DNA from: a phage
Sequence record: PZ540767.1
Reading direction: 5' to 3' (one strand)
Length of the DNA stretch: 64,000 bases
Shown: one piece after another, positions 1-64,000 of the stretch
Position numbering within the stretch: position 1 is the stretch's first letter
Layout: the number at the start of each line of letters is the position of its first letter
Program-made: the position numbers and the translations under genes
Notes under the pieces: generated by a model
What the model was told of the DNA's origin: nothing
Database searches by the model: none
The model's input: the letters and a program-made list of their open reading frames with translations, nothing else

Positions 1-185
1 CTATCACCTTCCAGACTTCTGGTAACCGTGTGAAGTTCGAGATCAACAGCCGCAAACCAGGTGAGAACATCGACCGTACTGACCCGTATGGCGAGACTGG
101 CTTCATCTCTATGCGCTGGTTCTATGGCTTCATGGCTCAACGTCCAGAACGCATTGGTCTGATCATGACCACTGCTAAGATGTAA
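1..185 (+). CDS. 3' end of a late structural gene entering from upstream (possibly major capsid protein, by position only)
   Basis: Frame 3 open from window edge to TAA 183-185 (...RWFYGFMAQRPERIGLIMTTAKM*); followed by terminator. Confidence 0.5.
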   Translation, partial: ITFQTSGNRVKFEINSRKPGENIDRTDPYGETGFISMRWFYGFMAQRPERIGLIMTTAKM

Positions 186-222
186 TACTGGTTTATTAAA
201 TCAGTTTGCATTAAGCTTAAAG

Positions 223-248
223 CCGGGGAATTCTCCCCGGTTTTTTAT
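223..248 (+). terminator. Intrinsic terminator
   Basis: ccgggga-attc-tccccgg hairpin (223-240) followed by TTTTTT. Confidence 0.6.
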
Positions 249-268
249 TAATTAAAGGTAGGTAAGAA

Positions 269-811
269 ATGTCACAGTACACTGAACAAGATCGTGAATT
301 ATTGGAAGCTCAAGCTAACCAACTGGGTGTAGATTTCCACCCTAATATCAGCTCTGAAAAACTGGCTGCACGTATTGCAGAAGTTATGGAAGGGCAAGAA
401 CCCCAAGAAAAAGAACGCCCTGTTAAAGGGGAAACCAAAGAACAACGTCGTCAGCGTAAGCATAAAGAAGCTATGGCTCTGGTTCGTTGTCTCATCGTCT
501 GTAATGACCCAAATAAACGTGAGTGGCCTGGTGAATGGTTAGGTGTATCCAATGGTGCTGGCGTCCAAGTTCGTAAATTGGTTCCGTATAACCAACCTGA
601 TAAACCATTCCACTTACCACGTATCATGGTAAACATGCTTCGTGAAAAACAGGTTCAGATCTTTGCTTCTAAACCTGGTAAATATGGCACTACTATTCGA
701 GTGCCTAAATCTATTCCAGCCTATACCATTACTGAGCTGCCTCCACTGACCCAAGCAGAGCTGGATGAATTGGCGCTTAGTCAGCTGCAACGTGGTGCTC
801 TGGACGACTAA
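269..811 (+). CDS. Hypothetical late protein (180 aa)
   Basis: ORF with ATG and upstream aggtaaga RBS; in late + strand operon. Confidence 0.6.
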   Translation: MSQYTEQDRELLEAQANQLGVDFHPNISSEKLAARIAEVMEGQEPQEKERPVKGETKEQRRQRKHKEAMALVRCLIVCNDPNKREWPGEWLGVSNGAGVQVRKLVPYNQPDKPFHLPRIMVNMLREKQVQIFASKPGKYGTTIRVPKSIPAYTITELPPLTQAELDELALSQLQRGALDD

Positions 812-820
812 GGATAAACC

Positions 821-2050
821 ATGGCCGATATCACTATTGATCAAGTAGTAGCTAAAGATCTTCACCTTGAGGATCTGACTACTATTGACCTTCAGGGATC
901 TGGCGTGTGGGATAAGATGCTGCGTAATATGCGTGTTCAACTCAACGATCAGTTTGAGAAGAATCGCATCACTGGCCCTACTTATGGGCAAGTATACGCA
1001 GCTACTTATGAGTCTACTCTTCAAGCTGCTATCACTTTACTTCTGGCTAAAGAACGTCAGGCATTAGAGATTAAGCAGCTTGAATTGCAGAACCAACTCA
1101 CTCAAGCTCAGATTGATCAAATCCATGACCAGATGCAGAAGACGCCTTATGAGATCGAACAGATTAAGGCACAGACAGAGAATATCAAAACTGAGACTGC
1201 ACAGACGCAGTACAATATTGATCATATTCTCCCACTTCAGGCTACTGGTTTAGAACTTGAAAACCAGACTCGTGAGTATAATCTCAACACTGTACTGCCT
1301 ACTCAGGTAGCTCAGACCGAAGCTCAGACTTCACTGACTAAATCTCAGGAAGAACAGATCCGTGCTGAGATGCAGAAAGTACCATATGAGATTGAAGTAC
1401 TTCAGTCCCAGGTGGATGAGTCTAAAATCAAGGTTCTGCAAGAGCAATATAACCTCGATAACCTCATGCCTGCTCAGCTGGGTCAAATCAATGCTCAGAC
1501 TGCTGGTGTGGTTAAAGAGACTGAACTTAAGGACTATCAACTGGTTAATCTGTACCCAGCACAGCTTGCAGGTACATTGGCCCAGACTGAGAATGTCCAA
1601 CAAGATACTGCTCTCAAAGAGTATCAGGTACAGTTCCTCTACCCTGCTCAATTAGCTCAGGCTAATAAGCAGCTTGAGTTAACTGAAGCTCAGATTGCTG
1701 TACAAAATAAGCAACTTGATCTACTTCAGGAACAGGTTAACCAGGCTAAAGCTCAGACTGATTACTATGCTCAGAAGGTTGTTACTGAGAAAGCTCAGAC
1801 TGATGCTACAGTGATTGGGGATGGGTCAGTAATTAATACCCAGGTTCAGCTGATGAATGCGCAGAAGGATGGGTATAAGCGTAATGCTGAACAGCAAGCT
1901 GCTCAGATTATGTCTAATACCTGGAATGTCCGTCGTCAAACTGATGAGGATACTTCTGCAAACAGTACCAACTTACTGGATGATGCTACTGTGGGTAAAA
2001 CCATTCAGACCTTGCTGTCTGGTGTAGGCGTAAATGTTAGCCCGTCCTAA
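821..2050 (+). CDS. Repeat-rich coiled-coil virion protein (409 aa)
   Basis: Seven or more tandem ~25-aa repeats of type Y(N/Q)L(D/N)xL(Y/M)PAQLAQT...; Q/E/A-rich. Confidence 0.65.
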   Translation: MADITIDQVVAKDLHLEDLTTIDLQGSGVWDKMLRNMRVQLNDQFEKNRITGPTYGQVYAATYESTLQAAITLLLAKERQALEIKQLELQNQLTQAQIDQIHDQMQKTPYEIEQIKAQTENIKTETAQTQYNIDHILPLQATGLELENQTREYNLNTVLPTQVAQTEAQTSLTKSQEEQIRAEMQKVPYEIEVLQSQVDESKIKVLQEQYNLDNLMPAQLGQINAQTAGVVKETELKDYQLVNLYPAQLAGTLAQTENVQQDTALKEYQVQFLYPAQLAQANKQLELTEAQIAVQNKQLDLLQEQVNQAKAQTDYYAQKVVTEKAQTDATVIGDGSVINTQVQLMNAQKDGYKRNAEQQAAQIMSNTWNVRRQTDEDTSANSTNLLDDATVGKTIQTLLSGVGVNVSPS

Positions 2051-2069
2051 TCGACTGGTATACTATATA

Positions 2070-2093
2070 GGGAGCCTTGTGCTCCCTTTTTTA
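2070..2093 (+). terminator. Intrinsic terminator/attenuator
   Basis: gggagc-cttgt-gctccc hairpin followed by TTTTTT; precedes RBS gaggt and ATG 2107. Confidence 0.6.
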
Positions 2094-2106
2094 TTATGAG
2101 GTCACC

Positions 2107-4854
2107 ATGGGACTCTTTAGCGGAAAGAAGAAAACGTACCGAGACTTTAGCTACTCTCGCCTAATTGAAGATGATTACCTGCCTGATGTTATGGGTCAGG
2201 CAGTTACTACGTATGTGCTGGATAAAGATAATACCAAATCACTTACTGATCTGATGCTGGAATATGGGTGGTCAGCTAACAATGTTAAGTGGGATGCTGC
2301 ATATCGCTGGGCCAAAAAAGGTAAGTATTTTTATGGCCTCCCTACTACCACTACTGTTACTGCTACTGACTTCACTGGTTCAGAGTCCTTAGAAGATGTT
2401 CTGCAATCACTCACAGGTCGTACAGATCTTACCTATGTATATAGTAAGTTTGTGCCTGGGAATTTCAGGCATGGTATGTGGCAGCAACTGATCTCAACTC
2501 AAAATTATAATGCCACTACTAATATCCTGGGATCTCTGACTTCATCTTTGGGCACTACGTGCTGGCTTCATAATGCTACTAACTATTTAACCAGTGAAAC
2601 CAGGGAAGCTGTAGAAGACACCATGCTGGAGCATTGGGGCTTGTCACCTAAGAGTGGAGCTACCAATATTCGAAGCCAGGATTTGAATGCTGCTGATACT
2701 CCTGATGGGGTTAGTGCCACTGGTTCCAATTATGTCCGTGTGGAGTATGCGTGTAGCTTTGCTGGGGTAGAACGAATTAAGACCGTGGAAACCACTAAGG
2801 TAACCACTACAATTAAAACCCCAGATCCCAATGAGGAAGGTAGCTACACAGAAGAGACTTCATCTACTTCTTCAGATACCACTACTAACACGACTAACTG
2901 GAATGGGGTAACTCTACCTAATAACGTGATCAGTGCAGTGGATGTAGGTACAGGTACTTCAGAGGTTACTGAAAGTGATCCTGTCGATACGCAAACTACA
3001 ACTGATGAAACTACTGGGGTAATTACAGAAGTCGTTACAGAGGTCACCAGAGTTATCACAACAAACACTGTTTCGATCAATGTTATTGCTTACTTCAATA
3101 TGTCGTTTGGGATCTATGACTACAACCCTGATTCTGAAACCATTGACACTACCACTGTGTTGGATGACCGAGATTCTGGGGATTATGATCCTACTGCTCC
3201 TCTGGTTCCAAGTGGGGAAGATACCGATGATTCCCCAGATTACTTCATGGTGTGTTATGAATATACCTCAGGGGGTACTCTCCATATTGGTTACTTTACC
3301 TATCAATATGGGTCTGGGAATTATCCTGCATTGGATGGGATCACAGGTACTGAGGTTGCCGACTTCGGACAACACTTCCCTCGTATGTATTTCCGTCTGG
3401 ATGGTAAACGCCTCATTTCAGATGAGTACTCACAAACTGAAGGCTATAAGACCAGTAAAAAGTTAGGTAATAAGCTGGACTTAGGTTGGTTAGATGTAGG
3501 AGAAGAAATTTATAATAGCTTGAGTTCTTTGGGCAAAATCAGAGATGTAATGATGATTCTTATGGTTCCTGCCAATACTGAAAATGCTATTGAACAGGAA
3601 TATCTCTATAACTATTTTCATACCCTCTGTATGTTACGTCCCCAGTACACTGAAAAAAACTGGACAATCTACTCAACTGAGTCTTCACAATCTGGTTCAG
3701 CTACAGTACCCCCATCAGATCTGGATACTTTTGATATGCGTTTAGGGGCTTTCATGGAGTCCTCTGACACATTTATTGCAACATCAAACCAGATGGACTG
3801 CCTGGGGTATGCTCGTATCACAGGCTCAATAGGTAACATTGGTGCCGTGGCTTCAGGGAGGGGTACAGGTAAGCTTCCCTTTAGATATGAATACAGACAG
3901 GATAATCAGCTTAAATACCGTTATGGTGTGAAAGATGTAGATTATCATTACTACAGAGTTCAGGTATCCAGCACTCAGTATGATGAAGTCAGGGTGTATA
4001 ACCTAAGCCACCAGGTTCGTGTAGGCGGTAAACAGGTTAACCGGAGTGGTTCCAGTGATGAACTCATGGTGCCTTTGGATCATGCTTTCAGAAAGCTGTT
4101 TAGTACTCATGAAAGAGAAACATTATATGCAAGGGCTGCTCAGATTTTAATCTGCACTGAGTATACAGTTAAGACTAAGTGGTATCAGACTAGCATTTTC
4201 AAGGCAATTACCGTTGTAATAGCTGTAGCTGTTTCTTGGTGGACTGGGGGAGCTTCTTTATCCATGATTAGTGTGTTAACTGCTGTAGCAACAACGGCAG
4301 CAACAATGATAGCTTTCTCACTATTGAGTAAGTATGTGTTCAGTAAACTGGGAAGTTGGGCTTCTATTCTGGCTACTGTAGTTGCTGTGGTCGCTGCTGT
4401 TTATGGGGGATATCTTGCTTATACAGGAACTACAGGCCCATATAGTTTAACTGCCCAAAATCTTATGCAGGCATCCAATGTTGCATTTAAAACTGCTGAT
4501 GCTTCCCTAAAAGGACAGCAAATAGCTATGCAGCAAAAGTTTGGATCTCTTCAGAAAGAGTTAGAAGAAAAGCAGGAAGTACTACAGCAAGCTCAAGATG
4601 AGTTAAACCAGGGTTCTAATACTATTTCTGACTGGATATTCCTACAGGCTACAAATGGCTATGTTAACTTAGGTGAAACACCTGATCAGATGATAACCCG
4701 TACTTTGAATACAAATATTGGAACACTGGCTTTACAGCTACCTGACGTATACCTAAGTCAGGCATTGTCTTTACCTTCACCTGTAGAGATCATGCAGTTT
4801 ATGCAACAAAAACTGTATACTGTTCCAGATGACGAACTCAATCCACTTACATGA
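2107..4854 (+). CDS. Large virion protein, Thr-rich with C-terminal transmembrane helices (putative ejection/internal protein)
   Basis: Track ORF 2077-4854 begins with TTG; first ATG at 2107 follows RBS gaggt; Thr-rich low-complexity region; two or more hydrophobic helices near C-terminus followed by coiled coil. Confidence 0.6.
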   Translation: MGLFSGKKKTYRDFSYSRLIEDDYLPDVMGQAVTTYVLDKDNTKSLTDLMLEYGWSANNVKWDAAYRWAKKGKYFYGLPTTTTVTATDFTGSESLEDVLQSLTGRTDLTYVYSKFVPGNFRHGMWQQLISTQNYNATTNILGSLTSSLGTTCWLHNATNYLTSETREAVEDTMLEHWGLSPKSGATNIRSQDLNAADTPDGVSATGSNYVRVEYACSFAGVERIKTVETTKVTTTIKTPDPNEEGSYTEETSSTSSDTTTNTTNWNGVTLPNNVISAVDVGTGTSEVTESDPVDTQTTTDETTGVITEVVTEVTRVITTNTVSINVIAYFNMSFGIYDYNPDSETIDTTTVLDDRDSGDYDPTAPLVPSGEDTDDSPDYFMVCYEYTSGGTLHIGYFTYQYGSGNYPALDGITGTEVADFGQHFPRMYFRLDGKRLISDEYSQTEGYKTSKKLGNKLDLGWLDVGEEIYNSLSSLGKIRDVMMILMVPANTENAIEQEYLYNYFHTLCMLRPQYTEKNWTIYSTESSQSGSATVPPSDLDTFDMRLGAFMESSDTFIATSNQMDCLGYARITGSIGNIGAVASGRGTGKLPFRYEYRQDNQLKYRYGVKDVDYHYYRVQVSSTQYDEVRVYNLSHQVRVGGKQVNRSGSSDELMVPLDHAFRKLFSTHERETLYARAAQILICTEYTVKTKWYQTSIFKAITVVIAVAVSWWTGGASLSMISVLTAVATTAATMIAFSLLSKYVFSKLGSWASILATVVAVVAAVYGGYLAYTGTTGPYSLTAQNLMQASNVAFKTADASLKGQQIAMQQKFGSLQKELEEKQEVLQQAQDELNQGSNTISDWIFLQATNGYVNLGETPDQMITRTLNTNIGTLALQLPDVYLSQALSLPSPVEIMQFMQQKLYTVPDDELNPLT

Positions 4855-4862
4855 GGTGACTA

Positions 4863-5288
4863 ATGGCTGGATTATCGATGTATCCAAGTCTGTGGGATCA
4901 GGGGTCTATGTCCCCATCTCTAGACTCTCTGAGTTCTGGTTTTACCAACTCAGCAAATACTTTTAACAATACGGCCCTTACTGGTTCAGGTGGTTCAGGT
5001 AGTTTCCTGGATAGTATCCTGGGAGGCTCTGGTGAAATGTCTGGTTTGCAGATGGGCCAGCTTGGTCTGGGGGGTGTAACCAGTTTGCTTAATGGTTATC
5101 TTGGTTTCCAGAACCTGGGCCTTGCTAAGAAACAATACCAGTCTCAGCTTGACCAGTTTAATAAGCAGTGGGATGCCAACAAGAAGTTAACCAATGCTTC
5201 TCTGGCAGACCGTCAGGCTGCTCGTGTTGCAAGTAACCCTAATGCATATCAGTCTGTTGATGACTATATGAAAAAATATGGGATCTAA
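4863..5288 (+). CDS. Gly/Ser-rich small virion-module protein (141 aa)
   Basis: ORF, tight spacing in late operon; GSGGSGSF low-complexity stretch. Confidence 0.55.
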   Translation: MAGLSMYPSLWDQGSMSPSLDSLSSGFTNSANTFNNTALTGSGGSGSFLDSILGGSGEMSGLQMGQLGLGGVTSLLNGYLGFQNLGLAKKQYQSQLDQFNKQWDANKKLTNASLADRQAARVASNPNAYQSVDDYMKKYGI

Positions 5289-5291
5289 ACC

Positions 5292-6368
5292 ATGGCTATT
5301 AGACTGCAACAAATTGCTGCACCTAACTTTGCTGGTTCTAACCAATTACTGCTGGCAGCAAACCAGCAGATTGGTAATGCTCTCCAGGGGCTACAAGGCA
5401 CCCTGGGGCAGTATCGTGATGAAGTAGTACGCCGTAATACAGCTCAGGCTGTAGGACTGCTTACTGGGGCTACAGATGCTAATGATCTGGCCCAGCGTCA
5501 ACAGCAAGTAGCACAGTTGGTTCAGCAAGGGGATATTGACCCCACTCGTGTATCTGAAGTGGCAGCAACCATGCCAGATACTTTGTTAGGACGTCAGACT
5601 AATCAGCTAAAGCTGAACCAGATTCAGACTGCACAGCATGATGCACCATTAATGGGTGCTTATATGCAAGCTGTTATGTCTGGGGATCAGAATGCAGCTA
5701 AAGGTATTTTGTCGCAATTCCAGGGGGATGCTTCAGATGCTCTGAAGTTTGCCTCTGATTGGGATATCAAAAACCAGCAGTTGAATCTTCAACGGTCTGA
5801 ACTGGCACAGCGTCAAGCTCAGTTTGCTGCAACTCAGGCAGCAGCTAAGGCAAGAGCCGGGCAGAGTAATGCACTGCTTAAAGCCTTACCTGGTTTGCTT
5901 AACACAGGTAATGATATTCAGGGGAAGGCTGAAGCCAGGGATTTACAGGCTAATGCTCAGGATGCTCAACAACGTGTTGCTATGGATCCTATAAACAACC
6001 CTAAGCTTAATGTTGCTGGGTGGGCTGATGCTAACAGTGATGTTTGGTTTAGGGGCTGGGGAAGACAGGCAGACTCTGACAGAATTTTTAATGCTCTGAA
6101 GGATCAACCAGCTTTTAAAGCACTTAATCCTCAACAGCAGATAAATATCCTAGACGGTGCCCTTGCTAATGAAAACTCCCGCGAAGATAAGGGAAATGTT
6201 TCTACTGTAAATGCTGCTACTAAGTATCTGACTGATGCAACGAAGCGCTTAAATACCCTGAAGATTACTTCACGGCAAGCAGAGGATGCAAAAGATCAGC
6301 AATCTGTTATGCAAGAGCAAAGGGATCGTTTAAATAAGCTGCTTCTGCCCTTACTTTTCCAACAGTAA
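5292..6368 (+). CDS. Gln/Ala-rich coiled-coil protein (358 aa), virion module
   Basis: ORF; stop overlaps start of the giant ORF (ATGA-type coupling geometry). Confidence 0.6.
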   Translation: MAIRLQQIAAPNFAGSNQLLLAANQQIGNALQGLQGTLGQYRDEVVRRNTAQAVGLLTGATDANDLAQRQQQVAQLVQQGDIDPTRVSEVAATMPDTLLGRQTNQLKLNQIQTAQHDAPLMGAYMQAVMSGDQNAAKGILSQFQGDASDALKFASDWDIKNQQLNLQRSELAQRQAQFAATQAAAKARAGQSNALLKALPGLLNTGNDIQGKAEARDLQANAQDAQQRVAMDPINNPKLNVAGWADANSDVWFRGWGRQADSDRIFNALKDQPAFKALNPQQQINILDGALANENSREDKGNVSTVNAATKYLTDATKRLNTLKITSRQAEDAKDQQSVMQEQRDRLNKLLLPLLFQQ

Positions 6369-9300
6369 TGAGGTTACAATCTGGGTACTCCACAATACTA
6401 AGGAATACTCAGATGGCTGGTAACTCATCTCCTCTGGACAAGTTTCTTGTCCCACAACAGGTAACAGGTCAGGAAGCTGCTCAGGCACTTCCTGCACCTA
6501 CCCAACCAACTATCGCCCAGCGTGTGAATGATGCTTCTACTCGTATCCTGAATAACCTCACAGGACAGGGTATGTATCCTACAGAAGAAGGCGAGATTGC
6601 TCGACTCAAACGAATTAATAACGAACAGTCGGCATATGCTAAAGAAGTAGCTGCAAAAGATTCAGATTACGGTTGGTCTTCTACCAACTTCTTAGATCCT
6701 GAAACGTCTTCATTGACTGATCGTACAGCTTCTACCTTTGTTAACTATGGCAAAGCTCTTACTGATGCTGTTAATGGTCTTGCAGGCAAAACAGATAAGA
6801 CTTTCAAAACACTGGGTAATGTGCTGGATCAGGCTTCTATTCCTAACGATGCACTGGATGCTTATCGTCGTGTGCAAGCTGGTAAAGGCACCGAAGCTGA
6901 TAATGCCCTGTTAGATCGTCAGGGTGCCTGGTGGACACAGCCTATTGAAGTAAATCAATATGGTGTACCAGAGATGGGTAACCAGACTCTTCGTCAACGT
7001 CTGGATGCTATCAACGAACGTCAGAAAACCCAAAACCAGAGTAGCTATGACAATCTTGAGAAACTAGCTAACCCTGTTCAAATGCAGCAAGCTGCTGCTG
7101 ATATTGAGAAATCAATTGAAGGTAAATCAGGACTTGATAAATTTGCTGCTGGTTTAGCTGCTATTGCTCGTAACCCTGGTGCTGCTGGTCAGACTATGGT
7201 GGAGTCTGCTCCATACATGGTTGGTGGTATCCCGGGTATGCTTGCTTCCTCTGCTATGCAGGGTGGCTCAGTATTGTCTCAGTATCTGGATACCCAACGT
7301 AAAGCTTCTGATGGTCAGATCCCTACAGCTAAAGATGTAGCTATCGGTACTGGTTTGGGTGTTGTTGATGGTGCTCTGAACTTTGCAGAAAGTATCATTA
7401 ACCGTACTGCTATGCTTCCAGGATCTAAAGTATTACCTGCCGGAGTTGCTGATCGTCTGGTGAACGCAGCACAGCGCATCGCACCACGCAGCTCTACGGC
7501 TGCTGCTGCTCTTGCGCGTGTGACTGCTCCTACCCTTGACCTTGCTAAGAATGCCTTAACTGAAGGTCTGGTATCTGGTGCTCAAAACCAGATTGAGGAG
7601 AACTATGCGAAGGGTAAAAATGAATGGGATACCAAAGGTAATGATGTTGCTTTCTTCCAGGGGATTGCTGCTGCTACTGGTTTTGGTGCTCCTCGTGCTG
7701 CACTTAGTACTGCTGGTGAAGTAGCTAATACTGCTGCTCAGGCTATGCAGAAACGTACTGAAGCACAAGATCCTGTAGGCCAAGCTGCTCGTAATACCAC
7801 CCCAGAAGACTTAATGAATCCACAGTCAGAAGGATATAACCCAGCTGCTGCAATTCGTCGTGCTGGTATGGAGTGGACTCGTAACACTGATGCTACTACT
7901 GATGAACAAAAGGCTGAGATTCAATCTCAGGCTCAGTCAGCTATGGATGCTGCACAGAATGATCACCAGAATAACCTGGATATGATTAACCAGAGGGCTA
8001 CTGCTGAACGTACTCTTGCTGACGCTGGTAAGTTTATTCCTGCTATTCAGGAGAGACTGGATCAACTTAGTAATGATCCTAATGCAGATCCTGATGCTGT
8101 TAATCAGTTACAAACCATTCTGGCTCAACAGACTGAAGCTCGTGATGCTGCACAGCAACAACTGGATGCTATGCCTTCTCAGGAGGAACTGGCACAGTCT
8201 GCTACCCGTTCTGCTGAAGTACTGGATCAGGCTAAGTCTGAGTTTGGTAAGTTCTCGTCAGCTACTGGTATGAATACCAATACAGCTAAACCAGAGAACC
8301 CAACAGCTTCTGACATTATCAGCCACCCAATGTCTTATACCAATGAAGACCTGCAAGAGTTTGTGCGTAATGCTCCTGCTAATGCTACCCCTGCTGAATT
8401 GGGTACGCTTCGTGCATTAGCTGATGCCAAAGTTGCAGAGAATGCTGTTAAGACTGGTTCTAAGGTTAATAGTGAGATCTTCAAATCCACTTCTAATAAC
8501 CTGTCACTGGGTGATTACCAACAGGGTATTAACACTGCTGTACAAGCTGGTGATACTAACCGTATCCAATCCCTGATGACTGGTATCAACAACTTTGAAA
8601 CTTCCCATACTGCTAAAGCAGATATTGCTCAACAGTACCTTAATGAAGCTAAACAGAATGGTAAGTCTTACCAGATCCTGAAAACTTCTAATGGCTGGGA
8701 GTTAAATACTGGCAAACGTCTGGATGCTAAAGCACAGGCTAAGAATGGTGGCTTTACTATCCACAAAGGCTCTACTGGTCTGGTTAACAATATTGTTAAT
8801 GAGGCCAAAGCTATTACAGCCACTCGTCAGTATATGGAAGGCATTGCTACCCCATCTACTAACCAGAATGTGACTGGCTCGACTGAGCAAGTAGCAAGCC
8901 CGGAGGCGCAGCCCGAGGGTGCAGCTACTGTAGCAGGAGAGACAGGAGCACAAGAACAACAAGCACAACCAACAATCAGCCCACTGACCACACGAGATAT
9001 TCGTGCAATGGATCAGGCAACGCTGGAAAAGGTTATGGCTACTACTCAGCAGGCTATGTCTTCTGACACTAATCCTGTACTGGCTCGTAACCTGGATGCA
9101 CTTGACCGTGAGTGGACTCGCCGTGCTGATGTGGCTACTAACCAGAATCGTGGTGTTGATGCTCCTCACCGTAAACTGGATGACTCCTTTAAGCCTAAAG
9201 CTCAGGAGAATGAGATCCAGCGTTCACAGGCTGAGACTACTACTCAAACTGAGCACACCCAGGCTGACATTGACAATGAGTCTACTGGTTCAGAATCTCA

Positions 9301-12300
9301 ACAAACTGCCCCAGTTAACGTAGATGATGTTGTTACCAACACTGATACTTTGACTGAGACTCAACAAGATAATGTAGCTCATGGTGCTCTGAGTATCTTT
9401 GGTAAAGTTGGTGAGTCCCTGAAAGCTCTGCGTGAGAAAGCTTTGGCTGAACCTAAAGGCTTACAGAACCTTGTGCTTACTGGTTTCAACCAGCGAGTTC
9501 GTCCAGGTTTTGGTAGCCCACTGGTAGCAGTGAAAGACTTTATCAATACTCTGAAAACTGCTGTGGATACTGGTAGCTTCACTGAAGTTAACCGTTTCCT
9601 GAAACAGCATATCAGTGAGTCGAAAGCTGAAGGTGCTAAACAGAAAGCTCTGCTGAAACAGTTTGTGGAATTCCATGATCACATCACAGCTAACCTGGAT
9701 AACATCATCCGTACTAAAGCCCCTGAGTATCGTTATCAGGACTTTGCTCAGTTTATCTTGGATGAGAATGGTAACTTTGACTCCAATACTAAAACTGGTA
9801 TTGCAGCAGGTATCTTCTCCTGGCTTGGTGAGAATGGGGATAAGATGTTCCTGAACCAGAGTGAAGTAGCTAAAACTCTGCGTATCAAAGAAGATCAGTT
9901 AACTCCACAAGCCATGTCTCGTATGGCTGATATTGGCTATCGCCAAGACTTGATCATGTCCCAACTTGGTCAACGTATTTATCAGGCTATGGGCTTTGCT
10001 AAACGTGCTGACGTTGATCCTAACCGTGCCAGCAAATTGCAGAATGCTCTGGGTGCTTATGCTCTCCATGCCATGTATTCCAATGGCTATATGGAACAGT
10101 CTTTAATGACTGCTAAAGAGTACTTCGATCTGCAAACCATGGGTCTGGATGAACAATCAGCTAAAGAAGCTGCACAAGCTTTCCAGAATGACTTTGGTGT
10201 TTCCCCTAACGATGCCAAGCACAAGATTGTGTTTAGCCGTCCTGCACGTAACTTTGATGCAGAAGGTAAACCAGTAGCTATTGAAGCTATCTCTGACATT
10301 AAGAATGGAATGAAAGATACCCGTTCTCTCATGTCTAAGCTGTTCGGTTATGATCCTGCTGTACGTGAGGTTCTGACCACTAAGCCTGCTGGTTTCAAAC
10401 AGAAAGTCTTCGGTAAAATGAATCGTGAAGTTCCTTCTGTTTTGGCTGCTCGTATCAGCAAAGCAATGCAATATGACTACACCATTGATCAGGGTGTAGT
10501 GAATGCTATGCGTACTATGTCCACTGTAGATAATGCTGCTCTGCAACATATCTTTGGTGTACGTACTGATGCTGATGTGCCCAATGAAATGGAGATCTTC
10601 AAGAAAGGACGTGAAGCCAAGAATGCTGATATCCAACGTTCTATGGAAATGGGTTTAGACTTTGCTAACCGTAGGGGTACTAACCCATTCTGGATGCCTA
10701 TGGAAGTCTGGACTAACCAACGTATTGGTGATCTGGCTTCAGAGTTCAACCCACAGGGTTCCAAAGTACACCGTGCTATGGGTGGCTTGAGTGCTCACCA
10801 GGTAGAGATTTCTGTAGCCCGTAATGCTCCTGTGCTGGACGCAGATGGTAAGCCTACTCAGTATGGCCTGTTCCTTGTATCCCTGGCTCAGGGTATGGAA
10901 GAAGCTCCTGTAATTGGTGCTGATGGTAAGAAACTGAAGTCTGTTGATAAGCAGACCTATGCTACCTTCTTACCTGCTTTCCAGAATTACCTGCGTAAAC
11001 CAGAGAACATTAAGGCTGTACGTGCTATGCAGAAAGTGATCGCTGGTTCAGCTACTACTGCTGATACCAACGTCATTAAGAATGCTGTGGCTGAGTATGG
11101 TATGAATGGTCAGTCTTTTGCTGCCCTGCATAACCTGGCTCAGTATGCTACTGCTCTGGAATCTGGTAAGTCTTCTGTTAAGCTGCTGGCTCAAATGGAA
11201 TCGGACGGTGTTACTAACGGCCCTATCCTGACTAACATCCTGAATGGCTCTGCTGACTTCGATCTACTGAAGCGTGGTGGTATTTATCGTGAAGGTGACA
11301 ATATTACCAACATGCCTACTTATCGTGAGTTGGGTGGTCAGGATTACTACGAGCTGCTGGGTGATGCTATGCGTCAGCATTGGGCTGATTACAAAACCAA
11401 TGCACCTGCTAGTCAGCAAGGTCAGATTCAGGCTCTGGAATATTTCTCTACTGGTTATGGTGCTCGTTCTAAGGCCAAGACTCTGGCTACCCCATTCAAC
11501 TACTCTGCTGGTATTCCAGCACTGAAAGCTGCTATGGGCCGAGCTACTGTAGAGGATGTTTACTCTAAGATTGGTTCCCTGATCCCACTGGCTAAAAGCA
11601 ATAACAAAGCAGACTTTGCCAAGGCTTATGCTGAGGTGAGTAAAAACCTTTCTGTACTCCTGGGTCAGAAAGTAAATCTGCCACGTACTGCTGATGGTCT
11701 GGTTAAGTTCAGCCTTAACCCGGCTCAAACTAAACGCATCATTGATGTGGATTCTCAGACTCGCGGTGTTGCTACAGAGACTGCTGTTAATGAGGTTGCT
11801 GCTGACTTCATTGCATCTCGTGATGCTAATACCAGTCTGGTTAACACAACCTTTACCCTGGCTAACCTTCGCTACAATGCTGCTAAAGCTGCACTGCTGA
11901 AGAAGCGTATTGCTGAGGGTAAAATCCCTGTGGATGCTAAAGGTGCTCCATTGGAAGGACTCACTCAGGCAGATCTGGATAAGCTATCCCGCATGATTCC
12001 TAACATGCCTTCTGCAACTGGTGTTCTGTCTGAGAATACCAAAGCTTCTGGTTACCCAATGGCTAAGGTGGAGAAAGCTTTTACTGCTAAGTCTCCTGCC
12101 ACCAGCATTGATATCTACTTCAAAGAAGCTGCTAACCCTAAACCAGCAATGGATGCTAATGGGATGCTGCTGAGTCAAGGTCTGGTAGGTGGATACAAAT
12201 CTACCCAGTCTACTGTGACTGAGACTAAGCTGACTAACCCTGGTGTTGCTATGGGTGCTAACGTTACTCAGGGTACTGATGCTGCAATCAGCTCTGATGT

Positions 12301-15300
12301 AATCAGCAAGATCGAAAGCCAGAACGTGCATGATGCTAACATCCTGTCTCCTGACAATGTGCTGAAAGGTGCTCGTATCCAGAACAAAGCTATGTTTGAT
12401 GCTGTGGTTTCTTATCATCCTCAACATCTGGCTGCTTCTGCACTGCTGACTGAAGTTCGTAGTCTGGCTGGTGCTAACCTGTCTACCAACGACAAGGTTG
12501 CAGCGAAGAAAGCTCTGGAAGCCATGAAGACTAAGATCCTGGGTAAAGACTTCAAGGGCAACATGAAAGCTGCTCTGAACACTATCCTTAACCAGGCATA
12601 TGATCGTGACATTAAGAAACTGGAGACTCTCTCTGAAGTCTATGCTGTTAACCAGTATGGTACTGAGGGGGGTGAATACCTGATCACTGATACTGATCGT
12701 AAGAAAATTGGTGATGAGATTGCACGTCTGAAACGTAGTCGTGCTGCTGGCTTACAACGTATCTCTGCTATGTTCTCTAAGGGTAATGCCCCAAAGGCTG
12801 AGGCCAACCAGTATCCTGATAAGATGAGACAATACCTGTATGAGGCTTCGGCCTCTACAGGCTCTGTGTCAGCTTCTGAGGTGATGGCTCGTACCAAAGG
12901 TAAGTTTGCTAACCCAGTATATAACGAACTCCACAATCTCATTTCTGGTTTGATTCCAGCTGATGCTGTGGTGAACGTACTGGATGGGCAGACTATGCCT
13001 AAGAATGTTAAGGGGCAGTCACTGCCCCAGAACCGTGATGCCATTGCATGGTCTTATCAAGATAAAAACACTGCACAGGTTAACCTGTCACTCAGCAAAG
13101 AGGCTTCACCTGAAGTCTTGCTGCATGAACTGACTCACATTGCTCTGGGACGTGCAATTGCTACTGCTGATTCAAATCCAAAAGTAAAAGCTGTACTGGC
13201 CCGTACAGAGAAGCTAATGGGTAGAGTGACCAAGCTGGTTTCAGCTGATCCTCAATTGACTCAGAAGTTTGCCCCTGCTTTGGCTAACGTGGATGAATTT
13301 ATCTCCTGGGGTATGACTAACCCAGAATTCCAACGTTACCTTGATACCATCACTGGTGTGCCTGAAATCTCAGGTCGTAACCGTGGATGGTTGGGTACTG
13401 CCTTTAAACAGTTTGTGGATCAAATGTCAGGCATCTTTGCTGCTGTAACTGGTCGAGCTATTAATGCTCGGGTTACTACTGCTCTGGAAGCTCTGACCTT
13501 CGATACTGCACATCTGGTTCAGGCTATTAATCCTACTGCTATTGAGAGTCCTGTATCTTCTATCAGCCACCCTATGAGCAACACTAACAGTGCTGCTGAT
13601 CAGGTAGCTAAGTTTAGCCATGTGGATATCTTTGATAACCTGGCTTCAACAGGTGGCAAGACTAACTCAGCACAGTTCACAGGTAACCTCCGTAATGTAA
13701 TATCCACTGTGGCGGATCAGCTTTACGGTGCTTTAGGCTCCAGAGTCACCCAGAATGCCAATGAGAATTATACTCCTGGTCAAGTCTGGAATGAGGCTGT
13801 AGCCACTGGGAAAGCCCCTGTCAGCACCGAAGCACTGAGCAATGGGTTTGTACTGACTAATCAGGAAGCCTTTGCTGTGGAGGCCATTGAGGCTGCTGTA
13901 TCTGAATCTCTGGCTTCTGGTTTCACTTCACCAGTTAACCGGGAGATTCGTCGTACTTGGCAAGCTGCTAAACAATCCCTGAAACCAGAAGACTTCCATA
14001 ATGGAAACTGGAATCAGGCAACTCAAGCAGAAAAACGAGCTGCTCAACAGAAATGGAATTATCTGTTTGATGTAACGAATGACTCTGGTGAGTCCCAGCA
14101 TCTGTCTCGTTTCGTTGCTATGGCTATTGGGCATGAAGACACCAGTAACTTACTTGGCTTCCAGATGGAAGATGGTAAGGACTCTGGTAATACTGCCTTT
14201 GAACAGGCTACTGCTTACTTTAACCAGGCTGTTAATACAGTCTCTGGCATGTTGACCAATACCCATCAAGGACAAGCTGCAAATGCTCGTGCTCAAGCAC
14301 TAGCTGAAAAGCTGATCCAGATTGAACTTAAGAACCGTGATACCACCATGAATATTCTTACTGGTGGGATCGACAAAGTAGAGAATGCCTTAGATACGGC
14401 TGCTGCTAAGTCTAAACAGTTCCTGGGTAAAATCGTTAAAGCTACTGGTATTGATCAGTCCTCCAACAATGCTCTGAATGCTATGGGCAAAGTTGCAGGA
14501 TTGGCTGCTCGTGATCAGCTGGGTAGCCTGAAAGAAACTATTAAAGAGTTCCGGGACTTTAATGCCCCTAGTACTCCAGAAGGTTCTCTGGCTTCCATTC
14601 TGACTGAAGCAACGAATGCTGATGATGTTCGTGCTCTGCATGAATCTCTGTTACGTTCTACTAAACGTATTGAACAGGATCGTGCAACCTTAGCTGCTGT
14701 TACTGCTAAGAACTTAAATGAGATGTTTGATAACAATGGTCAAGACCTGACTAAAGAAGATCGTACAGCAATGACTTACTCACTGCTTCGTACTGATCTT
14801 CAGTCTGTGTTGCACATTGAAGGTATGAACCTGAATAACTTACATAAACTGGTTTCTAATACTGGTTATCGTAAGCAGCAGATCAATAACCTTGAGAAAA
14901 CCATTAGCCAGTATGCTAACGGTAATGATAAGATCATTCGTGCCAAGGCTCTGGGATTCTGGATGGCTACTGGCAGAAATACCCTGGGACGTGATTTAGT
15001 TCTGAATGCAAAAGCTATTGCTACCGGAGCTGCTACTCACTATTCCACAGTAGGTATCGAACCGACTCTTGATGAAGTGAACGCCATTGATGCTCTGGCT
15101 TCAATGTACGCTCTAAGCTACACCAAGACCGAAAACCGTGTTCGCACTGCTGCTGTAATGGAACGTGAGCTTGCACGAGGTAAAGACAATGGCATTAAAA
15201 TGCTGATGGCTACTTATGCGAACCTGATTGAGGATTCTGCTAATACGCTGTTTGCTGGTAACCAGTTGTCTCGCATTAAAGGCTATTTGCCTGAAGATAC

Positions 15301-17050
15301 CAATCCTCATCATGACTTACGTGCGGTTGAGTCGGGGAGTGCAGATGAAGCAGCACTGGTGAACATGGGATACCAAAAAGTATCCCCACTGTCCCAGGAC
15401 TCTTTGTCAAAACACTCTGGACGTGTACTGTATGTGACCAAAGAGAATGGGTATCAACGAACCGTCTCTGGTACTTTCAGTTTAACTGGAAGCCAGCGTA
15501 AAGGTTCTTCCCTAAGTGGGGATCGTGCTGTTGCTGATCGTGTTCGAGCTGACGAGTTAGAACAGTTAAGGCAAGCGTCCTATGCAGACGTGCGAGGGCG
15601 TGAAGCACTGTCCCACACTGCCTTTGATCCTACTCAGATCCAGGATAACCATGTAGTGCCTGTATTAAGCACTGATGGTCATATCATGGACTTCCGTTAC
15701 ATGGCTACCCACAATACTCGTGACACGTTCCTTGATCGTAATAATGACTTTGCTGACCTTGTTGGTCGTCTGGCTGGTCAGAATATCGATAAGGGTGATG
15801 CCCCAAGCCAGAATGCTAAGATCCTGGAAGCTCTGCATGAAGACTCTAAGGCTAATATCCTGAAGAATCCTAATGCTTACTTTGAGATTGGGCCTAATGC
15901 ACCTACTGAGCGAGGACGTGAGATCTGGGCAATGATGCCTTATGAAGCACGTACTAAAGCTACTTCTCTGTGGGGTGCTGATCGTATGTATATTCGAAAC
16001 GATCTGGTTAACCTTACTTTTGGCTTCCGTAAGTATTCACTGGCTAACATTTTTGATGTTGATCCAGAACAGCGTAATATTGCTCAGGGTGTTGCTGCTG
16101 GTTTACTTGAAGCTGCTTTTGGTGATAAGGCTAAAGCTTATGTAATTAAGGGTGAGCGTGGCATTCAGGAATTTATGCAGTCCTATAAGGACGTGATCGT
16201 TATTCGTAACCTGAAAACCCAGTTCAGTAATATTATGTCTAATACTGCTCTACTGGCTGCTTATGGCGTTAACCCGGTACGTATGGTTAAAGATATCCGT
16301 ACTGCTCTGGTTGCTGGGATTGACTACCGTAAACAGTACTCGCTGCTACTCAAGTATCAGCAACAGCAACGTGCTGGTATTGGTAACTTTGCTCAGATGG
16401 AGTCCCTGATCAATGAGACGCAGGATCGCTTGAATGCTAACCCTCTGGCTAAGTTTATTCAGGCAGGTATGATGCCTACCATCGTAGAAGACGTTCAGCC
16501 TGATGCTGATGGTTACACTTATGGTTCTAAGATCCGTAAGAAATTTAATGAGGTATCTGCCCATCTGCCAGCTTCTGCTGTAACAGCTGCTCGCTGGGCT
16601 GTGATTGATAAAGGTACTGCACCTCATAAATTCTTAAGTGATGCTGCTCAGTTCAGTGACTTTGCTGCTAAGTATGCTCTGTATAAGCACCTGACAGAAC
16701 ATGCCCGAGATCGCCTGAGTCATACTGAGGCTTTACAACGTGCATCTGATGCTTTTGTTAACTATGACATTCCAGCTACAGCTACTCGCCAATATCTGGA
16801 TGATATGGGGATTACCATGTTTACGAAGTATCGTGTTCGTATCCAACGTGCAATGTTCTACTTGATGGATAAACGTCCAGCATCTGTTATGGCACATATG
16901 GCAATTACAGGGCAGTTTACTCATGCACCTGATGCTATGGAGCCACTGTTTGCACGTAACTTAGGTAACCCATTCACACCTTCAGTATTGCAGGGTGGGA
17001 GTTTGTTGAATGTCCCAATGCCTTGGAACTTATTCAGAATGGCATACTAA
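6368..17050 (+). CDS. Giant virion-associated RNA polymerase (vRNAP-like, 3560 aa)
   Basis: Single uninterrupted 10.7-kb ORF; size class matches N4 vRNAP (~3500 aa); sits at the end of the structural operon; followed by a strong terminator. Confidence 0.8.
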   Translation: MRLQSGYSTILRNTQMAGNSSPLDKFLVPQQVTGQEAAQALPAPTQPTIAQRVNDASTRILNNLTGQGMYPTEEGEIARLKRINNEQSAYAKEVAAKDSDYGWSSTNFLDPETSSLTDRTASTFVNYGKALTDAVNGLAGKTDKTFKTLGNVLDQASIPNDALDAYRRVQAGKGTEADNALLDRQGAWWTQPIEVNQYGVPEMGNQTLRQRLDAINERQKTQNQSSYDNLEKLANPVQMQQAAADIEKSIEGKSGLDKFAAGLAAIARNPGAAGQTMVESAPYMVGGIPGMLASSAMQGGSVLSQYLDTQRKASDGQIPTAKDVAIGTGLGVVDGALNFAESIINRTAMLPGSKVLPAGVADRLVNAAQRIAPRSSTAAAALARVTAPTLDLAKNALTEGLVSGAQNQIEENYAKGKNEWDTKGNDVAFFQGIAAATGFGAPRAALSTAGEVANTAAQAMQKRTEAQDPVGQAARNTTPEDLMNPQSEGYNPAAAIRRAGMEWTRNTDATTDEQKAEIQSQAQSAMDAAQNDHQNNLDMINQRATAERTLADAGKFIPAIQERLDQLSNDPNADPDAVNQLQTILAQQTEARDAAQQQLDAMPSQEELAQSATRSAEVLDQAKSEFGKFSSATGMNTNTAKPENPTASDIISHPMSYTNEDLQEFVRNAPANATPAELGTLRALADAKVAENAVKTGSKVNSEIFKSTSNNLSLGDYQQGINTAVQAGDTNRIQSLMTGINNFETSHTAKADIAQQYLNEAKQNGKSYQILKTSNGWELNTGKRLDAKAQAKNGGFTIHKGSTGLVNNIVNEAKAITATRQYMEGIATPSTNQNVTGSTEQVASPEAQPEGAATVAGETGAQEQQAQPTISPLTTRDIRAMDQATLEKVMATTQQAMSSDTNPVLARNLDALDREWTRRADVATNQNRGVDAPHRKLDDSFKPKAQENEIQRSQAETTTQTEHTQADIDNESTGSESQQTAPVNVDDVVTNTDTLTETQQDNVAHGALSIFGKVGESLKALREKALAEPKGLQNLVLTGFNQRVRPGFGSPLVAVKDFINTLKTAVDTGSFTEVNRFLKQHISESKAEGAKQKALLKQFVEFHDHITANLDNIIRTKAPEYRYQDFAQFILDENGNFDSNTKTGIAAGIFSWLGENGDKMFLNQSEVAKTLRIKEDQLTPQAMSRMADIGYRQDLIMSQLGQRIYQAMGFAKRADVDPNRASKLQNALGAYALHAMYSNGYMEQSLMTAKEYFDLQTMGLDEQSAKEAAQAFQNDFGVSPNDAKHKIVFSRPARNFDAEGKPVAIEAISDIKNGMKDTRSLMSKLFGYDPAVREVLTTKPAGFKQKVFGKMNREVPSVLAARISKAMQYDYTIDQGVVNAMRTMSTVDNAALQHIFGVRTDADVPNEMEIFKKGREAKNADIQRSMEMGLDFANRRGTNPFWMPMEVWTNQRIGDLASEFNPQGSKVHRAMGGLSAHQVEISVARNAPVLDADGKPTQYGLFLVSLAQGMEEAPVIGADGKKLKSVDKQTYATFLPAFQNYLRKPENIKAVRAMQKVIAGSATTADTNVIKNAVAEYGMNGQSFAALHNLAQYATALESGKSSVKLLAQMESDGVTNGPILTNILNGSADFDLLKRGGIYREGDNITNMPTYRELGGQDYYELLGDAMRQHWADYKTNAPASQQGQIQALEYFSTGYGARSKAKTLATPFNYSAGIPALKAAMGRATVEDVYSKIGSLIPLAKSNNKADFAKAYAEVSKNLSVLLGQKVNLPRTADGLVKFSLNPAQTKRIIDVDSQTRGVATETAVNEVAADFIASRDANTSLVNTTFTLANLRYNAAKAALLKKRIAEGKIPVDAKGAPLEGLTQADLDKLSRMIPNMPSATGVLSENTKASGYPMAKVEKAFTAKSPATSIDIYFKEAANPKPAMDANGMLLSQGLVGGYKSTQSTVTETKLTNPGVAMGANVTQGTDAAISSDVISKIESQNVHDANILSPDNVLKGARIQNKAMFDAVVSYHPQHLAASALLTEVRSLAGANLSTNDKVAAKKALEAMKTKILGKDFKGNMKAALNTILNQAYDRDIKKLETLSEVYAVNQYGTEGGEYLITDTDRKKIGDEIARLKRSRAAGLQRISAMFSKGNAPKAEANQYPDKMRQYLYEASASTGSVSASEVMARTKGKFANPVYNELHNLISGLIPADAVVNVLDGQTMPKNVKGQSLPQNRDAIAWSYQDKNTAQVNLSLSKEASPEVLLHELTHIALGRAIATADSNPKVKAVLARTEKLMGRVTKLVSADPQLTQKFAPALANVDEFISWGMTNPEFQRYLDTITGVPEISGRNRGWLGTAFKQFVDQMSGIFAAVTGRAINARVTTALEALTFDTAHLVQAINPTAIESPVSSISHPMSNTNSAADQVAKFSHVDIFDNLASTGGKTNSAQFTGNLRNVISTVADQLYGALGSRVTQNANENYTPGQVWNEAVATGKAPVSTEALSNGFVLTNQEAFAVEAIEAAVSESLASGFTSPVNREIRRTWQAAKQSLKPEDFHNGNWNQATQAEKRAAQQKWNYLFDVTNDSGESQHLSRFVAMAIGHEDTSNLLGFQMEDGKDSGNTAFEQATAYFNQAVNTVSGMLTNTHQGQAANARAQALAEKLIQIELKNRDTTMNILTGGIDKVENALDTAAAKSKQFLGKIVKATGIDQSSNNALNAMGKVAGLAARDQLGSLKETIKEFRDFNAPSTPEGSLASILTEATNADDVRALHESLLRSTKRIEQDRATLAAVTAKNLNEMFDNNGQDLTKEDRTAMTYSLLRTDLQSVLHIEGMNLNNLHKLVSNTGYRKQQINNLEKTISQYANGNDKIIRAKALGFWMATGRNTLGRDLVLNAKAIATGAATHYSTVGIEPTLDEVNAIDALASMYALSYTKTENRVRTAAVMERELARGKDNGIKMLMATYANLIEDSANTLFAGNQLSRIKGYLPEDTNPHHDLRAVESGSADEAALVNMGYQKVSPLSQDSLSKHSGRVLYVTKENGYQRTVSGTFSLTGSQRKGSSLSGDRAVADRVRADELEQLRQASYADVRGREALSHTAFDPTQIQDNHVVPVLSTDGHIMDFRYMATHNTRDTFLDRNNDFADLVGRLAGQNIDKGDAPSQNAKILEALHEDSKANILKNPNAYFEIGPNAPTERGREIWAMMPYEARTKATSLWGADRMYIRNDLVNLTFGFRKYSLANIFDVDPEQRNIAQGVAAGLLEAAFGDKAKAYVIKGERGIQEFMQSYKDVIVIRNLKTQFSNIMSNTALLAAYGVNPVRMVKDIRTALVAGIDYRKQYSLLLKYQQQQRAGIGNFAQMESLINETQDRLNANPLAKFIQAGMMPTIVEDVQPDADGYTYGSKIRKKFNEVSAHLPASAVTAARWAVIDKGTAPHKFLSDAAQFSDFAAKYALYKHLTEHARDRLSHTEALQRASDAFVNYDIPATATRQYLDDMGITMFTKYRVRIQRAMFYLMDKRPASVMAHMAITGQFTHAPDAMEPLFARNLGNPFTPSVLQGGSLLNVPMPWNLFRMAY

Positions 17051-17054
17051 TAAA

Positions 17055-17082
17055 AAGCCCCTCAATGAGGGGCTTCTTTTTG
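17055..17082. terminator. Bidirectional intrinsic terminator at convergence of + and - operons
   Basis: aagcccctc-aat-gaggggctt 9-bp stem, T-tract on + side (ctttttgg) and A/T-rich on - side. Confidence 0.6.
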
Positions 17083-17086
17083 GCTC

Positions 17087-17260
17087 TTATGAGTCACGCT
17101 TTTCCTGGATGACTGCTCCAATGAGGCAAGCAATAAAAATTACAGCCACAAAGAACCAGAAGAAGCTAAGTAACCAGAAAGCTACCTTCATTAAAGCCAG
17201 TACAGCAATGGCTGCAATCACACAGAACAGGCCAATAAAGCCATTAATAACGTGTCTCAT
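17087..17260 (-). CDS. Small hydrophobic membrane protein (57 aa), not in ORF track
   Basis: Hand-translated: MRHVINGFIGLFCVIAAIAVLALMKVAFWLLSFFWFFVAVIFIACLIGAVIQEKRDS*; ATG 17260 with aggtga RBS; two predicted TM segments. Confidence 0.4.
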   Translation of the reverse strand: MRHVINGFIGLFCVIAAIAVLALMKVAFWLLSFFWFFVAVIFIACLIGAVIQEKRDS

Positions 17261-17270
17261 AGATCACCTG

Positions 17271-17975
17271 TTAGTCGAAGTTAGCAAATGGGTCGTCTTC
17301 AGTATCTGCTGGTTTAGCAAAGCCAGCCTCACTGGTTTCAACTACTTTGGTTACCGGAGTATCTGCCTGAGCAAACAGCTCGTCACCTTCAGATGAAGCC
17401 AGCCCAGCGTCTGCGAATGGATCGACTTCTTCTGCTACAGCAGCATCTTTGGCTTCTGGCAGCAGTTCATTTTCAGCACGCAGGTTTGCACCTTCGTCAA
17501 TGTCGAATGGGGCAGCATTGTCTGCATCACTGGTTTCAGCAAAGAGATCTTCTTCACTTTCAGTTTGAGTTTCTGCTTCAGCTTTTACTTCAGCCTGTGC
17601 TGCGGCTTCTTCGGCAGCTTTATCAGCTTCGATTTCAGCTTTAGTACGACGTTTACGACGCTTAGGCTTATCGTCACCAGGTTCGTTACTGGTTTCCTCA
17701 GCTGAATCTTCTTCAGCCTCTTCCTCTTCCACTACTGGAGGCTCTGCGAAGAGTTGTTTAGCAACTTCAGACACAGAACCAGAACTAAGAGGGCCAGTTA
17801 AATCAGCAACAGATTTCAGGCGGAAGTTATCTTCGCCTACAGCTACAGCTGCCACGATCTGACCATCCAGAATACCTACTGTAACATCAGCCCCTTTAGC
17901 TGTAGGTACGAGACTGGAAAACGCATGTTTGGTCACCAGTTCGATCAGATCTTCAGTAGAAAGCAAAATACGCAT
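17271..17975 (-). CDS. Highly acidic protein with repeated D-P-F motifs (234 aa)
   Basis: ATG with aagga RBS; Glu/Asp-rich, KPKRRKRR basic patch; internal 'EEVDPFADAG' and C-terminal 'EDDPFANFD'. Confidence 0.6.
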   Translation of the reverse strand: MRILLSTEDLIELVTKHAFSSLVPTAKGADVTVGILDGQIVAAVAVGEDNFRLKSVADLTGPLSSGSVSEVAKQLFAEPPVVEEEEAEEDSAEETSNEPGDDKPKRRKRRTKAEIEADKAAEEAAAQAEVKAEAETQTESEEDLFAETSDADNAAPFDIDEGANLRAENELLPEAKDAAVAEEVDPFADAGLASSEGDELFAQADTPVTKVVETSEAGFAKPADTEDDPFANFD

Positions 17976-17977
17976 AG

Positions 17978-18541
17978 TTAATCCTTAGTAGCTAACATGG
18001 TTAGCATTTTGAAAGTTTCAGTTTTAATTCCAGCATGTACGGCTGCTACAGCGTCTGCCATGTGCTCTGCTTTACTGGCAATGATCTGGCCATTAAGTTT
18101 GGGCCAGTTAGCATCAGGATATAAACCAGATGCCCAATCAATACCTTGCTGCTTTGTTGCAGAGGATTTACCAGTGATTTCCATTCTGGTTTCAGTAGCA
18201 TTTACACAGATCACAGGTTTAGCACCATGACTGTTTCGTATGGCTGCTATTAACCCAATACAGGCACCTGCACCCAGTGAAGCTCTGGCATTCTGACTGC
18301 CATGAGGAACTTCAATACAGATGGCATCTATGTAAGGCATATAGCTCATTACCTTCTCAAACAGGTATTCAGCTCTGGCTAAGTCCTGAGAAGATTTCCG
18401 TACTTGCTTGGAATTATCTTTGGGTGGTTGGATAACATCCAGCTTGGCAACACTAAGAGATCTGGCTTCAGTGTCATATAACATTGCAGCCAGTCCCCAG
18501 TTACTAAAGCTTGGATCCATCCCCAGCAGTTTGAGTTTCAT
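17978..18541 (-). CDS. RuvC-like Holliday junction resolvase
   Basis: N-terminal 'LGMDPSFSNWG' resembles RuvC-family G(I/L)DPG motif; ~187 aa. Confidence 0.5.
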   Translation of the reverse strand: MKLKLLGMDPSFSNWGLAAMLYDTEARSLSVAKLDVIQPPKDNSKQVRKSSQDLARAEYLFEKVMSYMPYIDAICIEVPHGSQNARASLGAGACIGLIAAIRNSHGAKPVICVNATETRMEITGKSSATKQQGIDWASGLYPDANWPKLNGQIIASKAEHMADAVAAVHAGIKTETFKMLTMLATKD

Positions 18542-18827
18542 TAGGATCCTCTTCCATGGTGAAGGGCAGTTTTAAGAACTGGTTCAGAGCATACTCTACA
18601 CCCAGTTTAAATAAAGCACGTTCACGAGGATCAGTAATCAACTCAGGTTGATCAGCACCATCGAATTGGACGTTAAGATCGATATCGTCCGGGGCTTGAA
18701 TTACAGCCAACAGGTGATGGCCAATGTTACGATGCCAATCTGCTACCAGGAAACCTAACTGAAGGTGGTTCTCTACTGGCAGAATGTTTTCAGGTTGATC
18801 CTGTACTACGGTTGAATCTTGGGTCAT
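18504..18827 (-). CDS. Hypothetical protein (107 aa)
   Basis: ORF with ATG preceded by gaggt RBS; overlaps resolvase start by 38 nt. Confidence 0.45.
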   Translation of the reverse strand: MTQDSTVVQDQPENILPVENHLQLGFLVADWHRNIGHHLLAVIQAPDDIDLNVQFDGADQPELITDPRERALFKLGVEYALNQFLKLPFTMEEDPNETQTAGDGSKL

Positions 18828-18869
18828 GGTAACCTCAGAATAAGCCCCCTGGTTTAGGGGGCTAAGTTA

Positions 18870-19610
18870 TTACATGGTAAATGGATCATCACCAGTGGTG
18901 GCATTGTCAGATCCTGGGTTGAAACCAGCACCTGCAAAGTTACCACCCGGAGCACCAGCGTTACCCTGACCAGTCACTTCTTTGAAGCGATCCCATACCT
19001 GGCCTTTGTTAGCTTCGAGCCACTTATCTTTGAAAGTAGCGACTTCCTGCTTACCACGAATTTCCTGTTCAGTCTTATCGTCTTTACTACGGAAGACTTT
19101 TGCAATGGCATTGATCTCACGAGCTTCATTGATCGGCTCATACTGACCATCATCGTTGCGTTTCTGCTTGTTCTCTTTAATACGCTGGATAGCGAAGGTG
19201 ATCGGTTTACCACACAGATCCACCAGCATAGGAACATCAGTCGGAACTTCGGCTTTCTTCTCGAAGTTATACAGGTTGATGGTTTTGGTTTCTGGTTCCA
19301 GTTTAACCAGAGGCTTACCGCAGGCCAGCAGGCAGATCGAGTTTGCTTTCAGGAAGTTCTTGGTGTACTCGCCTTTATCGTTGACGACTTTACCCTGACC
19401 GTTCATGAACCAGATCTGCTCTTTGTAGATGCCGTGATCATCTTCGAATTCGATGTTCATGGCTTGAGCTTTGGACTTTTCCGACTTGGTGATGTAAGCC
19501 AGTTTGATGATGCCCGGATAGACGTCAGTGTCACGAATGCGCATACCAGTGCCCAGGGTATCTTTCTCTACTGCTTTTTCTGCATCATAGTTAAAATCAA
19601 AATAAGACAT
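18870..19610 (-). CDS. ssb: Single-stranded DNA-binding protein (phage SSB-like)
   Basis: 246 aa with Gly-rich linker (GNAGAPGGNFAGAGFNPG) and acidic tail 'GDDPFTM', reminiscent of SSB C-terminal tails; position in replication/recombination module. Confidence 0.5.
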   Translation of the reverse strand: MSYFDFNYDAEKAVEKDTLGTGMRIRDTDVYPGIIKLAYITKSEKSKAQAMNIEFEDDHGIYKEQIWFMNGQGKVVNDKGEYTKNFLKANSICLLACGKPLVKLEPETKTINLYNFEKKAEVPTDVPMLVDLCGKPITFAIQRIKENKQKRNDDGQYEPINEAREINAIAKVFRSKDDKTEQEIRGKQEVATFKDKWLEANKGQVWDRFKEVTGQGNAGAPGGNFAGAGFNPGSDNATTGDDPFTM

Positions 19611-19611
19611 G

Positions 19612-20142
19612 TTAGTTACCTTTTGTTTCTAGGCCATGGTTCTCATGGAAGCCTAATTCAATTAATTTCTCAGCCCGGCAGATAGCTGCTTCATTGGCTG
19701 TTTTGAAGGTACGTTGCCATACCTTCTTACGGTTCATCGTGATTTCTGCTACATAGCGATCACGACGTTTGCAGTACCAAATACCTTGGTGTCCAGTAAT
19801 GGTATTGCTGATTGCACCCCTGTTTCGCATATTCTGAAGCATCGTAGTGTCCTTCAGATTTACTGCCCTGTTGTCATCACGAATATGGTTATCGTGGTCT
19901 ACGTGCCCTTTAGGCCACTGCCTGTTGTGCATGTAGTAACAGATGATATGCTCTCCATAGGTAGTGCCGAAGATTGTTATATGGCGGTAGCCGCTAGCCT
20001 TGTGGAGACTCCCAGCGCGACTACCGATAACAATTCTCTTATTACAAGACTTGCTAATCCAAGTAAGATGTCCAGTAAGAGCATCATATTTTAGTACCTT
20101 TTCAAGCATTTCAAGGGTGAGATCTTTTTTGGGAATTTTCAT
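19612..20142 (-). CDS. HNH homing endonuclease with AP2-like DNA-binding domain
   Basis: 'HVDHDNHIRDDNRAVNL' HNH motif; C-terminal 'GIWYCKRRDRYVAEITMNRKKVWQRTFKTANEAAICRAEKL' AP2-like; free-standing between ssb and ATPase. Confidence 0.7.
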   Translation of the reverse strand: MKIPKKDLTLEMLEKVLKYDALTGHLTWISKSCNKRIVIGSRAGSLHKASGYRHITIFGTTYGEHIICYYMHNRQWPKGHVDHDNHIRDDNRAVNLKDTTMLQNMRNRGAISNTITGHQGIWYCKRRDRYVAEITMNRKKVWQRTFKTANEAAICRAEKLIELGFHENHGLETKGN

Positions 20143-20870
20143 GCGTAATACTCATGCAAACGGTCTAAGACCAACTGCATGTCATTATCGATGAAGGTTT
20201 CCTTGATATCAAATAAGTCCTCTGGGCCACGTAAACGCTCGTTAATGGTGTTCTTAGTAACCTGGGTCTGGTAAACATGCTTGTACCCGAGCATCTCCTC
20301 GCGCTCGTTAATGTGAAGTAACCCGTTCTGGTATTCTTCCAGATCCGTAAGCTTCACTTTCTTACAGGCAATAACCAGACTGAAGTATGACTCAATGCCC
20401 TGGTTCTTCAGTGCCCCTTTAACAGGTACACAGGTTTCACGAACCATGTCATCGTTAACTTCATCCTTCGTGTGAGCTAAGAAGATCACGTTCTTGGTAG
20501 ACGTGGCTACCAGCACCTGCATCAGGTGTTTGAACTGCTGGGCAAATTGGCCCCATGCAGCTTGGGTATTCGAGCTAGTAAGTACGAGCTGGCTCTCTAC
20601 CATGTCCATGTAGTACGTCAGTGAATCAACTACAATGGTGTGAATATTCGGCTGGGTTTCAGCCCACTGAAACGCTTTAGGGAGGATATCCCAACGTGCA
20701 ATGGTACGTTCCAGGAAACCTGATTTGAACGGCAGCTTTTTACCTGATTCACAGTTAAGGTACAGCACACCTTCCGGGTTCTTCAGGTTCTTCAGTGACC
20801 GTGATTTACCACTTGCTGATTTACCTACAAGCAGTACAAGGTTGTCATTAACGCTGATTTGATCGGACAT
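20139..20870 (-). CDS. RecA-fold P-loop ATPase (Sak4/AAA_24-like recombination ATPase)
   Basis: Walker A 'GKSASGKS', Walker B-like 'IVVDSL'; start set to internal ATG 20870 (MSDQ...). Confidence 0.5.
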   Translation of the reverse strand: MSDQISVNDNLVLLVGKSASGKSRSLKNLKNPEGVLYLNCESGKKLPFKSGFLERTIARWDILPKAFQWAETQPNIHTIVVDSLTYYMDMVESQLVLTSSNTQAAWGQFAQQFKHLMQVLVATSTKNVIFLAHTKDEVNDDMVRETCVPVKGALKNQGIESYFSLVIACKKVKLTDLEEYQNGLLHINEREEMLGYKHVYQTQVTKNTINERLRGPEDLFDIKETFIDNDMQLVLDRLHEYYA

Positions 20871-20939
20871 AATTACCTCTTTTGAAATGCCCCCGAAGGG
20901 GCAAACCCACAAAGGGAACGGAAGTTCCCCAACACACAA

Positions 20940-23099
20940 TTACTTAACTTTCTTGGCAATGGTGAGCATGATGCTGCCATCAATTTCACTCTCGTCCAGC
21001 TTACCGGGAAGCTTGTTGTTCAGTTCCTTCACCTGGCTTCTGATACGATCCAGAGAGAACCCTGCATCTACCAGTACCATGGCATAGTTGAACAGCTGCT
21101 TATTACGGTTACCATCACCAGTGTTGTTAAGTACCCAACGTTCCAGATTATCCAGTTGATGCTGATCAGTAAGCATTTGCTTACGATCCTCGTTCTTACT
21201 GGTTTTAGGAATGAAGGGGAGCACATCGAATAGCTGACCATCCGTATACTCATAATGCCCTTTATGTGTTAACCATTTCTTAGAACGGTGTGAACACTGG
21301 TCATCAGCTTTAAATGGCAAGCCTTCAAGGACGTTGTTATAAAACTCCTTGTAGTCTTTGGCATCCAGCTTCAGCTCATAGTTAATAGGCAAAATGATAC
21401 GGAAACGGTTAGTCTCTTCGGTATGTCGTTTAGTGGTGTAATACAAAGCCCTGTAGTCTTTCAGCAGTAACTTAGCTGTAGACAACTGACAGGTTCCATC
21501 CACATCAATAACCAGAAGGTTAAAGCCAGGAATGGCATTCTCTTCATTACGATAACCGTTCATCACTTTATGGGTCAGCCAGTGAAGATCAGGCTGATTT
21601 ACCAGTCTGTGCAGTTGATCGAATGGTACGTCTTTAGGTACGAAACCAGTGGTTAAATCCTTGCTGTATGACAAGATCATCTCATCAAGGTTAGTTGGTT
21701 TCAGAGATTCACCACTCAGGAATAAGATGCCATCAGTGTAGCTTCGCTTCACAATGATGTTGTTTTTATAACCATAAGCAATAGCCAGGTTAATCATCTC
21801 ATCCTTCTGGTTTTTACCACCACGGAAATAAGGCAGATCCTCATCCATGTCAGCCAAAGTAACGTCTGTGCCTACATCAGCTAAATACTTAGCCAACTTG
21901 GCATAGTTACGTTCAGGCGTAAGCAGCTTGGCAAAAGCTTCACCACATTCTTCAGTAAGCTTAATGGCGTTCTCCAGATGATCCTGAGAAAGCACAGGTG
22001 AACCATCTACGAAAGCATAAGCAGCAGCCAACTTCATGCACTTAAAGTAACGGTTCTCAAGTTCACCCTTTTGGATAGTTTGATACTCGTTTAAGTGTTT
22101 GGATTTGGCTTCGCAGTCCAGACGGTACTGCAAGATGTTACGTAGTACTTCGCGTGGGATAGTGATAGCTTTACGAAGGTTAGAGATATCTGCCAGCTTC
22201 TCCAGCTTCTTACCTAGATCGGTAATGAAGGTATCAGCATTGGCATCAAACATCTGCTTCATAATGTCATCAGCTGTAATCCCTTCTGGTTTCTTAGCTT
22301 TCAGCAGGAAACCAAAGTGACAACGACGTGCATAGCCCATCTCCAGCATGTCATACAGACGACGTTCAGTTACATCCCCATCAAACAGCTTGGTTGGAGT
22401 ACCAAACAACAACATGTTAGTTGGAGTACTACCTACCAGCTTCTCATGGCGAACGTTTTCAGCAGACGATTTGATCAGCTTATCTTTTACTAAACCGAGG
22501 TCATAGAGTTCCAGGAAAGTATCCAGTACCTCAGTCTGACCTACCAGGTTTGCACCGATTTCATCAATCTGCAAGTTAACAGCACCTGCATTACCCATAA
22601 GCAGTTTATGACGCATCTGCTTAACTGCTGGGGTAGTACCAGAGTCAAAGCTAAACAGAAGACTGCCTAAGCTTTCAAACTCTTTACGCACCTTCTCCAG
22701 CTCATCTTCTGGGTCAACCAGATTAGACGCTGTGGATTTACGTTGAGCACGTTTCTGAGCAAGCTCAAACATGTTCTGTTCAGCTACTGTAGGGAAAGTT
22801 ACTTCCAGGAATCGTTCACGGAATCCTGCAAGCAATTCACGTTCGATCAGGCTGGTGGAATAGCCTTTACCAGTACCTGACGGAGACAGGTTCAGAGCGT
22901 AGATATTGATAGGCAGATCGTTACGATCATATCCTTTAATGACTGCTCGCATAGACGAGGCCATTACACCCCAGTAGTAAGCCAGAACTACCCTGAAAAA
23001 GAGTCGTTCTTCGTTAAGGGTTTTAGCATTGAGAAAATCAACGATCTTCTCACTGGTGGGATGATATTTCATCTCACTCACTGGTTTGATGGAGATCAT
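20940..23099 (-). CDS. Large replication protein, putative primase (719 aa)
   Basis: 'LLVIDVDGTC' DxD-type motif and glycine-rich 'SPSGTGKGYS'; position in replication module. Confidence 0.4.
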   Translation of the reverse strand: MISIKPVSEMKYHPTSEKIVDFLNAKTLNEERLFFRVVLAYYWGVMASSMRAVIKGYDRNDLPINIYALNLSPSGTGKGYSTSLIERELLAGFRERFLEVTFPTVAEQNMFELAQKRAQRKSTASNLVDPEDELEKVRKEFESLGSLLFSFDSGTTPAVKQMRHKLLMGNAGAVNLQIDEIGANLVGQTEVLDTFLELYDLGLVKDKLIKSSAENVRHEKLVGSTPTNMLLFGTPTKLFDGDVTERRLYDMLEMGYARRCHFGFLLKAKKPEGITADDIMKQMFDANADTFITDLGKKLEKLADISNLRKAITIPREVLRNILQYRLDCEAKSKHLNEYQTIQKGELENRYFKCMKLAAAYAFVDGSPVLSQDHLENAIKLTEECGEAFAKLLTPERNYAKLAKYLADVGTDVTLADMDEDLPYFRGGKNQKDEMINLAIAYGYKNNIIVKRSYTDGILFLSGESLKPTNLDEMILSYSKDLTTGFVPKDVPFDQLHRLVNQPDLHWLTHKVMNGYRNEENAIPGFNLLVIDVDGTCQLSTAKLLLKDYRALYYTTKRHTEETNRFRIILPINYELKLDAKDYKEFYNNVLEGLPFKADDQCSHRSKKWLTHKGHYEYTDGQLFDVLPFIPKTSKNEDRKQMLTDQHQLDNLERWVLNNTGDGNRNKQLFNYAMVLVDAGFSLDRIRSQVKELNNKLPGKLDESEIDGSIMLTIAKKVK

Positions 23100-23107
23100 A
23101 CTTGTCC

Positions 23108-24082
23108 TTATACTTCGAGATGACCAGAACGAATTAGCTCATCTTTTTGTTTACAGATTGGAAAGGCTGGGCAGTATGCACAAGCTTTAACTTGACCAGG
23201 GTTATGTACGATCATACCCACGTTGCCATCGTCAGCTAGACGCTTATAAGCTTCAGCCTCAGTGTCAAAGTTTTTGGTTGATCGGGTCATGTTTGCCGGG
23301 TTCTTGTAGTACTTCCAGACCGGAGCATCACGCCATAACTCTTCATCGGTACATTCAGGAATGTCTTCGTCTTTGGCCTGTTTATATTTCTCATACAGGG
23401 CAATACGACCTTCAACATACTTCTGAGTTTCTTCCAGAGAGAGCAACTGATAACGCTTGGTTTCAGTCTTTCGCTGTGGGTAGTTAGGGTTAGCTCTGGC
23501 TTGAGCACGTTGCCAGTCAGTAAAGATAAACTGGATAGACATTACATCTTTAGTAATGATATCCGGGTTAAGCCAGCGATAGATACTACCTTGCAGGGCA
23601 TAGTCCAGATCCTTACTACCCTTCATATAGCTGAAGGTTGAGGTGGACTTAAAGTCCTCTAAGGCACCATTACCTACAAAGTCAAACTTACCAGTAACAC
23701 GGTAACCCATGACTTCTTTCTCAGATCGGATTTCCATATACACTGGGATATCCCCAGCCTTCAATTCCCATGGTTTAGGGTTCACCTTAACCTTGGCAAT
23801 CAGATCAGGTGAGTAACCTAGCTTCTCCATAGCTTTAGGGAAGTTTTCCGGTGACCAAGCCAGCTCAATACCCGAGTGAATAGCTGTACCCATACGAGAC
23901 GCTACCAGGTCTTCCAGGTCAGCTGTTTGCAGCTCTGGAGGAACACGGGGAGTCAGTATCAACTGACGAATAGGCTTCAGCAGTTTGGTTGCTGAGAAGG
24001 TTCCAGGGATATAATCGTAATGATCAGTAGCCAGGAACACTGCCATAGATAATGGGATCTTAGTGTTGTTTGTGTAAATCAT
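23108..24082 (-). CDS. PD-(D/E)xK nuclease with C-terminal Cys cluster (Cas4/RecB-like exonuclease)
   Basis: C-terminal 'CAYCPAFPIC' cluster; track start is GTG 24091, first ATG at 24082. Confidence 0.45.
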   Translation of the reverse strand: MIYTNNTKIPLSMAVFLATDHYDYIPGTFSATKLLKPIRQLILTPRVPPELQTADLEDLVASRMGTAIHSGIELAWSPENFPKAMEKLGYSPDLIAKVKVNPKPWELKAGDIPVYMEIRSEKEVMGYRVTGKFDFVGNGALEDFKSTSTFSYMKGSKDLDYALQGSIYRWLNPDIITKDVMSIQFIFTDWQRAQARANPNYPQRKTETKRYQLLSLEETQKYVEGRIALYEKYKQAKDEDIPECTDEELWRDAPVWKYYKNPANMTRSTKNFDTEAEAYKRLADDGNVGMIVHNPGQVKACAYCPAFPICKQKDELIRSGHLEV

Positions 24083-24193
24083 AACAACCACCCAGTAAGG
24101 TTTGTGATCAGTTTAGCTACACCAAAGTACATGAAGAAACCTGCTGTAGCTCCCCAGGCTGCAAATGCTGCAAACACAAAGGTAGACATTAAC

Positions 24194-24661
24194 TTACTTA
24201 GCATTGGCTGATTCCTCGCCCCATAAGGCTGCATATGCTGCCAGATCTTCAAAGTTATCCAGCTTAAATTCACCCTGGTTTGCACGGACAATTTTCAGTA
24301 GGACTTGAATGAGCCACCCATCAGCCGGGGTAAGATCCTTACCACGAATCTTATTGAACAGCTCAATGACCAGTGGAATGGAACGTTCACCTTCTGCATT
24401 ATCATAGGTAACTGCACGATCCTCTAAATGCCCAGCAGCAGCCAGTAGTACCTTGTGGGCACTGACTGTTGTATCTACTGGTTTAGGTTTAAGATCTTCA
24501 AGCTGTGCCTTTAGGTCAGTTATAGCTTGCTCATACTTTTTAACCTGGTTTCCCCAGTAAACTTTTTTATGCTCTGCACAAGACATACCTAAGTAGTTCT
24601 TAGCCTCATGCAGACACTTTTCTGCATAAGCAAGAGAGCGTTTTAATGATCTTTTACTCAT
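24194..24661 (-). CDS. Hypothetical protein (155 aa)
   Basis: Internal ATG 24661 preceded by aaggaaa RBS and a GC hairpin. Confidence 0.5.
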   Translation of the reverse strand: MSKRSLKRSLAYAEKCLHEAKNYLGMSCAEHKKVYWGNQVKKYEQAITDLKAQLEDLKPKPVDTTVSAHKVLLAAAGHLEDRAVTYDNAEGERSIPLVIELFNKIRGKDLTPADGWLIQVLLKIVRANQGEFKLDNFEDLAAYAALWGEESANAK

Positions 24662-24718
24662 TTGGATTTCCTTTGCAAAGAATTCACAGAGTGCCCGGAA
24701 GGGCACCCCACAAAACAC

Positions 24719-26449
24719 TTAAGCCTGACAGCTTAAGCATTCATCCTTAACAACCACACCACTTCGTGAGTAGACGTAGTAAACAGACAGGATTTCTTCA
24801 TCCAGTACACAACGAGTCATCAACTCTGAGATCAGATCTTCTGATCCATCTTCAGGTACGAAGAAGTTCAGGGACTGACCTTGGCAGATATGTTTCTGAC
24901 GTAAGCTGGCACGACGTAACAGGACTCGCTGATCCATTTCAAAGGCAGTCTTAAATACCTGCTTCTCGTGGTCATCAAGCCAGTCAACGTGTTGTACTGA
25001 GCCTACATGGTTAATGATATCGTTGATGGTTTCTGCTGAGTACACTCCACGTTCCTGCATGAGTTTGTAAATCTCAGGCACGATACGACTGAGCTGCCCA
25101 GCAGCAGAGCTGGCTTCAAATACCATTCCAGGATCCGGGAACCAGGATTCAGATACACCACCCATTAACAGGGCTGTGCTCTTGGTAGGTGCAATGGCTG
25201 TACGGTGAGTATTACGTACACCATGACCTTCACACCATTCTGGTTCACCCATGACTTCTGCCATCCACTGAGAAGCTTTGAGGCTTTCATCATGGATATG
25301 CTTGAAGATCTCTTGGTCGATAAATTGAGCTTCCAGTGACTCGTAGGGAATACGCTTCGATTGGAAATAGGTACTGAGTCCCATTACACCTAAGCCAATT
25401 GCTCGGCCTTTGATGGTAAAGTCTCGTACTTTTTCTAAGCCCTCAATACCATCACTAACTTCGATGAACTCTGAGCACAAGCAGTCCAGGAAAATAGTGG
25501 AATAGAATACTGCTTTGCTGGTTTTAATCTTATCCCAGTGAACCAGGTTCAATGAGGACAGAATACAGCTATAGGTCAGATCCTTGGATGAATGCAGCAT
25601 GATTTCGGTACACAGATTGCTTGCCTTAAGCATCAGGTCACGGTCTTTGTACATTGCAGGACGATGGCGGTTAGCCTTGTCTATGAAGTACAGATAACCC
25701 TTACCTGTCAGCATTTTGACATGCACAGCATCTTCGAATCGCTGGTTTGCTTCTGCATCACCAGCTTTCAGTTTCTCAACGAAACTATCTTTAATGATCC
25801 AGCCATAGTTCTTACCATTAGGATCGGTCTTCAGTGAGTTAAGGCACTCATAGAAATCCCCATGCTCGATATCGAGATAGGCACCAACAGAACCACGTCT
25901 GTTACCTCCCTGGCTTACCTTGCTGGTACAAGTGAAGAAGTCATCAATAACTTCCTTAGCACCATTAGCAATGCCACCAGTGCTGATCTTGGCACCACGA
26001 GGTCGGATATCCGAGAAGTCTGCTGAAGTACCAAATCCATATTTGGACAGGATTGCAGTCTCTCGTAAGGCTGAGTAGAAGCCATCAATGCTATCTGCCA
26101 CTACCTGCCCAGAGCAGGACACAGGCATACCACGATCGGTTCCTGTATTAGCCAGTGCTGGTGTAGCGGGTGACAAGATGCCATTCCACATAAGATCGAA
26201 GAATGCTTTTTCAAGTTCACCACGATAAAGCTGTGGTACATGACGTGCCAGAGTGTGTGCAATCTTCTGGTGACGTGCTCTTAATGAGCCTTCACTCTCG
26301 ACGATGTACTTACTCTTGAACATTTGCCATGCTTGAGTTGTATACCAATCAGGGAGTAATCCCTGTGCTTGTAACTTCTTACGCTCGGCACTAAGTGCTT
26401 CGAACTCAGTAGCGACTGAAGTTTCTACTCCTGTAGGTTTAAACGACAT
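24719..26449 (-). CDS. nrdA: Ribonucleotide reductase large subunit-like
   Basis: 'SNLCTEIML' active-site Cys motif; C-terminal CxxC (CLSCQA); adjacent to NrdB-like gene. Confidence 0.55.
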   Translation of the reverse strand: MSFKPTGVETSVATEFEALSAERKKLQAQGLLPDWYTTQAWQMFKSKYIVESEGSLRARHQKIAHTLARHVPQLYRGELEKAFFDLMWNGILSPATPALANTGTDRGMPVSCSGQVVADSIDGFYSALRETAILSKYGFGTSADFSDIRPRGAKISTGGIANGAKEVIDDFFTCTSKVSQGGNRRGSVGAYLDIEHGDFYECLNSLKTDPNGKNYGWIIKDSFVEKLKAGDAEANQRFEDAVHVKMLTGKGYLYFIDKANRHRPAMYKDRDLMLKASNLCTEIMLHSSKDLTYSCILSSLNLVHWDKIKTSKAVFYSTIFLDCLCSEFIEVSDGIEGLEKVRDFTIKGRAIGLGVMGLSTYFQSKRIPYESLEAQFIDQEIFKHIHDESLKASQWMAEVMGEPEWCEGHGVRNTHRTAIAPTKSTALLMGGVSESWFPDPGMVFEASSAAGQLSRIVPEIYKLMQERGVYSAETINDIINHVGSVQHVDWLDDHEKQVFKTAFEMDQRVLLRRASLRQKHICQGQSLNFFVPEDGSEDLISELMTRCVLDEEILSVYYVYSRSGVVVKDECLSCQA

Positions 26450-26451
26450 GC

Positions 26452-27516
26452 TTACTCTCCTGGTTTCAATAAAGCTGACAGATCACGGGCACCAGATAGC
26501 TCAGTAGCTAAGTTCTGGTTAAAGCCTAATTTATGCTTGGCCCAGTTACGGGTGTACTGCAACTGAGTACCAGCAAAGAAATCTGCAAACTTATAGGAAG
26601 ACAAGGAGGTATAGAACCAACTGGAGATAACGCCTGATTCCTGCTCGAACATGTTCGGCATACCCAGACGATTCAGCACCACGTTCACACGATCACGAAT
26701 GAAGTGCTGCATTTCTTCTTTGGTTACTACACGGATGGTTTCAGGAGCCTTGGCAAAGATACGTTCGATCATAGCGAACTCATGATCATGAACATCTTTA
26801 GCCATCTTCCAGATAGCATCAGCTAATGCTTCCTGTTTGGCTTCATCCATATTGCCAGCTTCAATACGTTCCTTTTTACAGGTGTTATGAAGCCAGGCAG
26901 AGAACATGCTGTGATAGTTTTCATCTTTGGCTGAACCGTCGATACCTGCCACAAAATGGGGGATCAACTTAAAGCCAGGACGGCTGAATGATTTGAAGAA
27001 TGCAAATGCTGAGAACAGCATCACACCTTCGAGGAATGCTAACGCTGCTGTAGCTTCCAGAGCATCACCAGAAGACGCTTGTTCGTCGATCCATGCAATA
27101 TGCTTGGACAGGTCTTCGTCACGCTTCCAGGTGGTGTAGAACTCATCTGTAGCCAGATCCAATGACTGATTAATCAGATCATAGAATGGGGCATGAGAGT
27201 TAAGCTCAACCATAGCGAATACAGCACAGGCACGTTGAACGTGAGGACGAGGGAACAGACGCTGGATACGTCCACCCCACATCTCTTCACCACCGATCAT
27301 TAACTCATACTGAGTCAGGACGGTCTGGAGAGTGAGGATACCTTCACGTTCACCTTCAGTTAGTTTGTTGTGGAAGTCACCAACGTCTTCCTCTACACCC
27401 AGTTCTTCAGCAGGCCAGAAGATAGCCATCTGGCTAGTGGCTGCTTCGATAGCTTGGGGGTAGTCGATGACGTAAGACTCTGTTGGAGTCTCAATACGTG
27501 AGAGAGGTTTAGTCAT
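26452..27516 (-). CDS. nrdB: Ribonucleotide reductase small subunit-like
   Basis: 'IFWPAEELGVEED' matches NrdB FWxPEE motif; E..H iron-ligand pairs. Confidence 0.6.
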   Translation of the reverse strand: MTKPLSRIETPTESYVIDYPQAIEAATSQMAIFWPAEELGVEEDVGDFHNKLTEGEREGILTLQTVLTQYELMIGGEEMWGGRIQRLFPRPHVQRACAVFAMVELNSHAPFYDLINQSLDLATDEFYTTWKRDEDLSKHIAWIDEQASSGDALEATAALAFLEGVMLFSAFAFFKSFSRPGFKLIPHFVAGIDGSAKDENYHSMFSAWLHNTCKKERIEAGNMDEAKQEALADAIWKMAKDVHDHEFAMIERIFAKAPETIRVVTKEEMQHFIRDRVNVVLNRLGMPNMFEQESGVISSWFYTSLSSYKFADFFAGTQLQYTRNWAKHKLGFNQNLATELSGARDLSALLKPGE

Positions 27517-27602
27517 AATTTACCCAAAGAATATTGAGTTGGTTGAAAAGGGTAGTGAGCATAACTCACTTCCCCGGATTCTGTAATCTGGTTATTTAAC
27601 CA

Positions 27603-28361
27603 TTATGACTTGGTGAGTGCTGCCCAGCTAACCGGGAACAGAGGTTCCACAATAGCTGCTACAGCATGGGCCAGATCCTGAATTTCCTGCTGTGCATGAG
27701 AATCAGAACGCTTGTTGAAGAAATTAGCAAAGGCCAGCAAGTTACCTGTCCAAATCCAGTTAACCATAGCACCTTGAGGCAGTACGAAACGTGCTTGCTC
27801 AGGGGCAACACCATCTTCAATCATCTTCTCATAAAGAGCTACTGCCTCTTGAGTATGGTAGATGTATTGGCGTTTCCAGTAGTCGTTTGCTTCATGGATA
27901 CCAGCACTACCTTGCTTGATTGAGCCTTCTGGTTTCTGGCGGAATTCAGGGATGAAGATCTCAGGAGTACTGCTGATATAACGACGAGACTCTTCATTCT
28001 CAACCAGTCCCTGCTTATGTTTGAAGCACTGGGTACGGATAGGAATTGGAGCCTTCATACGCAACGTGATTGCAGTATGGGCAAATGGTGTCCAGTGAAC
28101 AGCCTGATGACGGATACGATCATAAAGCCATTCTGCTTCTTCTTTGCCAGAAGTAGAGTAGTTATCTGATCCCTCTTGGATCATGTTGATAATTACAGCT
28201 TTATCTTTACTGGTTACACCATTAGCCAGGAAACGGATAAGACTGGCATCCTGTTCAGGGGTAGTGACCTTTTTCAGTGGGCCAAATGAAATACGAGCTA
28301 CATCTACTACACGTTGATCATCACCCATGTGATCAATGTACTCTGCTACTTGTTGGATCAT
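27603..28361 (-). CDS. thyX: Flavin-dependent thymidylate synthase (ThyX-like)
   Basis: 'EESRRY' and 'RSDSHAQQEIQ' resemble ThyX signature segments. Confidence 0.5.
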   Translation of the reverse strand: MIQQVAEYIDHMGDDQRVVDVARISFGPLKKVTTPEQDASLIRFLANGVTSKDKAVIINMIQEGSDNYSTSGKEEAEWLYDRIRHQAVHWTPFAHTAITLRMKAPIPIRTQCFKHKQGLVENEESRRYISSTPEIFIPEFRQKPEGSIKQGSAGIHEANDYWKRQYIYHTQEAVALYEKMIEDGVAPEQARFVLPQGAMVNWIWTGNLLAFANFFNKRSDSHAQQEIQDLAHAVAAIVEPLFPVSWAALTKS

Positions 28362-28443
28362 TATACTTACCTCAGTAAAGGGCTATGCTGCCCATTGTTT
28401 AAAAAACAGTTATCATGTCTGTATTCATATACAGGAGACTCCC

Positions 28444-29163
28444 ATGAATATTCGAACCACTAAGGTAGATGTGTACCTGGTTAATCCAGATGGATCGCCA
28501 GCTACTAATTTACGTTTTTACGTTAAACCATTGCGAGCAAGCTTCTGGTCAACCTACCCAGGGGTTGCTATAGATGTGGAGCTTTGTGAAACTACGGACA
28601 GTACAGGGCATTGTATTTTAGATCTCGTTGCTCTGCCTTATCCATATGAGCTTACCTATGATGACTCTGATGATTCAATCCCTGGTAGCTTCTTGTTCTA
28701 TGTCCCGGATGTAGACTTCACAGTTAATTTCCAGGATCTGATCGTTACCCGAGCTGATTCTCAGGATAAGTATGTAGATAATGCTCTTAACCAGATTATT
28801 GATGGTGTGGTTAAATCTAAGCATTATAGCGAAGTGGCTCAAGCAGCTTCTGAAGCTGCGAAGCAAGCGGAAGAAGCCATTGAGACACAAGCTCAAGTAC
28901 TCGCACCACAGATTACACAAACTGAACAGATGTTAACAGAAGCTCAAGAGGCTTTGACTGAAGTTCAGCAAGCCAAATCAGACTTTGAAAGTACCAATGC
29001 TTCCATTGTTACTGCTGCGGGTATTATTCAAAACAGTGCTATTACTGGAAAGTTACCTATTGGGGAATACACCCTCTGGGTTGATGCTGATGGATTACTT
29101 CGTATTATCCATGGCAACCCAACAGGGGACAAAGATGGGGTTGTTGTGGGATCTCAATCATAA
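28444..29163 (+). CDS. Tail-fibre-associated protein with coiled coil (240 aa)
   Basis: Internal ATG 28444 after aggag RBS; divergent from thyX; precedes tail fibre gene. Confidence 0.55.
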   Translation: MNIRTTKVDVYLVNPDGSPATNLRFYVKPLRASFWSTYPGVAIDVELCETTDSTGHCILDLVALPYPYELTYDDSDDSIPGSFLFYVPDVDFTVNFQDLIVTRADSQDKYVDNALNQIIDGVVKSKHYSEVAQAASEAAKQAEEAIETQAQVLAPQITQTEQMLTEAQEALTEVQQAKSDFESTNASIVTAAGIIQNSAITGKLPIGEYTLWVDADGLLRIIHGNPTGDKDGVVVGSQS

Positions 29164-29241
29164 CGGGTAATTTCGATAGCCTTATAGTAAGATCTTCCAT
29201 TAAGATTAGGGTAGTGACTTATTTTTGATGGGAGATCTTCT

Positions 29242-31479
29242 ATGTCTTGTAATTGCACCAACAATTGCAATTGTGGTGATCCATGTTCAGATACCCAGAT
29301 TCGTCGCATTGTTGATGATGCTGTAGCAGACCGCGTAGAGGACTTGGAAGGTATTGCTTCTGACGCCCAAGGTTCTGCTACTGCTTCTGCAAACTCTGCA
29401 AACCAATCTGCACAATCTGCTACACAATCACAGCAATTTGCAACCACTGCTGGTAACAATGCCACTTCTGCTGCCCAGTCAGCACAGCAAGCTGCTGTAT
29501 CTGCTACTGCTGCGGCTGAATCCGCGTCAGCAGCTGTTCAGGTTACTACTGGTTTAAAACAAGTAGCTGATGAGCTGACTGCTACTGCTTCTGGTTTATC
29601 TTCTAAGGTTGATCAGGCAAACCAGAATGCTGAATTAGCTGAGACTGCTCGTGATGAGGCTGTTGCTGCTGCTTCCAGTGCTCAAAATAGTGCTGCTACT
29701 TCCACAGCATCTGCCAGTGCTGCTAATGTGGCTGCTTCGGCTGCTGCTTCGTCGTCAGGCACTGCACAAACTGCTGCGGGTCAAGCAGGTGAGTACGCTG
29801 TACAAGCTGCTGAGTTAGTTTCTAATCTTGATACTAAGATTGATACTGCTGTATCTACTGCACTGGATAATGCAACCGAAGATGTAATTAATGCTGCTAC
29901 TGAACAGGCTACTTCAGCTGCAAACTCTGCATCTGCTGCTGCCAGTTCTTTAGAAACTATGTCCAGCACTCTCGCAGCTGCAACTACTAGTGCGGTTGCT
30001 CAAGCTACTGAAGATGCTGAAGCTGCACGAGATGCTGCTGAGTTAGCTCGTGATCAGGCTAATGCAATAGCAACCTCTGTGGGACTGGTGCCTGATGAGG
30101 CTACTGGTTTAGCAAATACCACTGAAGGGCAGTATTTTACTGTAGGTCAGGGTACAGAATCTGATGCTGCAACTATCACCTACCGTAATGTTGGCGGGGT
30201 TGCTGTGCCAGTATTTACTTCTGTGGGTACGGCTGCTTTTACCAAACTGTCTACTAAGTTCTTAAACCTGGTAACCCAGGTAGACTATGGAAATGCTGTT
30301 GCTGGTTTTATCGATGATGCAAACATGTCTCCTCTGTTTATTAATCCAGAAGGGTATGTGATCATTAACAACCTCAATTTCCTTGAGCAAGTGCAAGCTC
30401 TGCTTAATAAAATTGATGCTTTCTATAACTTCTTTAATAGCTATCCATCTGATGAGTATGTCCAGAAGGGTGGCTTTATTGATGATGAAGGCAAACTTCC
30501 CCTGTACTTTGACCAGTATGGGGATGTTTGGTTGGGTGATGGCCCGGTTAACCTCAGCAAATTTGTGCAGGATTACTCAGCACTGGTTACTAAGGTTAAT
30601 GATGCAGTTTATGAGATCAATGGAACAGGTAATATTGTCTGTCATGGTGACTCATTAACTGCTGGTGCAGGTTCTGCTACAGGTCGTGGGTATGTTGAAC
30701 GTTTACGTACTCGTCTTGCCCCACAGGGTATTACTGTAACTAAACGTGCTGTAGGTGGGCAGGGTGCCCAGGCTATCGCTACTCGACAAGGTGGTTATGT
30801 TAACCTGTTAACGCTGGAGAATAACATTCTTCCTGCTGCTGTTCAGCCAGTTAACATTGTATCCAGTTCCCAAAATCCAATCACCAGCCAAGGTGGTGGG
30901 CCTATCTCAGGTATGCTTAATGGTATTCGTGGTACTGTAGCTGCTACTTTCAATGGCACTACCCGCCTTACTTATACCTTTACCCGAGCAGAGGCTGGAA
31001 CTGCTGATGTCTATATTGATCCTGAATCTCCGTTTATCAAAACTGAAGACGGTCATGAATACGATATTGACATTATCTGGCTTGGTCGTAATAACACCTC
31101 AAGCCCTGACTTGGCTCAAATTTGTTTAGATGCTCTGGATGCTTGTGTTAAGCATCTTAAAGCTAAAAATAAACGTTTTGTGGTAATGTCCATCCTCAAT
31201 GGTGCGTACTCCACTGAGTACAAGGGAGGCGAGGTTTACCAGCGTATTATTAATGCAAACAATGCCATTAAGTACAAATACCCTGAGAACTATTTGGAAG
31301 TTCGTGGGCCATTGGTGCGTTCTTATAACCCATCTGTTCCTCAAGATGTGGTTGATTTTAACAATGATATTGTTCCTTCAAGTCTCCGTAATGATGCTAT
31401 CCACTTAAATGACAGTGGGTATGATATCCTTGAAGAACTGGTTTACAACTTTTTGAAAAGTAAAGGATGGGTAGCCTAA
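29242..31479 (+). CDS. Tail fibre/spike with C-terminal SGNH (GDSL) hydrolase domain
   Basis: Cys-rich N-terminus 'CNCTNNCNCGDPC'; long Ala/Ser-rich coiled coil; 'CHGDSLTAGAG' GDSL motif in C-terminal third. Confidence 0.6.
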   Translation: MSCNCTNNCNCGDPCSDTQIRRIVDDAVADRVEDLEGIASDAQGSATASANSANQSAQSATQSQQFATTAGNNATSAAQSAQQAAVSATAAAESASAAVQVTTGLKQVADELTATASGLSSKVDQANQNAELAETARDEAVAAASSAQNSAATSTASASAANVAASAAASSSGTAQTAAGQAGEYAVQAAELVSNLDTKIDTAVSTALDNATEDVINAATEQATSAANSASAAASSLETMSSTLAAATTSAVAQATEDAEAARDAAELARDQANAIATSVGLVPDEATGLANTTEGQYFTVGQGTESDAATITYRNVGGVAVPVFTSVGTAAFTKLSTKFLNLVTQVDYGNAVAGFIDDANMSPLFINPEGYVIINNLNFLEQVQALLNKIDAFYNFFNSYPSDEYVQKGGFIDDEGKLPLYFDQYGDVWLGDGPVNLSKFVQDYSALVTKVNDAVYEINGTGNIVCHGDSLTAGAGSATGRGYVERLRTRLAPQGITVTKRAVGGQGAQAIATRQGGYVNLLTLENNILPAAVQPVNIVSSSQNPITSQGGGPISGMLNGIRGTVAATFNGTTRLTYTFTRAEAGTADVYIDPESPFIKTEDGHEYDIDIIWLGRNNTSSPDLAQICLDALDACVKHLKAKNKRFVVMSILNGAYSTEYKGGEVYQRIINANNAIKYKYPENYLEVRGPLVRSYNPSVPQDVVDFNNDIVPSSLRNDAIHLNDSGYDILEELVYNFLKSKGWVA

Positions 31480-32255
31480 TGGGTAACTTCATTAAAATGG
31501 GCACTACGCTGAGTAATGCCAACCTGACTAAATTAACTGCTGATGCGACCATCGATAACAGCACTGTAATGCTGATTGACTTTGGGCGTAAAACTTCAGT
31601 GCCTAACCAAACAGATCTGGTTAACGGTGATACTGTTGGCAACCTGGTTGAAGGTCAAGCAGGGGGTTCTGTAATTACCGGAACCAAATTCCTCTTCTCT
31701 GCTGCTGGTAAGTACATTACTAAGCAAGAAGGCGATATCTCAACCCGAATCCAGTTGCCTGATGTTTGTAAGGTTAAATCTACTGATCGTAGCTTCCAAT
31801 TTAGCCTGTGGTTTACCCACATTGATAAAACGGATACTCAGGGTAGCCAAGCATTGGGTGGTTATGCATCTAACTCCAGTAACCAGATGCCTTTTGCATT
31901 TTACTGGTATGATGGTCAATACAACTTGGGTTGTGCTGGTTCACGTACTGCATTTGCTACTCCAGCGGCGGGAACAGTACACCAGTTGTCTGTTGCTTGT
32001 GACCTAGATCTGGGTATTCGTAAGTTCTATCACAACAATGAACTGATCCGTACTGAGACTAATATTGGTCTTAGTGAAATGACTCAGCCTGCTGCTGGAT
32101 CTCTGCCTTGGTTGTTCTACCTGGGTGGTGGTTTTAACAGCCGTGGTAACGTTAAGATGCACCGAGCATGGCTTGATATTAACGGTGGTGGTGCTAAGTT
32201 CGATGCAAAAGTAGCTGCGGACTACAACACCAACTACAGCCGATTTGCGGCTTAA
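31479..32255 (+). CDS. Beta-rich protein, possible receptor-binding/lectin-like partner of the tail fibre
   Basis: ATG overlaps upstream stop (TAATG); aagga RBS; Gly/Ser/Thr/Asn-rich. Confidence 0.5.
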   Translation: MGNFIKMGTTLSNANLTKLTADATIDNSTVMLIDFGRKTSVPNQTDLVNGDTVGNLVEGQAGGSVITGTKFLFSAAGKYITKQEGDISTRIQLPDVCKVKSTDRSFQFSLWFTHIDKTDTQGSQALGGYASNSSNQMPFAFYWYDGQYNLGCAGSRTAFATPAAGTVHQLSVACDLDLGIRKFYHNNELIRTETNIGLSEMTQPAAGSLPWLFYLGGGFNSRGNVKMHRAWLDINGGGAKFDAKVAADYNTNYSRFAA

Positions 32256-32272
32256 GTTAGTAACTTAGAACT

Positions 32273-32298
32273 AAGCCCCTTTATTAGGGGCTTTTTTA
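32273..32298 (+). terminator. Intrinsic terminator (partial), before lysis cassette
   Basis: aagcccct-ttatt-aggggctt hairpin followed by TTTT. Confidence 0.55.
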
Positions 32299-32313
32299 TA
32301 TATGAGGTTTATT

Positions 32314-32802
32314 ATGAAAATGTCGAATGAAGGACGCAAAGTAACTAAGTATTTTGAGTCCCTTAAATTACGTGCTTACCCTGATCCTGCTACTGGGGGT
32401 AAACCATGGACTATTGGGTATGGTCATACTGGCCCAGATGTTTATCCTGGTTTGGCAATTTCGCAAACCAGAGCTGAACAGTTGCTTGATGCTGACCTTG
32501 CTAAGGCTGAAGCAGAAGTAAACAAGTATGGGCATAACCTTACCCAAGGTCAGTTCGATTGCCTTGTGGACATGGTATTTAATATGGGATCTGGTTTTAT
32601 CCGGCCTGACAACATCAAGGGTGATTTTGATGACTTTGTTGCATCGGGTAATACTGCTGAGATGCGTAAACGTATTCCTCAATTCCGTATGGCCAACGGT
32701 AAAGTTATGAGAGGTTTAGTACGTCGTCGTGCTGCTAACCTTGCTACATGGGACGGTAAGTCTGGTGATGAAGCAATTAAAATAGGGGTAAATGCTGCAT
32801 GA
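32314..32802 (+). CDS. Endolysin, T4-lysozyme-like (GH24)
   Basis: 'ESLKLRAYPDPATGGKPWTIGYGH' matches the T4 lysozyme E-D-T catalytic region ([21 protein letters not shown]). Confidence 0.8.
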   Translation: MKMSNEGRKVTKYFESLKLRAYPDPATGGKPWTIGYGHTGPDVYPGLAISQTRAEQLLDADLAKAEAEVNKYGHNLTQGQFDCLVDMVFNMGSGFIRPDNIKGDFDDFVASGNTAEMRKRIPQFRMANGKVMRGLVRRRAANLATWDGKSGDEAIKIGVNAA

Positions 32803-33020
32803 AACTTGTAGAAAACTGGAAGTCAGCATGGAAGTGGTATTCTGTGCATATTATGGTAGTGATCGTTGCACTTCCTGAAATCTGGAGTTACTTTCCACAG
32901 GAGTTTAAGGATTCATTACCTCCACATGCTCTTGCTGGATTAACAACTTTCCTGGGTATCTCAGCGATTGTTGCTCGTCTGGTTTCTCAGGAGAAACGTA
33001 ATGATCAAGGATCTAATTAA
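32799..33020 (+). CDS. Putative holin (73 aa)
   Basis: ATG overlaps endolysin stop (ATGA); one or two hydrophobic helices; position between endolysin and spanins. Confidence 0.45.
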   Translation: MKLVENWKSAWKWYSVHIMVVIVALPEIWSYFPQEFKDSLPPHALAGLTTFLGISAIVARLVSQEKRNDQGSN

Positions 33021-33510
33021 ACAGTATGCTGTTTTGTTAGGTTCTGTTCTGGCCCTGGCTTTACTTGCCGGGGCTTGTTACTTAACCTATGTTGTAACAG
33101 ATAACCACTGGTCTGCTAAGTATTCTGGATTAGAACAGAAGTATAGTGATGCTTCTGCCAAAGCTACTCAGGAGGCCAGAGTCAAAGAATGGGAGTACCA
33201 AAACAATGTTGATGCAATCGCACAGCAAGGGGCTAAAGACCTCGCACAAGCTCGCTCTGACGCTGATATTGCCAATGCTTCTGTTAGCAGGTTGCAGCAA
33301 CGGATCAACCGTTTACTTGCCAACACCAGCTCCGAAGATTCCGGCACTACCCAAAGAGGCAAGACAGCCAGAGAAGCCCTCGATCTGCTTGCCAACGTGC
33401 TCGAAAAATCTCTCGAACGAAACAGACAGTTGGCTGACTACGCCGACAAAGCCAGTAGTGCTGGATTCACCTGTGAAAAAGCCTACGACGCCATCCAATC
33501 AGGCAAGTAA
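33001..33510 (+). CDS. i-spanin (Rz-like)
   Basis: Internal ATG 33001 after aggag RBS; N-terminal TM helix then coiled-coil periplasmic domain. Confidence 0.6.
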   Translation: MIKDLIKQYAVLLGSVLALALLAGACYLTYVVTDNHWSAKYSGLEQKYSDASAKATQEARVKEWEYQNNVDAIAQQGAKDLAQARSDADIANASVSRLQQRINRLLANTSSEDSGTTQRGKTAREALDLLANVLEKSLERNRQLADYADKASSAGFTCEKAYDAIQSGK

Positions 33511-33535
33511 TACTAAGTTGGTTTATTTCGTATAA
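33206..33535 (+). CDS. o-spanin (Rz1-like lipoprotein) overlapping i-spanin in +1 frame
   Basis: Signal peptide with lipobox 'LLAGC', Pro-rich mature region; embedded in or overlapping the Rz gene. Confidence 0.55.
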   Translation: MLMQSHSKGLKTSHKLALTLILPMLLLAGCSNGSTVYLPTPAPKIPALPKEARQPEKPSICLPTCSKNLSNETDSWLTTPTKPVVLDSPVKKPTTPSNQASNTKLVYFV

Positions 33536-33586
33536 ACCAGTAGAATGATGTACATTAACTAGACTTTTCATGAAGAGGAAACACCT

Positions 33587-34030
33587 ATGTCTAAAGTCCC
33601 CTCTATCGGTGCTGGTGTTATCACTACCGATGATGTGCTGGCACAAGGCTATGATTTTATCCCCCTGAAAATGGGTGGTATGGCTAAAGTGCCTGCTGAT
33701 GTAGCCGCTGCTCAATCTAAAGACGTCACTGGTGCTGCTTATACTAAACCAGCAGCTCTGAGTCTGACTACTGATCTGACTGCTACTAAATCTGTTGCTG
33801 AAGGTGCTGCCCTGGAACTGAAAGTAGTTCCTGCTGGCGGTGTTGCACCTTACAGCGTTACCTGGTTTAAAGGTGGCTCTGCTATCCAGACTCTGGGTAG
33901 TTCTACCCTTAACCTGGGTGCAGCTACTCTGGATATGGCTGGCTCTTACCATGCTGAAGTCTACGACGCAGCTGGTAAAGAGATTCAGTCTACTACCTGC
34001 GTAGTGACTGTCACTGAAGCTGGTGGTTAA
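33587..34030 (+). CDS. Ig-like (Big-type) domain protein, candidate capsid decoration protein
   Basis: gaggaaa RBS; 'YSVTWFKGGSAIQ...AGSYHAEVYDAAG' Ig-like signature; own terminator downstream. Confidence 0.55.
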   Translation: MSKVPSIGAGVITTDDVLAQGYDFIPLKMGGMAKVPADVAAAQSKDVTGAAYTKPAALSLTTDLTATKSVAEGAALELKVVPAGGVAPYSVTWFKGGSAIQTLGSSTLNLGAATLDMAGSYHAEVYDAAGKEIQSTTCVVTVTEAGG

Positions 34031-34048
34031 TAGCTACCAGCATGAATA

Positions 34049-34073
34049 AGCCCCCATTTGGGGGCTTTTTTAT
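34049..34073 (+). terminator. Intrinsic terminator
   Basis: agccccc-attt-gggggct hairpin followed by TTTTTT. Confidence 0.65.
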
Positions 34074-34254
34074 TACCCTGTTAAACCTAAAAGGTTATCA
34101 GGATCCTTTACCGCCGTATCTTTGATAAAGGCAAAGGGAACGATGATCTTCCCGAAATGGAAGGCATTAGCACTTTCTACAATTTTATTTGCTTTGAAAG
34201 TGAGTGCACCATTATTTCTGAAAAAGATAGTTATCTCAGCTGGAATTTTGTCTG

Positions 34255-34485
34255 TCATAGAGAGGCAATCCTGTGAGTTGCAGCCCTGATACGACTAATA
34301 CGCTTAGTGTGTATTGTCTCATTTCTGTCGTAGCCTCGGGCATTTCTACGAATGGTTTCACACTCTGCCCTATAGGCAGGAGTCTGAGTTTGTTTTTGTA
34401 GGATCTTAGAACATTTAGAGTGAACTCGTTTATTTCGTAAGATCCCACAGATTGGACATACGTTAAATGTTGGACTGAAAATCAT
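34255..34485 (-). CDS. Small basic Cys-containing protein (possible zinc ribbon), coupled to dam
   Basis: ATG overlaps dam stop (ATGA); 'CPICG...HSKC' motif. Confidence 0.35.
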   Translation of the reverse strand: MIFSPTFNVCPICGILRNKRVHSKCSKILQKQTQTPAYRAECETIRRNARGYDRNETIHTKRISRIRAATHRIASL

Positions 34486-35288
34486 GGTTTTAGTACAGCA
34501 ATGATATCTTTGGCTACTTCTCGTGATTCAGCTTTAGCTGAGATGCTACGAGTTGCAGTTAATGGGTGAATGTCAAAACCAGCTTTGGTATAGAGATCAA
34601 CTAAACGTGGAGCACTACTATTTGTAATGACCACTCTTACACCTCTGGCTTTAAGCTCAAGAGCTTTACCTACCAGACGTTTCTGATCTCCCCACTTAAA
34701 GCTGGTGCCACTATAGCTTGTGAACCCCTGATGTTTAGGCATAGGCTCATAAGGTGGATCACAAAATACAACATTACCTTCCTCAGCAGTGTTCATAAAT
34801 AACATGAAGTCTGTATTTGCTACTGTTGGTTTCAAACCAGAATTGATGAAATCTCTGAGTTCCTGTTCAGGGAAGTAAGGTTGTTCTTTCTGGCCCCAAG
34901 GAACATTGAATTCCTTTTTCTTGTTGTAACGACACAGGCCATTAAAGCCAGTACGATTGAGCACCAGGAAGAACACGGCTTTAGACAGGGAATTGAACTT
35001 ACCACTGTTAAAGTTAGCCCTGAGCTGATTGTAGCGAGCTTCTGAGTTACACCACTCATGCAGTTTCTTTGCCTGGTTCAATACATAATCACCATTATGG
35101 ATGAGGGCTAAGTAGAGCTGGCATAGATCAGGATTTACATCATTGATAGCCACCTTATCGAAACCAGCATTCATAAATACTGATCCTGCACCCACAAAAG
35201 GTTCAATGAGACGATTACCAACTAAGAATGGTTGGATTTGAGGAAGCTGGCGATACTTGCCACCTGCCCACTTAAGCCAAGGTTTCAT
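34482..35288 (-). CDS. dam: DNA N6-adenine methyltransferase (Dam-like)
   Basis: 'KWAGGKY' N-terminus, 'EPFVGAGSVF' AdoMet motif, 'FCDPPY' catalytic motif. Confidence 0.8.
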   Translation of the reverse strand: MKPWLKWAGGKYRQLPQIQPFLVGNRLIEPFVGAGSVFMNAGFDKVAINDVNPDLCQLYLALIHNGDYVLNQAKKLHEWCNSEARYNQLRANFNSGKFNSLSKAVFFLVLNRTGFNGLCRYNKKKEFNVPWGQKEQPYFPEQELRDFINSGLKPTVANTDFMLFMNTAEEGNVVFCDPPYEPMPKHQGFTSYSGTSFKWGDQKRLVGKALELKARGVRVVITNSSAPRLVDLYTKAGFDIHPLTATRSISAKAESREVAKDIIAVLKP

Positions 35289-35397
35289 TTGAGCACCAAT
35301 GCTAACAGGTTCATAACGAGTTCATTGGCTTGATAGGCCAAGAACCAGAAGGCACCCAGCAGTATTGCCAGTATGCACCACACTTTTCCGCGAAAGC

Positions 35398-35736
35398 TCA
35401 TAAAATTCCTATCCTCTTTTTGAGTAAAATTTCAGCAGTTAAAGGGACTGATACTTGAACTTTGATGGGTAATACAACATCATCATAGATATCCCAGGCA
35501 TCCCCTTCAGTAAGTGCTATCGTCCCTTCCCCTAACTCATTTAATACAATGACTTGATCATGAGGGCAGTACCAGCTATCACTACGTTCTCGGAACATAA
35601 TTACTGTTTTTTCTACTTCAATGAATTGGTCATTGAATATTGTAAAAGTGTCGTCTACCTCTACTCCTACTTCCCTGTTATTTAGCAGGATGATAATACC
35701 TGTAATAGTAGTTAGATCCATTGCAGTAATCTGCAT
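35398..35736 (-). CDS. Hypothetical protein (112 aa)
   Basis: Track start is TTG; first ATG 35736 follows ggaggg RBS. Confidence 0.45.
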   Translation of the reverse strand: MQITAMDLTTITGIIILLNNREVGVEVDDTFTIFNDQFIEVEKTVIMFRERSDSWYCPHDQVIVLNELGEGTIALTEGDAWDIYDDVVLPIKVQVSVPLTAEILLKKRIGIL

Positions 35737-35748
35737 GATCCCCTCCAA

Positions 35749-35773
35749 TGAAAAAGCCCTCCGAAGAGGGCTT
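35749..35773 (-). terminator. C(UUCG)G tetraloop terminator/attenuator
   Basis: On - strand: 8-bp stem with UUCG loop then UUUU, immediately followed by RBS of next gene. Confidence 0.5.
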
Positions 35774-35777
35774 GAGG

Positions 35778-36101
35778 TTACTTAGGTGAACCTGTGTAGG
35801 ACGTCTTGCCTTCAAACAGCCTTTCTACATACTGGAAGATCTTAATCCCCAGATAGGCAGATGCTGAAGTGAATATGGGTTGCGTAATCCCAGTAGGCAA
35901 CTGACTTGCCACTACAGGGTAGGCATCCCATGCCAAATAGCCTGCGAGTAGAGCTGCTGACATTTCTGTAGCTGCTGCAACGAAGGTTACCTGACCATAG
36001 CGTAGGATTCGTCTCCCAACGGAGATTGCACCACTGACAGTACTAATCAGGAGAGCACCCAGTAGCTGAACATAAAAGTTCTGTTGCTGATCTGGGGTCA
36101 T
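35778..36101 (-). CDS. Membrane protein (107 aa)
   Basis: ATG 36101 after ggag RBS; two or three hydrophobic helices. Confidence 0.45.
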   Translation of the reverse strand: MTPDQQQNFYVQLLGALLISTVSGAISVGRRILRYGQVTFVAAATEMSAALLAGYLAWDAYPVVASQLPTGITQPIFTSASAYLGIKIFQYVERLFEGKTSYTGSPK

Positions 36102-36146
36102 GACACTACTCCAATTCACTTACATGAAATGGATTGTAACGTTAAT

Positions 36147-36521
36147 TTACTTTGAATGCTCAGAATTATCTGACCATAAACTAGCAAATTTAGCGTTGAT
36201 CGCTTTCATGAACCCTTTCTGGTTATGGTTACGAAGACGTAGACGACTAAAGTTAATCTCATGAAGACCTTTAGTAATCCCTTTAAGGTTCTCAACAAAG
36301 ATAGCCTTGTCAGGTTCTTCTTGTACCAATGTGACTTTCTGGTTTAGAAAGTACAACTGACCATTAAGCAACGTCCAGAAACCAGTGCATTGATACACAC
36401 TCTCAGCCACTGGAGCACCCATAATTATCTGGCTTGCCAGTGATGTGATGCTCTCAGGGCATTCAAGGTATAACCCTACCTCTGGTTTAAGGTACTTGAG
36501 TTCAATGTTAAGTTTTACCAT
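36147..36521 (-). CDS. Hypothetical protein (124 aa)
   Basis: ORF with ATG; overlaps upstream gene end by 7 nt. Confidence 0.5.
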   Translation of the reverse strand: MVKLNIELKYLKPEVGLYLECPESITSLASQIIMGAPVAESVYQCTGFWTLLNGQLYFLNQKVTLVQEEPDKAIFVENLKGITKGLHEINFSRLRLRNHNQKGFMKAINAKFASLWSDNSEHSK

Positions 36522-37015
36522 GGATCCTCTACGCTAAACTTGGGCACCAAGATAGCGCTGACGTTAGGCAGGTATTTTCTGACTTTATTAATGACAGATT
36601 TGTCATCATCGATCAGGAAAATTTCTACTTTATCCATCGTAGTCATGGCACCCATGCAAAACATTGGGATCAGTGACAGCAATGCTTCCAGTTTGAAGTT
36701 AGCTGCACTTCCACCCAGATTTTCACTGCGGTTATGGAGTAAGTCGAAGATAAGATTACCTTCTTCTTTGAAACGATCGTTTGTTTCTTTATCCAGAACT
36801 TTGCTACGGTTAGACAGACTAATCAGAACTGAATCCTGATTAATCAGCGATTTAACCATTTCAATACCTTTATGGTTCAAAGGCTCTAAGATCCAGGCTT
36901 TATGCCAATCAAGCCACTCGTGCTGGTTTGATGGGTCTTTGGGGATGTACTGCTTTCGAAACTCACTGTTACCGTTTAGAACTCCGTCCAGGTCACAGAA
37001 GATCAGTCTACGCAT
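36515..37015 (-). CDS. HAD-superfamily phosphatase-like protein
   Basis: N-terminal 'FCDLDGVLNG' (HAD motif I DxDG). Confidence 0.5.
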   Translation of the reverse strand: MRRLIFCDLDGVLNGNSEFRKQYIPKDPSNQHEWLDWHKAWILEPLNHKGIEMVKSLINQDSVLISLSNRSKVLDKETNDRFKEEGNLIFDLLHNRSENLGGSAANFKLEALLSLIPMFCMGAMTTMDKVEIFLIDDDKSVINKVRKYLPNVSAILVPKFSVEDPW

Positions 37016-39632
37016 GTGATGCCTCTTTTTGTTTTAGCTTATCCAGTGCTTTAGCCACAAAGGGCTTTATATCATCTTCTGCGAGGTTGTTAGGCAGAGT
37101 GATAGCATTGGCCCAGTTGGGATAATACAAGTCCAGTTCAGCTGGCAGAGGGATTCGTGGATCAGCAATTTCAGGTAAACCTTTCCATGCCATACACTCG
37201 ATCAAGTTGTCATTAACAAACTTGATTACCCTTACGTTGTTACGCATCAGCACATAGATAGCATCATGAATCAGAGCCACAGGCAGAATGTCATAACGAA
37301 ACTCTGAAGCCCACACACGCTCCATGAACTCATTAGCAGCACGGTTGGTTAACAGACCATAAGACTGACCTGAGATAGCATTGCCTAATGTACGTCCCTC
37401 AGCTTCAGCTTCACGTAGCGTCTTGGTGGTATCCAGGATCGAACGTGCAAGGAGCGGGGTACGAATACGCAGCCCAAAGGCAGCAGTGGCATAGCCGTCA
37501 TTACAGGCTTGTCTGATGCGTTCTTTAACCCATTCACCCGATACAGCATAGAGTGCATGGAAACTGGCTTCAGTTTCTTTGGCTTCCTCTTCAGAGAAAC
37601 CACAGTTCTTAACCAGGGTAATCCAGGTGCCTTGATACTGAAGTGCAAAGCTTGGTGCTTTAGACTTATTACGTAGCGGGTAGTATGGGTGATCCTTTTC
37701 AGCTATCTGGTTTACAGAAGCTGGATCATTAATGTCGATATCCGGCATTAACTTGGCACCCCAATAGCCCACAGCACGTAACGAGTGACCGTCGAAGCCA
37801 TCCGTGAACACTTTGACCTTGTTAGGATCTTGTGTTAACAGTGCATTGATACGATCTTCCAGAGCATTAAAGTCTGCTCCACCGAATACCCAACCATCGG
37901 GTGCAGCAAAGCATTTCTTGATGAGTTTACCGAAGGTACTCCCAGAAGGTAGCTGCTGTAGGTTTGGATCCGATGAGCTTAATCGCCCTGATACTGTACC
38001 ACCCAGGTTGAAGTTACCATGAAGGTAAGATCTTCCATTACCTTTGTTGAAGGCATTTTTAAAGGTGGGTATAAAACTGGTGAGGATCTTCTCACCGTCT
38101 CCAAACTCACGAAGAGTTTTGAGTACTATCTTTCCACTTTCAGTAGCATGGTTTTCCAGCTTCTTAAGTGTTGCACCAGCCGTAGATGGCTGCTTGGTTT
38201 TGGTTCTGTCCAGCACAGGAAGTTTCATCACTTCATAAAGTAAAGTGATCAGATGGTTGCCACTATTAGGGTTAAACTTAAGGTGACTGAAAGCACTGAG
38301 AGGGTACTGTTTAGTCTTCAGAGTGGCATTCTTAGCTTCCATTGCTCTGGTTTGAATAAGCAATTCTGCTTTCTGAACCAGGGGGTGTGCATACAAAGTT
38401 TTAAGACTTCGATCATGCAATTCCTGTAATTGCTTCTCTGCCTTATCCACCATAGCGGGGATCATAGGCATACCAGTAAGTTCAATCTGGGTGATTGTCT
38501 TCTGGCTTGGCATCATCAGGTATTTATACAGCTCAAGCTGCATATCACGAACCATAACAGGGTAATACTTGTTATAGACGTACCAGGTAGACATGGTATC
38601 GATGATGTTATAGCGGAGCAGTTCAGGCAGGGGGATCACCAGGATATTGGTAATATCAGACATAGCCCAGTTACCTGCAAATTCATGAGCAAGCTGTTTC
38701 AAGCTCAGTTCATTTTTTGCAGTATTGTTCAGTGCGAGATAAGCAATGATGCGAGTATCATCACAATCTCGATAGAGACAATCCAGGCCACGCAGTAAAC
38801 CTTCATTATCCAGGGGATCTTTCATCCAGAGGTTATAGATCAGGACTTTGGTATCAAAGTTAGCCCTGTGGAATTTCAGGTTACCCTTATATTCCTCAAA
38901 GAACTTACGCAGCTTAATACGAAAGCCTTCGTTAAACCAACGGTAGTTTTCCCCTTCACTTACTGCAAGGTCACAGGTAAATGCTATACCGCCTGTATTA
39001 TCAGGGCTGAAAGCAATAGTACCAATGCCAGCAGTAAAGATATCAAGACTGAAAGTTTCGATATCACAGGTCAGCTTAGGGTAAGACATTAACTTGGCAA
39101 ATGCCTCGTCAATTTCCTTTTCAGTCTGGGGATACAAAGCCCATTTCAGGATATCAGCACCCAAAGCTTTATAGCTGTTGGTTACCTTACCTGCTAAGGC
39201 TTGCACAGACATTTCCAGTTTATCTGCCTGGTTTGGGTTATAGAGTAGAGCCTGATAGTTAATACCTACCAGTATTTCAATATCCTCGTACCCCGGTATT
39301 GAACAGGGAGTGCCATAACCGATCATTGCATCGATCTTGGCATTCTTAACCAGACACTTAAAGTAAGTGGAGTCAGCACAGTAAATGTACTTAACACCCA
39401 TCTTCTTAAGCTGAGGGAGAATTTTAGCCAGATAATCCTTACAGAACTTGGCTGGAGCTTTACCATTGGATTCATACTCTAGCGAAAACGCCAGAATGTT
39501 CTCTTTGGCATAGCCAGCTTCGACTAAAGGATTAACGTAGTGACGCTCAATCTGATCCTGATAGAAAGCAGACTCTTTGATGAGTATTGCTGTCTCGAAT
39601 TCAGGTTTATGAGCGAACATGATATGACGCAT
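37008..39632 (-). CDS. DNA polymerase, family A
   Basis: 874 aa; exonuclease-like 'CDIETFSLD', polymerase region with 'LIHDAIYV'; N4 gp39-like position. Confidence 0.8.
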   Translation of the reverse strand: MRHIMFAHKPEFETAILIKESAFYQDQIERHYVNPLVEAGYAKENILAFSLEYESNGKAPAKFCKDYLAKILPQLKKMGVKYIYCADSTYFKCLVKNAKIDAMIGYGTPCSIPGYEDIEILVGINYQALLYNPNQADKLEMSVQALAGKVTNSYKALGADILKWALYPQTEKEIDEAFAKLMSYPKLTCDIETFSLDIFTAGIGTIAFSPDNTGGIAFTCDLAVSEGENYRWFNEGFRIKLRKFFEEYKGNLKFHRANFDTKVLIYNLWMKDPLDNEGLLRGLDCLYRDCDDTRIIAYLALNNTAKNELSLKQLAHEFAGNWAMSDITNILVIPLPELLRYNIIDTMSTWYVYNKYYPVMVRDMQLELYKYLMMPSQKTITQIELTGMPMIPAMVDKAEKQLQELHDRSLKTLYAHPLVQKAELLIQTRAMEAKNATLKTKQYPLSAFSHLKFNPNSGNHLITLLYEVMKLPVLDRTKTKQPSTAGATLKKLENHATESGKIVLKTLREFGDGEKILTSFIPTFKNAFNKGNGRSYLHGNFNLGGTVSGRLSSSDPNLQQLPSGSTFGKLIKKCFAAPDGWVFGGADFNALEDRINALLTQDPNKVKVFTDGFDGHSLRAVGYWGAKLMPDIDINDPASVNQIAEKDHPYYPLRNKSKAPSFALQYQGTWITLVKNCGFSEEEAKETEASFHALYAVSGEWVKERIRQACNDGYATAAFGLRIRTPLLARSILDTTKTLREAEAEGRTLGNAISGQSYGLLTNRAANEFMERVWASEFRYDILPVALIHDAIYVLMRNNVRVIKFVNDNLIECMAWKGLPEIADPRIPLPAELDLYYPNWANAITLPNNLAEDDIKPFVAKALDKLKQKEASHA

Positions 39633-39649
39633 AGCCTACCTCTCTAGTG

Positions 39650-39679
39650 GCATACGAAAGAAAAGGGGCCGAAGCCCCT
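39650..39679 (-). terminator. C(UUCG)G tetraloop terminator/attenuator upstream of DNA polymerase
   Basis: On - strand: aggggc-uucg-gcccct followed by UUUUCUUUC, then RBS and ATG 39632. Confidence 0.5.
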
Positions 39680-39684
39680 CGGTA

Positions 39685-41562
39685 CTACTTAAGCCAGGTT
39701 TTCAGTTCATCACTGACTTTCGGATCAAGTCCGAATGCTTTTGGCCCTTTCTTACGAGAGGACATGAAGAACTGGAGTTCCCCTGCTGCATCTTTGGTGT
39801 CAGCACGGTTACCTTTGGCTTTAGTCTCTTTGAAGACACGATACAGCTCTTGTGCCTGCTCTTTGACTGTCATAGCCTTACCTTCTGGTTTAGCTGGAGA
39901 TTCAGCTTTTGTTTCAGGAGTAGTGACTTTGATATCACTGGCTTCACGAATGGACAGGATCAGCTCTGCATCTTCATCAGAGATGCCCAGTTTAGCCCAG
40001 CCTTTCTTAGCTTTCTGTTTGGCAGAGATTAATTCCTCTGCAAACTTCTGGGCAGTAGCCAGATCTTCAGCCAGATAAGCAGCTTCAAATTGCTCCCAAA
40101 GGAGGTCAATTTTAGTCTTCTTGATTTCAGGGGCAATAACTGGGGCAGGTTCTTTCAGATCAGCAGCCAACACTGGCGATACTTTTTCAGTAGGTGCTGC
40201 TTCTGACAGATCAGATTGTTCCAGTGTTTCCTTAACCAGATCTACTTTTACTTCTTCAGCTTTTGCTGTTTCAGTATTTTCGACCTTGGTATAGGTTACA
40301 TTGCTGCCATTGTGACCACCCACTTCAACCAGTTCAGTAATGCCCACATGAGCACCACGCAGAACTTTGTTCAGCAGCTCTTTACCCTCTGGGATAGAAG
40401 AAATAGAGCCACCACTGTTAACGTGGTTACGCAGCGATTCAGGCAGTACAGCAAGGATGTGGTAACCACATACACGCATTTTAGTGCGGCTGTATTCTGG
40501 TACAGCAAAGACGTCTTCAGGACGTACTTTAGCCATCACAGTGACGTTACCAGGGAAGCTGCTGAGATAGCCCAGGGAAGCTACATGGAGGCCATTAGAG
40601 CAGTCCTGACGGCGGTTAGGATCTACCAGACCTGGTTTCATGAAGACATAGGAACCCACATTCTGTTTGATGTTCCCGGAATGAACATCCACGAAAGTTC
40701 CATGCTTCTCTTTGAGACGTTTGTAGATAACGATACAGCCGTCATCTGCAATAGGAAGATCACCATGTTCGATGAACTTCATCAGGTCTTCAGCAGAGTG
40801 ACCACGATCTTTCAGAACAGGTTCCAGACGGTTCAGGAAGTTTACGAAGCCACGGAAATCCTTCAGCTTACTTGCTGCTTTCATCTGAGATGATAGCTTG
40901 TGAGCATGAGGAATCACACTACCTGTCTTGGTGTTGACTGCCACAATGGTATCAGGATCTTCATCCGTGATAGGTTTGTGGAAATCAGGATCATCAACAG
41001 TACTACCTTTGCCTGCAAGCTCGCGCATACGGGCTGTAGCCAGATCGATTTTCTGATCATTGGTGAGTTCTGCTGGTTTGGTTACCTCATTTGCAGGGGC
41101 TTCAACTACTTCTTTCAATGCTTCTAGGGCTTCTTCTGCTTCTACTGCCGCAGATGGAGCTTCCAAAGCATAAGTGAGGTCATCAGCTTCCTCTACATCC
41201 AGAATGGTCTGGCCTGGCTTGATACCCAGTTCCAGTGGCGAGATGTGAGCAACACTCTCATCCACCTTTTCAGGGGATTCAGTGTCGATGAACTTTTTGA
41301 CGAAACTTTTGGCAACACGGAAGAACTTGATAAGTCCCCCAGTGCCTTCTTCAGTTTCTTTGAACTCATTGCGTACCTTGATAGGTTCTGCAATGTCTAC
41401 AACCGCAGAGCCATCCACAGGGATGTACTTTTTGGCTGTTTCGACGATGTTCGGCAAACGAGGATCACCCTGTGCAATGGTCACAGTACTGCCATCCTCT
41501 AAATAGAGGACAGCATTCTGAGCATCGACAGAGATTCCTACGATGGTCACTAGTTTTTTCAT
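39685..41562 (-). CDS. rIIB: rIIB-like protein (by position downstream of rIIA-like gene), 625 aa
   Basis: Start overlaps rIIA-like stop; acidic/Lys-rich C-terminal half; no catalytic motif recognised. Confidence 0.4.
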   Translation of the reverse strand: MKKLVTIVGISVDAQNAVLYLEDGSTVTIAQGDPRLPNIVETAKKYIPVDGSAVVDIAEPIKVRNEFKETEEGTGGLIKFFRVAKSFVKKFIDTESPEKVDESVAHISPLELGIKPGQTILDVEEADDLTYALEAPSAAVEAEEALEALKEVVEAPANEVTKPAELTNDQKIDLATARMRELAGKGSTVDDPDFHKPITDEDPDTIVAVNTKTGSVIPHAHKLSSQMKAASKLKDFRGFVNFLNRLEPVLKDRGHSAEDLMKFIEHGDLPIADDGCIVIYKRLKEKHGTFVDVHSGNIKQNVGSYVFMKPGLVDPNRRQDCSNGLHVASLGYLSSFPGNVTVMAKVRPEDVFAVPEYSRTKMRVCGYHILAVLPESLRNHVNSGGSISSIPEGKELLNKVLRGAHVGITELVEVGGHNGSNVTYTKVENTETAKAEEVKVDLVKETLEQSDLSEAAPTEKVSPVLAADLKEPAPVIAPEIKKTKIDLLWEQFEAAYLAEDLATAQKFAEELISAKQKAKKGWAKLGISDEDAELILSIREASDIKVTTPETKAESPAKPEGKAMTVKEQAQELYRVFKETKAKGNRADTKDAAGELQFFMSSRKKGPKAFGLDPKVSDELKTWLK

Positions 41563-44036
41563 GGTTTAGTTCCGTTTTTGAGTGCACTTAAAACGATGGT
41601 TTTCAGAGCAGAAGCTCGCTCTGGGTATTGAATGAGCCACTGAAGGACACTTCCGTCACCATGCCCAAGGGCACGTAACATAGGGTCTTTACGCAGCACT
41701 TTCAATTTCTTGATAAAGGGTAACTCTTCCAGCCTACCCCGCATGATGGTTTGGATAGGATCCCAGTTTTCATCTGCGTTGAGTTTCTCATACTCTTCTG
41801 GAGTATAAGCATAGACAGCCACCACAGACGGAGTAAGAGTGAGAATACGCTCAAAGTAAGGATCATACCGTAGTTTCTCTAAACCAGGCAGTTTAATGCC
41901 GAGTTTAGTACACAGCTTGATATCCTGAGATGAGATACGATGCTGAGTAGCCAAGGCTTTCTGGCGTTCTTTGGTAACATACTTTGCAAATGCTTTACTC
42001 AATACCACTTGTTTAACACGCGGTATAAAATAGGCATCTACATCGATAGCACCACGGTTCTCAGCCATACGGCGTTCGATACCATTACGAACAACTACCC
42101 CATCAAACAAGTCCTCTGGTGTAGCATCCTTCAGATGAATAAAGCTTCCCAGCATACCCCCATGGATATCATCAATAGAGATGAAATACTTAGGGTTTTG
42201 GTTCACCTGGGTTGGCTCTTTACAGGCAGTAATTTCACCTTTAAGTTTCCAGTTACCGTTTTTCAGATAAGCAGAGACAGTACCCAGATTATTGCCTGGT
42301 TTTTCAGCTTTAATCTTGGCTTTTTTCTCACGCTTTTCCTTTGCTTCAAGGATTTCTTGATAGGCAGGATCCCATTCTACACCTGGGGTTAGATCCACTA
42401 CAGTAAACCCAAGCTTTTCCAGTTTTGCTGTGACAGCAGCAATCTCAGGAGCTTTAGCTCGTGGATCCACTTTCAGTGCCCATGCAGCATTGGAAGTTCC
42501 CTGAACATAACCCTTATATGCTGACTTACTCGCAGCAATACCTTTCAAACGGGAAGTAAGAAACACTACCTGGTTTTCAAGGTAAGTTACGATTTGAGTT
42601 CCTGAGAATGGAATACGACGCATAAAGCCATCGCTATAGACATTACGGCCCCACCAGGTATTTTCCTGGGTACTAAAGCGTAAACTCTTAACCGAGATAA
42701 AATCAGCCCCAGCAATACCTCGCATAATACGTTTGATAGTATGTTTGCGAAGGAATGCATAGATAGCTTCACGGGTTCTGTGAGTGCCATATGTGGTAGC
42801 TTTACGTAAATCCCACAGAGCCTGGTTAGCATATAGCCATTCTGGATTAGTAAACTGGTATAACTTTTTGAAGCCAACATGTTCGGCTTCTTTGAGTTCT
42901 TTCCAGTACTTCATACGAATAGAGGATCCCAGGTTACTACCAAGATAGCGTTTAACTACGTTAGGTTGGATTTCCTCCAGAATGTTGGCAGTACTGCCAA
43001 TAGCAGGTTGTCCCTTATAAAACTTACCTTCACGCATACGCTTGCAAGTAGCAGCAATAGAAGAAGGAATCTGAGCAATGATATCCTTTTCCATGGTTGC
43101 AACTAATTGCACACAGAGATCGGTAAGACCATCTTCAGTCAGTTTCTGACTGGAGAGGGCTTCACGAGCTGGGGTTAATGCCAGAGTATCAGGGGCTGCT
43201 TGAACCAGCAGACGTTGAATACCAACGATCTCCATAAACTCTGAGAGCATTCCAGTGGCTTTGCTGGTGGCTTCTGTAAACAGCATTGGGTAGATGACAG
43301 CACCATAACGCACAAAGATTCTGTGGTTACCCATGTACTTGTTGTACCAGACTTCATCATCTGTATTCCATGAACCAGGCTCCTGGGACATACCCAGTTT
43401 AGCCATAGGCTCAAATTCGCCACCCATCCAACTGAGTTCTGCATTCATTTCACCATGCATAACCAGATACTTCAGGTAGGTATGAGCTGTCTGGGCCTGA
43501 TCCAGGGTTAAACGAAAGCTGACAGTTAAACCAGAGCGGGTAGTAGGGACGCTAACCATAGGTGTAATACCTGGTTTGCCCCGGTTCTCTACTACTGAAC
43601 GAGCCATGTTATAGACTGTCTTCGTTCCGTTGTGCTCAGAAGTCACACGGAAGGCATCCACAAGTGCCCATGGAGCTTTACTACCCAAACCAAAGCCACC
43701 GGTAGTCTTACTGTCGTTACGCTTGGTGGAAGCACCATAGGTGCCATAGATTTGGGCGATCTTCTCCGGGGGAATACCCAGACCGTTATCCTGAATGATC
43801 AGTTCACCATCAGTGGTGATGGAGATCTTCAGGGGTTGATCGGTAGTACCAGCTTCGATATTAGCATCCCATGCATTACACAGTGGCTCACGAATAGCTG
43901 CCAGCAGCTGGTTTGAATACAGGTTAGATGACAGCATCATCAGAAATGCAGCATCCTCTACCATAGATACAGCGAGAGTTTCCCCAGCACCCAGAGAGGC
44001 AGAGGTCGATTTGTTTTGCATATCCGCAACTTGCAT
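41559..44036 (-). CDS. rIIA: rIIA-like protein with N-terminal GHKL (Bergerat-fold) ATPase domain
   Basis: 'EPLCNAWDA' (N-box), 'DNGLGIP' (G1), 'GGFGLGSK' (G2) in the first 130 aa; 825 aa. Confidence 0.6.
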   Translation of the reverse strand: MQVADMQNKSTSASLGAGETLAVSMVEDAAFLMMLSSNLYSNQLLAAIREPLCNAWDANIEAGTTDQPLKISITTDGELIIQDNGLGIPPEKIAQIYGTYGASTKRNDSKTTGGFGLGSKAPWALVDAFRVTSEHNGTKTVYNMARSVVENRGKPGITPMVSVPTTRSGLTVSFRLTLDQAQTAHTYLKYLVMHGEMNAELSWMGGEFEPMAKLGMSQEPGSWNTDDEVWYNKYMGNHRIFVRYGAVIYPMLFTEATSKATGMLSEFMEIVGIQRLLVQAAPDTLALTPAREALSSQKLTEDGLTDLCVQLVATMEKDIIAQIPSSIAATCKRMREGKFYKGQPAIGSTANILEEIQPNVVKRYLGSNLGSSIRMKYWKELKEAEHVGFKKLYQFTNPEWLYANQALWDLRKATTYGTHRTREAIYAFLRKHTIKRIMRGIAGADFISVKSLRFSTQENTWWGRNVYSDGFMRRIPFSGTQIVTYLENQVVFLTSRLKGIAASKSAYKGYVQGTSNAAWALKVDPRAKAPEIAAVTAKLEKLGFTVVDLTPGVEWDPAYQEILEAKEKREKKAKIKAEKPGNNLGTVSAYLKNGNWKLKGEITACKEPTQVNQNPKYFISIDDIHGGMLGSFIHLKDATPEDLFDGVVVRNGIERRMAENRGAIDVDAYFIPRVKQVVLSKAFAKYVTKERQKALATQHRISSQDIKLCTKLGIKLPGLEKLRYDPYFERILTLTPSVVAVYAYTPEEYEKLNADENWDPIQTIMRGRLEELPFIKKLKVLRKDPMLRALGHGDGSVLQWLIQYPERASALKTIVLSALKNGTKP

Positions 44037-44242
44037 TTGAATATCCTCAAGTAAGATTTACTAAGACTTTTAATAAGAAAAAGCCAGAATAAATCTGGCT
44101 TATTTGTTAGGCAGCTTGATTTAAGGCTTCAATACCTTGTGGTGTGAGGTGCCAGCCATACATCTGATTAAACTTGATAAGGCCAGCTTTAGCTAAAGCA
44201 GTCCCTGTACGGTTTTTATTAGAACGAGGGGCAGTACCAGAC

Positions 44243-44611
44243 TTAGCCATCTTGAGGAAGACGACTTGTTGCTTCGAGAGCGGCATTTCTTTTCCTTTCA
44301 AAACGTAGGTTTTTGAGTCCTCCCGGATAGCTATCAGCTATACGTCTGGCAAGACGATGGGAGATATTAAAGTGAGCTTCGGCCTGTTCCAGCGTGTGAT
44401 CAAAGAGATAATCCAGGATTTTAATTCTGGTTTCATCTCTGATCTCTTTACGCAATTCAGAAAGTCCAAGCACCCTGATTGCAGAGTCTATTGAGTTAAT
44501 AGATCTCCCCAAACAGACAGCAAGTCTTTTAATGGGCATACCTCGTAGGTAGTTATCAATCAGGAAGCTTTTTTCTTCTTTAGTCCATGGCCTCCTAATT
44601 GATGAGGCCAT
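44243..44611 (-). CDS. Putative HTH DNA-binding protein (122 aa)
   Basis: 'IKRLAVCLGRSINSIDSAIRVLGL' helix-turn-helix-like. Confidence 0.4.
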   Translation of the reverse strand: MASSIRRPWTKEEKSFLIDNYLRGMPIKRLAVCLGRSINSIDSAIRVLGLSELRKEIRDETRIKILDYLFDHTLEQAEAHFNISHRLARRIADSYPGGLKNLRFERKRNAALEATSRLPQDG

Positions 44612-44976
44612 TAGTCAGGCTCTTTAGGCAACTTGCTTGCCATAGCTTGCAGGGTGAATACAGCCATATCAGATGCCTGATCATCGCTGATTTCAGCTAA
44701 ATCAAAGTCCCAGGATTCATCCCACTCTTCAGCGATTCGTTGAACTTCACCTAGACCGGCATTCACCATGTCTTTGGTAGGCTCTATCCAGAGCTTTTCC
44801 AACTGTTCAATACGATCCAGCAAGACTGTGATCATTGCTGGTGAAGTGAGTTCACGCCATTGACTGATAGCTGTAACACGCTCATCCAGTTTCATGGTTT
44901 GAGTACTCAATGCCTGTTCAGCTACTGGAAGCAGCTTACGAAGGTCATGCATAACATCTTTGACTACTGGTTTCAT
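44611..44976 (-). CDS. Hypothetical acidic protein (121 aa)
   Basis: ORF with ATG; start/stop overlaps with neighbours. Confidence 0.45.
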   Translation of the reverse strand: MKPVVKDVMHDLRKLLPVAEQALSTQTMKLDERVTAISQWRELTSPAMITVLLDRIEQLEKLWIEPTKDMVNAGLGEVQRIAEEWDESWDFDLAEISDDQASDMAVFTLQAMASKLPKEPD

Positions 44977-45494
44977 ATGATTGATCCTTTGTTAACCCCA
45001 ATGCTTTCCATCGTTTTACGACGTTTAAACATTGAGATTGCTTTTGCATGTTCTTTACGGAATTCTACGATTTGCTCTGAAGATACCGAAGTGGGTTCAT
45101 CATGAGCTTTTAATCCTATTGACCTGATAGTTTCATGCATAGCTTCAGGCAGAAGGACAAAAAAGTCAGATAGACTGCCACTATTAGCTACGAGATCCCT
45201 CAGAAGGTATTCGTAGTAATTACCCTCAAGTTCTTCCATTTGACGTAACTGGTCATACCGTTCGTCAAAGGCTTCACATAATGAAGGGTGTAGTTGAACT
45301 ACAGGGGCATCCTCTATTACGTAAGTTGGGTGATGCTCCCCATTTCTGGTGAAATACTTAGAACCTGTTAAAGCTGTGTGTTTAGGCACTATCTCTTCGA
45401 ACACCCAAACTTTAAAGTCTGTTTTGGCTTTATCAAACATAGCCTGTTTGAAACACCGACAAAAAAGATCCATTTCAGTGGTCTTAATTATCAT
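44973..45494 (-). CDS. Hypothetical protein (173 aa)
   Basis: Track start is TTG; first ATG 45494 after ggggga RBS; stop overlaps next gene. Confidence 0.45.
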   Translation of the reverse strand: MIIKTTEMDLFCRCFKQAMFDKAKTDFKVWVFEEIVPKHTALTGSKYFTRNGEHHPTYVIEDAPVVQLHPSLCEAFDERYDQLRQMEELEGNYYEYLLRDLVANSGSLSDFFVLLPEAMHETIRSIGLKAHDEPTSVSSEQIVEFRKEHAKAISMFKRRKTMESIGVNKGSII

Positions 45495-46888
45495 GGTATA
45501 TCCCCCGTAAGTACTACCTGCAAACGAGCACGAGAAATAGCTACGTAGAGCAGGCGACGAAGCTGATCGATATCCCGGCAACGATTGAGGTCACCCAAGT
45601 CCACATAGACACGACGGAAGGTGGAACCTTGTGCTTTATGGATAGTGCATCCGAACACTGGACGTAGATCGATCCAGGTACTTTTAACCTTATCCAAGGC
45701 ATTTTTGATTGCGGTGAACTCTTCTGGGTTTTCTGCGAAAACCATTCCCTGAAGCTTCTTGGAGTAACGTCTTAACAGCTTATCTTTGGCCTTTTTATCA
45801 TTAGGCATAAAATAAGCTTGAACTTTCTCACCTGATTTAAAATCCTTTGAACCTTTACGGTTACGGTCGGTATAAACCCAGTGCCCTTCTTCCCCCAACT
45901 GTTTACCTCGTTCTAAACCAGTAAGGTAAACGAGACGGTCTGTGCCAATAGCAGGTAGGACATTCTTAATGCCCCCTACATAGCTGTTACAGATCGCATA
46001 GTCACCTTCTCTGAGCGTCTGAGAGCCAGTAACCTGAGAATAAATCTTATGGTTTACTTCGTTCACACGCTTGTTGGTAAAGGCCAGGAATTTGCTGGTG
46101 GAGTATTCCCATTCATCACGGGACATATCCCTGATCATCCCTGCTTCGAACTTACTACGTTCTACCCAGATGATGTTCTTACCGTCCACATTACATGGAG
46201 GAGTAGGGCCACCTTCAAGCACCCATTGACGAAGACGCTTAGATAACGCCTGTACAGGGTTATCGTCAGACTGTCTCATGATCTGGGTTAACTCGACCAT
46301 GGGGAAGCGTCCTTCTTCGAATACAGGCAAGTCACCTTCAGCAGTCTTACATTGGGCTTTGTCACCCATGAAGATTACTTTGGTGCCTTTACCCAGCTTC
46401 ATATAGATATGCTCTAACAAGGTCATATCGATGTAGCTGGCTTCATCAACAAAGACGAAGGTATTCCACAGCAATTCATCTGGTTTATGGGATACGAGAA
46501 CATCCTTATAAGTCTTAGGATCTTCTTCCATACCCAACCGAAGCAAGCTATGGATCGTCTTTGCAGTACAACCCATAGCATGTTCGAAGGCTTCAGCAGC
46601 CTTATTGGTGGTAGCTGTGAATTCGACGCGGGGATTACGCTGTACTTTAATCCCCAGTGCTTCCATCGTCTTTTGTACTTTTTCCAGATGTTCAAGCACA
46701 TACTTAATGACGGTGGTTTTCCCTGTACCAGCAGCACCAGATAAGACCATTACCTGATTACTGTTGAATATCATGGGATCTTCATCCCCCTTAAAGCGGG
46801 GGACATAGATATCATGAGGTTGATGTTTGTTAAGCAGAAAGTCCGTGATGAACTCACAGGCTTTCTGTTGACCTTGGGATAGCTGCAT
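45491..46888 (-). CDS. SF1 DNA helicase (Dda/RecD-like)
   Basis: Walker A 'GAAGTGKTT', 'VFVDEASY' Walker B, C-terminal 'TIHKAQGSTF' motif. Confidence 0.8.
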   Translation of the reverse strand: MQLSQGQQKACEFITDFLLNKHQPHDIYVPRFKGDEDPMIFNSNQVMVLSGAAGTGKTTVIKYVLEHLEKVQKTMEALGIKVQRNPRVEFTATTNKAAEAFEHAMGCTAKTIHSLLRLGMEEDPKTYKDVLVSHKPDELLWNTFVFVDEASYIDMTLLEHIYMKLGKGTKVIFMGDKAQCKTAEGDLPVFEEGRFPMVELTQIMRQSDDNPVQALSKRLRQWVLEGGPTPPCNVDGKNIIWVERSKFEAGMIRDMSRDEWEYSTSKFLAFTNKRVNEVNHKIYSQVTGSQTLREGDYAICNSYVGGIKNVLPAIGTDRLVYLTGLERGKQLGEEGHWVYTDRNRKGSKDFKSGEKVQAYFMPNDKKAKDKLLRRYSKKLQGMVFAENPEEFTAIKNALDKVKSTWIDLRPVFGCTIHKAQGSTFRRVYVDLGDLNRCRDIDQLRRLLYVAISRARLQVVLTGDIP

Positions 46889-46912
46889 AAATGCTCCTGG
46901 TTAAGGGGGCTT

Positions 46913-48094
46913 CTATACAAGCCCTTCCATTGTAAAGTGAACCACTTTGCCAAATTTTGGTACAAAGTTGGGGTTATCATAAACGAACCAGATTACAGGA
47001 CGTTTAGGATCTACCAGATTGTGCTGGCTGAGGTAACCATCAGTCAGGATAAACATCCCCAGTGATGCTTTATCACGGGCGAAGTCTTCGATGGTACTGT
47101 CGATGCAAGTACCGCCACCACCACTGAATTTAACATTGAGCAGATCACGTACTGTACATATACGAGAGATATCCTTGATATCAGTATCAAACTGATACAG
47201 CTTTATCTCGTCTGGTTTAAACAGTTTCAGTACCTGATAAACACCACCTAAGAAGATGGTGAACTCTTTCTTGCCAATGGAACCAGATACGTCAATAGCC
47301 CATGAAATACGTCCCAGGGACTTACCACGGCGTTCTGGAGCAGTGATATCGTGTACCAGCATACGACGACGAAGACGTGACCATGTACGGCCAGGCTTAC
47401 GTGTGACCTTCTCACAGAAGATCTTCAGATAGTGCTGCCAAGGAATTGGAGGATTCAGGAGATCCTCAATACGGCGAGCCATATCCTTAGTACCACGCCC
47501 AAACTGTTTACCAGTCTGGTTTGCCTCAGCCATTTCAGCTGCCATGTTAGCACCCAGTAAGATGCTATCAATTTGCTGCTTCTGGCTATCCTGTTCTTCT
47601 TGGGTCAGGGACTGTTTATTGAAATCAGGCATAGGGTTTTTACCCTTGTGAGTGCCTGGTTTCTTAGCCTCTTCCTGTTGAAGAATCCGGTATACCTGCA
47701 TGGTGGTCATACCATCAAAGCGGGAGTCTACCAATACCTTAATAGTTGTAGGCATTGGCATTCCAGACTTTTTCAATTCCAGGTTGATTACATAGTCACC
47801 AGCCTGGTTCCACAGATCTTCATCCAGATCGGCAGGGAAAGTAGTGCAGTGTTCATGCACAATATGCCCAACTTCATGAGCCACCACAAAAGGGTGTTCA
47901 GCAGGTTTGAGCATCTCCATGAATTTCTGGTTGTAATACACGGTTAAAGAATCCGTGTAAGCAGAATCACAAGGGTGCCCAGCGGGCACTTCCTTATGTT
48001 TTAATCTGAGGATCATTGAAGCCCAGAACACATACTTCTCATCCAAAGCCAGGGTAGTAAAGGCTTTGTCGAGGATCTTCTCAAGTGGTGACAT
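46913..48094 (-). CDS. vWA-domain protein with N-terminal HExxH metallopeptidase-like domain
   Basis: 'HEVGHIVHEH' zinc-binding-like motif; 'IDVSGSIG' MIDAS motif. Confidence 0.6.
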   Translation of the reverse strand: MSPLEKILDKAFTTLALDEKYVFWASMILRLKHKEVPAGHPCDSAYTDSLTVYYNQKFMEMLKPAEHPFVVAHEVGHIVHEHCTTFPADLDEDLWNQAGDYVINLELKKSGMPMPTTIKVLVDSRFDGMTTMQVYRILQQEEAKKPGTHKGKNPMPDFNKQSLTQEEQDSQKQQIDSILLGANMAAEMAEANQTGKQFGRGTKDMARRIEDLLNPPIPWQHYLKIFCEKVTRKPGRTWSRLRRRMLVHDITAPERRGKSLGRISWAIDVSGSIGKKEFTIFLGGVYQVLKLFKPDEIKLYQFDTDIKDISRICTVRDLLNVKFSGGGGTCIDSTIEDFARDKASLGMFILTDGYLSQHNLVDPKRPVIWFVYDNPNFVPKFGKVVHFTMEGLV

Positions 48095-48103
48095 TGTAAT
48101 TCC

Positions 48104-49156
48104 TTAGAAAAGTTCGTCAGCGTGGCGAGTACACCAGTTGCTTACCTCAGCATTACTGCCGAGTTTAGGGTTACGTGCAATGATGCTGCGCATTGAGATT
48201 ACCTGGTAGGACGCTGGCATACGCTCAATGAAGGTCATTGCTTTAGCAATGTTATCTTCAGCTACACCACGAGCCAGTACACCAGTCAGCGCATACATCC
48301 AGGATGGTTCATTAGTAGGGATACGAGCACCTTCAGGATCTTTGAGGATCTGTTCCATAGTTACTACTTTAGAGAAGTAGGTAACGAAGGTACGGAAGCT
48401 ACGTCCAGTGGCTACACCTACAGTGCCGTCGATCATCGGTTCCCAGCCTTCAATAGATTCCAGCGGGGTGATGAGCTTGGACAGCATAGACCAGGTACGA
48501 GCACACGCATGGGTATACTCGTTGGCATCCGGGTTGAATTTGTTGAATGCATCTGGCTCGTAGTTGAGGAATGCCACAATACGAGGATCCAGAGTTGCAG
48601 TGAACAGTTTCAGCCAGTACTTCAGGTTTTCTTTGATGGTCAGGTTGACCACACGAGAACCCAGAGCAGTACCCAGAGAGGATGCAATTGCACCATCATC
48701 TTCACGGTTACCAGCAGCCATGATCCACATACGTTTGTGTACGTGTTTCTGGCCTACTTTCTTGTCCAGAATGAACTTGTAGCTTGCAGCTTTGGTGTCG
48801 TCAGCAGCAGAGGTCAGTTCGTCCAGCAGTACCAGGAAACCAGCGTACTGCTTGCCAGTTTTAGGGTTAACCGGGATAGGATCACCTTCCAGCGGGATTT
48901 CATCCAGAGGGATGTATTTACCCTTGGTTTTGTCATCGTTGAAGCCCAGTACGCCATTCATGTCTACTGGTTCCATACCAGCCAAACGCAGGTCGATCAG
49001 CAGCAGGTTGTAAGTATCAGCTACTTCCTGCGCAATAGAGGATTTACCGAAGCCAGGAGCACCATACAGCATTGGTACAAGACCCTGCTTCATGATGTGG
49101 GCTACGGTAGTAGCAGCTTTGGAAATGTCGAGCGGAGTTGTCAGAGTCGTTGCCAT
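48104..49156 (-). CDS. MoxR-like AAA+ ATPase
   Basis: Walker A 'GAPGFGKSS', Walker B 'LVLLDELT'; adjacent to vWA gene. Confidence 0.6.
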   Translation of the reverse strand: MATTLTTPLDISKAATTVAHIMKQGLVPMLYGAPGFGKSSIAQEVADTYNLLLIDLRLAGMEPVDMNGVLGFNDDKTKGKYIPLDEIPLEGDPIPVNPKTGKQYAGFLVLLDELTSAADDTKAASYKFILDKKVGQKHVHKRMWIMAAGNREDDGAIASSLGTALGSRVVNLTIKENLKYWLKLFTATLDPRIVAFLNYEPDAFNKFNPDANEYTHACARTWSMLSKLITPLESIEGWEPMIDGTVGVATGRSFRTFVTYFSKVVTMEQILKDPEGARIPTNEPSWMYALTGVLARGVAEDNIAKAMTFIERMPASYQVISMRSIIARNPKLGSNAEVSNWCTRHADELF

Positions 49157-49157
49157 G

Positions 49158-49397
49158 TTAGATAGTCTCTACTTTAGATGCGGTGAATTTAATACGGTCG
49201 CCTAAGCTACCGTCTTTATTGATCATATAACCAATACCCTTACCACCTTGGGCAAGGATCTTGTTTGATACAGCAGACATTACTTCAGCAGTAATGACTT
49301 GAGGATCCATGATAGGCACACCATCAAGGATCACTTGAACAGTAATTTCTGGGGTAGTGTCGGTAGTGACACCGATTGCTAATGCAACATCGAACAT
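49158..49397 (-). CDS. Hypothetical protein (79 aa)
   Basis: ORF with ATG, tightly packed upstream of MoxR-like gene. Confidence 0.45.
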   Translation of the reverse strand: MFDVALAIGVTTDTTPEITVQVILDGVPIMDPQVITAEVMSAVSNKILAQGGKGIGYMINKDGSLGDRIKFTASKVETI

Positions 49398-49406
49398 GTG
49401 AATTCC

Positions 49407-50090
49407 TTAGCAGGAGCAGGAGAAGAAGTTAGGTTTCTCAACATTAGTGAGATCACGATTAAGCAATACAGACATTGCTTCCCAAAATTCAGCAGAAGGT
49501 CGTTCACCTTCCATAGAGGAACCACCCACCAGGTAGTTATATCCGTTAGGATCCTCAATGGCTTCTAACCCCTGATCAAAAAGTTGTTCAGCAGTTATGT
49601 CACCCTCATAGTCTGAGAGTTCTTCAGCATAGTTTTCCATGAACTCCCATGCTTTACCTAACTCAGTACCGATAGCTACATGGGTTTTACGTTCAGCATC
49701 ATTGAGATCATCCCATGCTTTGGATACTGCTACTTCATGGCTGGTTTCACGAGAATCAGGAAAATCAGGATGTTCCCAGACGTGGCGAAGGGAAGTGATC
49801 ATACGTGGGGCCATGACGAACCAAAACGCTTCCCCTGGTAATGGGCCTTTAGGAAGGAATGGGTCAACAATACCGTGATACGGTACAATTTTACCATCCC
49901 ATTCAATACCAGTGGCATATGCATGACCGTCAATAATGCCAATACGCTGACCTGGGTATAGGCCAGCACTTGCTGCTATTACTGGCTCAACACCCAAGTG
50001 AATAGCATCACGTTTTTCATCGTGTTGATGGATCATGCCCAGAGTTTCCAGAGCATCAGTATGGGGAGTACGTTTGTCATTATGGGACAT
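49407..50090 (-). CDS. Hypothetical protein (227 aa)
   Basis: ORF with ATG; no recognised motif. Confidence 0.5.
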   Translation of the reverse strand: MSHNDKRTPHTDALETLGMIHQHDEKRDAIHLGVEPVIAASAGLYPGQRIGIIDGHAYATGIEWDGKIVPYHGIVDPFLPKGPLPGEAFWFVMAPRMITSLRHVWEHPDFPDSRETSHEVAVSKAWDDLNDAERKTHVAIGTELGKAWEFMENYAEELSDYEGDITAEQLFDQGLEAIEDPNGYNYLVGGSSMEGERPSAEFWEAMSVLLNRDLTNVEKPNFFSCSC

Positions 50091-50114
50091 GATTAATTCC
50101 TTAATAGGTTGAAG

Positions 50115-50300
50115 TTACTTAATAGGTTTAAACGCATTAGCAGGTAATTTTTTAGCTCCTGCTACAGCATTCTGAATTGCTTTGATTCTCCCAAATAGGG
50201 TGTCAGGTTCACCTGGATAGGATCGGGCAAATTCAAAGCCAGAATGTTCAAGTTGCCCCTCTTTGGTAACAACCATGTATCCGAATTTAGTTACGATCAT
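50115..50300 (-). CDS. Small protein (61 aa)
   Basis: ATG preceded by strong ggagga RBS. Confidence 0.45.
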   Translation of the reverse strand: MIVTKFGYMVVTKEGQLEHSGFEFARSYPGEPDTLFGRIKAIQNAVAGAKKLPANAFKPIK

Positions 50301-50384
50301 TAATCCTCCAGATTTTCTGAATAATTAGGGAATAGTGTGAATAACTTTCACAAACCTGGCTTACATGAAACCAGGTTTAGGAAG

Positions 50385-51221
50385 TTACTTAACAGGGACG
50401 AAAGGTACAGAAGCACCTGGCACCATAGTGGTAGGCATTACACCGTTCCACTTAGCAATGGCATCCAGTTGAATTACGTTCGGGTTAGCAGCGAGTGCTT
50501 CACCACGCAATTTGATAGCATCAGCTTCACCTTGGGCACGGATACGTGCAGAGTCGGATTCACCACGAGCTTTCGCACGTTCTTTCTCCGCTTCAGCTTC
50601 AGATTGTTTGATCTCTTGTTCACGCTGCAATGTAACCTGGTTTGCAGTTACTTTGGCGTTAATGGAAGCAATGACGGTTGGTGGGTATTCAGGCTTGCCC
50701 ACATAGGACAGACTGATCACCTCAATACCAACTGGGGTCATTTCAGCCTGGATCATACTGAGTGCTTGGGTCAAGAGATCAGATTTACCACCATCAATGA
50801 ACTTGTCAGTAGTCATACGTGAGGCCAGACGGTTCAGGCTGTCAGCAATCTTCTGTTGCAGATCGCTGTCGGTGATTTCATCCACACCTTTACGATAGGT
50901 CTGGAAGACTGTCGCTACTTTAGTCGGGTTGACTTTATAAGCCACACCGATGTGATAGCCGATGGTTGTACCGTCAGACATTTGGAACGTAAAGATCCCG
51001 TCGTAGGTTTTCATCTGCTTGAAGGTCGGGAACGTGTACAGGTCTTCGTTCCAGCCGATCCAGTAACGGCCTACACCTTTCACTTGCTGTTCAACACCCT
51101 TCTCGTCACCGAGACGGTTAACGATAATACCCACGTTACCTGGTTCGACACGCTCATAGCAGCCTGTCAGCGAGGTCATTGCAACGACTGCCAGAATGCA
51201 GCCCATGATAAATTTACGCAT
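50385..51221 (-). CDS. SPFH/band-7 (stomatin/prohibitin-like) lipoprotein
   Basis: Start at internal ATG 51221: signal peptide with 'LTGC' lipobox; SPFH-like core and Ala/Glu-rich coiled coil (QREQEIKQSEAEAEKERAKA...). Confidence 0.6.
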   Translation of the reverse strand: MRKFIMGCILAVVAMTSLTGCYERVEPGNVGIIVNRLGDEKGVEQQVKGVGRYWIGWNEDLYTFPTFKQMKTYDGIFTFQMSDGTTIGYHIGVAYKVNPTKVATVFQTYRKGVDEITDSDLQQKIADSLNRLASRMTTDKFIDGGKSDLLTQALSMIQAEMTPVGIEVISLSYVGKPEYPPTVIASINAKVTANQVTLQREQEIKQSEAEAEKERAKARGESDSARIRAQGEADAIKLRGEALAANPNVIQLDAIAKWNGVMPTTMVPGASVPFVPVK

Positions 51222-51417
51222 GTTTGATCTTCTTTTTGATTTGACGATAAACGAAAGTGACCACCAGAGCAGGCCACACCAGAGCACCAGCAATGCCGAT
51301 GAACACGAGGATGGTATCTTTAGCTGATACCAATGAAGGCAATATGCCTCCATACAGGACACCTGACAGGAGTAAGATCACTACTCCATACAGGTAGAGT
51401 TTCAGATATTTATTCAT
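51214..51417 (-). CDS. Small two-TM membrane protein, partner of SPFH protein
   Basis: 67 aa, two hydrophobic helices, KKKIKHA tail; stop overlaps SPFH start. Confidence 0.45.
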   Translation of the reverse strand: MNKYLKLYLYGVVILLLSGVLYGGILPSLVSAKDTILVFIGIAGALVWPALVVTFVYRQIKKKIKHA

Positions 51418-51736
51418 CTGTTTTGCGATTCCTTAAACCAGGGATTGTGTAGGCTTTGGAGATATACTCCCCAATATAGAAATACTCATGAATTTCACTT
51501 TCAATCATTCGTACTTCAGAGCCTGCATCAGTCAGTACGGTGTAACAGGGTTCTGGCTTAAAGTCGGCAATGCTCATTGTGGATCCGATTTTGGTAATGA
51601 AAGCATTACCTAACCGACGTCCATCTTTTGTGCATAGCTGACGATGTAATTCCAGAGTCCCGGACGGATCGTAACGTTCAGCCCAGTCAGGCAGGACTTC
51701 ACGTTTAAACTGTTCGTCATACTCTTCGTCTGTCAT
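51410..51736 (-). CDS. Hypothetical protein (108 aa)
   Basis: ORF with ATG; stop overlaps next start. Confidence 0.45.
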   Translation of the reverse strand: MTDEEYDEQFKREVLPDWAERYDPSGTLELHRQLCTKDGRRLGNAFITKIGSTMSIADFKPEPCYTVLTDAGSEVRMIESEIHEYFYIGEYISKAYTIPGLRNRKTDE

Positions 51737-52098
51737 GAAGCCTCCTTTAAAGCTTTGTCACGACGCTTACAGTTTTCTTTCTGGCTTACCATTTCCAGAT
51801 GTGCAGGGTTACAGCACAAGCGATTACGACACTTATGGTCTATCTGCTTCTTGGATGGGATATAGCCATAGAAGTGGGTATATACAACGAGGTGAGTAGC
51901 TACAGTCTGGCTATTGAGACTCATACGCCCATAGCCTCCACCACGTCCAGTCCCTGAATCAGGGCCAGTCCATATGAAGCAAGGGCTAGGTAAGCCTTCA
52001 AGTTTAAAGCCCAGATCTCTGATATCTACTCGTTCGAATACACGCTGGAGTATTTCTTCCCTACGATTGGGAAGTTCCTCCAGTATCTTGTCGAGCAT
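51733..52098 (-). CDS. HNH endonuclease
   Basis: 'QIDHKCRNRLCCNPAHLEMVSQKEN' HNH/zinc motif. Confidence 0.65.
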   Translation of the reverse strand: MLDKILEELPNRREEILQRVFERVDIRDLGFKLEGLPSPCFIWTGPDSGTGRGGGYGRMSLNSQTVATHLVVYTHFYGYIPSKKQIDHKCRNRLCCNPAHLEMVSQKENCKRRDKALKEAS

Positions 52099-52232
52099 TG
52101 AGCATCTCTTTGATCAGGGTATTGTGGTAGCACATGACAGCAGCATGTACATCGTTAGGGGAACAACCATACAGACTGGCTTTAGCACGATTCATTGCAT
52201 CGTCCAGACTGTCGGCTGTAGGGTAGAGGCTA

Positions 52233-52775
52233 TTAACTACTGGCTTCATCTTTTCCATAATAGCGTTTTTGCAGTTCGTTCATCCCTACCTGAAGCAAAT
52301 ACATCAGATCTTCATCTTCCAGGTGTTGGACGTAGGTTAATGGGTTAATGGAATCGACTACTTCTTTAGCCTTTTCCAGTGATTTTTTAGCAGCCAGAAT
52401 GGCAGCAGTATCCTGAGCTACTTTCAGATACTCCGTAGGAGTCAGCTTAGGCTTTGCTGGTTTAACTTCTGGGTTACCCCAGGCATTTTCACCAGAAGCC
52501 ATAAGAGCATGGATACGTTCTTCCAGCTTGCCATAGTCCATAGGAGGCACTTGAGGGTACTGCCAGGCACGAGAAGCCAGAATTGCAGGGTTATGGGACA
52601 ACTGACGTTTAGTAGGTGACAGATGCAGGGCAGCATCAAATTCACCATTCTGGTTTGCAGCACGGAGAATGCCCCGTACAGTTTCCAGTTTAACCCCAGA
52701 TACTGTAGAGATCTGGTGGATACAGTAGCCTTCACGAGCCATAGCCAGAAGTGCAGCAGATTTGATAGCTGTCAT
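52233..52775 (-). CDS. Hypothetical protein (180 aa), possible N-terminal HTH
   Basis: ORF with ATG; N-terminal 'CIHQISTVSGVKLETVRGILRAA' HTH-like. Confidence 0.45.
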   Translation of the reverse strand: MTAIKSAALLAMAREGYCIHQISTVSGVKLETVRGILRAANQNGEFDAALHLSPTKRQLSHNPAILASRAWQYPQVPPMDYGKLEERIHALMASGENAWGNPEVKPAKPKLTPTEYLKVAQDTAAILAAKKSLEKAKEVVDSINPLTYVQHLEDEDLMYLLQVGMNELQKRYYGKDEASS

Positions 52776-52962
52776 TTGGATTCCTTATTTTCTAACTTTT
52801 TCAATAAGCACTCAGCATCATTAATGTCGAGTACTGCGTTTTTTACTTTATTAGACAAGTGAGCTAATTCCCTATTGGGAGGGTTAAACTCACATGCCTT
52901 TTGAAGAAGTTCATCTTTGTAAGTAGTGAGTAGCTTCTTCATCAGAGTAATTTCTGACTTTT

Positions 52963-53625
52963 TCAAAAAGTCCCCCACACTTTAGGGTTGATCAAATACT
53001 GTTCCCAGACCTTATCGAAATAGCAATTGTCTGGGGCATTTTTGAACATAGGAGCAATGTCGCTGTCTTTTAAGCCAGCAAGACCACACCCCACACGAGT
53101 GACCATGAAGTTCAGTTCACCATGTTCCCGTGCATAAGCCAGGAAGGTATCCACATACTCATGGATCACTTGACCACGTAGGGTGCGTAAGCCAGGAGAC
53201 TTAGTGGGCAGAGCGTAGCTATTGCCATAGTGACCATGACCTTTACCCAGTACAGCACCATAGAGCTGTAGGGCTGTTTTAGCAGCACCAGCACCGTGGA
53301 TACCTGCTTCATTGGACCCGAATACGAATACCATTGGTTTGCCTTCAAGGCAGCGTTGAATAGTCACTTCGACTGTCTCCATTGGAAGAGTTTCACGGTG
53401 AGGTTTACTTCGGTACACCTCAATACCATCTTCCCAGTGCATACCCCATTTACCTTGTCGCCATAGAGTTAATGCCTGTGAAGCATTCCGTTTAGCTAAT
53501 AACAGGCGAGGTGATCCTCTGAACCCTGGTTCATGCTTGGTATAAGAATTACTCTGGCTTATGGATCGGCATTCAGGAAGGTAGGCATGGGTTTCAGGAT
53601 CACGATTGATCCACCATGTCTTCAT
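52963..53625 (-). CDS. Hypothetical protein with Gly-rich motif (220 aa)
   Basis: 'VFVFGSNEAGIHGAGAAKTALQLYGAVLGKGHG' looks like a conserved nucleotide-binding-type loop; family not recognised. Confidence 0.5.
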   Translation of the reverse strand: MKTWWINRDPETHAYLPECRSISQSNSYTKHEPGFRGSPRLLLAKRNASQALTLWRQGKWGMHWEDGIEVYRSKPHRETLPMETVEVTIQRCLEGKPMVFVFGSNEAGIHGAGAAKTALQLYGAVLGKGHGHYGNSYALPTKSPGLRTLRGQVIHEYVDTFLAYAREHGELNFMVTRVGCGLAGLKDSDIAPMFKNAPDNCYFDKVWEQYLINPKVWGTF

Positions 53626-53908
53626 TACTGGATTCCTTATTATTTAGGGAATGTAAATAACCCTATCGTGTATGACATTGCACTTTGAAGCCCTACAACA
53701 TAGGGTACTTCCCAGTGTAAGAAGGTGAACACCAGGTAACTAATGAAGATTGAAGCACCATTAATTAGTACAGAGATCATCACTAGTTTCCTTATTCAGG
53801 TTGTATTGATTGATGAACTCACGACGAAGTTCTTGCAGACGAGCTACCTCAGCCTCTGCTTTGTCGATAGCTTCGTCGAAGTCTTTCATCGTTTCATTGA
53901 TTTTGTCT

Positions 53909-54157
53909 TTATCCATTGTACATACAGCTCCAGACAAGGGCACAGATGAACGCTGAGATTCCCCAGAACCCGTGCCACATTTGTTGACGGTGAAGTTTTG
54001 CCTCATAACCACAGAGACGTAAGTGAGCTTTGACTGTCTGGGTAGCTTCGTACTCATACTCAGCTTTCTCCAGTTCAGCTTTTGAGATCCTTACCAGGTG
54101 TGTCCACCAGATAAAGTTGATGCAGCAAATGGCTAAAGCAATTAATACGTAGATCAT
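53909..54157 (-). CDS. Small membrane protein (82 aa)
   Basis: ATG; N- and C-terminal hydrophobic helices with central coiled coil. Confidence 0.4.
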   Translation of the reverse strand: MIYVLIALAICCINFIWWTHLVRISKAELEKAEYEYEATQTVKAHLRLCGYEAKLHRQQMWHGFWGISAFICALVWSCMYNG

Positions 54158-54412
54158 AGGAGCCTCTTTAGGATATAGGTTAAGACTGTCTTAAACCCCG
54201 TTAGCCTATAGGTTACTTTAGTCAAAATGGGGATTTTTGGTAAATTTAGAATATAGGTTGAAAGCGTACTAGTAGTACTAAGAAGTACTACCAGAACACT
54301 CTGAACTACTAAAAATGAGGGGAGACTAGCTCCCCTGCCAAAGGCATAGATAAGAATTAAGTGATGGTAATGAGTCGAGCGACTCACAGAAGTGACCGGA
54401 GGTCACAAAGGC

Positions 54413-54697
54413 TTAAGCCCACTTCAGCATATACTTGTGGAAGTTGTCAGCAGTAATGCCACACAAGATGATATGTGCTGTACCTACTCCTCCTTTCTGC
54501 TTACCGAGAAACTCAATACCTTTTGAGACATCAGTTATGGCTTGAACACCACTGGCATCGACTGTGCCTTTGGTTGGGTAATACATGAGTTTACCAGCCC
54601 AAAATACTGATTTAACTGCTACATGCCCTTGAGTAGGCACTTCTGCTGTAAAACCAGGGAATTTATTGATGAAATCTGCTGCTTCAGATGCGTTCAT
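54413..54697 (-). CDS. Hypothetical protein (94 aa)
   Basis: ATG after agagga RBS. Confidence 0.45.
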   Translation of the reverse strand: MNASEAADFINKFPGFTAEVPTQGHVAVKSVFWAGKLMYYPTKGTVDASGVQAITDVSKGIEFLGKQKGGVGTAHIILCGITADNFHKYMLKWA

Positions 54698-54748
54698 AAG
54701 ATCCTCTTTACCGTTGATGGAAACACTCGCAAAGATGCCCGGAGGGCA

Positions 54749-55156
54749 TCAACGCTTAGTATTATCGCTATATATTTTATTGAAGAAGTTAAAAGCATCA
54801 GCGATATCAGATGTACTTTTAGGTTCCTGAATAGACCGATCATAGATAAATTGTTTAGGGTTGTTTATTTCCTGTCTTCTGAGCACTTCCTCTAGCATCT
54901 TACGTTGAAAATCTTTCATAGAGTTGTACACAGGTTGCTCCTCATTGCCTGGTTTCCAGTAGATCCAGCCTAATGGGGCAGACTCTAAGTCCATTTCAAT
55001 TCCTGGGATGGAATTTTTATGAATGACTTCAAATTGCCCTTCTACTGCTGCTATGACAGTAACTGGTTTCAGCTCCAGTTCTTGTATGCCTATGGCATTA
55101 GCTGTTTTGATTCTCTTAACAGTGCCCCTTGGCACCATGTATTTTATTGTGTCCAT
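54749..55156 (-). CDS. Paralogue 3 of 'KxIKTxxAIG' family (135 aa)
   Basis: N-terminal 'GTVKRIKTANAIGIQELELKP'; first ATG 55156. Confidence 0.5.
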   Translation of the reverse strand: MDTIKYMVPRGTVKRIKTANAIGIQELELKPVTVIAAVEGQFEVIHKNSIPGIEMDLESAPLGWIYWKPGNEEQPVYNSMKDFQRKMLEEVLRRQEINNPKQFIYDRSIQEPKSTSDIADAFNFFNKIYSDNTKR

Positions 55157-55392
55157 ATTGCAGTCCACTTTTTAAAGATAGTTGGCACATCAGATACTAG
55201 TTCAACCCTTGTCATGGTTTGCCAGACTTGGATCCCTTTGGGTAAATCAGCTTTGAAATAGAGTCCCATTTTACAGTTAGAAGGTACTTCAATTTCTGTT
55301 CTGGTTAACCCTATAGCTTTGCTGGTTTTGATCAGTTTAAACAGGGATTCCGGGAATAAAGCTTGGGTATCACCTACCCCTGTTATGGCCAT
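55144..55392 (-). CDS. Paralogue 2 of 'KLIKTxxAIGL' family (82 aa)
   Basis: 'LFKLIKTSKAIGLTRTEIEVP'. Confidence 0.5.
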   Translation of the reverse strand: MAITGVGDTQALFPESLFKLIKTSKAIGLTRTEIEVPSNCKMGLYFKADLPKGIQVWQTMTRVELVSDVPTIFKKWTAIWTQ

Positions 55393-55604
55393 TTAGCCTC
55401 CCATATGATCATGTTAGTTTTCATGCTCCTGTGAGCACTACAATGGGTTCCTGGGGGTACACCTTGAGGTACTGTAGGATTCGTTGGATCATCATAGGGA
55501 ATTTCCAATCGTGCTTCTTTAAGCCCAATAGCTGCTCTGGTTTTGATTAACTTAACCAGCTCTAGTGGTACATACCGCGCATTGGGGGTGTTGAAATTAG
55601 CCAT
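55383..55604 (-). CDS. Paralogue 1 of 'KLIKTxxAIGL' family (73 aa)
   Basis: 'LVKLIKTRAAIGLKEARLEIP'; ATG 55604 after gagga RBS. Confidence 0.5.
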   Translation of the reverse strand: MANFNTPNARYVPLELVKLIKTRAAIGLKEARLEIPYDDPTNPTVPQGVPPGTHCSAHRSMKTNMIIWEAKWP

Positions 55605-55610
55605 AGTATT

Positions 55611-55642
55611 CCTCAAAAAATAAACCTACCCCGAAGGGTAGG
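55611..55642 (-). terminator. C(UUCG)G tetraloop intrinsic terminator after RNAP II genes
   Basis: On - strand: 7-bp stem cctaccc/gggtagg with UUCG loop followed by UUUAUUUUUU. Confidence 0.6.
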
Positions 55643-55649
55643 TGTTTGG

Positions 55650-56924
55650 TTAGCTTAATGCATAGTTGGAACCACGGATTTTATCTCCGAGGTTGTTAGA
55701 CAGTTTGGTATATACCCCATCAGTGCTTCCATACAGCTGGTTCATCAGGGATTGCAGAATGGTGCTATCAGCGAATTCTGCCAGCATCTCTTTGTACCAG
55801 TACCGTACTTCATTACAGTTGTTTGGATGGGAACCAAAGGCATCGTGAACAGTAGCCACAGGGAATGGTTTGTAGGTCAGCATGAAGTTAACTTTACGCA
55901 TTACATCACGAGCTAAGTCGATAGGTAACTGCATGTAGTTGCTCCAGTTGATATCGTTGAGAATAACCATAGAAGACTGCTTATTCTCATTCCACAGACG
56001 GATACGACGTACCATATCACCAGTAGCTTCTTCAGCCTGCATACCCATGCTATTAGCCAGCAGACGTGCTTCCAGCATCTTCTGCACCTCTGCTACCAGT
56101 TCTGGATCGTAGTTGCACAGACGCTCCAGCTCACGCAGCAGATAGGCATCACAGCAGTGAATGGTATTGGCTACGTTAGCTCGGCCTTTCTCTGTACCCC
56201 GGTTCTCTTTGTATTCCATGGTGAAAGTAGCGTGATCAAGCTCATCTACTTCAATTCTGGTTTCCAGAGTTTCCATGACTTTCATCTTAGCGATGAAGCC
56301 ATCAGGCAGCTCCAGAACGTGTTCCAGAGCATACGGACGCCAGGAACCCAGGAGTTCATCCATGAGGTTGAACGCACCAGGAGCGATGATGTGGGCTGCT
56401 TCGTAGAAGTAGTCCAGCATCTCGCCCTCACCGAATACCTTCTTAGGCACAGCCTTAGAACCGTAACCAGAGGTCATTACAGCTTGTTTGATATGGCTAC
56501 GAGGTACTTGGATACTATCCAGACCTTTACGCTTCAGAACGCCATTCATGGCGTCTGTAGTGTTGCTGTAGGCATCCATACGCTTCTCTGGGTCAATACA
56601 ACCAGTGTTGTATGCACCTCTCTCACAGCCTGTGAGGGCACTCATAATCTGAATTCCAGAGCAGCAACCATCCCAGTAGGTGATGTTGCCTACAGCTTCC
56701 CCACGCTGTACACGACGTAAAGTCATAACAGCTTTGTGGTACAGCTCAGGGGTTTCAGCATCTTGAACCTTAGATTCCAGATCCTTGATGTTGTCGTATA
56801 CCCACTGAATACGTTCTTCGAACAGTTTCTTGTCCAGACCGTAATAGTTGGCTACGTCGATGCACATGTATTCCCAACCAGACATATATTTGAAGTTTGG
56901 GCCATAAGCGGTGTTGATTACCAT
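55650..56924 (-). CDS. Phage RNA polymerase II, large (catalytic) subunit; T7-like single-subunit RNAP C-terminal half
   Basis: 'DGCCSGIQIMSALTG' (T7 RNAP motif A-like DGSCSGIQ) and 'VHDAFGSHP' (motif C-like HDSFG). Confidence 0.85.
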   Translation of the reverse strand: MVINTAYGPNFKYMSGWEYMCIDVANYYGLDKKLFEERIQWVYDNIKDLESKVQDAETPELYHKAVMTLRRVQRGEAVGNITYWDGCCSGIQIMSALTGCERGAYNTGCIDPEKRMDAYSNTTDAMNGVLKRKGLDSIQVPRSHIKQAVMTSGYGSKAVPKKVFGEGEMLDYFYEAAHIIAPGAFNLMDELLGSWRPYALEHVLELPDGFIAKMKVMETLETRIEVDELDHATFTMEYKENRGTEKGRANVANTIHCCDAYLLRELERLCNYDPELVAEVQKMLEARLLANSMGMQAEEATGDMVRRIRLWNENKQSSMVILNDINWSNYMQLPIDLARDVMRKVNFMLTYKPFPVATVHDAFGSHPNNCNEVRYWYKEMLAEFADSTILQSLMNQLYGSTDGVYTKLSNNLGDKIRGSNYALS

Positions 56925-56941
56925 TAGTTAAGTCTCTCTAT

Positions 56942-57949
56942 TTAAAGTTTAAATTCATCAGGCACACCAGTTACTTGCTCTTTATTGGCAAAGTTTAAAC
57001 TGGCTTTCTTGAAGGGAGTGCCTTGAAGGTTGATGTGATAACCCTGGGTATACAGACGTCCACGTTTGTCAGGTTTATTGCCAAAGTAGAACTTATTACC
57101 CTGGTTTACCATCAGGCTATAGAAGTAGTACGACTGACGTTTGTAACGCATCCAGTTGTCTTTCTGTTTACGTACCAGATCAGCCTTCTCCCACGGTGTG
57201 AGAGGTTTCTTACGGTGTTTCTGGAGCTTCTCTTCATCGATCTCATTGAGATCAAATGTAGGTTCTTCTTCGTAGTTACAGAGGAATTCTACGTCCAGAG
57301 AGTAAGGCACAGCATTACGGCTGTTGATTACATCCAGACAGATATCCTCATTATGGTGATTGAATGATCCCCCTAGAATAAGGCTATCAGATGAATAAGT
57401 AAGGTAAGGAGTATCCATGTTATGGGTAAGCTTCTTGGGTGGGCAAACCAGTGGTGGTAGATAACACGAACGCTCAATGAATTGAGCCAACTGGTCAGGC
57501 AACCCAATATTGCTAACGATATACAGAGATGCTTTAGGATGAGGCTTGTTAATGTCATATACATCAGTATCCGTAAGGACAGCAACGATTTCAGCCATAG
57601 TCTGAATGCTGTCACGTTTATCATCGAAACCCAGTCTGGAAGCCAGCTGGCCTACTACGTTGACCATTGGAGTAGGTTCAGGGAAATACATAATTCCCAC
57701 GAACACTTCTTTCACAATAGCTTCCAGATCAAGGGATTTGAGGTGGTTAAGGCGTACAGCTTTAGAGTCGTAATACTCACCCTCAAGCCACTGGTTTAAC
57801 AGAGATACACCCTGTTCTACCTTGTCTAACAGGTTGCAATCAGGGTCTTCAAACAGCTCTTTACGGATATAACCATCAATATGTTTCCTGTTGAACTGAC
57901 GTTCATTGATGGCCTGAAGTTCCTCAACTGGTAACCATTTATGCTGCAT
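56942..57949 (-). CDS. Phage RNA polymerase II, small subunit (N-terminal half of split T7-like RNAP)
   Basis: Immediately upstream of catalytic subunit in same orientation; 335 aa; N4 gp15/gp16-like split arrangement. Confidence 0.65.
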   Translation of the reverse strand: MQHKWLPVEELQAINERQFNRKHIDGYIRKELFEDPDCNLLDKVEQGVSLLNQWLEGEYYDSKAVRLNHLKSLDLEAIVKEVFVGIMYFPEPTPMVNVVGQLASRLGFDDKRDSIQTMAEIVAVLTDTDVYDINKPHPKASLYIVSNIGLPDQLAQFIERSCYLPPLVCPPKKLTHNMDTPYLTYSSDSLILGGSFNHHNEDICLDVINSRNAVPYSLDVEFLCNYEEEPTFDLNEIDEEKLQKHRKKPLTPWEKADLVRKQKDNWMRYKRQSYYFYSLMVNQGNKFYFGNKPDKRGRLYTQGYHINLQGTPFKKASLNFANKEQVTGVPDEFKL

Positions 57950-58251
57950 TAGTTAGTTCCTCGTATTACTCGTAATTGCCATTCACAGCCAGGTTCATTG
58001 ATCCTGTTAGCTATTATTCTTGGTTTAGAACTGGCTATTCCTTCAGGGAAGTAACCAGTATTAATCATGTACTCACTGTTGGTTTTATATTTACCCAACA
58101 CCCCTGGAAGCCTGAGTAAAGGTTCCTCAATGCCCAGCATATATTGGGTACGTAGCTGTTTAATCCATGACTCTTCAAGGACGATATAAACATGTCCATC
58201 AAAGCCAGCAGTAATGCTCTTGCCTACAAGGGCTTCCCATGAATCATTCAA
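57949..58251 (-). CDS. Hypothetical early protein (100 aa), TTG start
   Basis: No in-frame ATG near 5' end; gggag RBS 8 nt upstream of TTG. Confidence 0.4.
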   Translation of the reverse strand: MNDSWEALVGKSITAGFDGHVYIVLEESWIKQLRTQYMLGIEEPLLRLPGVLGKYKTNSEYMINTGYFPEGIASSKPRIIANRINEPGCEWQLRVIRGTN

Positions 58252-58594
58252 GATAGAACTCCCATACGTCTTTGTTGATGTACTTGGCAGATACCCAGAT
58301 ACTCTGGTTTATTAGCACATTGGGCATTGGGTATTTAGGTAGCTGCTCACCATTACAGGTGATCATCTTGTTCAGTCTAAATTCCTTTAATCCCAGTGCT
58401 TTACGCATGAGTATCTGCTTAACCAGAGTCTTAGTGATAAGTACACAGAGACTGCTATTACTGCCTTTGCTGGCAATATGGGTAGAGGTATCAGTATCCT
58501 GAAACTCTTTAATACTCCAACGATATCTGGAGCCTCGTCTACGTGATTTAGCTTCATTACCCCAACGATCATTCCAGTTCTTTTCTTTAGCCAT
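58244..58594 (-). CDS. Hypothetical early basic protein (116 aa)
   Basis: ATG after gagga RBS. Confidence 0.45.
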   Translation of the reverse strand: MAKEKNWNDRWGNEAKSRRRGSRYRWSIKEFQDTDTSTHIASKGSNSSLCVLITKTLVKQILMRKALGLKEFRLNKMITCNGEQLPKYPMPNVLINQSIWVSAKYINKDVWEFYLE

Positions 58595-58640
58595 GGTATA
58601 TCCTCAATTAAATAGCCCAGCACTAGGCTGGGCATATGAA

Positions 58641-58931
58641 TTACAGTTCGAAGTTTTCGAGTGCCTTGGCATCACCGAAGGTGACTGACAGACGCTCTCC
58701 CAGAGCCTCTACGCCGTGCTCACGAATGAAGGCCAGTACTGCACCTTCAACCGGGTGATCTTCACGCAGAGCGATGCCACGGCCACCCTGACCCAGGCGA
58801 CGAACCTGACCGTCACGGCCTTTGACGCCGATGTTCAGATAGCCACCAATGTTACGCTCAACAGGAGCAGCAGCATTGTTAGCAGAGGAATTGGAAGTGT
58901 TGTTTGCAGCAGTGTTTTTCTGATAAGCCAT
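58641..58931 (-). CDS. Early protein (96 aa), first gene after a hairpin promoter; possible RNAP II cofactor by position only
   Basis: ATG 58931 (MAYQKN...) after gaggt RBS; Asn/Ala-rich N-terminus, Gly/Arg-rich core. Confidence 0.45.
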   Translation of the reverse strand: MAYQKNTAANNTSNSSANNAAAPVERNIGGYLNIGVKGRDGQVRRLGQGGRGIALREDHPVEGAVLAFIREHGVEALGERLSVTFGDAKALENFEL

Positions 58932-58992
58932 GATAAATACCTCGATAGTTAATATGAAATGAAGAACGAACAGGCAGGATTGCCTTTGCATT

Positions 58993-59011
58993 CATTGCCC
59001 TGTGGGCAATG
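58993..59011 (-). promoter_or_regulatory. Hairpin promoter candidate (N4 vRNAP-type), instance 1
   Basis: + strand gcaTTCATTgccc-TGT-gggcaatg: 8-bp stem, 3-nt loop; ~60 nt upstream of ATG 58931. Confidence 0.5.
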
Positions 59012-59014
59012 TTT

Positions 59015-59275
59015 TTACAGAAGAAAGATGGACGAGATAACATCTTCATAGGCAGCATGTTCTGCCGGATCAGAGATAATGAGAGCCTGATATTCATGAA
59101 GAGTATCAATACAGTCTTCAGTGAGGATTTCAGCTACTACATTGAGTGCTTCAGCCTCACCCACATTTGCACACAAATGGCTTACAGCACGGGTGAATAG
59201 CTTCAAAGCTAACTCATCCATACCACCTTCATAAGCCAGTTGGCATTGTTCCAGAGTAATATTTACATCGATCAT
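59015..59275 (-). CDS. Small strongly acidic early protein (86 aa)
   Basis: ATG; 16 Asp+Glu versus 2 Lys+Arg. Confidence 0.45.
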   Translation of the reverse strand: MIDVNITLEQCQLAYEGGMDELALKLFTRAVSHLCANVGEAEALNVVAEILTEDCIDTLHEYQALIISDPAEHAAYEDVISSIFLL

Positions 59276-59565
59276 GAGAATGAGATCCGTTGTTCAAGGA
59301 TAACTGGGACTCCAATGGCTACTTTAGCCATCAGAGCTTTAATTTCACGCATATCTACTTTGATAGTGAAGTTCTTTTTATAAAAACCATCTAGCGAAGC
59401 TGGGAAGTCTACCACTGCAATACGTGGAAACTTCTCCAGTGCTACATTGAATTTGGTAATAGTGATAGTGGCATTAATGCCAATGTTGAAGTCACTATAA
59501 TAAGATATAGTACCTTCACCCAGCATCTTAGAATGCCAGTTAAATACTTGGTTAGAATTGGTCAT
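59272..59565 (-). CDS. Hypothetical early protein (97 aa)
   Basis: ATG after ggaga RBS. Confidence 0.4.
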   Translation of the reverse strand: MTNSNQVFNWHSKMLGEGTISYYSDFNIGINATITITKFNVALEKFPRIAVVDFPASLDGFYKKNFTIKVDMREIKALMAKVAIGVPVILEQRISFS

Positions 59566-59806
59566 CGTCTAGTTTCTCCAGACACAGATACTGACCTTTG
59601 CTCATAATTGCATAGTCAATACCATTAAGAGTTAGATAGTCTTCAGTCCCCAGATTTCTGCTACCATCACGCATCTTGTTCTGTAGTCTTATGTCCTCTG
59701 GTTTAATACCAATGGCTAGTTTAGTTTGAATAGTTTTAGCTTCAGCTTCATCTACCCTAACCATCAATGAGGGATGAATATCCCCAAATACAGCATAGTA
59801 GCTCAT
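59552..59806 (-). CDS. Hypothetical early protein (84 aa)
   Basis: ATG; acidic. Confidence 0.4.
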   Translation of the reverse strand: MSYYAVFGDIHPSLMVRVDEAEAKTIQTKLAIGIKPEDIRLQNKMRDGSRNLGTEDYLTLNGIDYAIMSKGQYLCLEKLDDDQF

Positions 59807-59939
59807 GTTACCCCCATACTGATATTAACCAGTCATACTCCTCCTGGGTTAATACAGGTTTATATTGCTCAATTACATTGAGTGCATTATTGAAGTTCTC
59901 ATTGCAGAAGAATGAGATGATTGCAAAGTATTTCATTGG

Positions 59940-60278
59940 TTATACCTTGGGTAAGTTTTGGATGCTTCCAGCATTACTTGACCAACGCCCACTAACTACG
60001 CCATGGAGCCTCTCTTTAGGTACATACTTCTTAAATTCCCACATACCATTTTTATTAAGGAATACATCAAATCCCATAAACATTTCATCAGCATGACCAC
60101 GATTGGTAGAAGTATGTTTTTGGTTTTTACGTTTAATACGAGAACCATCAATACAGTACCCATCAAGGGTACAGCCAATGGCTAAAGCCATCTTTACTTT
60201 CTTGAGCCATGCATCAGTAACACGGATATGAATACACTTTTGCATAGCAGGTGCATAGACATAGATTATTTTACTCAT
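59940..60278 (-). CDS. Hypothetical early protein (112 aa)
   Basis: ATG; downstream of hairpin promoter instance 2. Confidence 0.45.
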   Translation of the reverse strand: MSKIIYVYAPAMQKCIHIRVTDAWLKKVKMALAIGCTLDGYCIDGSRIKRKNQKHTSTNRGHADEMFMGFDVFLNKNGMWEFKKYVPKERLHGVVSGRWSSNAGSIQNLPKV

Positions 60279-60344
60279 AGTAATCTTCCCATAATAAATA
60301 GAGGATTAAGATAAAACCAGATATGTAAGCAAGCAATAACATAT

Positions 60345-60566
60345 TCATTTATTGTCCTGTGGACAATATACCTCCCAATCTGTCCATTTTTGAGCTAGGA
60401 AGCCTTCTACAGTATCTGTGATAGTATGGCCATCAAGAAATCTTACAAGTATTATACTATCCTGGGACAATGTTATATAAGAACCACTATCCCATACTGA
60501 TCTTTTTATCTTAGCCCCTAGTTTCAGCATTAATAATGCTTCTTTAGCAGTCATATAATGTACCAT
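60345..60566 (-). CDS. DUF2829/Tad2-like small protein, copy 1
   Basis: N-terminus 'MTAKEALLMLKLGAKIKRSVW'. Confidence 0.5.
   Translation of the reverse strand: MVHYMTAKEALLMLKLGAKIKRSVWDSGSYITLSQDSIILVRFLDGHTITDTVEGFLAQKWTDWEVYCPQDNK
60350..60368 (-). promoter_or_regulatory. Hairpin promoter candidate, instance 2
   Basis: + strand ataTTCATTtattgtcc-TGT-ggacaata; overlaps 3' end of the preceding small ORF; ~75 nt upstream of ATG 60278. Confidence 0.5.
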
Positions 60567-60742
60567 TCATGTGATTCATCGAAGAATGAACAGAATTCAG
60601 ATACTTTAATAAGCCCAGGTGGGATAGTGTTATCACAACATACATTATCCCCTTTGATATAATAAAAGAGTTCTGGTTTCATCCAGTCAGCTCTGATCTT
60701 ACATCCGATCTTCATTGCTAACAGGGCTTCCTGAGTCGTCAT
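60551..60742 (-). CDS. DUF2829/Tad2-like small protein, copy 2
   Basis: Start at internal ATG 60742: 'MTTQEALLAMKIGCKIRADW'. Confidence 0.5.
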   Translation of the reverse strand: MTTQEALLAMKIGCKIRADWMKPELFYYIKGDNVCCDNTIPPGLIKVSEFCSFFDESHEWYII

Positions 60743-60938
60743 ATAATTTCCACTCCATATCTGCATATTCTTCAGTAAACTTATTAACAGCACAGGCTAG
60801 ACTGACAAAGTTTAATGGTTTATGTACATAGCAAATACAGTTGCCTTGTAAATCATAATAGTTAGTATAATCAGTCCAGGTAGCAGGAATAACCTTGCAA
60901 CCTATTTTCATTGCAAGCAATGCTTCAGCTGTTGTCAT
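60699..60938 (-). CDS. DUF2829/Tad2-like small protein, copy 3
   Basis: 'MTTAEALLAMKIGCKVIPATW'. Confidence 0.5.
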   Translation of the reverse strand: MTTAEALLAMKIGCKVIPATWTDYTNYYDLQGNCICYVHKPLNFVSLACAVNKFTEEYADMEWKLYDDSGSPVSNEDRM

Positions 60939-61128
60939 TGAATAACTCCCAATTATCTACGTCACCATAACAAGGTATATAGTCTTCAAGTACCAAATGG
61001 GGAGTACCATCTTCATTAACTGTTATATCATCTATAGGATCATATTGTACCCAATCACCTGGTGCCCATGTTTCCCTTCGTACTTTGCATCCTAGTTTAA
61101 GAGCTAGTACTGCTTCTTTGGTTTTCAT
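60925..61128 (-). CDS. DUF2829/Tad2-like small protein, copy 4
   Basis: Start at internal ATG 61128: 'MKTKEAVLALKLGCKVRRETW'. Confidence 0.5.
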   Translation of the reverse strand: MKTKEAVLALKLGCKVRRETWAPGDWVQYDPIDDITVNEDGTPHLVLEDYIPCYGDVDNWELFNDNS

Positions 61129-61174
61129 CCCCTGTCTCCAGTAGACCGATTCACAAGAGTGTTCGGAGAACACG

Positions 61175-61204
61175 TTAATAAACTAAGCCCTCCAGTGAGG
61201 GCTT
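61175..61204 (-). terminator. Hairpin, terminator-like, upstream of the paralogue array
   Basis: aagccctc-cagt-gagggctt 8-bp stem; U/A-rich downstream on - strand. Confidence 0.4.
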
Positions 61205-61208
61205 TTGT

Positions 61209-61481
61209 TTAATATGAATATTCAATACGTTTCCAGTGCTCAAGGTTGAGTACACCACCATCTTTGATATGTTTGAGCATAGTAAGCAGTAAAACATACA
61301 GCTTATCTTTCTCACCTTTAATCTCTGATTTAACGTGATAGAACTCTTCACCCATGATGGTTATTTCAATACGATTGACATACCACTGCTGACCTAAATG
61401 ATCTTGAATCAGTCTACGAGTGATATGAGGATATGATGCTTCTTTGACAGCTTTACGATGCAGCTCTAATTCAAGATCCAT
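61209..61481 (-). CDS. Hypothetical early protein (90 aa)
   Basis: ORF with ATG. Confidence 0.45.
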   Translation of the reverse strand: MDLELELHRKAVKEASYPHITRRLIQDHLGQQWYVNRIEITIMGEEFYHVKSEIKGEKDKLYVLLLTMLKHIKDGGVLNLEHWKRIEYSY

Positions 61482-61670
61482 AGTTATAGTCCTACATTTA
61501 CCCAGCCTACACTGGGTATAAGAATTGAACGGATATTTAATGTTTTCAGAGAGCGTATGAAGTAATGGTTATCCCTCAACTTATACGTCTCATAGATATG
61601 AAAGTTCATGATATTTCTAACACGTGCAGCAAAGTGATCATACCCTTTACCTTTCTTAATCATAAATACC

Positions 61671-61922
61671 TCAATTGTAGTTTTCGTACATGTCGTAGCA
61701 CACTTTGAAGTGTTTACGAGCTTTACGTATTTGCTTACGAGTAGGCTTAGTTACAAACGTATAATAACGTTCGTAGGGCAGACCATAGTTATGATTAGTT
61801 ACCGATTGTTGACTGAATACCAGTTGCCAGAAACTTGGCACTGATTCAATGATGCCATTACCAATACTAAACTTGTATGCGGATACAAATACAACATCGG
61901 TATAGATTGTAGTAGTGCTCAT
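61671..61922 (-). CDS. Early protein, paralogue A of 'TKPTxKQ(I/V)R' pair (83 aa)
   Basis: 'YTFVTKPTRKQIRKARKH'. Confidence 0.45.
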   Translation of the reverse strand: MSTTTIYTDVVFVSAYKFSIGNGIIESVPSFWQLVFSQQSVTNHNYGLPYERYYTFVTKPTRKQIRKARKHFKVCYDMYENYN

Positions 61923-61935
61923 AATTACCTCTGGT

Positions 61936-62127
61936 TTAATGTACTGGGATTACTAAAGTATTATGACCAGCAAAGCTGACTTTATTACTATCTTTGATGA
62001 GCACACAGTTATGGTTATCACCATCTTCTGTGGCTTTCTGCCATACATTACGGTCACCATATGCCCATGTCTGAGCAAACATGAACTGAGCACCATCTTC
62101 TAATTCATGGAATTTAATTACTTGCAT
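61936..62127 (-). CDS. Hypothetical early protein (63 aa)
   Basis: ATG after agagga RBS. Confidence 0.4.
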   Translation of the reverse strand: MQVIKFHELEDGAQFMFAQTWAYGDRNVWQKATEDGDNHNCVLIKDSNKVSFAGHNTLVIPVH

Positions 62128-62192
62128 GATTTAATCCTCTAATTCAGCATATTGATTAATAGCCCTGGTTTCACAGGGCTTATTAAATAGGG

Positions 62193-62477
62193 TTAGAACC
62201 AATGTGGGTAATCAGCCATGAACTGGGCTAATTCACGCTCATGCTCACTGATAGCTGTACGCTTACAACGACGTACTTGCTTAGCTGTAGGCTTGGCTGT
62301 AAATGCATACTGGTGCATTGATGAGGACATGGGATTGTTATCCACTACCAATTCAACAGCTACACACCATTGAGCAGGTTGAACCATATCATCAGGGAAA
62401 CCGCTACGTTTAGTGATTTCGTTAACTGCACAAGGGTCAGCAGGTAAGAACATTACGGAGGTTTTAATAACACGCAT
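62193..62477 (-). CDS. Early protein, paralogue B of 'TKPTxKQ(I/V)R' pair (94 aa)
   Basis: 'YAFTAKPTAKQVRRCKRT'. Confidence 0.45.
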   Translation of the reverse strand: MRVIKTSVMFLPADPCAVNEITKRSGFPDDMVQPAQWCVAVELVVDNNPMSSSMHQYAFTAKPTAKQVRRCKRTAISEHERELAQFMADYPHWF

Positions 62478-62529
62478 AGTTAATACTCCAATAGGTTATA
62501 TACCCTGGCTTACACCAGGGCTTGAGTGA

Positions 62530-62745
62530 TTAGAATGGGCAACCAGTTTCAGCTTCGAGCTTGTCCATGAAGTAGCCTTCATTGTGCAAGCGAGCGTGCA
62601 GCTCTACATGACTTTGCATACGATAGTTATCGAGTAATGACAGGAAGTCTGCATACTCGGTATCAGTTGCCCTACGAGCATTACTCATGTCTACAGGCTT
62701 AGTGCTAAAGCAATTCTCAATCATACGAATGTCAGAAGTACGCAT
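62530..62745 (-). CDS. Hypothetical early protein (71 aa)
   Basis: ATG after ggag RBS; ~40 nt downstream of hairpin promoter instance 3. Confidence 0.45.
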   Translation of the reverse strand: MRTSDIRMIENCFSTKPVDMSNARRATDTEYADFLSLLDNYRMQSHVELHARLHNEGYFMDKLEAETGCPF

Positions 62746-62782
62746 AGGTATATCTCCAATAGATTAAGTGGACACTTCTATT

Positions 62783-62800
62783 CATTGCCTGTAGGCAATG
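62783..62800 (-). promoter_or_regulatory. Hairpin promoter candidate, instance 3
   Basis: + strand cttctaTTCATTgcc-TGTA-ggcaatg; 7-bp stem. Confidence 0.5.
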
Positions 62801-62930
62801 CATGGTCGTAGTACTGTCGCTGTCGCTTCGTACTACTCCCTGTGTAATACCAGTGTTCATTAGAATGGCTTACAGAGACTGTGACTATTAGTTATTATTT
62901 TAAAGGCAACCCGTTAGGGTTGCCTCTATT

Positions 62931-63152
62931 TCAAAACGGAATCTCATCACTGAATCCTGACAGATTCACTGGATAAAACTCATGCCAGTAATAAGACTGA
63001 TCATGAGCCTCAATGGACTCTGCACGGATTTCCTTATACATACCACTGTTACGAACTTCTTGCAGGGCAGCTTCCGCTTCCTCAAGAGTTCCAAAGGTAT
63101 CTACAAAGGTATCTGCATAGAGATCCCCAGGTACAACAGTAAGTAAGAACAT
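62931..63152 (-). CDS. Acidic early protein with SSB-tail-like C-terminus (73 aa)
   Basis: ATG after ggaga RBS; ends '...NLSGFSDEIPF'; first gene after hairpin promoter instance 4. Confidence 0.5.
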   Translation of the reverse strand: MFLLTVVPGDLYADTFVDTFGTLEEAEAALQEVRNSGMYKEIRAESIEAHDQSYYWHEFYPVNLSGFSDEIPF

Positions 63153-63203
63153 AATATGTTCTCCAAATCAATGATAGGACACCATGTCCTATCTCTTCTA
63201 TTC

Positions 63204-63220
63204 ATTCTCCTGTGGAGAAT
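63204..63220 (-). promoter_or_regulatory. Hairpin promoter candidate, instance 4
   Basis: + strand cttctaTTCATTctcc-TGT-ggagaat; 7-bp stem, 3-nt loop; ~52 nt upstream of ATG 63152. Confidence 0.5.
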
Positions 63221-63769
63221 ACCACTGATGCTTAAGTGCAAGAGAACTACGTAGTAGTTCTCCTTGCATACTTCCACTGAAGGTATAGGTACACTTTGTG
63301 TGTAAGATATAGGTTGGTTTAGGTATGAGGTAGGTGGATGATAGGATATAGGGTGAGTATAGAAACATTACCAAAGTAGTAATTTGACACTCAATTCCCA
63401 TCATTTCCTATATAAGTTAACTGGTCACGGTACTGAGTGATTAGGTTATCGGAGTACACCGTTAGGGTGTACGGAGATAACTGGTGATTCTACATAGAAT
63501 AGATCTATAGCTATGTGATGACTGAGGGTGGGTTAGTGAGGGATTGTGTTAAGGGATTGAGTGAGATAGTAACACTGTGTCAAGTGGTTTGTCTTATATC
63601 ATTTTGTTATAAGCATATTCAGAATTGATATATAGATTAATCTGGACTGGTTTATCAGTAACTTACTGTATACAGGAAGTAGTACAGAGTTAGACTGACA
63701 TACGCCAGAGAGTAAGTTTGCCACAAGTTTTGAAACGGAGTAGCGCACCTGTACTGTCATGTAGCACAG

Positions 63770-63801
63770 TGTGTATTGTGTATGATGTGTATTGTGTATG
63801 A
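63770..63801. repeat. Perfect 16-bp tandem duplication (tgtgtattgtgtatga x2)
   Basis: Read directly: 63770-63785 identical to 63786-63801, in non-coding C-poor region. Confidence 0.8.
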
Positions 63802-63840
63802 GTCGAAGACACCGCAACACCGAAGCGAAGCGAGTGTGTA

Positions 63841-63871
63841 AGGTAATTAAATAGCTCACCCGAAGGTGAGC
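63841..63871 (-). terminator. C(UUCG)G tetraloop terminator after the partial gene at window end
   Basis: On - strand: gctcacc-uucg-ggtgagc followed by UAUUUAAUU. Confidence 0.5.
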
Positions 63872-63878
63872 ATATTTA

Positions 63879-64000
63879 TTACTTATCATCATCATCCAGT
63901 GATACACCAAGTGCAGCCAGCTGATTCTCCAGCTGCTTCTTGGTGCTGATGTATTCAGCTTTATCCTTCAGCTCTACCATCTCACTGAAGCGCTTGGCTT
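63879..64000 (-). CDS. 3' end of a minus-strand gene entering from beyond the window
   Basis: Hand-translated open frame ...AKRFSEMVELKDKAEYISTKKQLENQLAALGVSLDDDDK*, stop at 63879-63881. Confidence 0.45.
   Translation of the reverse strand, partial: AKRFSEMVELKDKAEYISTKKQLENQLAALGVSLDDDDK

Follow-up and report, generated by a model that had tools for sequence, protein, structure and literature searches.

In N4, middle genes are transcribed by RNAPII, itself made early, together with two cofactors, gp1 and gp2 (PMC4496689). N4 gp2 and Drc of LUZ7 are both small, early and clade-restricted ORFan proteins whose genes lie close to those of RNAPII (PMC4496689, PMC7145618). The slot after N4 gp16 is occupied by gp17–gp20, non-core, lineage-specific genes with the annotations Hoc-like, superinfection exclusion, membrane protein and lipoprotein. 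Three small genes in the same slot of a Klebsiella phage, here called A, B and C, resemble gp2 and Drc in size, neighbourhood and restriction to a clade, but showed no sequence similarity to them (hhalign panel; motif HMM on N4 positions 1–16000, gp2 included), and differ in being multi-copy, hypervariable and partly dispensable, with a separate cofactor candidate in the same stretch of DNA. They share the slot and the lineage-specific character of N4 gp17–gp20, whose proteins are unrelated to A–C (motif HMM, no match at E<1).

The window, which is the whole 64,000-nt stretch of DNA analysed (sequence record PZ540767.1), comes from an N4-like Klebsiella phage (Schitoviridae, Efbeekayvirus) and covers most of its genome. 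Its minus strand carries the early and middle genes, and the 3.6 kb around A–B–C is 92–94% identical to Klebsiella phages GADU21, FBKp27, P184 and relatives. The features used below are:

54413–54697, minus strand: X94, 94 aa, last gene before the terminator at 54318–54336, occurring as two allele classes
54734–54750, minus strand: hairpin GATGCCC-TCC-GGGCATC, overlapping the C stop codon and separating C from X94
54749–55156, minus strand: gene C, 135 aa, ATG at 55156, overlapping the end of B by 13 nt
55144–55392, minus strand: gene B, 82 aa, ATG at 55392 behind GGGAGG, overlapping the end of A by 10 nt
55383–55604, minus strand: gene A, 73 aa, ATG at 55604 behind GAGG (ORF list and ribosome-binding site)
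55624–55643, minus strand: hairpin and T-run between RNAPII-L and A, 8-bp GC-rich stem with a TTCG loop (terminator scan)
55650–56924, minus strand: RNAPII large subunit (RNAPII-L, N4 gp16-like; PF00940 2.8e-18, phrog_2051 1.5e-137)
56942–57949, minus strand: RNAPII small subunit (RNAPII-S, N4 gp15-like; phrog_2166 3.1e-110)
57949–58251: small early ORF E, pattern seen by eye, hhalign no more than 2.5%, not statistically secured
58244–58594, minus strand: gene D, 116 aa, probable fourth member, upstream of RNAPII, segment at aa ~53–79 (LITKTLVKQILMRKALGLKEFRLNK)
58641–58991: candidate RNAPII cofactor ORF (phrog_6271), whose positional counterpart in GADU21 is annotated as an ssDNA-binding RNAP cofactor
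59552–59806, minus strand: gene G, 84 aa, possible distant member (EAKTIQTKLAIGIKPEDIRL), not statistically secured
59940–60278: small early ORF H, pattern seen by eye, hhalign no more than 2.5%, not statistically secured
60345–61173: four tandem Tad2-like (PF11195) genes, T1–T4, in the same early region

An earlier note on this DNA had described A, B and C as three consecutive ORFs lying right after the RNAPII genes and a terminator; their coordinates and the peptide segments quoted from them are exact, and the placement was borne out, with the start of A 45 nt past the RNAPII-L stop codon and the hairpin at 55624–55643 in between. This hairpin is an intrinsic terminator; its counterpart carries a terminator annotation in FBKp27 and Halo_KS_7, and on one contig (L016) the stem shows a compensatory change, from ACCTACCC/GGGTAGGT to ACCTATCC/GGATAGGT. 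A middle promoter for A, if there is any, would have to overlap the hairpin. The hairpin at 54734–54750 was not flagged by the terminator scan because of its weak T-run, and the next strong terminator found by that scan past X94 is at 54318–54336. Given the overlapping stop and start codons, the good Shine-Dalgarno sites preceding A and B, and the flanking terminators at 55624–55643 and 54318–54336, A–B–C is a translationally coupled block in a short transcription unit, continued by X94 and bounded by hairpin terminators. X94 itself lacks the motif described below (hhalign against A, B and C no more than 0.3%), and its two allele classes are ~48–50% identical to each other.

The three proteins have in common a segment of the form P..hhK.IKT..AIGh....h, located at the same N-terminal position (residues ~10–40): aa 13–34 in A (nt 55503–55568), aa 14–35 in B (nt 55288–55353) and aa 9–30 in C (nt 55067–55132). 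Pairwise BLASTP gave E values of 6e-7 (A/B), 2e-4 (A/C) and 1e-3 (B/C), and when each protein was searched by phmmer through the 967 ORFs found in the six frames of the window, the other two were its top non-self matches. Comparison of orthologue alignments drawn from 8–15 related genomes by hhalign gave probabilities of 96% for A–B (E 4e-9), 61–79% for A–C and 13–14% for B–C, against a background of no more than 1.3% for 22 neighbouring gene families without the segment, so that profile support is strong for A–B, moderate for A–C and weak for B–C. Matches among the three span just ~22–40 residues, and outside the segment the proteins are not alignable, apart from a string near residue 65–80 that was seen by eye only and reads W-x-A-x-W in A and B or W-I-Y-W in C. 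Past the segment, A has a Pro-rich variable middle and then a conserved C-terminus, IIWEAKWP, and C bears an extra C-terminal part predicted to be helical.

Within each orthologue set, motif codons showed 0.32–0.68 extra residue types per codon, against 0.74–1.19 in the remainder, and synonymous variants at 0.82–0.95, against 0.63–0.86; with fewer amino-acid changes and at least as many synonymous variants, the constraint acts on the protein and not on DNA or RNA. Between paralogues, 40–65% of identical residues differ in their codons, and no stretch of identical nucleotides exceeds 11 nt, so that there has been no recent gene conversion; with about half of the identical residues differing in codon, the duplication is old. 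On these comparisons of protein and codon sequence, the paralogy of A, B and C through their N-terminal segment, as the earlier note had put it, is confirmed.

A motif HMM built from A, B and C alone was run on the 967 window ORFs and retrieved gene D at E 0.011–0.022, with the next match at E>4, and hhalign linked D to A at 81% and to B at 30%. D, which is found in about half of the related genomes, is thus probably a fourth family member. For G, hhalign gave 18% with B and 13% with A, and the motif HMM E 6–13; a leave-out HMM placed G at E 0.08, a value biased by the hand-chosen training segments. The same leave-family-out scheme recovered B at 2e-5 with A–D absent from training, again from segments picked and anchored by eye. 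Since its training segments were hand-chosen, this scheme was discounted, and the un-anchored hhalign comparisons and the rank test with the A/B/C-only HMM were relied on instead. By eye, E, G and H have in common a pattern of K at -9, T/M at -5, A/M at -2, I/L at -1 and G at 0. An N-terminal segment that is significant in profile–profile comparison and lies at the same position in a small early or middle ORF, which defines the 'KT..hhG' family, is present in A, B, C and D; membership of G, H, E and of the ORFs from Cbunavirus, SABI and MIF8 discussed below is only suggestive.

Orthologues of A were found in 13 phage records at 63–97% identity, all from Klebsiella phages in or near Efbeekayvirus, and when A, B and C were searched by tblastn in 50,697 phage records, only these same 13 came back. 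A motif pattern scan of IMG/VR confirmed seven loci, all on ~76 kb contigs. In a metagenome protein search, C was represented by more than 120 clusters at 90% identity, with over 100 near-complete contigs, and among the best 120 matches listed for a concatenated A+B+C query only C clusters appeared; this word-indexed search missed most A and B relatives, which limited the alignment depth for structure prediction. The B profile, run exhaustively with HMMER through 1.84 billion representatives, matched just two B clusters and, by chance, one further protein, P0126, a 449-aa protein of seven tandem repeats whose E value of 3.6e-5 was judged to be repeat-inflated.

In sister phages, the slot right after RNAPII-L holds two or three abutting ORFs of ~81 aa in Cbunavirus EK8, CB3 and Horatius and in SABI. 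EK8 is an Escherichia phage, with the cassette at 24060–24798; CB3 and Horatius are Pectobacterium phages, SABI is an Enterobacter phage and MIF8 an Erwinia phage. MIF8 has a single segment-bearing ORF (gp20) further downstream, past larger inserted ORFs. Like A–C, the Cbunavirus and SABI ORFs carry a strand followed by h..h[KR][TA]..hhGh....h.h.P at residues ~15–45, with weak profile links from the Cbunavirus cassette (hhalign Cb2–A 22%, Cb1–E 55%, Cb3–MIF8 gp20 93%), and when ORFs are ranked by the A/B/C-only HMM, those of the cassette, defined by position, stand far above the remaining 570 (Mann-Whitney p 7e-6). They differ in that no individual match to A, B or C is significant (best E 1.8) and one-to-one orthology is not assignable; all are annotated 'hypothetical protein', and so add distribution, not function. 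MIF8 and SABI also have D orthologues (E 1.7e-9 and 1.6e-6), each immediately upstream of RNAPII-S. Among 234 ORFs in the first 16 kb of prototype N4, neither a full-family motif HMM (A–D plus candidate members) nor an A–D HMM gave a match with E<1. From these searches, homologous cassettes in the sister genera are probable, and confinement of the family to the Efbeekayvirus/Cbunavirus branch of N4-like phages is the best reading.

A, B and C are real protein-coding genes, with dN/dS across 15 genomes of 0.28, 0.33 and 0.22, respectively, compared with 0.06–0.08 for RNAPII. Over the same genomes, dN is 10–20 times and dS 2–4 times higher in A–C than in RNAPII, and protein identity ranges are 95–100% for RNAPII, 59–97% for A, 39–88% for B and 76–95% for C. 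B is hypervariable, with three allele classes 40–70% identical to each other, and among the 15 genomes A, B and X94 combine their allele classes independently of one another. Genes are also lost: C is truncated in phage Halo_KS_7 and removed by deletion on the contigs carrying P0123, with fusion of B to the end of C by a deletion seen on three contigs, the longest of 76.6 kb. The raised dS, which reaches ~1 between the B allele of the window and most other B alleles, suggests that recombination has replaced whole alleles; HNH homing endonucleases, inserted beside the cassette in some relatives, could drive it. Much of the fast evolution would then be allele replacement, and an arms race is not required. 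The description of a diversifying family given in the earlier note is upheld by the elevated dN, the three B allele classes and the gene loss. One apparent case of module shuffling, P0124, consisting of the first 30 residues of A and an unrelated tail, was set aside as a probable mis-assembly, its 876-bp contig turning into GC-rich unrelated DNA after codon 30.

In the AlphaFold model of B (pLDDT 65), a strand (residues 10–14) is followed by a helix (15–22) and five more strands, and the poor model of C (pLDDT 41) has the order strand-helix-strands and then three helices. These low-confidence models agree on the order of elements in the shared segment, strand, helix and strands, and suggest a common fold of B and C.

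The reading preferred here, which we regard as evenly balanced between true and false, is that A, B, C and probably D are tandem duplicates of one small gene that act as clade-specific accessory effectors of host interaction. A, B and C lie on one side of the RNAPII genes and D on the other, and the common N-terminal element is kept under protein-level selection; its prediction runs from a short strand through an amphipathic helix (hhK.IKT..A) and an invariant Gly turn to a further strand. Outside this element the proteins are rapidly replaced by divergence and recombination, as are entire alleles, and individual members can be lost. The conserved element might then form the core of the structure, or else a surface common to the family for docking or oligomerisation, with specificity residing in the variable parts, and the proteins would be non-essential early or middle effectors that bind host components, for take-over or counter-defence, and not parts of the transcription machinery. 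Since the family matched no homologue, domain or fold that carries a function in Pfam, PHROGs, PDB, NCBIfam, PADLOC or fold searches, the host-interaction role is drawn from context, namely the four Tad2-like genes in the region and the accessory genes of N4 in the equivalent slot. The Tad2-like domain (PF11195), an anti-Thoeris domain, is named for an anti-defence protein. The Tad2-like array is likewise a set of tandem small paralogous early genes in the same phage and region, but is without homology to A–D: a kinship suggested by an FBKp27 ORF containing 'VKELKTALAIGCKIR' was rejected, with hhalign of A–D against T1–T4 at no more than 0.5%, while T1–T4 match each other at 91–99.8%, and A–C gave no Pfam match to PF11195.

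Other explanations differ in which part of this account they dispute. That A, B and C are unrelated, their common string being chance or convergence on a generic amphipathic helix and glycine, would fit the shortness of the match (22–40 aa), the weakness of B–C taken alone and the look-alike strings seen by eye, below significance, in small ORFs E, G and H; we consider it very improbable, because the A–B and A–C profile matches stand far above the 22-family background, the segment keeps one N-terminal position in three adjacent, overlapping genes, the 234 N4 ORFs give the HMM no match with E<1, and the motif is conserved above the remainder in every orthologue set. The earlier note had further likened the segment, loosely, to a helix of the L7/L12 C-terminal domain, whose fold the adaptor ClpS also uses; on such a reading the proteins would be ribosome/GTPase or Clp protease adaptors. 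An 18-residue string of A, hhK......GLKEA+, does align without gaps to RplL 69–86, and hhalign of family A with E. coli RplL selects the same register as that note, LVKLIKTRAAIGLKEARL / VIKAVRGATGLGLKEAKD, with 33% identity over 18 residues. The probability of this alignment is 3.7% for family A and 0.1% for family B; a Pfam scan of A–C gave nothing at E<=1, Ribosomal_L12 and ClpS included, PDB-wide profile searches with the A, B and motif alignments matched no ribosomal or ClpS chain at E<=10, and fold searches for the family were empty. The 'GLKEA' string is moreover peculiar to A and not conserved in B, C or D, and the predicted topology is one helix plus beta strands, B being mostly beta. 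On these profile and model comparisons the L7/L12 or ClpS reading appears close to refuted. A looped-hinge helix of the AbrB/MazE type (SpoVT_AbrB), suggested by the strand-P-helix-G pattern, was also rejected (hhalign no more than 2.6% for all families with four aligned sequences, AbrB, Abh, SpoVT and MazE; no Pfam match), and the Pro-to-Gly spacing of the family exceeds that of AbrB by ~6 residues. Nothing credible came from scanning A–D with Pfam, PHROGs, NCBIfam and PADLOC.

A role in transcription disputes the partner and not the paralogy: A–C would be accessory factors that dock on RNAPII or a Drc-like cofactor by their N-terminal element and modulate the early-to-middle switch, in line with the polymerase-binding factors proposed in the earlier note. 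Members flank the RNAPII genes, with A–C directly downstream and D upstream, the MIF8 and SABI D orthologues lie immediately upstream of RNAPII-S, and the slot after RNAPII-L is kept by the cassette in sister genera; that several genera have members on either side of RNAPII could mean that the family is functionally tied to transcription. Position alone is nevertheless weak evidence, since whole-genome synteny is generally conserved in N4-like phages. In favour of the role, work on N4 continues to assume a promoter-melting protein 'X' yet to be identified, and gp1 is poorly understood (PMC4496689). Against it, Drc reportedly needs no melting cofactor, and Drc homologues have been assigned by PSI-BLAST in sister CB1-like phages (PMC7145618). 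In the window, a separate candidate cofactor gene lies at 58641–58991, which can be called Drc-like as a candidate only through phrog_6271 and the annotation of its positional counterpart in GADU21; it has no detectable similarity to N4 gp2 and matches no solved chain at E<=1, and its hhalign scores with A–C are under the 1.3% background. D had itself been entertained as the gp2/Drc-like cofactor and was rejected, because gene order and spacing match the GADU21 cofactor to 58641–58991 and GADU21 is without a D orthologue. Further against a polymerase partner, RNAPII is 95–100% identical where B alleles are just 39–46% identical, with no co-variation, natural genomes dispense with C and D, and the first 16 kb of prototype N4 are without a member of the family. 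We hold this role to be unlikely. A broader version, for which we see only a slim chance, is an expanded superfamily in which one strand-helix-Gly docking module brings swapped specificity parts to a single common partner; each genome would have four secured copies, and possibly as many as about seven, in homologous cassettes that flank RNAPII across Efbeekayvirus, Cbunavirus and relatives, and candidates for the partner are the RNAPII/Drc transcription complex and a single hub protein of the host. If true, it would amount to a modular adaptor governing the early-to-middle switch or host shut-off.

A–D are a new family within a familiar kind, the fast-evolving small accessory genes of phage early regions; the L7/L12 analogy can be dropped, and A–C taken as an ordinary phage accessory gene family of this sort. 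Efbeekayvirus phages are being isolated for Klebsiella pneumoniae therapy and about half of their early genes are unannotated; the analysis unites several 'hypothetical proteins' into one clade-specific family and separates the constrained from the replaceable parts of the proteins. A family that targets a host function or defence system would be a new class of small-protein inhibitor, and one that binds RNAPII would be relevant to the way N4-like phages establish middle transcription. B stands out as a hotspot of allele swapping, and its alleles might follow differences in host or defence among phages otherwise 92–94% identical; the allele in the window is rare among isolates and is present in metagenomes at 86–89% identity.

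Gene B (55144-55392, minus strand), the middle member of the A-B-C cassette of small overlapping genes directly after the RNAPII large-subunit gene, is an allele-replacement hotspot. Comparison of the window with the corresponding loci of related phages (L001-L015) gave three classes of B alleles with 40-70% identity, and dS of ~1 between classes, in genomes otherwise 92-94% identical. In the same comparison, alleles of X94, the 94-aa gene following C (54413-54697, minus strand), formed two classes with ~48-50% identity, and the allele classes of B and X94 were found to assort independently. A search with the B profile matched P0126 (E 3.6e-5), a 449-aa metagenome protein of seven tandem repeats of ~63 aa, each repeat starting with 'MKVTGNLFE.KMRPEQVFRLMKA'; this was judged a chance match, inflated by the repeats.

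The surrounding features of the window, all on the minus strand, were as follows:

60345-61173, Tad2-like paralogue array of four small genes
58641-58991, candidate Drc-like RNAPII cofactor ORF
58615-58633, 55624-55643, 54734-54750 and 54318-54336, GC-rich hairpins (stem 7-8 bp, loop 3-5 nt)
52963-53625, 220-aa protein of unknown function matching phrog_2072 (7e-48)
51733-52098, HNH endonuclease-like ORF near the preceding gene

The last two genes, both downstream of the cassette, are kept in relatives. The four hairpins, which punctuate the small-gene region, fit intrinsic terminators; they also resemble the hairpin-type middle promoters of phage LUZ7, which have a stem of at least 6 bp, a loop of 3-4 nt and a start ~15 nt downstream (PMC9163698).

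ORF 58641-58991 probably starts at MAYQKN, giving 96 aa. It matched phrog_6271 ('toxin', 1.3e-9), and its positional counterpart in GADU21 is annotated as an ssDNA-binding RNA polymerase cofactor, making it a candidate Drc-like RNAPII cofactor. Similarity to N4 gp2 was not detectable, and phmmer against solved structures returned zero matches.

In the 60345-61173 array, each gene overlaps the next, and all four have the motif 'T.EALLAMK.GCK.R..W'. PF11195, Pfam's model of the Tad2-like (Thoeris anti-defence 2-like) domain, was matched by one gene above the gathering threshold (27.8 versus 25 bits) and by two below it, and hhalign related the array genes to one another at 91-99.8% probability. 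The early region holds this second tandem paralogue array besides A-B-C.

RNAPII gene junctions carry no such ORF insertions in the window, and are insertion sites in related phages:

L016 (contig) 3-425, HNH endonuclease-like ORF between the large-subunit gene and the terminator
L002 (GADU21) 4251-4691 and L005 (BM327-1.1) 4251-4691, 441-bp ORF between the large-subunit gene and the terminator
L001 (FBKp27) 5422-5655, L004 (BM327-1.2) 5636-5863 and L006 (P184) 4217-4411, 195-234-bp ORFs between the two subunit genes

What the first reader, a model, noticed from the sequence alone, without database searches (positions are those of the whole stretch)
58993..63220. Four conserved hairpin elements upstream of early genes, candidate vRNAP promoters
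At 58993-59011, 60350-60368, 62783-62800 and 63204-63220 the + strand (template for minus-strand genes) carries TTCATT followed by a 7-8 bp perfect inverted repeat with a TGT (once TGTA) loop. Two share an extended 'cttctattcatt' leader. Each lies 40-75 nt upstream of a minus-strand start codon. N4 vRNAP is known to recognise promoters as template-strand hairpins with 5-7 bp stems and 3-nt loops, so these are good candidates for the injected giant polymerase's promoters.
Basis: partly seen in the sequence, partly recalled or inferred. Interest (0 to 1): 0.65.

Follow-up and report, generated by a model that had tools for sequence, protein, structure and literature searches.

The report
Predicted hairpin early promoters, N4-like phage
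Four small DNA hairpins at the front end of this N4-like Klebsiella phage genome are very probably the start signals read by the RNA polymerase the phage injects with its DNA; this is an expected feature of the phage family, seen here in a version with its own loop sequence.

Summary
Four perfect inverted repeats (7-8 bp stems, loop TGT, once TGTA) lie at the stated coordinates. They are the only hairpins of this type with stems of 6 bp or more on either strand of the 64-kb window. All four are on the template strand of the early genes.

The window is an N4-like Klebsiella phage (Schitoviridae, Efbeekayvirus) with a 3560-aa virion RNA polymerase (vRNAP) gene. Relatives keep the elements, and their variable stem positions change by fully compensated swaps.

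The elements do not match N4's own promoter consensus (C-GRA-G loop, -10G, -8G, +1C at 11 nt). They match the hairpin family mapped as early promoters in Pseudomonas phage LUZ7 and predicted in Pectobacterium CB1-like phages. That family has a 3-nt loop closed by C:G and a coding-strand R-T-G with a G 13-14 nt from the loop centre.

Site 1 sits directly before the Drc homolog, as the strongest LUZ7 early promoters do.

A second, N4-like C-GGA-G hairpin family (61159, 54734, 54392) probably marks middle promoters, but it is the main rival for the vRNAP role.

Verdict: interpretation supported, not experimentally proven. It is a new member of a known kind, of modest interest.

The parts
63198..63220 (-). 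Promoter S4, transcribing leftwards on the minus strand with the + strand as template. Hairpin ATTCTCC-TGT-GGAGAAT lies at 63204-63220. Predicted start is template C at 63198, an RNA G 14 nt from the loop centre at 63212.
   Evidence: It lies in a window-specific cassette. The relatives' leftmost promoter has the stem ATTACCC/GGGTAAT, which is two compensated pair swaps.
62778..62800 (-). Promoter S3. Hairpin CATTGCC-TGTA-GGCAATG lies at 62783-62800 and has a 4-nt loop. Predicted start is template C at 62778.
   Evidence: It sits at the position of the relatives' leftmost promoter, with the shared left flank AGTGrAyACTTCTAT. K17alpha62 has a 6-bp version. P19-618 has ATTGCC-CGTG-GGCAAT.
60346..60368 (-). 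Promoter S2. Hairpin TATTGTCC-TGT-GGACAATA lies at 60350-60368 and overlaps the last codons of ORF 60345-60566. Predicted start is template C at 60346, 13 nt from the centre at 60359.
   Evidence: It is unchanged in 8 of the 9 fetched relatives (L001, L003-L009). Halo_KS_7 keeps 7 bp with different flanks.
58989..59011 (-). Promoter S1. Hairpin CATTGCCC-TGT-GGGCAATG lies at 58993-59011, directly after the stop codon of ORF 59015-59275. Predicted start is template C at 58989, 13 nt from the centre at 59002.
   Evidence: It is unchanged in all relatives. It sits directly upstream of the Drc homolog, like the two strongest LUZ7 early promoters.
6368..17050 (+). Virion RNA polymerase gene (3560 aa), the enzyme proposed to read the hairpins.
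   Evidence: The C-terminal domain matches the N4 vRNAP structures. The polymerase domain is 39% identical to Cbunavirus and 25% to LUZ7, and no N4 record was seen among the rows listed; 180 of the 220 matching records were not listed.
58641..58931 (-). Drc-family ssDNA-binding RNAPII cofactor gene (96 aa), the first gene behind S1.
   Evidence: phrog_6271, E = 1.3e-9. 38% identical to CB4_021, E = 2e-17. 31% identical to LUZ7 Drc, with Y23 and R37 aligned. GADU21 annotates it as such.
58615..58633 (-). Terminator-like hairpin with a T-run, directly after the Drc gene.
55650..57949 (-). RNAPII genes: small subunit 56942-57949 and large subunit 55650-56924. They are early genes that must be transcribed before RNAPII exists.
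   Evidence: phrog_2166, E = 3e-110, and phrog_2051, E = 1.5e-137.
62904..62925 (-). Stem-loop ending the S4 transcription unit, upstream of S3.
61185..61204 (-). Terminator ending the S3 transcription unit.
61159..61173 (-). Second-family hairpin GTGTTC-GGA-GAACAC on the template strand. It is a candidate middle (RNAPII/Drc) promoter and lies between terminator 61185-61204 and the ATG at 61128.
54734..54750 (-). Second-family hairpin GATGCCC-GGA-GGGCATC, just downstream of the RNAPII operon.
54392..54406 (-). Second-family hairpin GTGACC-GGA-GGTCAC.
62831..62855 (-). Decayed copy of the older leftmost promoter. It reads ACTCCCTGTGTAATACCAG; the intact form in relatives reads ATTACCCTGTGGGTAATACCAC.

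Best explanation
The four elements are early promoters for the injected virion RNA polymerase (vRNAP) of an N4-like Klebsiella phage.

Proposed mechanism, inferred by analogy with N4 and LUZ7:
1. After the left genome end enters the cell, negative supercoiling extrudes the inverted repeat.
2. The hairpin on the + (template) strand presents a 3-nt T-G-T loop closed by two C:G pairs.
3. vRNAP recognises the hairpin shape plus the loop and loop-proximal bases.
4. It starts RNA synthesis on the single-stranded template 13-14 nt from the loop centre, at a template C.

Predicted RNA 5' ends on the minus strand are 58989, 60346, 62778 and 63198.

The resulting units express a 73-aa protein (S4), a block of small early genes (S3, S2) and the Drc cofactor (S1). 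Read-through from S1 would reach the RNAPII genes.

Shown here: sequence, specificity, conservation, covariation, shared motif and genomic context. Inferred: which polymerase reads the hairpins, hairpin extrusion, and the exact start sites.
For: 1. The phage is N4-like, with a 3560-aa vRNAP ORF and RNAPII genes.

2. The motif is unique to the early region and to one strand, both in 64 kb here and in the 76-kb FBKp27 genome.

3. Structure is conserved rather than sequence. The genus has five stem variants of the form ATT-NN-CC/GG-N'N'-AAT. Three pairs carry double-sided changes, 94.6% of cells are paired, and 0 of 500 shuffles reach the observed covariation; slid controls give 34-43% pairing. 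Across 18 distinct sites in four genera, the closing C:G is 18/18 and the inner five pairs are Watson-Crick in 87/90 cells, with 2-4 pair types per position.

4. The initiation motif is shared. On the coding strand, R is at +11, T at +12 (17/18), and a G at +13 or +14 (18/18). This matches the LUZ7 rule from ONT-cappable-seq and primer extension: the start is a G 13-14 nt from the hairpin centre (PMC9163698).

5. The position matches. The paper reports the two strongest LUZ7 early starts 33 nt apart, driving Drc. These fit hairpins 3663-3675 and 3695-3707, whose centres are 32 nt apart. S1 sits directly before the Drc homolog. The CB4 GenBank record annotates the equivalent hairpin as an N4-type early promoter.

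6. The LUZ7 early region (1-8.2 kb) has no C-GGA-G hairpin, so its 5-min starts belong to the genus-specific family.

7. Sigma-70-like sites are fewer than chance in 54-64 kb (16 found against 26 +/- 6), and none serves these genes.

8. The loop triplet differs by genus (GTA, TAT, TGT, and GRA in N4). This tracks a fast-diverging vRNAP: 39% and 25% identity, with no N4 record seen among the rows listed. RNAPII is more conserved: 64%, 46% and 32%.
Against: - No transcript 5' ends or biochemistry exist for this genus.
- Of the bases N4 vRNAP reads, only the -11 purine and -9C are kept. -10G, -8G, the sheared G:A loop pair and +1C at 11 nt are all absent.
- A T-G-T loop lacks the feature that makes N4 hairpins unusually easy to extrude. 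Predicted DNA stabilities are modest (-4.6 to -8.2 kcal/mol) and the same on both strands.
- S3 has a 4-nt loop.
- A second hairpin family with the true N4 loop (C-GGA-G) lies on the same template strand and could be the vRNAP target instead or as well.
- My matching of LUZ7 hairpins to the published early and middle classes rests on the paper's text. Its coordinate table was not available.
- The RNAPII genes have no hairpin of their own and lie behind the Drc terminator.
Confidence: 0.8

Rival explanations
1. The C-GGA-G hairpins (61159, 54734, 54392) are the vRNAP promoters, as in N4. The TGT hairpins are read by the phage RNAPII with Drc, as middle promoters or as a boost to early genes.
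For: The GGA hairpins match N4 P2/P3 in loop, closing pair and stem length, followed by a T-rich spacer and a G. In LUZ7 both early and middle promoters are hairpins, so hairpin shape alone does not identify the polymerase.
Against: - No GGA hairpin precedes the leftmost seven or so genes here, and LUZ7 has none anywhere in 1-8.2 kb, yet those regions are transcribed first.
- LUZ7's strongest 5-min starts map upstream of Drc, where only the genus-specific hairpins lie.
- The GGA hairpins fit the paper's middle class: GC-rich, stem of 6 bp or more, about 15 nt to the start. A G lies at +14 in 7 of the 12 non-N4 sites (GAG at +14..+16 in 4 of them); N4 P1-P3 start earlier, with GG at +11/+12.
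- Drc and RNAPII would have to exist before their own promoter could work.
Confidence: 0.08
2. vRNAP reads both hairpin families. The 'middle' timing of GGA-linked starts only reflects later entry of that DNA into the cell.
For: Both families share a 3-nt loop closed by C:G and, in this phage, a central G. N4 vRNAP tolerates A or G at -11. Classification by timing cannot name the polymerase.
Against: - The two families have different spacing and initiation motifs: RTG at +11..+13 against GAG at +14..+16.
- In LUZ7 the early loop has a central T and the GGA loop a central G, which is hard to reconcile with one recognition pocket.
- The GGA family is conserved across genera whose vRNAPs are only about 25% identical.
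Confidence: 0.07
3. The palindromes are double-stranded operator sites for a dimeric phage or host DNA-binding protein, or RNA stem-loops in 5' leaders. They are not promoters.
For: They are perfect palindromes with conserved outer (ATT/AAT) and inner (CC/GG) bases. S2 and S1 lie inside or right after upstream genes, so read-through transcripts would contain them.
Against: - Variable positions change only by fully compensated swaps, which a protein half-site does not require.
- No G:T pairs occur in the window's four stems or in the five stem variants of the genus; an RNA helix would tolerate them. Across 18 sites in four genera only one T:G mismatch occurs among 90 inner-pair cells.
- A conserved asymmetric flank with a G at +13/+14 always points towards the downstream gene.
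- No T-run follows on the transcribed strand, so they are not terminators.
- Rfam finds nothing.
Confidence: 0.04

Closest known systems
LUZ7 early (vRNAP) hairpin promoters, mapped by ONT-cappable-seq and primer extension (Putzeys et al. 2022, PMC9163698); first predicted by Ceyssens et al. 2010 (PMC3715699)
   Same: - Template-strand hairpin with a 3-nt loop closed by C:G.
- Coding-strand R-T-G, with a G 13-14 nt from the loop centre.
- Several copies in the leftmost part of the genome, including directly upstream of the Drc gene.
   Different: - The loop is G-T-A in LUZ7 and PA26 and T-G-T here.
- LUZ7 stems are 4-5 bp and GC-rich. Here they are 7-8 bp with an AT-rich base (ATT/AAT).
- The LUZ7 sites have experimental 5' ends. 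These have none.
Predicted early hairpin promoters of Pectobacterium CB1-like phages (Cbunavirus; Buttimer et al. 2018, PMC6027278; annotated in GenBank KY549659)
   Same: - This is the closest outgroup genus: RNAPII 64% and vRNAP polymerase domain 39% identical.
- Same positions, including before the Drc homolog.
- Pyrimidine-purine-pyrimidine loop closed by C:G.
- Same RTG motif.
   Different: The loop is T-A-T with the core GC/GC or CC/GG, against T-G-T with CC/GG here. Both sets are computational predictions only.
Coliphage N4 vRNAP promoters P1-P3 (Haynes & Rothman-Denes 1985; Glucksmann et al. 1992; Davydova et al. 2007; Gleghorn et al. 2008; reviewed in PMC4496689)
   Same: - Template-strand hairpin with a 3-nt loop, a central purine and a C:G closing pair.
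- Loop-proximal pairs are conserved, while outer pairs vary but stay complementary.
[quoted passage not shown]
   Different: - N4's loop is G-R-A with a sheared G:A pair.
- N4 vRNAP reads -10G and -8G and starts at a template C 11 nt from the centre, after an A-rich spacer. None of these is present here.
- The vRNAP polymerase domains are too diverged to align by sequence.
LUZ7 middle (RNAPII/Drc) hairpin promoters (PMC9163698)
   Same: Also hairpins on the template strand, with a G start.
   Different: They are described as GC-rich, with stems of 6 bp or more, about 15 nt upstream of the start. In this window that description fits the C-GGA-G hairpins (61159, 54734, 54392), not the TGT hairpins.

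Membership tests
N4-type vRNAP promoter (P1-P3) | Inverted repeat giving a 5-7 bp stem and a 3-nt loop on the template strand | tested here: met
   Stems are 7-8 bp with a 3-nt loop in S1, S2 and S4. S3 has a 4-nt loop.
N4-type vRNAP promoter (P1-P3) | Purine at the loop centre (-11) and a C:G closing pair (-9C) | tested here: met
   The central base is G and the closing pair is C:G in all four sites.
N4-type vRNAP promoter (P1-P3) | -10G and -12A (sheared G:A loop pair) and -8G, read by K114, R904 and D901 | tested here: not met
   -10 is T, -12 is T and -8 is C, compared with N4 P1-P3 recovered and the rules.
N4-type vRNAP promoter (P1-P3) | +1 template C 11 nt from the loop centre, after an A-rich spacer | tested here: not met
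   The template base 11 nt from the centre is T in S1, S2 and S4. The C lies at 13 or 14 nt.
N4-type vRNAP promoter (P1-P3) | [quoted passage not shown] | tested here: met
   All four sites lie in the 4.2 kb upstream of Drc and RNAPII, on the correct strand.
N4-type vRNAP promoter (P1-P3) | Gyrase- and SSB-dependent extrusion, and specific initiation by vRNAP | not testable with these tools
   This needs in vitro transcription and structural probing.
LUZ7/CB1-type early hairpin promoter | Stem of 4 bp or more, with a 3-nt loop conserved within the genus and closed by C:G | tested here: met
   The closing C:G is 18/18 across four genera. The loop is constant within each genus.
LUZ7/CB1-type early hairpin promoter | G on the coding strand 13-14 nt downstream of the hairpin centre (the mapped start in LUZ7) | tested here: met
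   S1 reads ATGC and S2 reads ATGA, with G at +13. S4 reads ATAG, with G at +14. S3 has the same flank as S4. The motif is R-T-G in 18/18 family members. Actual 5' ends were not tested.
LUZ7/CB1-type early hairpin promoter | A copy directly upstream of the Drc gene, and copies at the left genome end | tested here: met
   S1 precedes the Drc homolog. S3 and S4 are the leftmost.
LUZ7/CB1-type early hairpin promoter | Active at the earliest time point and rifampicin-resistant | not testable with these tools
   No transcript data are available.
Intrinsic terminator | GC-rich hairpin followed by a U-run on the transcribed strand | tested here: not met
   On the minus strand the hairpins are followed by AATGAA or AATAGA. 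Only S1 has a T-run, and it is on the non-transcribed + strand and is not conserved in relatives.
Sigma-70 promoter | -35 and -10 hexamers with 16-18 nt spacing on the coding strand upstream of the genes | tested here: not met
   Sixteen sites were found against 26 +/- 6 expected. Only three weak ones are on the minus strand, and none lies at the hairpins apart from one 9/12 match at 58958-58930.
LUZ7-type middle promoter | GC-rich hairpin with a stem of 6 bp or more, about 15 nt upstream of a G start | tested here: not met
   The TGT stems have an AT-rich base and their G lies at +13/+14. The description fits the separate C-GGA-G family, which has a G at +14 in 7 of its 12 non-N4 sites and GAG at +14..+16 in 4.

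The most novel reading that the evidence does not exclude
Schitoviruses of the Drc clade may carry two hairpin promoter classes read by two different phage polymerases.

- One class has a loop triplet that acts as a genus-specific code (GTA, TAT, TGT) and co-evolves with the fast-diverging vRNAP.
- The other is a C-GGA-G class conserved across the family. In N4 it is the vRNAP promoter. In this clade it would have been handed over to RNAPII/Drc, or would still be read by vRNAP as later DNA enters.

Promoters also appear to turn over by duplication and decay, and to carry gene cassettes in with them. The S4 cassette and the relic at 62831-62855 are examples.
Probability: 0.3. Interest if true: 0.55.

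Novelty: new member of a known kind. Interest (0 to 1): 0.3.

Why it matters
- It gives this Klebsiella phage genus, which is used in phage-therapy work, a concrete early transcription map: four start sites predicted to the nucleotide, transcription-unit boundaries, and a corrected Drc start codon.
- It adds a third loop variant to a family with one experimentally mapped member. That makes a simple specificity-swap experiment possible: change the loop triplet against vRNAP from different genera.
- It does not change the current understanding of N4-like transcription.
- The co-existence of a genus-specific and a family-wide hairpin class is the more interesting thread. It bears on how two single-subunit polymerases divide up hairpin promoters.

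Tried and rejected
- **Aligning the vRNAP with solved N4 structures.** The aim was to check the promoter-reading residues W129, K114, R119, D901 and R904. phmmer aligns only the C-terminal domain, and the polymerase domain gives no usable alignment. I made no claim on those residues.
- **IMG/VR scan with ATTNATTNNCCTGTGGNNAAT.** It returned only more copies of the same genus plus chance hits in unrelated contigs, so it added no diversity.
- **DNA folding of both strands.** Energies are the same on both strands. Nearest-neighbour parameters cannot show a template-strand preference.
- **FBKp27 and Halo_KS_7 'promoter' annotations.** They do not coincide with the hairpins, apart from a partial overlap at S2, and the records give no notes for them. 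I did not use them as evidence.
- **LUZ7 TSS coordinate table.** The supplement is not held and the text gives no coordinates. The LUZ7 hairpin-to-class matching is therefore by description only.
- **PDB sequence search with the Drc homolog.** It found nothing. Homology was shown by pairwise BLASTP and PHROGs instead.
- **A fifth promoter beyond the window end.** I looked ahead of the membrane-protein gene in relatives and found none.
- **Rfam.** It returned no matches.

Full report
**What is there**

The window comes from an N4-like Klebsiella phage. It carries a 3560-aa ORF at 6368-17050. The C-terminal domain of that ORF matches the solved N4 virion RNA polymerase. The right-hand 6 kb is 88-93% identical to Efbeekayvirus phages of the family Schitoviridae, such as FBKp27, P184 and GADU21.

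Small genes on the minus strand fill 58.6-63.2 kb. They are followed by the two RNAPII subunit genes, 56942-57949 and 55650-56924. This is the early region of an N4-type genome, read leftwards, and the + strand is its template.

**The observation**

- S1, 58993-59011: CATTGCCC-TGT-GGGCAATG
- S2, 60350-60368: TATTGTCC-TGT-GGACAATA
- S3, 62783-62800: CATTGCC-TGTA-GGCAATG
- S4, 63204-63220: ATTCTCC-TGT-GGAGAAT

No other hairpin with a stem of 6 bp or more and a TGT or TGTA loop exists on either strand of the 64 kb. Dinucleotide-preserving shuffles give a mean of 0.28 such hairpins with stems of 7 bp or more. In the complete 76-kb FBKp27 genome, the only stems of 7 bp or more with this loop are its three early sites, all on the early-gene template strand.

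One detail of the description needs correcting. Aligned on the loop, the shared sequence is ATTYATT-NN-CC-TGT-GG-N'N'-AAT.

**Conservation and covariation**

S1 is unchanged in all nine fetched relatives. S2 is unchanged in eight of them (L001, L003-L009); Halo_KS_7 keeps 7 bp of the stem with different flanks. The IMG/VR contigs of the genus that carry S1 or S2 also have them unchanged.

The leftmost promoter in most relatives is ATTACCC-TGT-GGGTAAT, where the window's S4 has ATTCTCC-TGT-GGAGAAT. That is two fully compensated pair swaps within otherwise alignable flanks.

On the distinct variants:
- 94.6% of cells pair.
- Three pairs show changes on both sides.
- None of 500 shuffles reaches the observed covariation score.
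- Sliding the partner by 1-3 columns drops pairing to 34-43%.

The pattern is that the loop and the two loop-proximal C:G pairs are fixed, while the middle of the stem is free as long as it pairs. N4 promoters have the same design.

**Comparison with N4**

N4's P1, P2 and P3 were recovered at 90-102, 557-573 and 4546-4562 of its genome. Their template strands read C-GRA-G in a GC core, with a template C 11 nt from the loop centre. N4 vRNAP reads -11R, -10G, -8G and +1C.

The elements here keep only the central purine and the C:G closing pair. They are therefore not N4-type in sequence. This is not surprising, because the vRNAP polymerase domain is too diverged from N4's to align by sequence.

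**Comparison with closer relatives**

By RNAPII identity, the nearest outgroups are Pectobacterium Cbunavirus (64%) and the Pseudomonas LIT1/LUZ7 groups (about 46%). N4 is at 32%.

The CB4 GenBank record already annotates three "N4 early promoter" stem-loops (Buttimer et al. 2018). They read GC-TAT-GC on the template strand, and one precedes the ortholog of the gene behind S1.

In LUZ7, early starts were mapped experimentally. Nine early TSSs were found, most at hairpins with stems of 4 bp or more and a conserved 3-nt loop. The start is a G 13-14 nt from the hairpin centre, and the two strongest lie 33 nt apart, driving Drc. In the LUZ7 sequence the only matching elements upstream of Drc are AGACC-GTA-GGTCT and CAGGC-GTA-GCCTG. 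Their centres are 32 nt apart, and each has a G 13 nt downstream.

I anchored 18 distinct sites from four genera on the loop centre. The results were:
- The closing C:G pair is invariant.
- The inner five pairs are Watson-Crick in 87 of 90 cells, with several pair types at each position.
- The coding strand reads R at +11 and T at +12 (17/18).
- A G lies at +13 or +14 in 18/18.

The window's sites read ATGC, ATGA and ATAG at +11 to +14. The predicted starts are the template C residues at 58989, 60346, 62778 and 63198.

The gene behind S1 is a Drc-family protein:
- It matches phrog_6271.
- It is 38% identical to CB4_021.
- It is 31% identical to LUZ7 Drc, with Y23 and R37 aligned.

A terminator follows it directly at 58615-58633.

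**A second hairpin family**

The + strand also carries three hairpins with the true N4 loop:
- GTGTTC-GGA-GAACAC at 61159-61173
- GATGCCC-GGA-GGGCATC at 54734-54750
- GTGACC-GGA-GGTCAC at 54392-54406

This family is conserved in FBKp27, which has the same three and no others in its whole genome. It is also present in LUZ7, PA26, At2, Cbunavirus and N4 itself, where it is P2 and P3. Seven of its 12 non-N4 sites have a G at +14, and four of those read GAG at +14 to +16. N4 P1-P3 instead start with GG at +11/+12.

This raises the rival reading that the GGA family is the real vRNAP promoter. I judge it unlikely for four reasons:
- LUZ7 has no GGA hairpin anywhere in its early region, yet that region gave the mapped 5-min starts.
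- The two LUZ7 GGA hairpins lie just after the RNAPII genes. They fit the paper's description of middle promoters: GC-rich, stem of 6 bp or more, about 15 nt to a G start.
- In the window, no GGA hairpin precedes the leftmost genes.
- The family that stays the same across genera goes naturally with the better-conserved RNAPII (64%, 46%, 32%). The family whose loop changes by genus goes with the fast-diverging vRNAP polymerase domain, which is 39% identical to Cbunavirus and 25% to LUZ7, with no N4 record seen among the rows listed.

This assignment rests on the LUZ7 paper's text. Its coordinate table was not available.

**Other rivals**

- Host promoters: sigma-70-like sites are fewer than expected by chance in 54-64 kb.
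- Terminators: none of the hairpins is followed by a T-run on the transcribed strand.
- Known RNA families: Rfam finds nothing.
- Protein operators: these would not require compensated changes.
- RNA stems: no G:T pairs occur in the window's stems or in the genus's five stem variants, and only one T:G mismatch occurs among 90 cells across four genera. An RNA helix would tolerate such pairs.

**Promoter turnover**

The window's S3 occupies the position of the relatives' leftmost promoter and shares its left flank. Its right side, however, carries a decayed copy of the older hairpin at 62831-62855.

About 450 bp of the window (62855-63302) is absent from all relatives. It holds a stem-loop, a 73-aa ORF, promoter S4 and a long extra hairpin. 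Promoters in this genus therefore seem to be duplicated, replaced and carried in with gene cassettes.

**Verdict**

The elements are members of the known class of hairpin early promoters of N4-like phages. More precisely, they belong to the LUZ7/CB1-type subfamily, with a loop triplet (TGT) that I did not find described in the papers held. Function, start sites and the polymerase assignment remain to be shown experimentally.

Noticed in passing
window 61159-61173, 54734-54750, 54392-54406 (+ strand, the template for minus-strand genes): These are three hairpins with the N4 P2/P3-type loop C-GGA-G and a shared flank: coding-strand TGYGAG, with G at +12 and +14. The family is conserved in FBKp27 (only these three in 76 kb), LUZ7, PA26, At2, Cbunavirus and N4. 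They are probably middle (RNAPII/Drc) promoters, although in N4 the same hairpin type is read by vRNAP.
   Followed up: partly
window 62855-63302: A cassette of about 450 bp is absent from all fetched relatives. It holds stem-loop 62904-62925, a 73-aa ORF (62931-63152, no PHROG match) and promoter S4. [quoted passage not shown]
   Followed up: partly
window 63237-63268 (core 63242-63262): A long hairpin, GAGAACTAC-GTA-GTAGTTCTC, extends to about 14 bp with one bulge. It lies just upstream of S4 and inside the window-specific cassette. Its template-strand loop C-GTA-G is the LUZ7 early-promoter loop, and a template C lies 13 nt from its centre. Its function is unknown.
   Followed up: no
window 62831-62855: A decayed copy of the relatives' leftmost promoter. 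It reads ACTCCCTGTGTAATACCAG, against the intact ATTACCCTGTGGGTAATACCAC. It lies next to the newer S3 hairpin and is evidence of promoter duplication and replacement.
   Followed up: partly
L003 (Klebsiella phage P19-618), about 6505-6525: At the S3 position this phage has ATTGCC-CGTG-GGCAAT. This is a 16-nt perfect palindrome that amounts to a 6-bp stem with a 4-nt loop. No TGT-loop hairpin is found at its left end.
   Followed up: no
window 63173-63193 and 58972-58985: Stem-loops of 9 bp and 5 bp lie immediately downstream of the predicted S4 and S1 start sites, at the very 5' end of the predicted mRNAs. Smaller possible stems follow S2 and S3. They may be 5'-end stabilisers.
   Followed up: no
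window 58641-58991: Several relatives annotate the Drc homolog as 116 aa, starting at the ATG inside the promoter's AATGAA motif. That ATG coincides with the predicted transcription start. The 96-aa form (ATG at 58931, Shine-Dalgarno GAGG) is more likely.
   Followed up: partly
window 55650-58640: The RNAPII genes have no hairpin promoter of either family directly upstream, and they lie behind the Drc terminator (58615-58633). Their early expression would need terminator read-through. In N4, by contrast, P3 sits directly before gp15.
   Followed up: no
window 63230-63850: About 600 bp of non-coding DNA lies between the terminator (63854-63871) of a minus-strand ORF that runs off the window end (stop at 63879; by position, the 'membrane protein' gene annotated in relatives) and S4. 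It is conserved at 77-91% in relatives. Its position matches the non-coding stretch next to the terminal repeat in Cbunavirus, so it may hold the physical genome end.
   Followed up: no

What the first reader, a model, noticed from the sequence alone, without database searches (positions are those of the whole stretch)
59015..59275. Strongly acidic 86-aa early protein, candidate DNA mimic
16 acidic versus 2 basic residues in 86 aa, located in the early region. Size and charge are in the range of Ocr-like or ArdA-like DNA mimics or other host-takeover inhibitors.
Basis: inference. Interest (0 to 1): 0.4.

Follow-up and report, generated by a model that had tools for sequence, protein, structure and literature searches.

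The report
Acidic five-helix early phage protein
This is a real, conserved early gene of an N4-like Klebsiella phage that encodes a small, very acidic five-helix protein of unknown function; it is unrelated to the known DNA-mimic families Ocr and ArdA, so it is an ordinary phage orphan gene with a testable but unproven inhibitor role.

Summary
The minus-strand ORF 59015..59275 encodes 86 aa with 16 D/E and 2 K/R (pI 4.05, net -14). It is a real gene: dN/dS is 0.1-0.35 and 76 homologue clusters exist.

The window is an N4-like Klebsiella phage (Schitoviridae, Efbeekayvirus). The gene is the last one of an early unit. It lies directly upstream of a conserved hairpin, probably a virion-RNA-polymerase promoter, and of the Drc-like ssDNA-binding RNAPII cofactor gene.

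The family occurs only in phages, and its 93-aa branch is PHROG 24678 (function unknown). The extreme charge is lineage-specific: most members carry net -1 to -6. An acidic helix-3/helix-4 hairpin is conserved in every member.

The gene is a deletion-plus-frameshift pseudogene in phage Halo_KS_7, so it appears dispensable.

Best guess, at low confidence: a non-enzymatic accessory binder that uses its acidic face to cover a basic, possibly nucleic-acid-binding, surface on a partner. A classical dsDNA anti-restriction mimic is neither shown nor excluded. Interest is modest.

The parts
59015..59275 (-). The 86-aa acidic ORF (CDS including the TAA stop). Predicted five-helix bundle: H4-16, H20-38, H40-50, H53-68, H70-84.
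   Evidence: ORF, composition; homologues; purifying selection; AF2 pLDDT 95.2, pTM 0.85.
59272..59565 (-). Upstream 97-aa ORF. Its TGA overlaps the ATG of the 86-aa ORF (ATGA). It belongs to a set of small early ORFs that share a 'LK..xLGI/V' type motif seen by eye.
   Evidence: Homologues precede the family gene in L010 and L020. In the 93-aa clade the two genes are separated by a gap of 80-105 nt, which in SABI and L016 holds a hairpin, so the coupling is not conserved.
58993..59011 (-). Hairpin CATTGCCC-ACA-GGGCAATG (8-bp stem, 3-nt loop) starting 4 nt after the stop codon, with a G 13 nt downstream of the loop centre. Probable virion-RNAP early promoter for the Drc-like gene.
   Evidence: Relatives keep a hairpin here despite different stem sequences, and I read a G at +13 in all of them. 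The architecture matches LUZ7 early promoters, which have a TSS G 13-14 nt from the hairpin centre and tandem promoters driving Drc (PMC9163698). The hairpin is retained in Halo_KS_7 although the ORF is deleted.
58972..58985 (-). Second small hairpin AGGCA-ATCC-TGCCT, in tandem with the first. A small hairpin also occurs at this place in relatives.
58641..58931 (-). Downstream neighbour: Drc-like ssDNA-binding RNAPII cofactor. It is 96 aa from ATG 58931, which has a GAGG Shine-Dalgarno. The 116-aa ORF in the mechanical list is an upstream extension.
   Evidence: PHROG 6271 at E 2.2e-9. GADU21 annotates it as 'ssDNA binding RNA polymerase cofactor'. A profile built from eight relatives hits LUZ7 gp14 (Drc) at E 1.9e-7 in a 17-sequence set, with Drc Y23 and R37 aligned by my residue count (PMC7145618).
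60350..60368 (-). Same-class hairpin TATTGTCC-ACA-GGACAATA with G at +13. Probable early promoter of the unit 112 aa - 42 aa - 84 aa - 97 aa - 86 aa.
   Evidence: Inference by analogy.

Best explanation
Shown:
- The ORF is a genuine early gene of an N4-like Klebsiella phage.
- Its product is predicted to fold into a compact five-helix, loosely TPR-like bundle.
- It is a divergent member of a phage-only family of 85-94-aa proteins. The family's 93-aa branch is PHROG 24678, of unknown function.
- In every genome examined the gene sits immediately upstream of the hairpin element and gene of the Drc-like RNAPII cofactor.
- Conserved across the family are the hydrophobic core, helices 1-2 (G18, L24, F27, R/K29) and an acidic helix-3/helix-4 hairpin with 4-9 D/E against 0-3 K/R.
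- The Klebsiella-phage lineage has also lost nearly all basic residues from helices 1 and 5. That gives net -11 to -15.

Inferred, as the most likely mechanism:
- The protein has no catalytic features. It probably acts stoichiometrically as a binder.
- Its conserved acidic H3-H4 face would cover a basic, probably nucleic-acid-binding, surface on a partner protein.
- Its excess of apolar residues (51%, GRAVY +0.42) suggests it either self-associates or buries a hydrophobic interface on that partner.
- The gene is inactivated in one isolated phage, and its central region evolves fast. So the partner is more likely a host factor (takeover or counter-defence) than an essential part of the phage's own transcription machinery.
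- It would work 'like' an electrostatic competitor or mimic. It is not a member of the Ocr or ArdA families.
For: - Real gene under purifying selection. dN/dS is 0.1-0.35. For codons 1-30, dN is 0.01-0.04 against dS 0.23-0.39.
- Confident fold with the 63-sequence alignment: pLDDT 95.2, pTM 0.85.
- The acidic H3-H4 segment is conserved in all 63 aligned members. Total charge ranges from -1 to -15.
- The central codons 31-60 diverge fast (dN 0.15-0.5) yet stay acidic.
- The gene is a pseudogene in Klebsiella phage Halo_KS_7. Codons of about 22-70 are deleted, apparently between the two 'AYE' codon repeats, and the remnant is frameshifted. The flanking 97-aa gene, the hairpin and the Drc-like gene are intact.
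- It shares the early region with a tandem array of Tad2-like (anti-Thoeris-type) genes.
- Net charge per residue (-0.16) equals that of T7 gp5.9 (-0.15), which the T7 record annotates as an inhibitor of RecBCD nuclease.
- The family is phage-only. None was found in 185,579 representative bacterial genomes with the patterns used. All family members on long contigs lie on N4-like contigs of about 75-77 kb.
Against: - No partner has been identified and no experiment exists.
- No model coordinates were available, so the spatial charge pattern could not be compared with DNA.
- Most family members are only mildly acidic. A polyanionic mimic surface is therefore not the conserved essence of the family.
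- The strictly conserved position next to the Drc-like and RNAPII genes fits a role in phage transcription equally well.
- Halo_KS_7 is a 58.7-kb record, against about 76 kb for its relatives. Its value as proof of dispensability is limited.
Confidence: 0.35

Rival explanations
1. It is a modulator or cofactor of the phage's own middle-transcription machinery. The acidic H3-H4 face would bind the basic ssDNA-binding surface of the Drc-like protein, or RNAPII itself. This could tune, chaperone or time Drc/RNAPII loading on middle promoters. It would be a positional analogue of N4 gp1.
For: - The order [family gene]-[hairpin]-[Drc-like gene]-(0-2 small genes)-[RNAPII small]-[RNAPII large] is kept in the window, L010, L011, SABI, MIF8, L016, L018/19 and L020. 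Family proteins in these loci are only 25-45% identical to the window protein.
- N4 has the same layout: gp1 (154-480), the Pe2 hairpin (557-573), then gp2 (586-1071).
- Drc is toxic to the host and is the most abundant early transcript in LUZ7, so a buffering partner is plausible.
- The Drc-like protein carries a basic stretch, VKGRDGQVRRLGQGGRGIALR.
Against: - No sequence similarity to N4 gp1 or to any N4 or LUZ7 early protein.
- LUZ7 has Drc but no relative of this family. The Drc authors propose that Drc may not need an additional DNA-unwinding cofactor.
- The gene is a pseudogene in Halo_KS_7 while the Drc-like and RNAPII genes are intact.
- A promoter-like hairpin separates it from the Drc-like gene, and an HNH endonuclease gene is inserted between the two in L017. 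They are therefore not an obligate co-translated pair.
- Gene order is broadly conserved in this clade anyway.
Confidence: 0.25
2. It is a true double-stranded-DNA mimic that blocks restriction-modification enzymes (type I R-M, or BREX-type systems).
For: - Net -14 in 86 aa with only two basic residues.
- The charge per residue is similar to that of T7 gp5.9.
- It is early and looks accessory.
- It lies near other candidate anti-defence genes (the Tad2-like array).
- Known DNA mimics have unrelated folds (general knowledge), so lack of homology does not exclude the function.
Against: - No Ocr or ArdA profile match, and no match to a mimic structure among the hits shown.
- The acidic fraction is 19%, against 29% in Ocr. 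The sequence is unusually hydrophobic (GRAVY +0.42 against -0.58 and -0.81 for Ocr and gp5.9).
- Most family members carry net -1 to -6, with R/K at positions that are E/D/L in the Klebsiella clade.
- The gene is about 5.4-5.7 kb from the left end rather than first in. The 73-aa acidic ORF at 62931..63152 is better placed for that role.
Confidence: 0.1
3. It has no specific inhibitory role. It would be a dispensable lineage-specific ORFan whose acidity is a by-product of composition, or a small protein with some other role such as a scaffold or membrane-associated factor.
For: - It is a pseudogene in one phage.
- No functional annotation exists anywhere.
- Its hydrophobicity is high.
Against: - Strong purifying selection, with the first 30 residues nearly invariant in the Klebsiella clade.
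- A confident compact fold.
- The family persists down to about 22% identity with a conserved acidic hairpin.
- No transmembrane-length hydrophobic stretch is visible in the sequence.
Confidence: 0.1

Closest known systems
PHROG 24678 (uncharacterised phage protein family; 93-aa proteins of Enterobacter phage SABI, Erwinia phage MIF8 and relatives)
   Same: Homologous. The profile of the window's clade hits the SABI and MIF8 proteins at E 6e-23 and 3e-19 in a small local set. Forty-eight of 63 aligned family members match this PHROG. Size, helix pattern, genomic position and the acidic H3-H4 segment are all shared.
   Different: The window protein does not itself reach the PHROG HMM threshold. 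It is 7 residues shorter at the N-terminus. It has lost the basic residues of helices 1 and 5, giving net -14 against -1 to -6.
T7 Ocr (gp0.3, Pfam PF08684) and ArdA (PF07275), the classical DNA-mimic anti-restriction proteins
   Same: Small, acidic (pI about 4), non-enzymatic and early-expressed. Ocr is also largely helical.
   Different: No profile or fold match. It has 19% D/E and net -0.16 per residue, against 29% and -0.24 in Ocr. It is hydrophobic (GRAVY +0.42 against -0.58). It is not the leftmost gene. Its extreme charge is not conserved in its own family. ArdA is about twice as long and has mixed alpha/beta domains (established knowledge).
T7 gp5.9 (annotated RecBCD nuclease inhibitor; helical DNA mimic by general knowledge)
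   Same: Comparable net charge per residue (-0.15 against -0.16) and small size.
   Different: No homology. gp5.9 has 52 aa, is very hydrophilic (GRAVY -0.81) and has 25% D/E.
N4 gp1 (proposed cofactor for middle-promoter use)
   Same: Same relative position: a small early protein gene immediately upstream of an early hairpin promoter and the ssDNA-binding RNAPII cofactor gene.
   Different: No detectable sequence similarity. N4 gp1 has 108 aa and is near-neutral (pI 6.6). The partner gene here is Drc-type, not gp2-type.
TPR-like helical-repeat peptide-binding modules (PlcR/Rap/ComR TPR domains, Sti1 TPR, T3SS class II chaperones)
   Different: No match to a TPR sequence motif: one member of 63 hits Pfam TPR_2, at E 0.13. 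Scores are in the generic range for small helical proteins.

Membership tests
Ocr (T7 gp0.3, PF08684) | Sequence/profile match to the Ocr family | tested here: not met
   No Pfam hit at E up to 1 for the protein or for any of 63 relatives. No PHROG or NCBIfam hit for the protein.
Ocr (T7 gp0.3, PF08684) | Ocr-type elongated helical fold | tested here: not met
Ocr (T7 gp0.3, PF08684) | Very high acidic density (about 29% D/E, net about -0.24 per residue) on a hydrophilic protein | tested here: not met
   The window protein has 19% D/E, net -0.16 per residue and GRAVY +0.42. T7 Ocr, read from NC_001604, has 29%, -0.24 and -0.58.
Ocr (T7 gp0.3, PF08684) | Carboxylates arrayed to match the phosphate pattern of bent B-DNA; homodimer | not testable with these tools
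   Model coordinates are not exposed and no multimer prediction is available.
Ocr (T7 gp0.3, PF08684) | First gene to enter and be expressed | tested here: not met
   The gene lies about 5.4 kb from the left end in P184. It is the last gene of an internal early unit.
ArdA (PF07275) | Profile match; protein of about 165 aa with three alpha/beta domains | tested here: not met
   No Pfam hit. The protein has 86 aa and is all-helical.
PHROG 24678 extended family | Direct match of the window protein to the PHROG HMM | tested here: not met
   No PHROG at E up to 0.01 for the window protein.
PHROG 24678 extended family | Homology to PHROG members through profile search, with the same length class and genomic position | tested here: met
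   The clade profile hits the SABI and MIF8 proteins at E 6e-23 and 3e-19. The profile search returns 76 clusters. Forty-eight of 63 aligned members match phrog_24678, best E 1e-62. Synteny is conserved.
TPR-like repeat proteins | TPR sequence motif and a significant fold match | tested here: inconclusive
N4 gp1-type middle-transcription cofactor | Sequence similarity to N4 gp1 | tested here: not met
   hmmsearch and phmmer at maximum sensitivity against N4 gp1-gp16 gave no E-value below 0.05 in a 16-sequence set.
N4 gp1-type middle-transcription cofactor | Position immediately upstream of an early hairpin promoter and the SSB-type RNAPII cofactor gene | tested here: met
   N4: gp1 154-480, hairpin 557-573, gp2 586-1071. 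Window: ORF 59275-59015, hairpins 59011-58972, Drc-like gene 58931-58641.
N4 gp1-type middle-transcription cofactor | Required for middle transcription | not testable with these tools
   Only indirect evidence is available. The gene is a pseudogene in Halo_KS_7 while the Drc-like and RNAPII genes are intact. That argues against essentiality.
Drc (LUZ7 gp14) - for the downstream neighbour, context only | Profile match with the key ssDNA-binding residues Y23 and R37 conserved | tested here: met
   PHROG 6271 at E 2.2e-9. A clade profile hits LUZ7 gp14 at E 1.9e-7 in a 17-sequence set. By my residue count, the Y of 'GGYLN' aligns with Y23 and the R of 'RRL' with R37 (residue roles from PMC7145618).

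The most novel reading that the evidence does not exclude
The family would be a previously unrecognised class of small helical 'polyanion' regulators of N4-like phages. One possibility is a nucleic-acid mimic on a new fold that neutralises a host DNA- or RNA-binding defence or housekeeping protein in Enterobacterales. The other is an ssDNA-mimicking partner that gates the toxic, hyper-abundant Drc cofactor and thereby times the early-to-middle transcription switch.
Probability: 0.15. Interest if true: 0.6.

Novelty: new member of a known kind. Interest (0 to 1): 0.3.

Why it matters
If the acidic helix-3/helix-4 face proves to block a host nucleic-acid enzyme or defence system, it would add a new fold to the set of phage protein inhibitors. 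It would also be relevant to therapeutic Klebsiella phages of this genus. If instead it binds Drc or RNAPII, it would supply a missing accessory factor in the poorly understood early-to-middle switch of N4-like phages. As things stand it is one more conserved orphan gene. The practical gains are a confident structural model, a defined conserved surface and a natural knockout (Halo_KS_7), all of which make experiments easy to design.

Tried and rejected
1. Direct family assignment. Pfam, PHROGs and NCBIfam gave nothing for the protein. Weak Pfam hits across the family (RRM_9 and others) were rejected as noise for an all-helical protein.
2. PDB by sequence, using profiles A2 and A5. Only chance hits such as globins at E about 1, or none.
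3. The first AF2 model, from 25 close homologues, was poor (pLDDT 71.8, pTM 0.49). Its Foldseek searches of PDB and BFVD found only its own orthologue, at TM 0.39. That model was discarded in favour of the one from the 63-sequence alignment.
4. An exhaustive profile search of 1.84 billion representatives with the shallow profile found only 4 extra relatives. The word-indexed search with a broader profile was more productive.
5. Homology to the early proteins of N4 (gp1-gp16) and LUZ7 (gp3-gp19): none.
6. Obligate complex with the translationally coupled 97-aa protein: rejected. In the 93-aa clade the two genes are separated by 80-105 nt, with a hairpin in that gap in SABI and L016, and the net charges of the pair do not compensate.
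7. The hairpin after the stop codon as an intrinsic terminator for this operon: rejected. The T-run is on the opposite strand, where there are no genes.
8. Relatives in bacterial genomes: none found.
9. Spatial charge mapping: not possible, because model coordinates are not exposed.

Full report
**1. Observation**

The finding's coordinates hold a minus-strand ORF (ATG 59275, TAA 59015-59017) of 86 codons. The product has 16 D/E, 2 K/R and 3 H. Its pI is 4.05, its charge is about -14 at pH 7, and its GRAVY is +0.42 with 51% apolar residues.

In a crude non-overlapping ORF map of the window it is the second most acidic ORF per residue, at -0.16. The 234-aa ORF at 17271..17975 scores -0.17, and the 73-aa ORF at 62931..63152 scores -0.15.

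The ATG overlaps the TGA of the upstream 97-aa ORF (ATGA). There is no good Shine-Dalgarno sequence, so translational coupling is likely.

**2. What the window is**

The region is 84-94% identical at the DNA level to Klebsiella phages P184, HS106, GADU21, FBKp27 and others. The records that carry a lineage place these phages in Schitoviridae, genus Efbeekayvirus; that is, they are N4-like.

Gene order on the minus strand is as follows:
- several small ORFs;
- the 84-aa ORF;
- the 97-aa ORF;
- the 86-aa ORF;
- a 96-aa protein that GADU21 annotates as 'ssDNA binding RNA polymerase cofactor' (PHROG 6271, E 2e-9);
- two small ORFs;
- the RNAPII small subunit (56942..57949);
- the RNAPII large subunit (55650..56924).

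A profile of the 96-aa protein's relatives hits LUZ7 gp14, also called Drc, at E 1.9e-7 in a 17-sequence set. By my residue count Drc's key residues Y23 and R37 are aligned (PMC7145618). The 86-aa gene lies about 5.4 kb from the left genome end in P184. An 'early region' placement is therefore reasonable.

**3. Is it a gene?**

Yes.
- It is annotated as a 261-nt hypothetical CDS in every related phage.
- Twenty-six 90%-identity clusters, nearly all of exactly 86 aa, share 58-94% identity with no indels.
- Pairwise dN/dS is 0.1-0.35.
- Constraint is uneven. For codons 1-30, dN is 0.01-0.04 against dS 0.23-0.39. For codons 31-60, dN is 0.15-0.5.

**4. The family**

No Pfam, PHROG or NCBIfam model matches the protein. 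An exhaustive profile search of 1.84 billion representatives added four distant relatives.

tblastn with the Drc-like neighbour led to Enterobacter phage SABI and Erwinia phage MIF8. In both, the gene just upstream of the Drc-like gene proved to be a 93-94-aa relative, at profile E 6e-23 and 3e-19.

A profile that included these proteins returned 76 clusters of 85-94 aa. All those on long contigs lie on N4-like contigs of about 75-77 kb. Forty-eight of 63 aligned members match PHROG 24678, which has no known function. The window protein itself does not match it.

No relative was found in 185,579 representative bacterial genomes with the patterns used. N4 and LUZ7 have no homologue.

**5. Structure**

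With 25 close homologues AlphaFold2 gave a poor model, pLDDT 72. With the 63-sequence alignment it gave pLDDT 95.2 and pTM 0.85. The model is a five-helix bundle: H4-16, H20-38, H40-50, H53-68 and H70-84.

- TPR-type helical repeats such as PlcR, Rap, ComR, Sti1, APC subunits and the T3SS chaperone AcrH;
- designed three-helix mini-binders.

No Ocr, ArdA, Gam, DMP19 or other mimic appears among the 60 hits listed. PDB sequence searches found nothing. The fold is a generic, loosely TPR-like protein-interaction scaffold.

**6. Charge across the family**

The extreme charge is lineage-specific:

| Clade | Net charge |
|---|---|
| 86-aa Klebsiella-phage clade | -11 to -15 |
| 85-aa clade | -9 to -11 |
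| 90-aa group | -3 to -9 |
| Dominant 93-aa clade | -1 to -6 |

At positions 9, 13, 16, 20, 53 and 79 the 93-aa clade has R or K where the window protein has E, L, E, D, E and V.

The segment spanning helices 3 and 4 (residues 39-69) is acidic in every member, with 4-9 D/E against 0-3 K/R. The window protein has 8 against 0, and SABI-type proteins have 7 against 1. The acidic columns 41/45 and 54/57/58/61/64/65 follow an i, i+3/i+4 spacing, which places them on one face of each helix.

The family-wide features are therefore the hydrophobic core, helices 1-2 (G18 and L24 invariant; L26 and F27 nearly invariant; R/K at position 29 in 92%) and an acidic H3-H4 hairpin. The Klebsiella lineage has in addition stripped the basic residues from helices 1 and 5.

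For comparison, these values were read from NC_001604:

| Protein | D/E | Net charge per residue | GRAVY |
|---|---|---|---|
| T7 Ocr | 29% | -0.24 | -0.58 |
| T7 gp5.9 | 25% | -0.15 | -0.81 |
| This protein | 19% | -0.16 | +0.42 |

The protein is more apolar than either T7 comparator. That suggests self-association or a hydrophobic interface with a partner. This last point is an inference.

**7. Context and transcription units**

The order [family gene]-[spacer of 83-136 nt]-[Drc-like gene]-(0-2 small genes)-[RNAPII small]-[RNAPII large] holds in the window, L010, L011, SABI, MIF8, L016, L018/19 and L020. In L017 an HNH endonuclease gene is inserted between the family gene and the Drc-like gene.

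The spacer always begins with a hairpin of 6-8 bp stem and 3-nt loop. The stem sequences differ but pairing is kept:

| Locus | Hairpin |
|---|---|
| Window | CATTGCCC-ACA-GGGCAATG |
| L020 | CATTGGCC-ACA-GGCCAATG |
| L018 | AGCCGC-AAG-GCGGCT |
| L011 | AGCAGC-AAA-GCTGCT |
| L016 | AACGGCC-ATA-GGCCGTT |
| SABI | AACGCGC-ATA-GCGCGTT |
| MIF8 | GAATGGCC-ATA-GGCCATTC |

A second small hairpin follows the first. By my count from those sequences, a G lies 13 nt downstream of the first loop centre in every case.

Three more hairpins of the same type lie on the gene strand of the window's early region, at 60350-60368, 62783-62800 and 63204-63220. Each has a CC-ACA-GG apex and a following AATGAAT or AATAGAAG.

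This matches the early-promoter architecture mapped in LUZ7. There the promoters have a stem of at least 4 bp, a 3-nt loop and a TSS G 13-14 nt from the hairpin centre. Two strong tandem early promoters drive Drc (PMC9163698). It also parallels N4, where the Pe2 hairpin (557-573) lies between gp1 and gp2.

I therefore infer two things:
- The 86-aa gene is the last gene of an early unit that starts at the 60350 hairpin.
- The Drc-like gene has its own promoter or promoters immediately after the 86-aa stop codon.

In the 93-aa clade the family gene is separated from the preceding gene by 80-105 nt. In SABI that gap holds a hairpin of the same type, at L014 1984-2000. Coupling to the 97-aa gene is therefore not conserved.

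**8. Dispensability**

Klebsiella phage Halo_KS_7 keeps the 84-aa gene, the 97-aa gene (not annotated there), the hairpin and the Drc-like gene. Of the 86-aa gene only two fragments remain, corresponding to residues 6-21 and 71-86.

The deletion junction falls on the two 'AYE' codon repeats (GCTTATGAAG and GCCTATGAAG). By my reading of the sequence, the remnant is also out of frame with the retained ATG. The gene is thus a natural pseudogene in an isolated phage.

One caveat applies. That record is 58.7 kb, against about 76 kb for its relatives.

**9. Interpretation**

The evidence fits a non-enzymatic binder best. It offers a compact helical scaffold, a conserved acidic face, excess apolar surface and a fast-evolving centre that nevertheless stays acidic.

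An accessory status also fits. The gene is lost in one phage and lies in an early region that also holds a Tad2-like tandem array. One copy of that array passes the Pfam gathering score: 60925..61173, at 26.9 bits against a cut-off of 25.

I therefore favour, at confidence 0.35, an early accessory inhibitor whose acidic H3-H4 face covers a basic, possibly nucleic-acid-binding, surface of a host protein.

The main rival, at 0.25, is a modulator of the phage's own Drc/RNAPII machinery. The invariant position next to those genes and the positional analogy with N4 gp1 support it. The pseudogene, the intervening promoter and the absence of the family from other Drc-encoding phages weaken it.

A classical dsDNA-mimic anti-restriction protein, at 0.1, is neither shown nor excluded. 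Membership in the Ocr or ArdA families is rejected.

**10. Novelty and verdict**

The gene is already present, as 'hypothetical protein', in public Efbeekayvirus genomes. Its distant relatives already form PHROG 24678. The new results here are:
- the link between the Klebsiella clade and that PHROG;
- a confident fold;
- the conserved acidic hairpin, as opposed to the lineage-specific total charge;
- the promoter-flanked position;
- the natural knockout.

This is an ordinary conserved phage orphan gene with a plausible but untested inhibitor role. Interest is 0.3.

Noticed in passing
window 60345..61173 (minus strand): Four tandem, partly overlapping small ORFs (73, 80, 79 and 82 aa) share an N-terminal 'T.EALLAMK.G.K.R' motif. 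Two hit Pfam Tad2-like (Thoeris anti-defence 2, PF11195). 60925..61173 scores E 7e-6 at 26.9 bits, above the gathering score of 25. 60345..60566 scores E 2.6e-4, below it. This may be an anti-Thoeris sponge array in the early region. Halo_KS_7 keeps about two unannotated copies.
   Followed up: partly
window 58993-59011, 60350-60368, 62783-62800, 63204-63220 (gene strand is minus): A family of hairpins with a CC-ACA-GG apex (6-8 bp stems, 3-4 nt loop) is followed by AATGAAT or AATAGAAG, with a G 13-14 nt from the loop centre. Each lies at a gene end, 60-85 nt before the next gene. At the orthologous place in relatives the stem sequences differ but pairing is kept. These are probably virion-RNAP early promoters, like those mapped in LUZ7.
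   Followed up: partly
window 61159-61173, 54734-54750, 54392-54406 (minus strand): A second hairpin class has the apex C-TCC-G. This is the same form as the N4 early promoters Pe2 (N4 557-573) and Pe3 (N4 4546-4562). Similar hairpins occur in L016, L018 and L020. I did not resolve which class the virion RNAP of this genus uses, or what the other class does.
   Followed up: partly
window 57949..58251, 58244..58594, 59272..59565, 59552..59806, 59940..60278; also many ORFs in L014, L015, L016, L018: Many small early ORFs of 84-120 aa share a short motif of the type L(K/R)T(R/K)xLLG(I/M), for example 'IQTKLAIGIKP', 'MAKVAIGVPV', 'LRTQYMLGIEE' and 'VKMALAIGCTL'. This suggests a large paralogous family of early proteins with no database match. 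The motif was seen by eye and was not tested statistically.
   Followed up: no
L013 (Klebsiella phage Halo_KS_7, PV026551) 2034..2420: The 97-aa gene homologue (L013 2034..2324) is intact but not annotated. The 86-aa gene is an internally deleted, frameshifted remnant. The 112-aa gene is truncated to its first 40 codons.
   Followed up: yes
L017 1267..1794: An HNH_3 endonuclease gene (175 aa) is inserted between the family gene and the Drc-like gene in one metagenomic relative. Otherwise that locus carries the same 92-aa family protein and 95-aa Drc-like protein as L016.
   Followed up: no
window 62931..63152 (minus) and 17271..17975 (minus): Two other strongly acidic ORFs. The first has 73 aa with 14 D/E against 3 K/R. 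It lies just downstream of the leftmost ACA-type hairpin and near the genome end, so it is better placed than the finding for an Ocr-like first-in role; it has no Pfam, NCBIfam or PHROG match. The second has 234 aa with net -39 and lies next to the vRNAP gene; it has only weak PHROG hits.
   Followed up: partly
window 58641..58991 (minus): The mechanically listed 116-aa ORF is probably 20 codons too long. The conserved start is ATG 58931 (MAYQK...), which has a GAGG Shine-Dalgarno. Orthologues start there, and the extension would cover the hairpin element.
   Followed up: yes
window 58615-58633, 61185-61204, 63854-63871 (minus strand): GC-rich hairpins are followed by TATTTAATT or AGTTTATTAA at the ends of gene blocks, for example right after the Drc-like stop codon. 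They may combine a terminator with an AT-rich middle-promoter-like motif.
   Followed up: no
public record OY979417 (Klebsiella phage vB_Kpn_K17alpha62): The orthologous early region is annotated there as 'virion RNA polymerase' or 'virion structural protein'. This looks like a mis-annotation.
   Followed up: no
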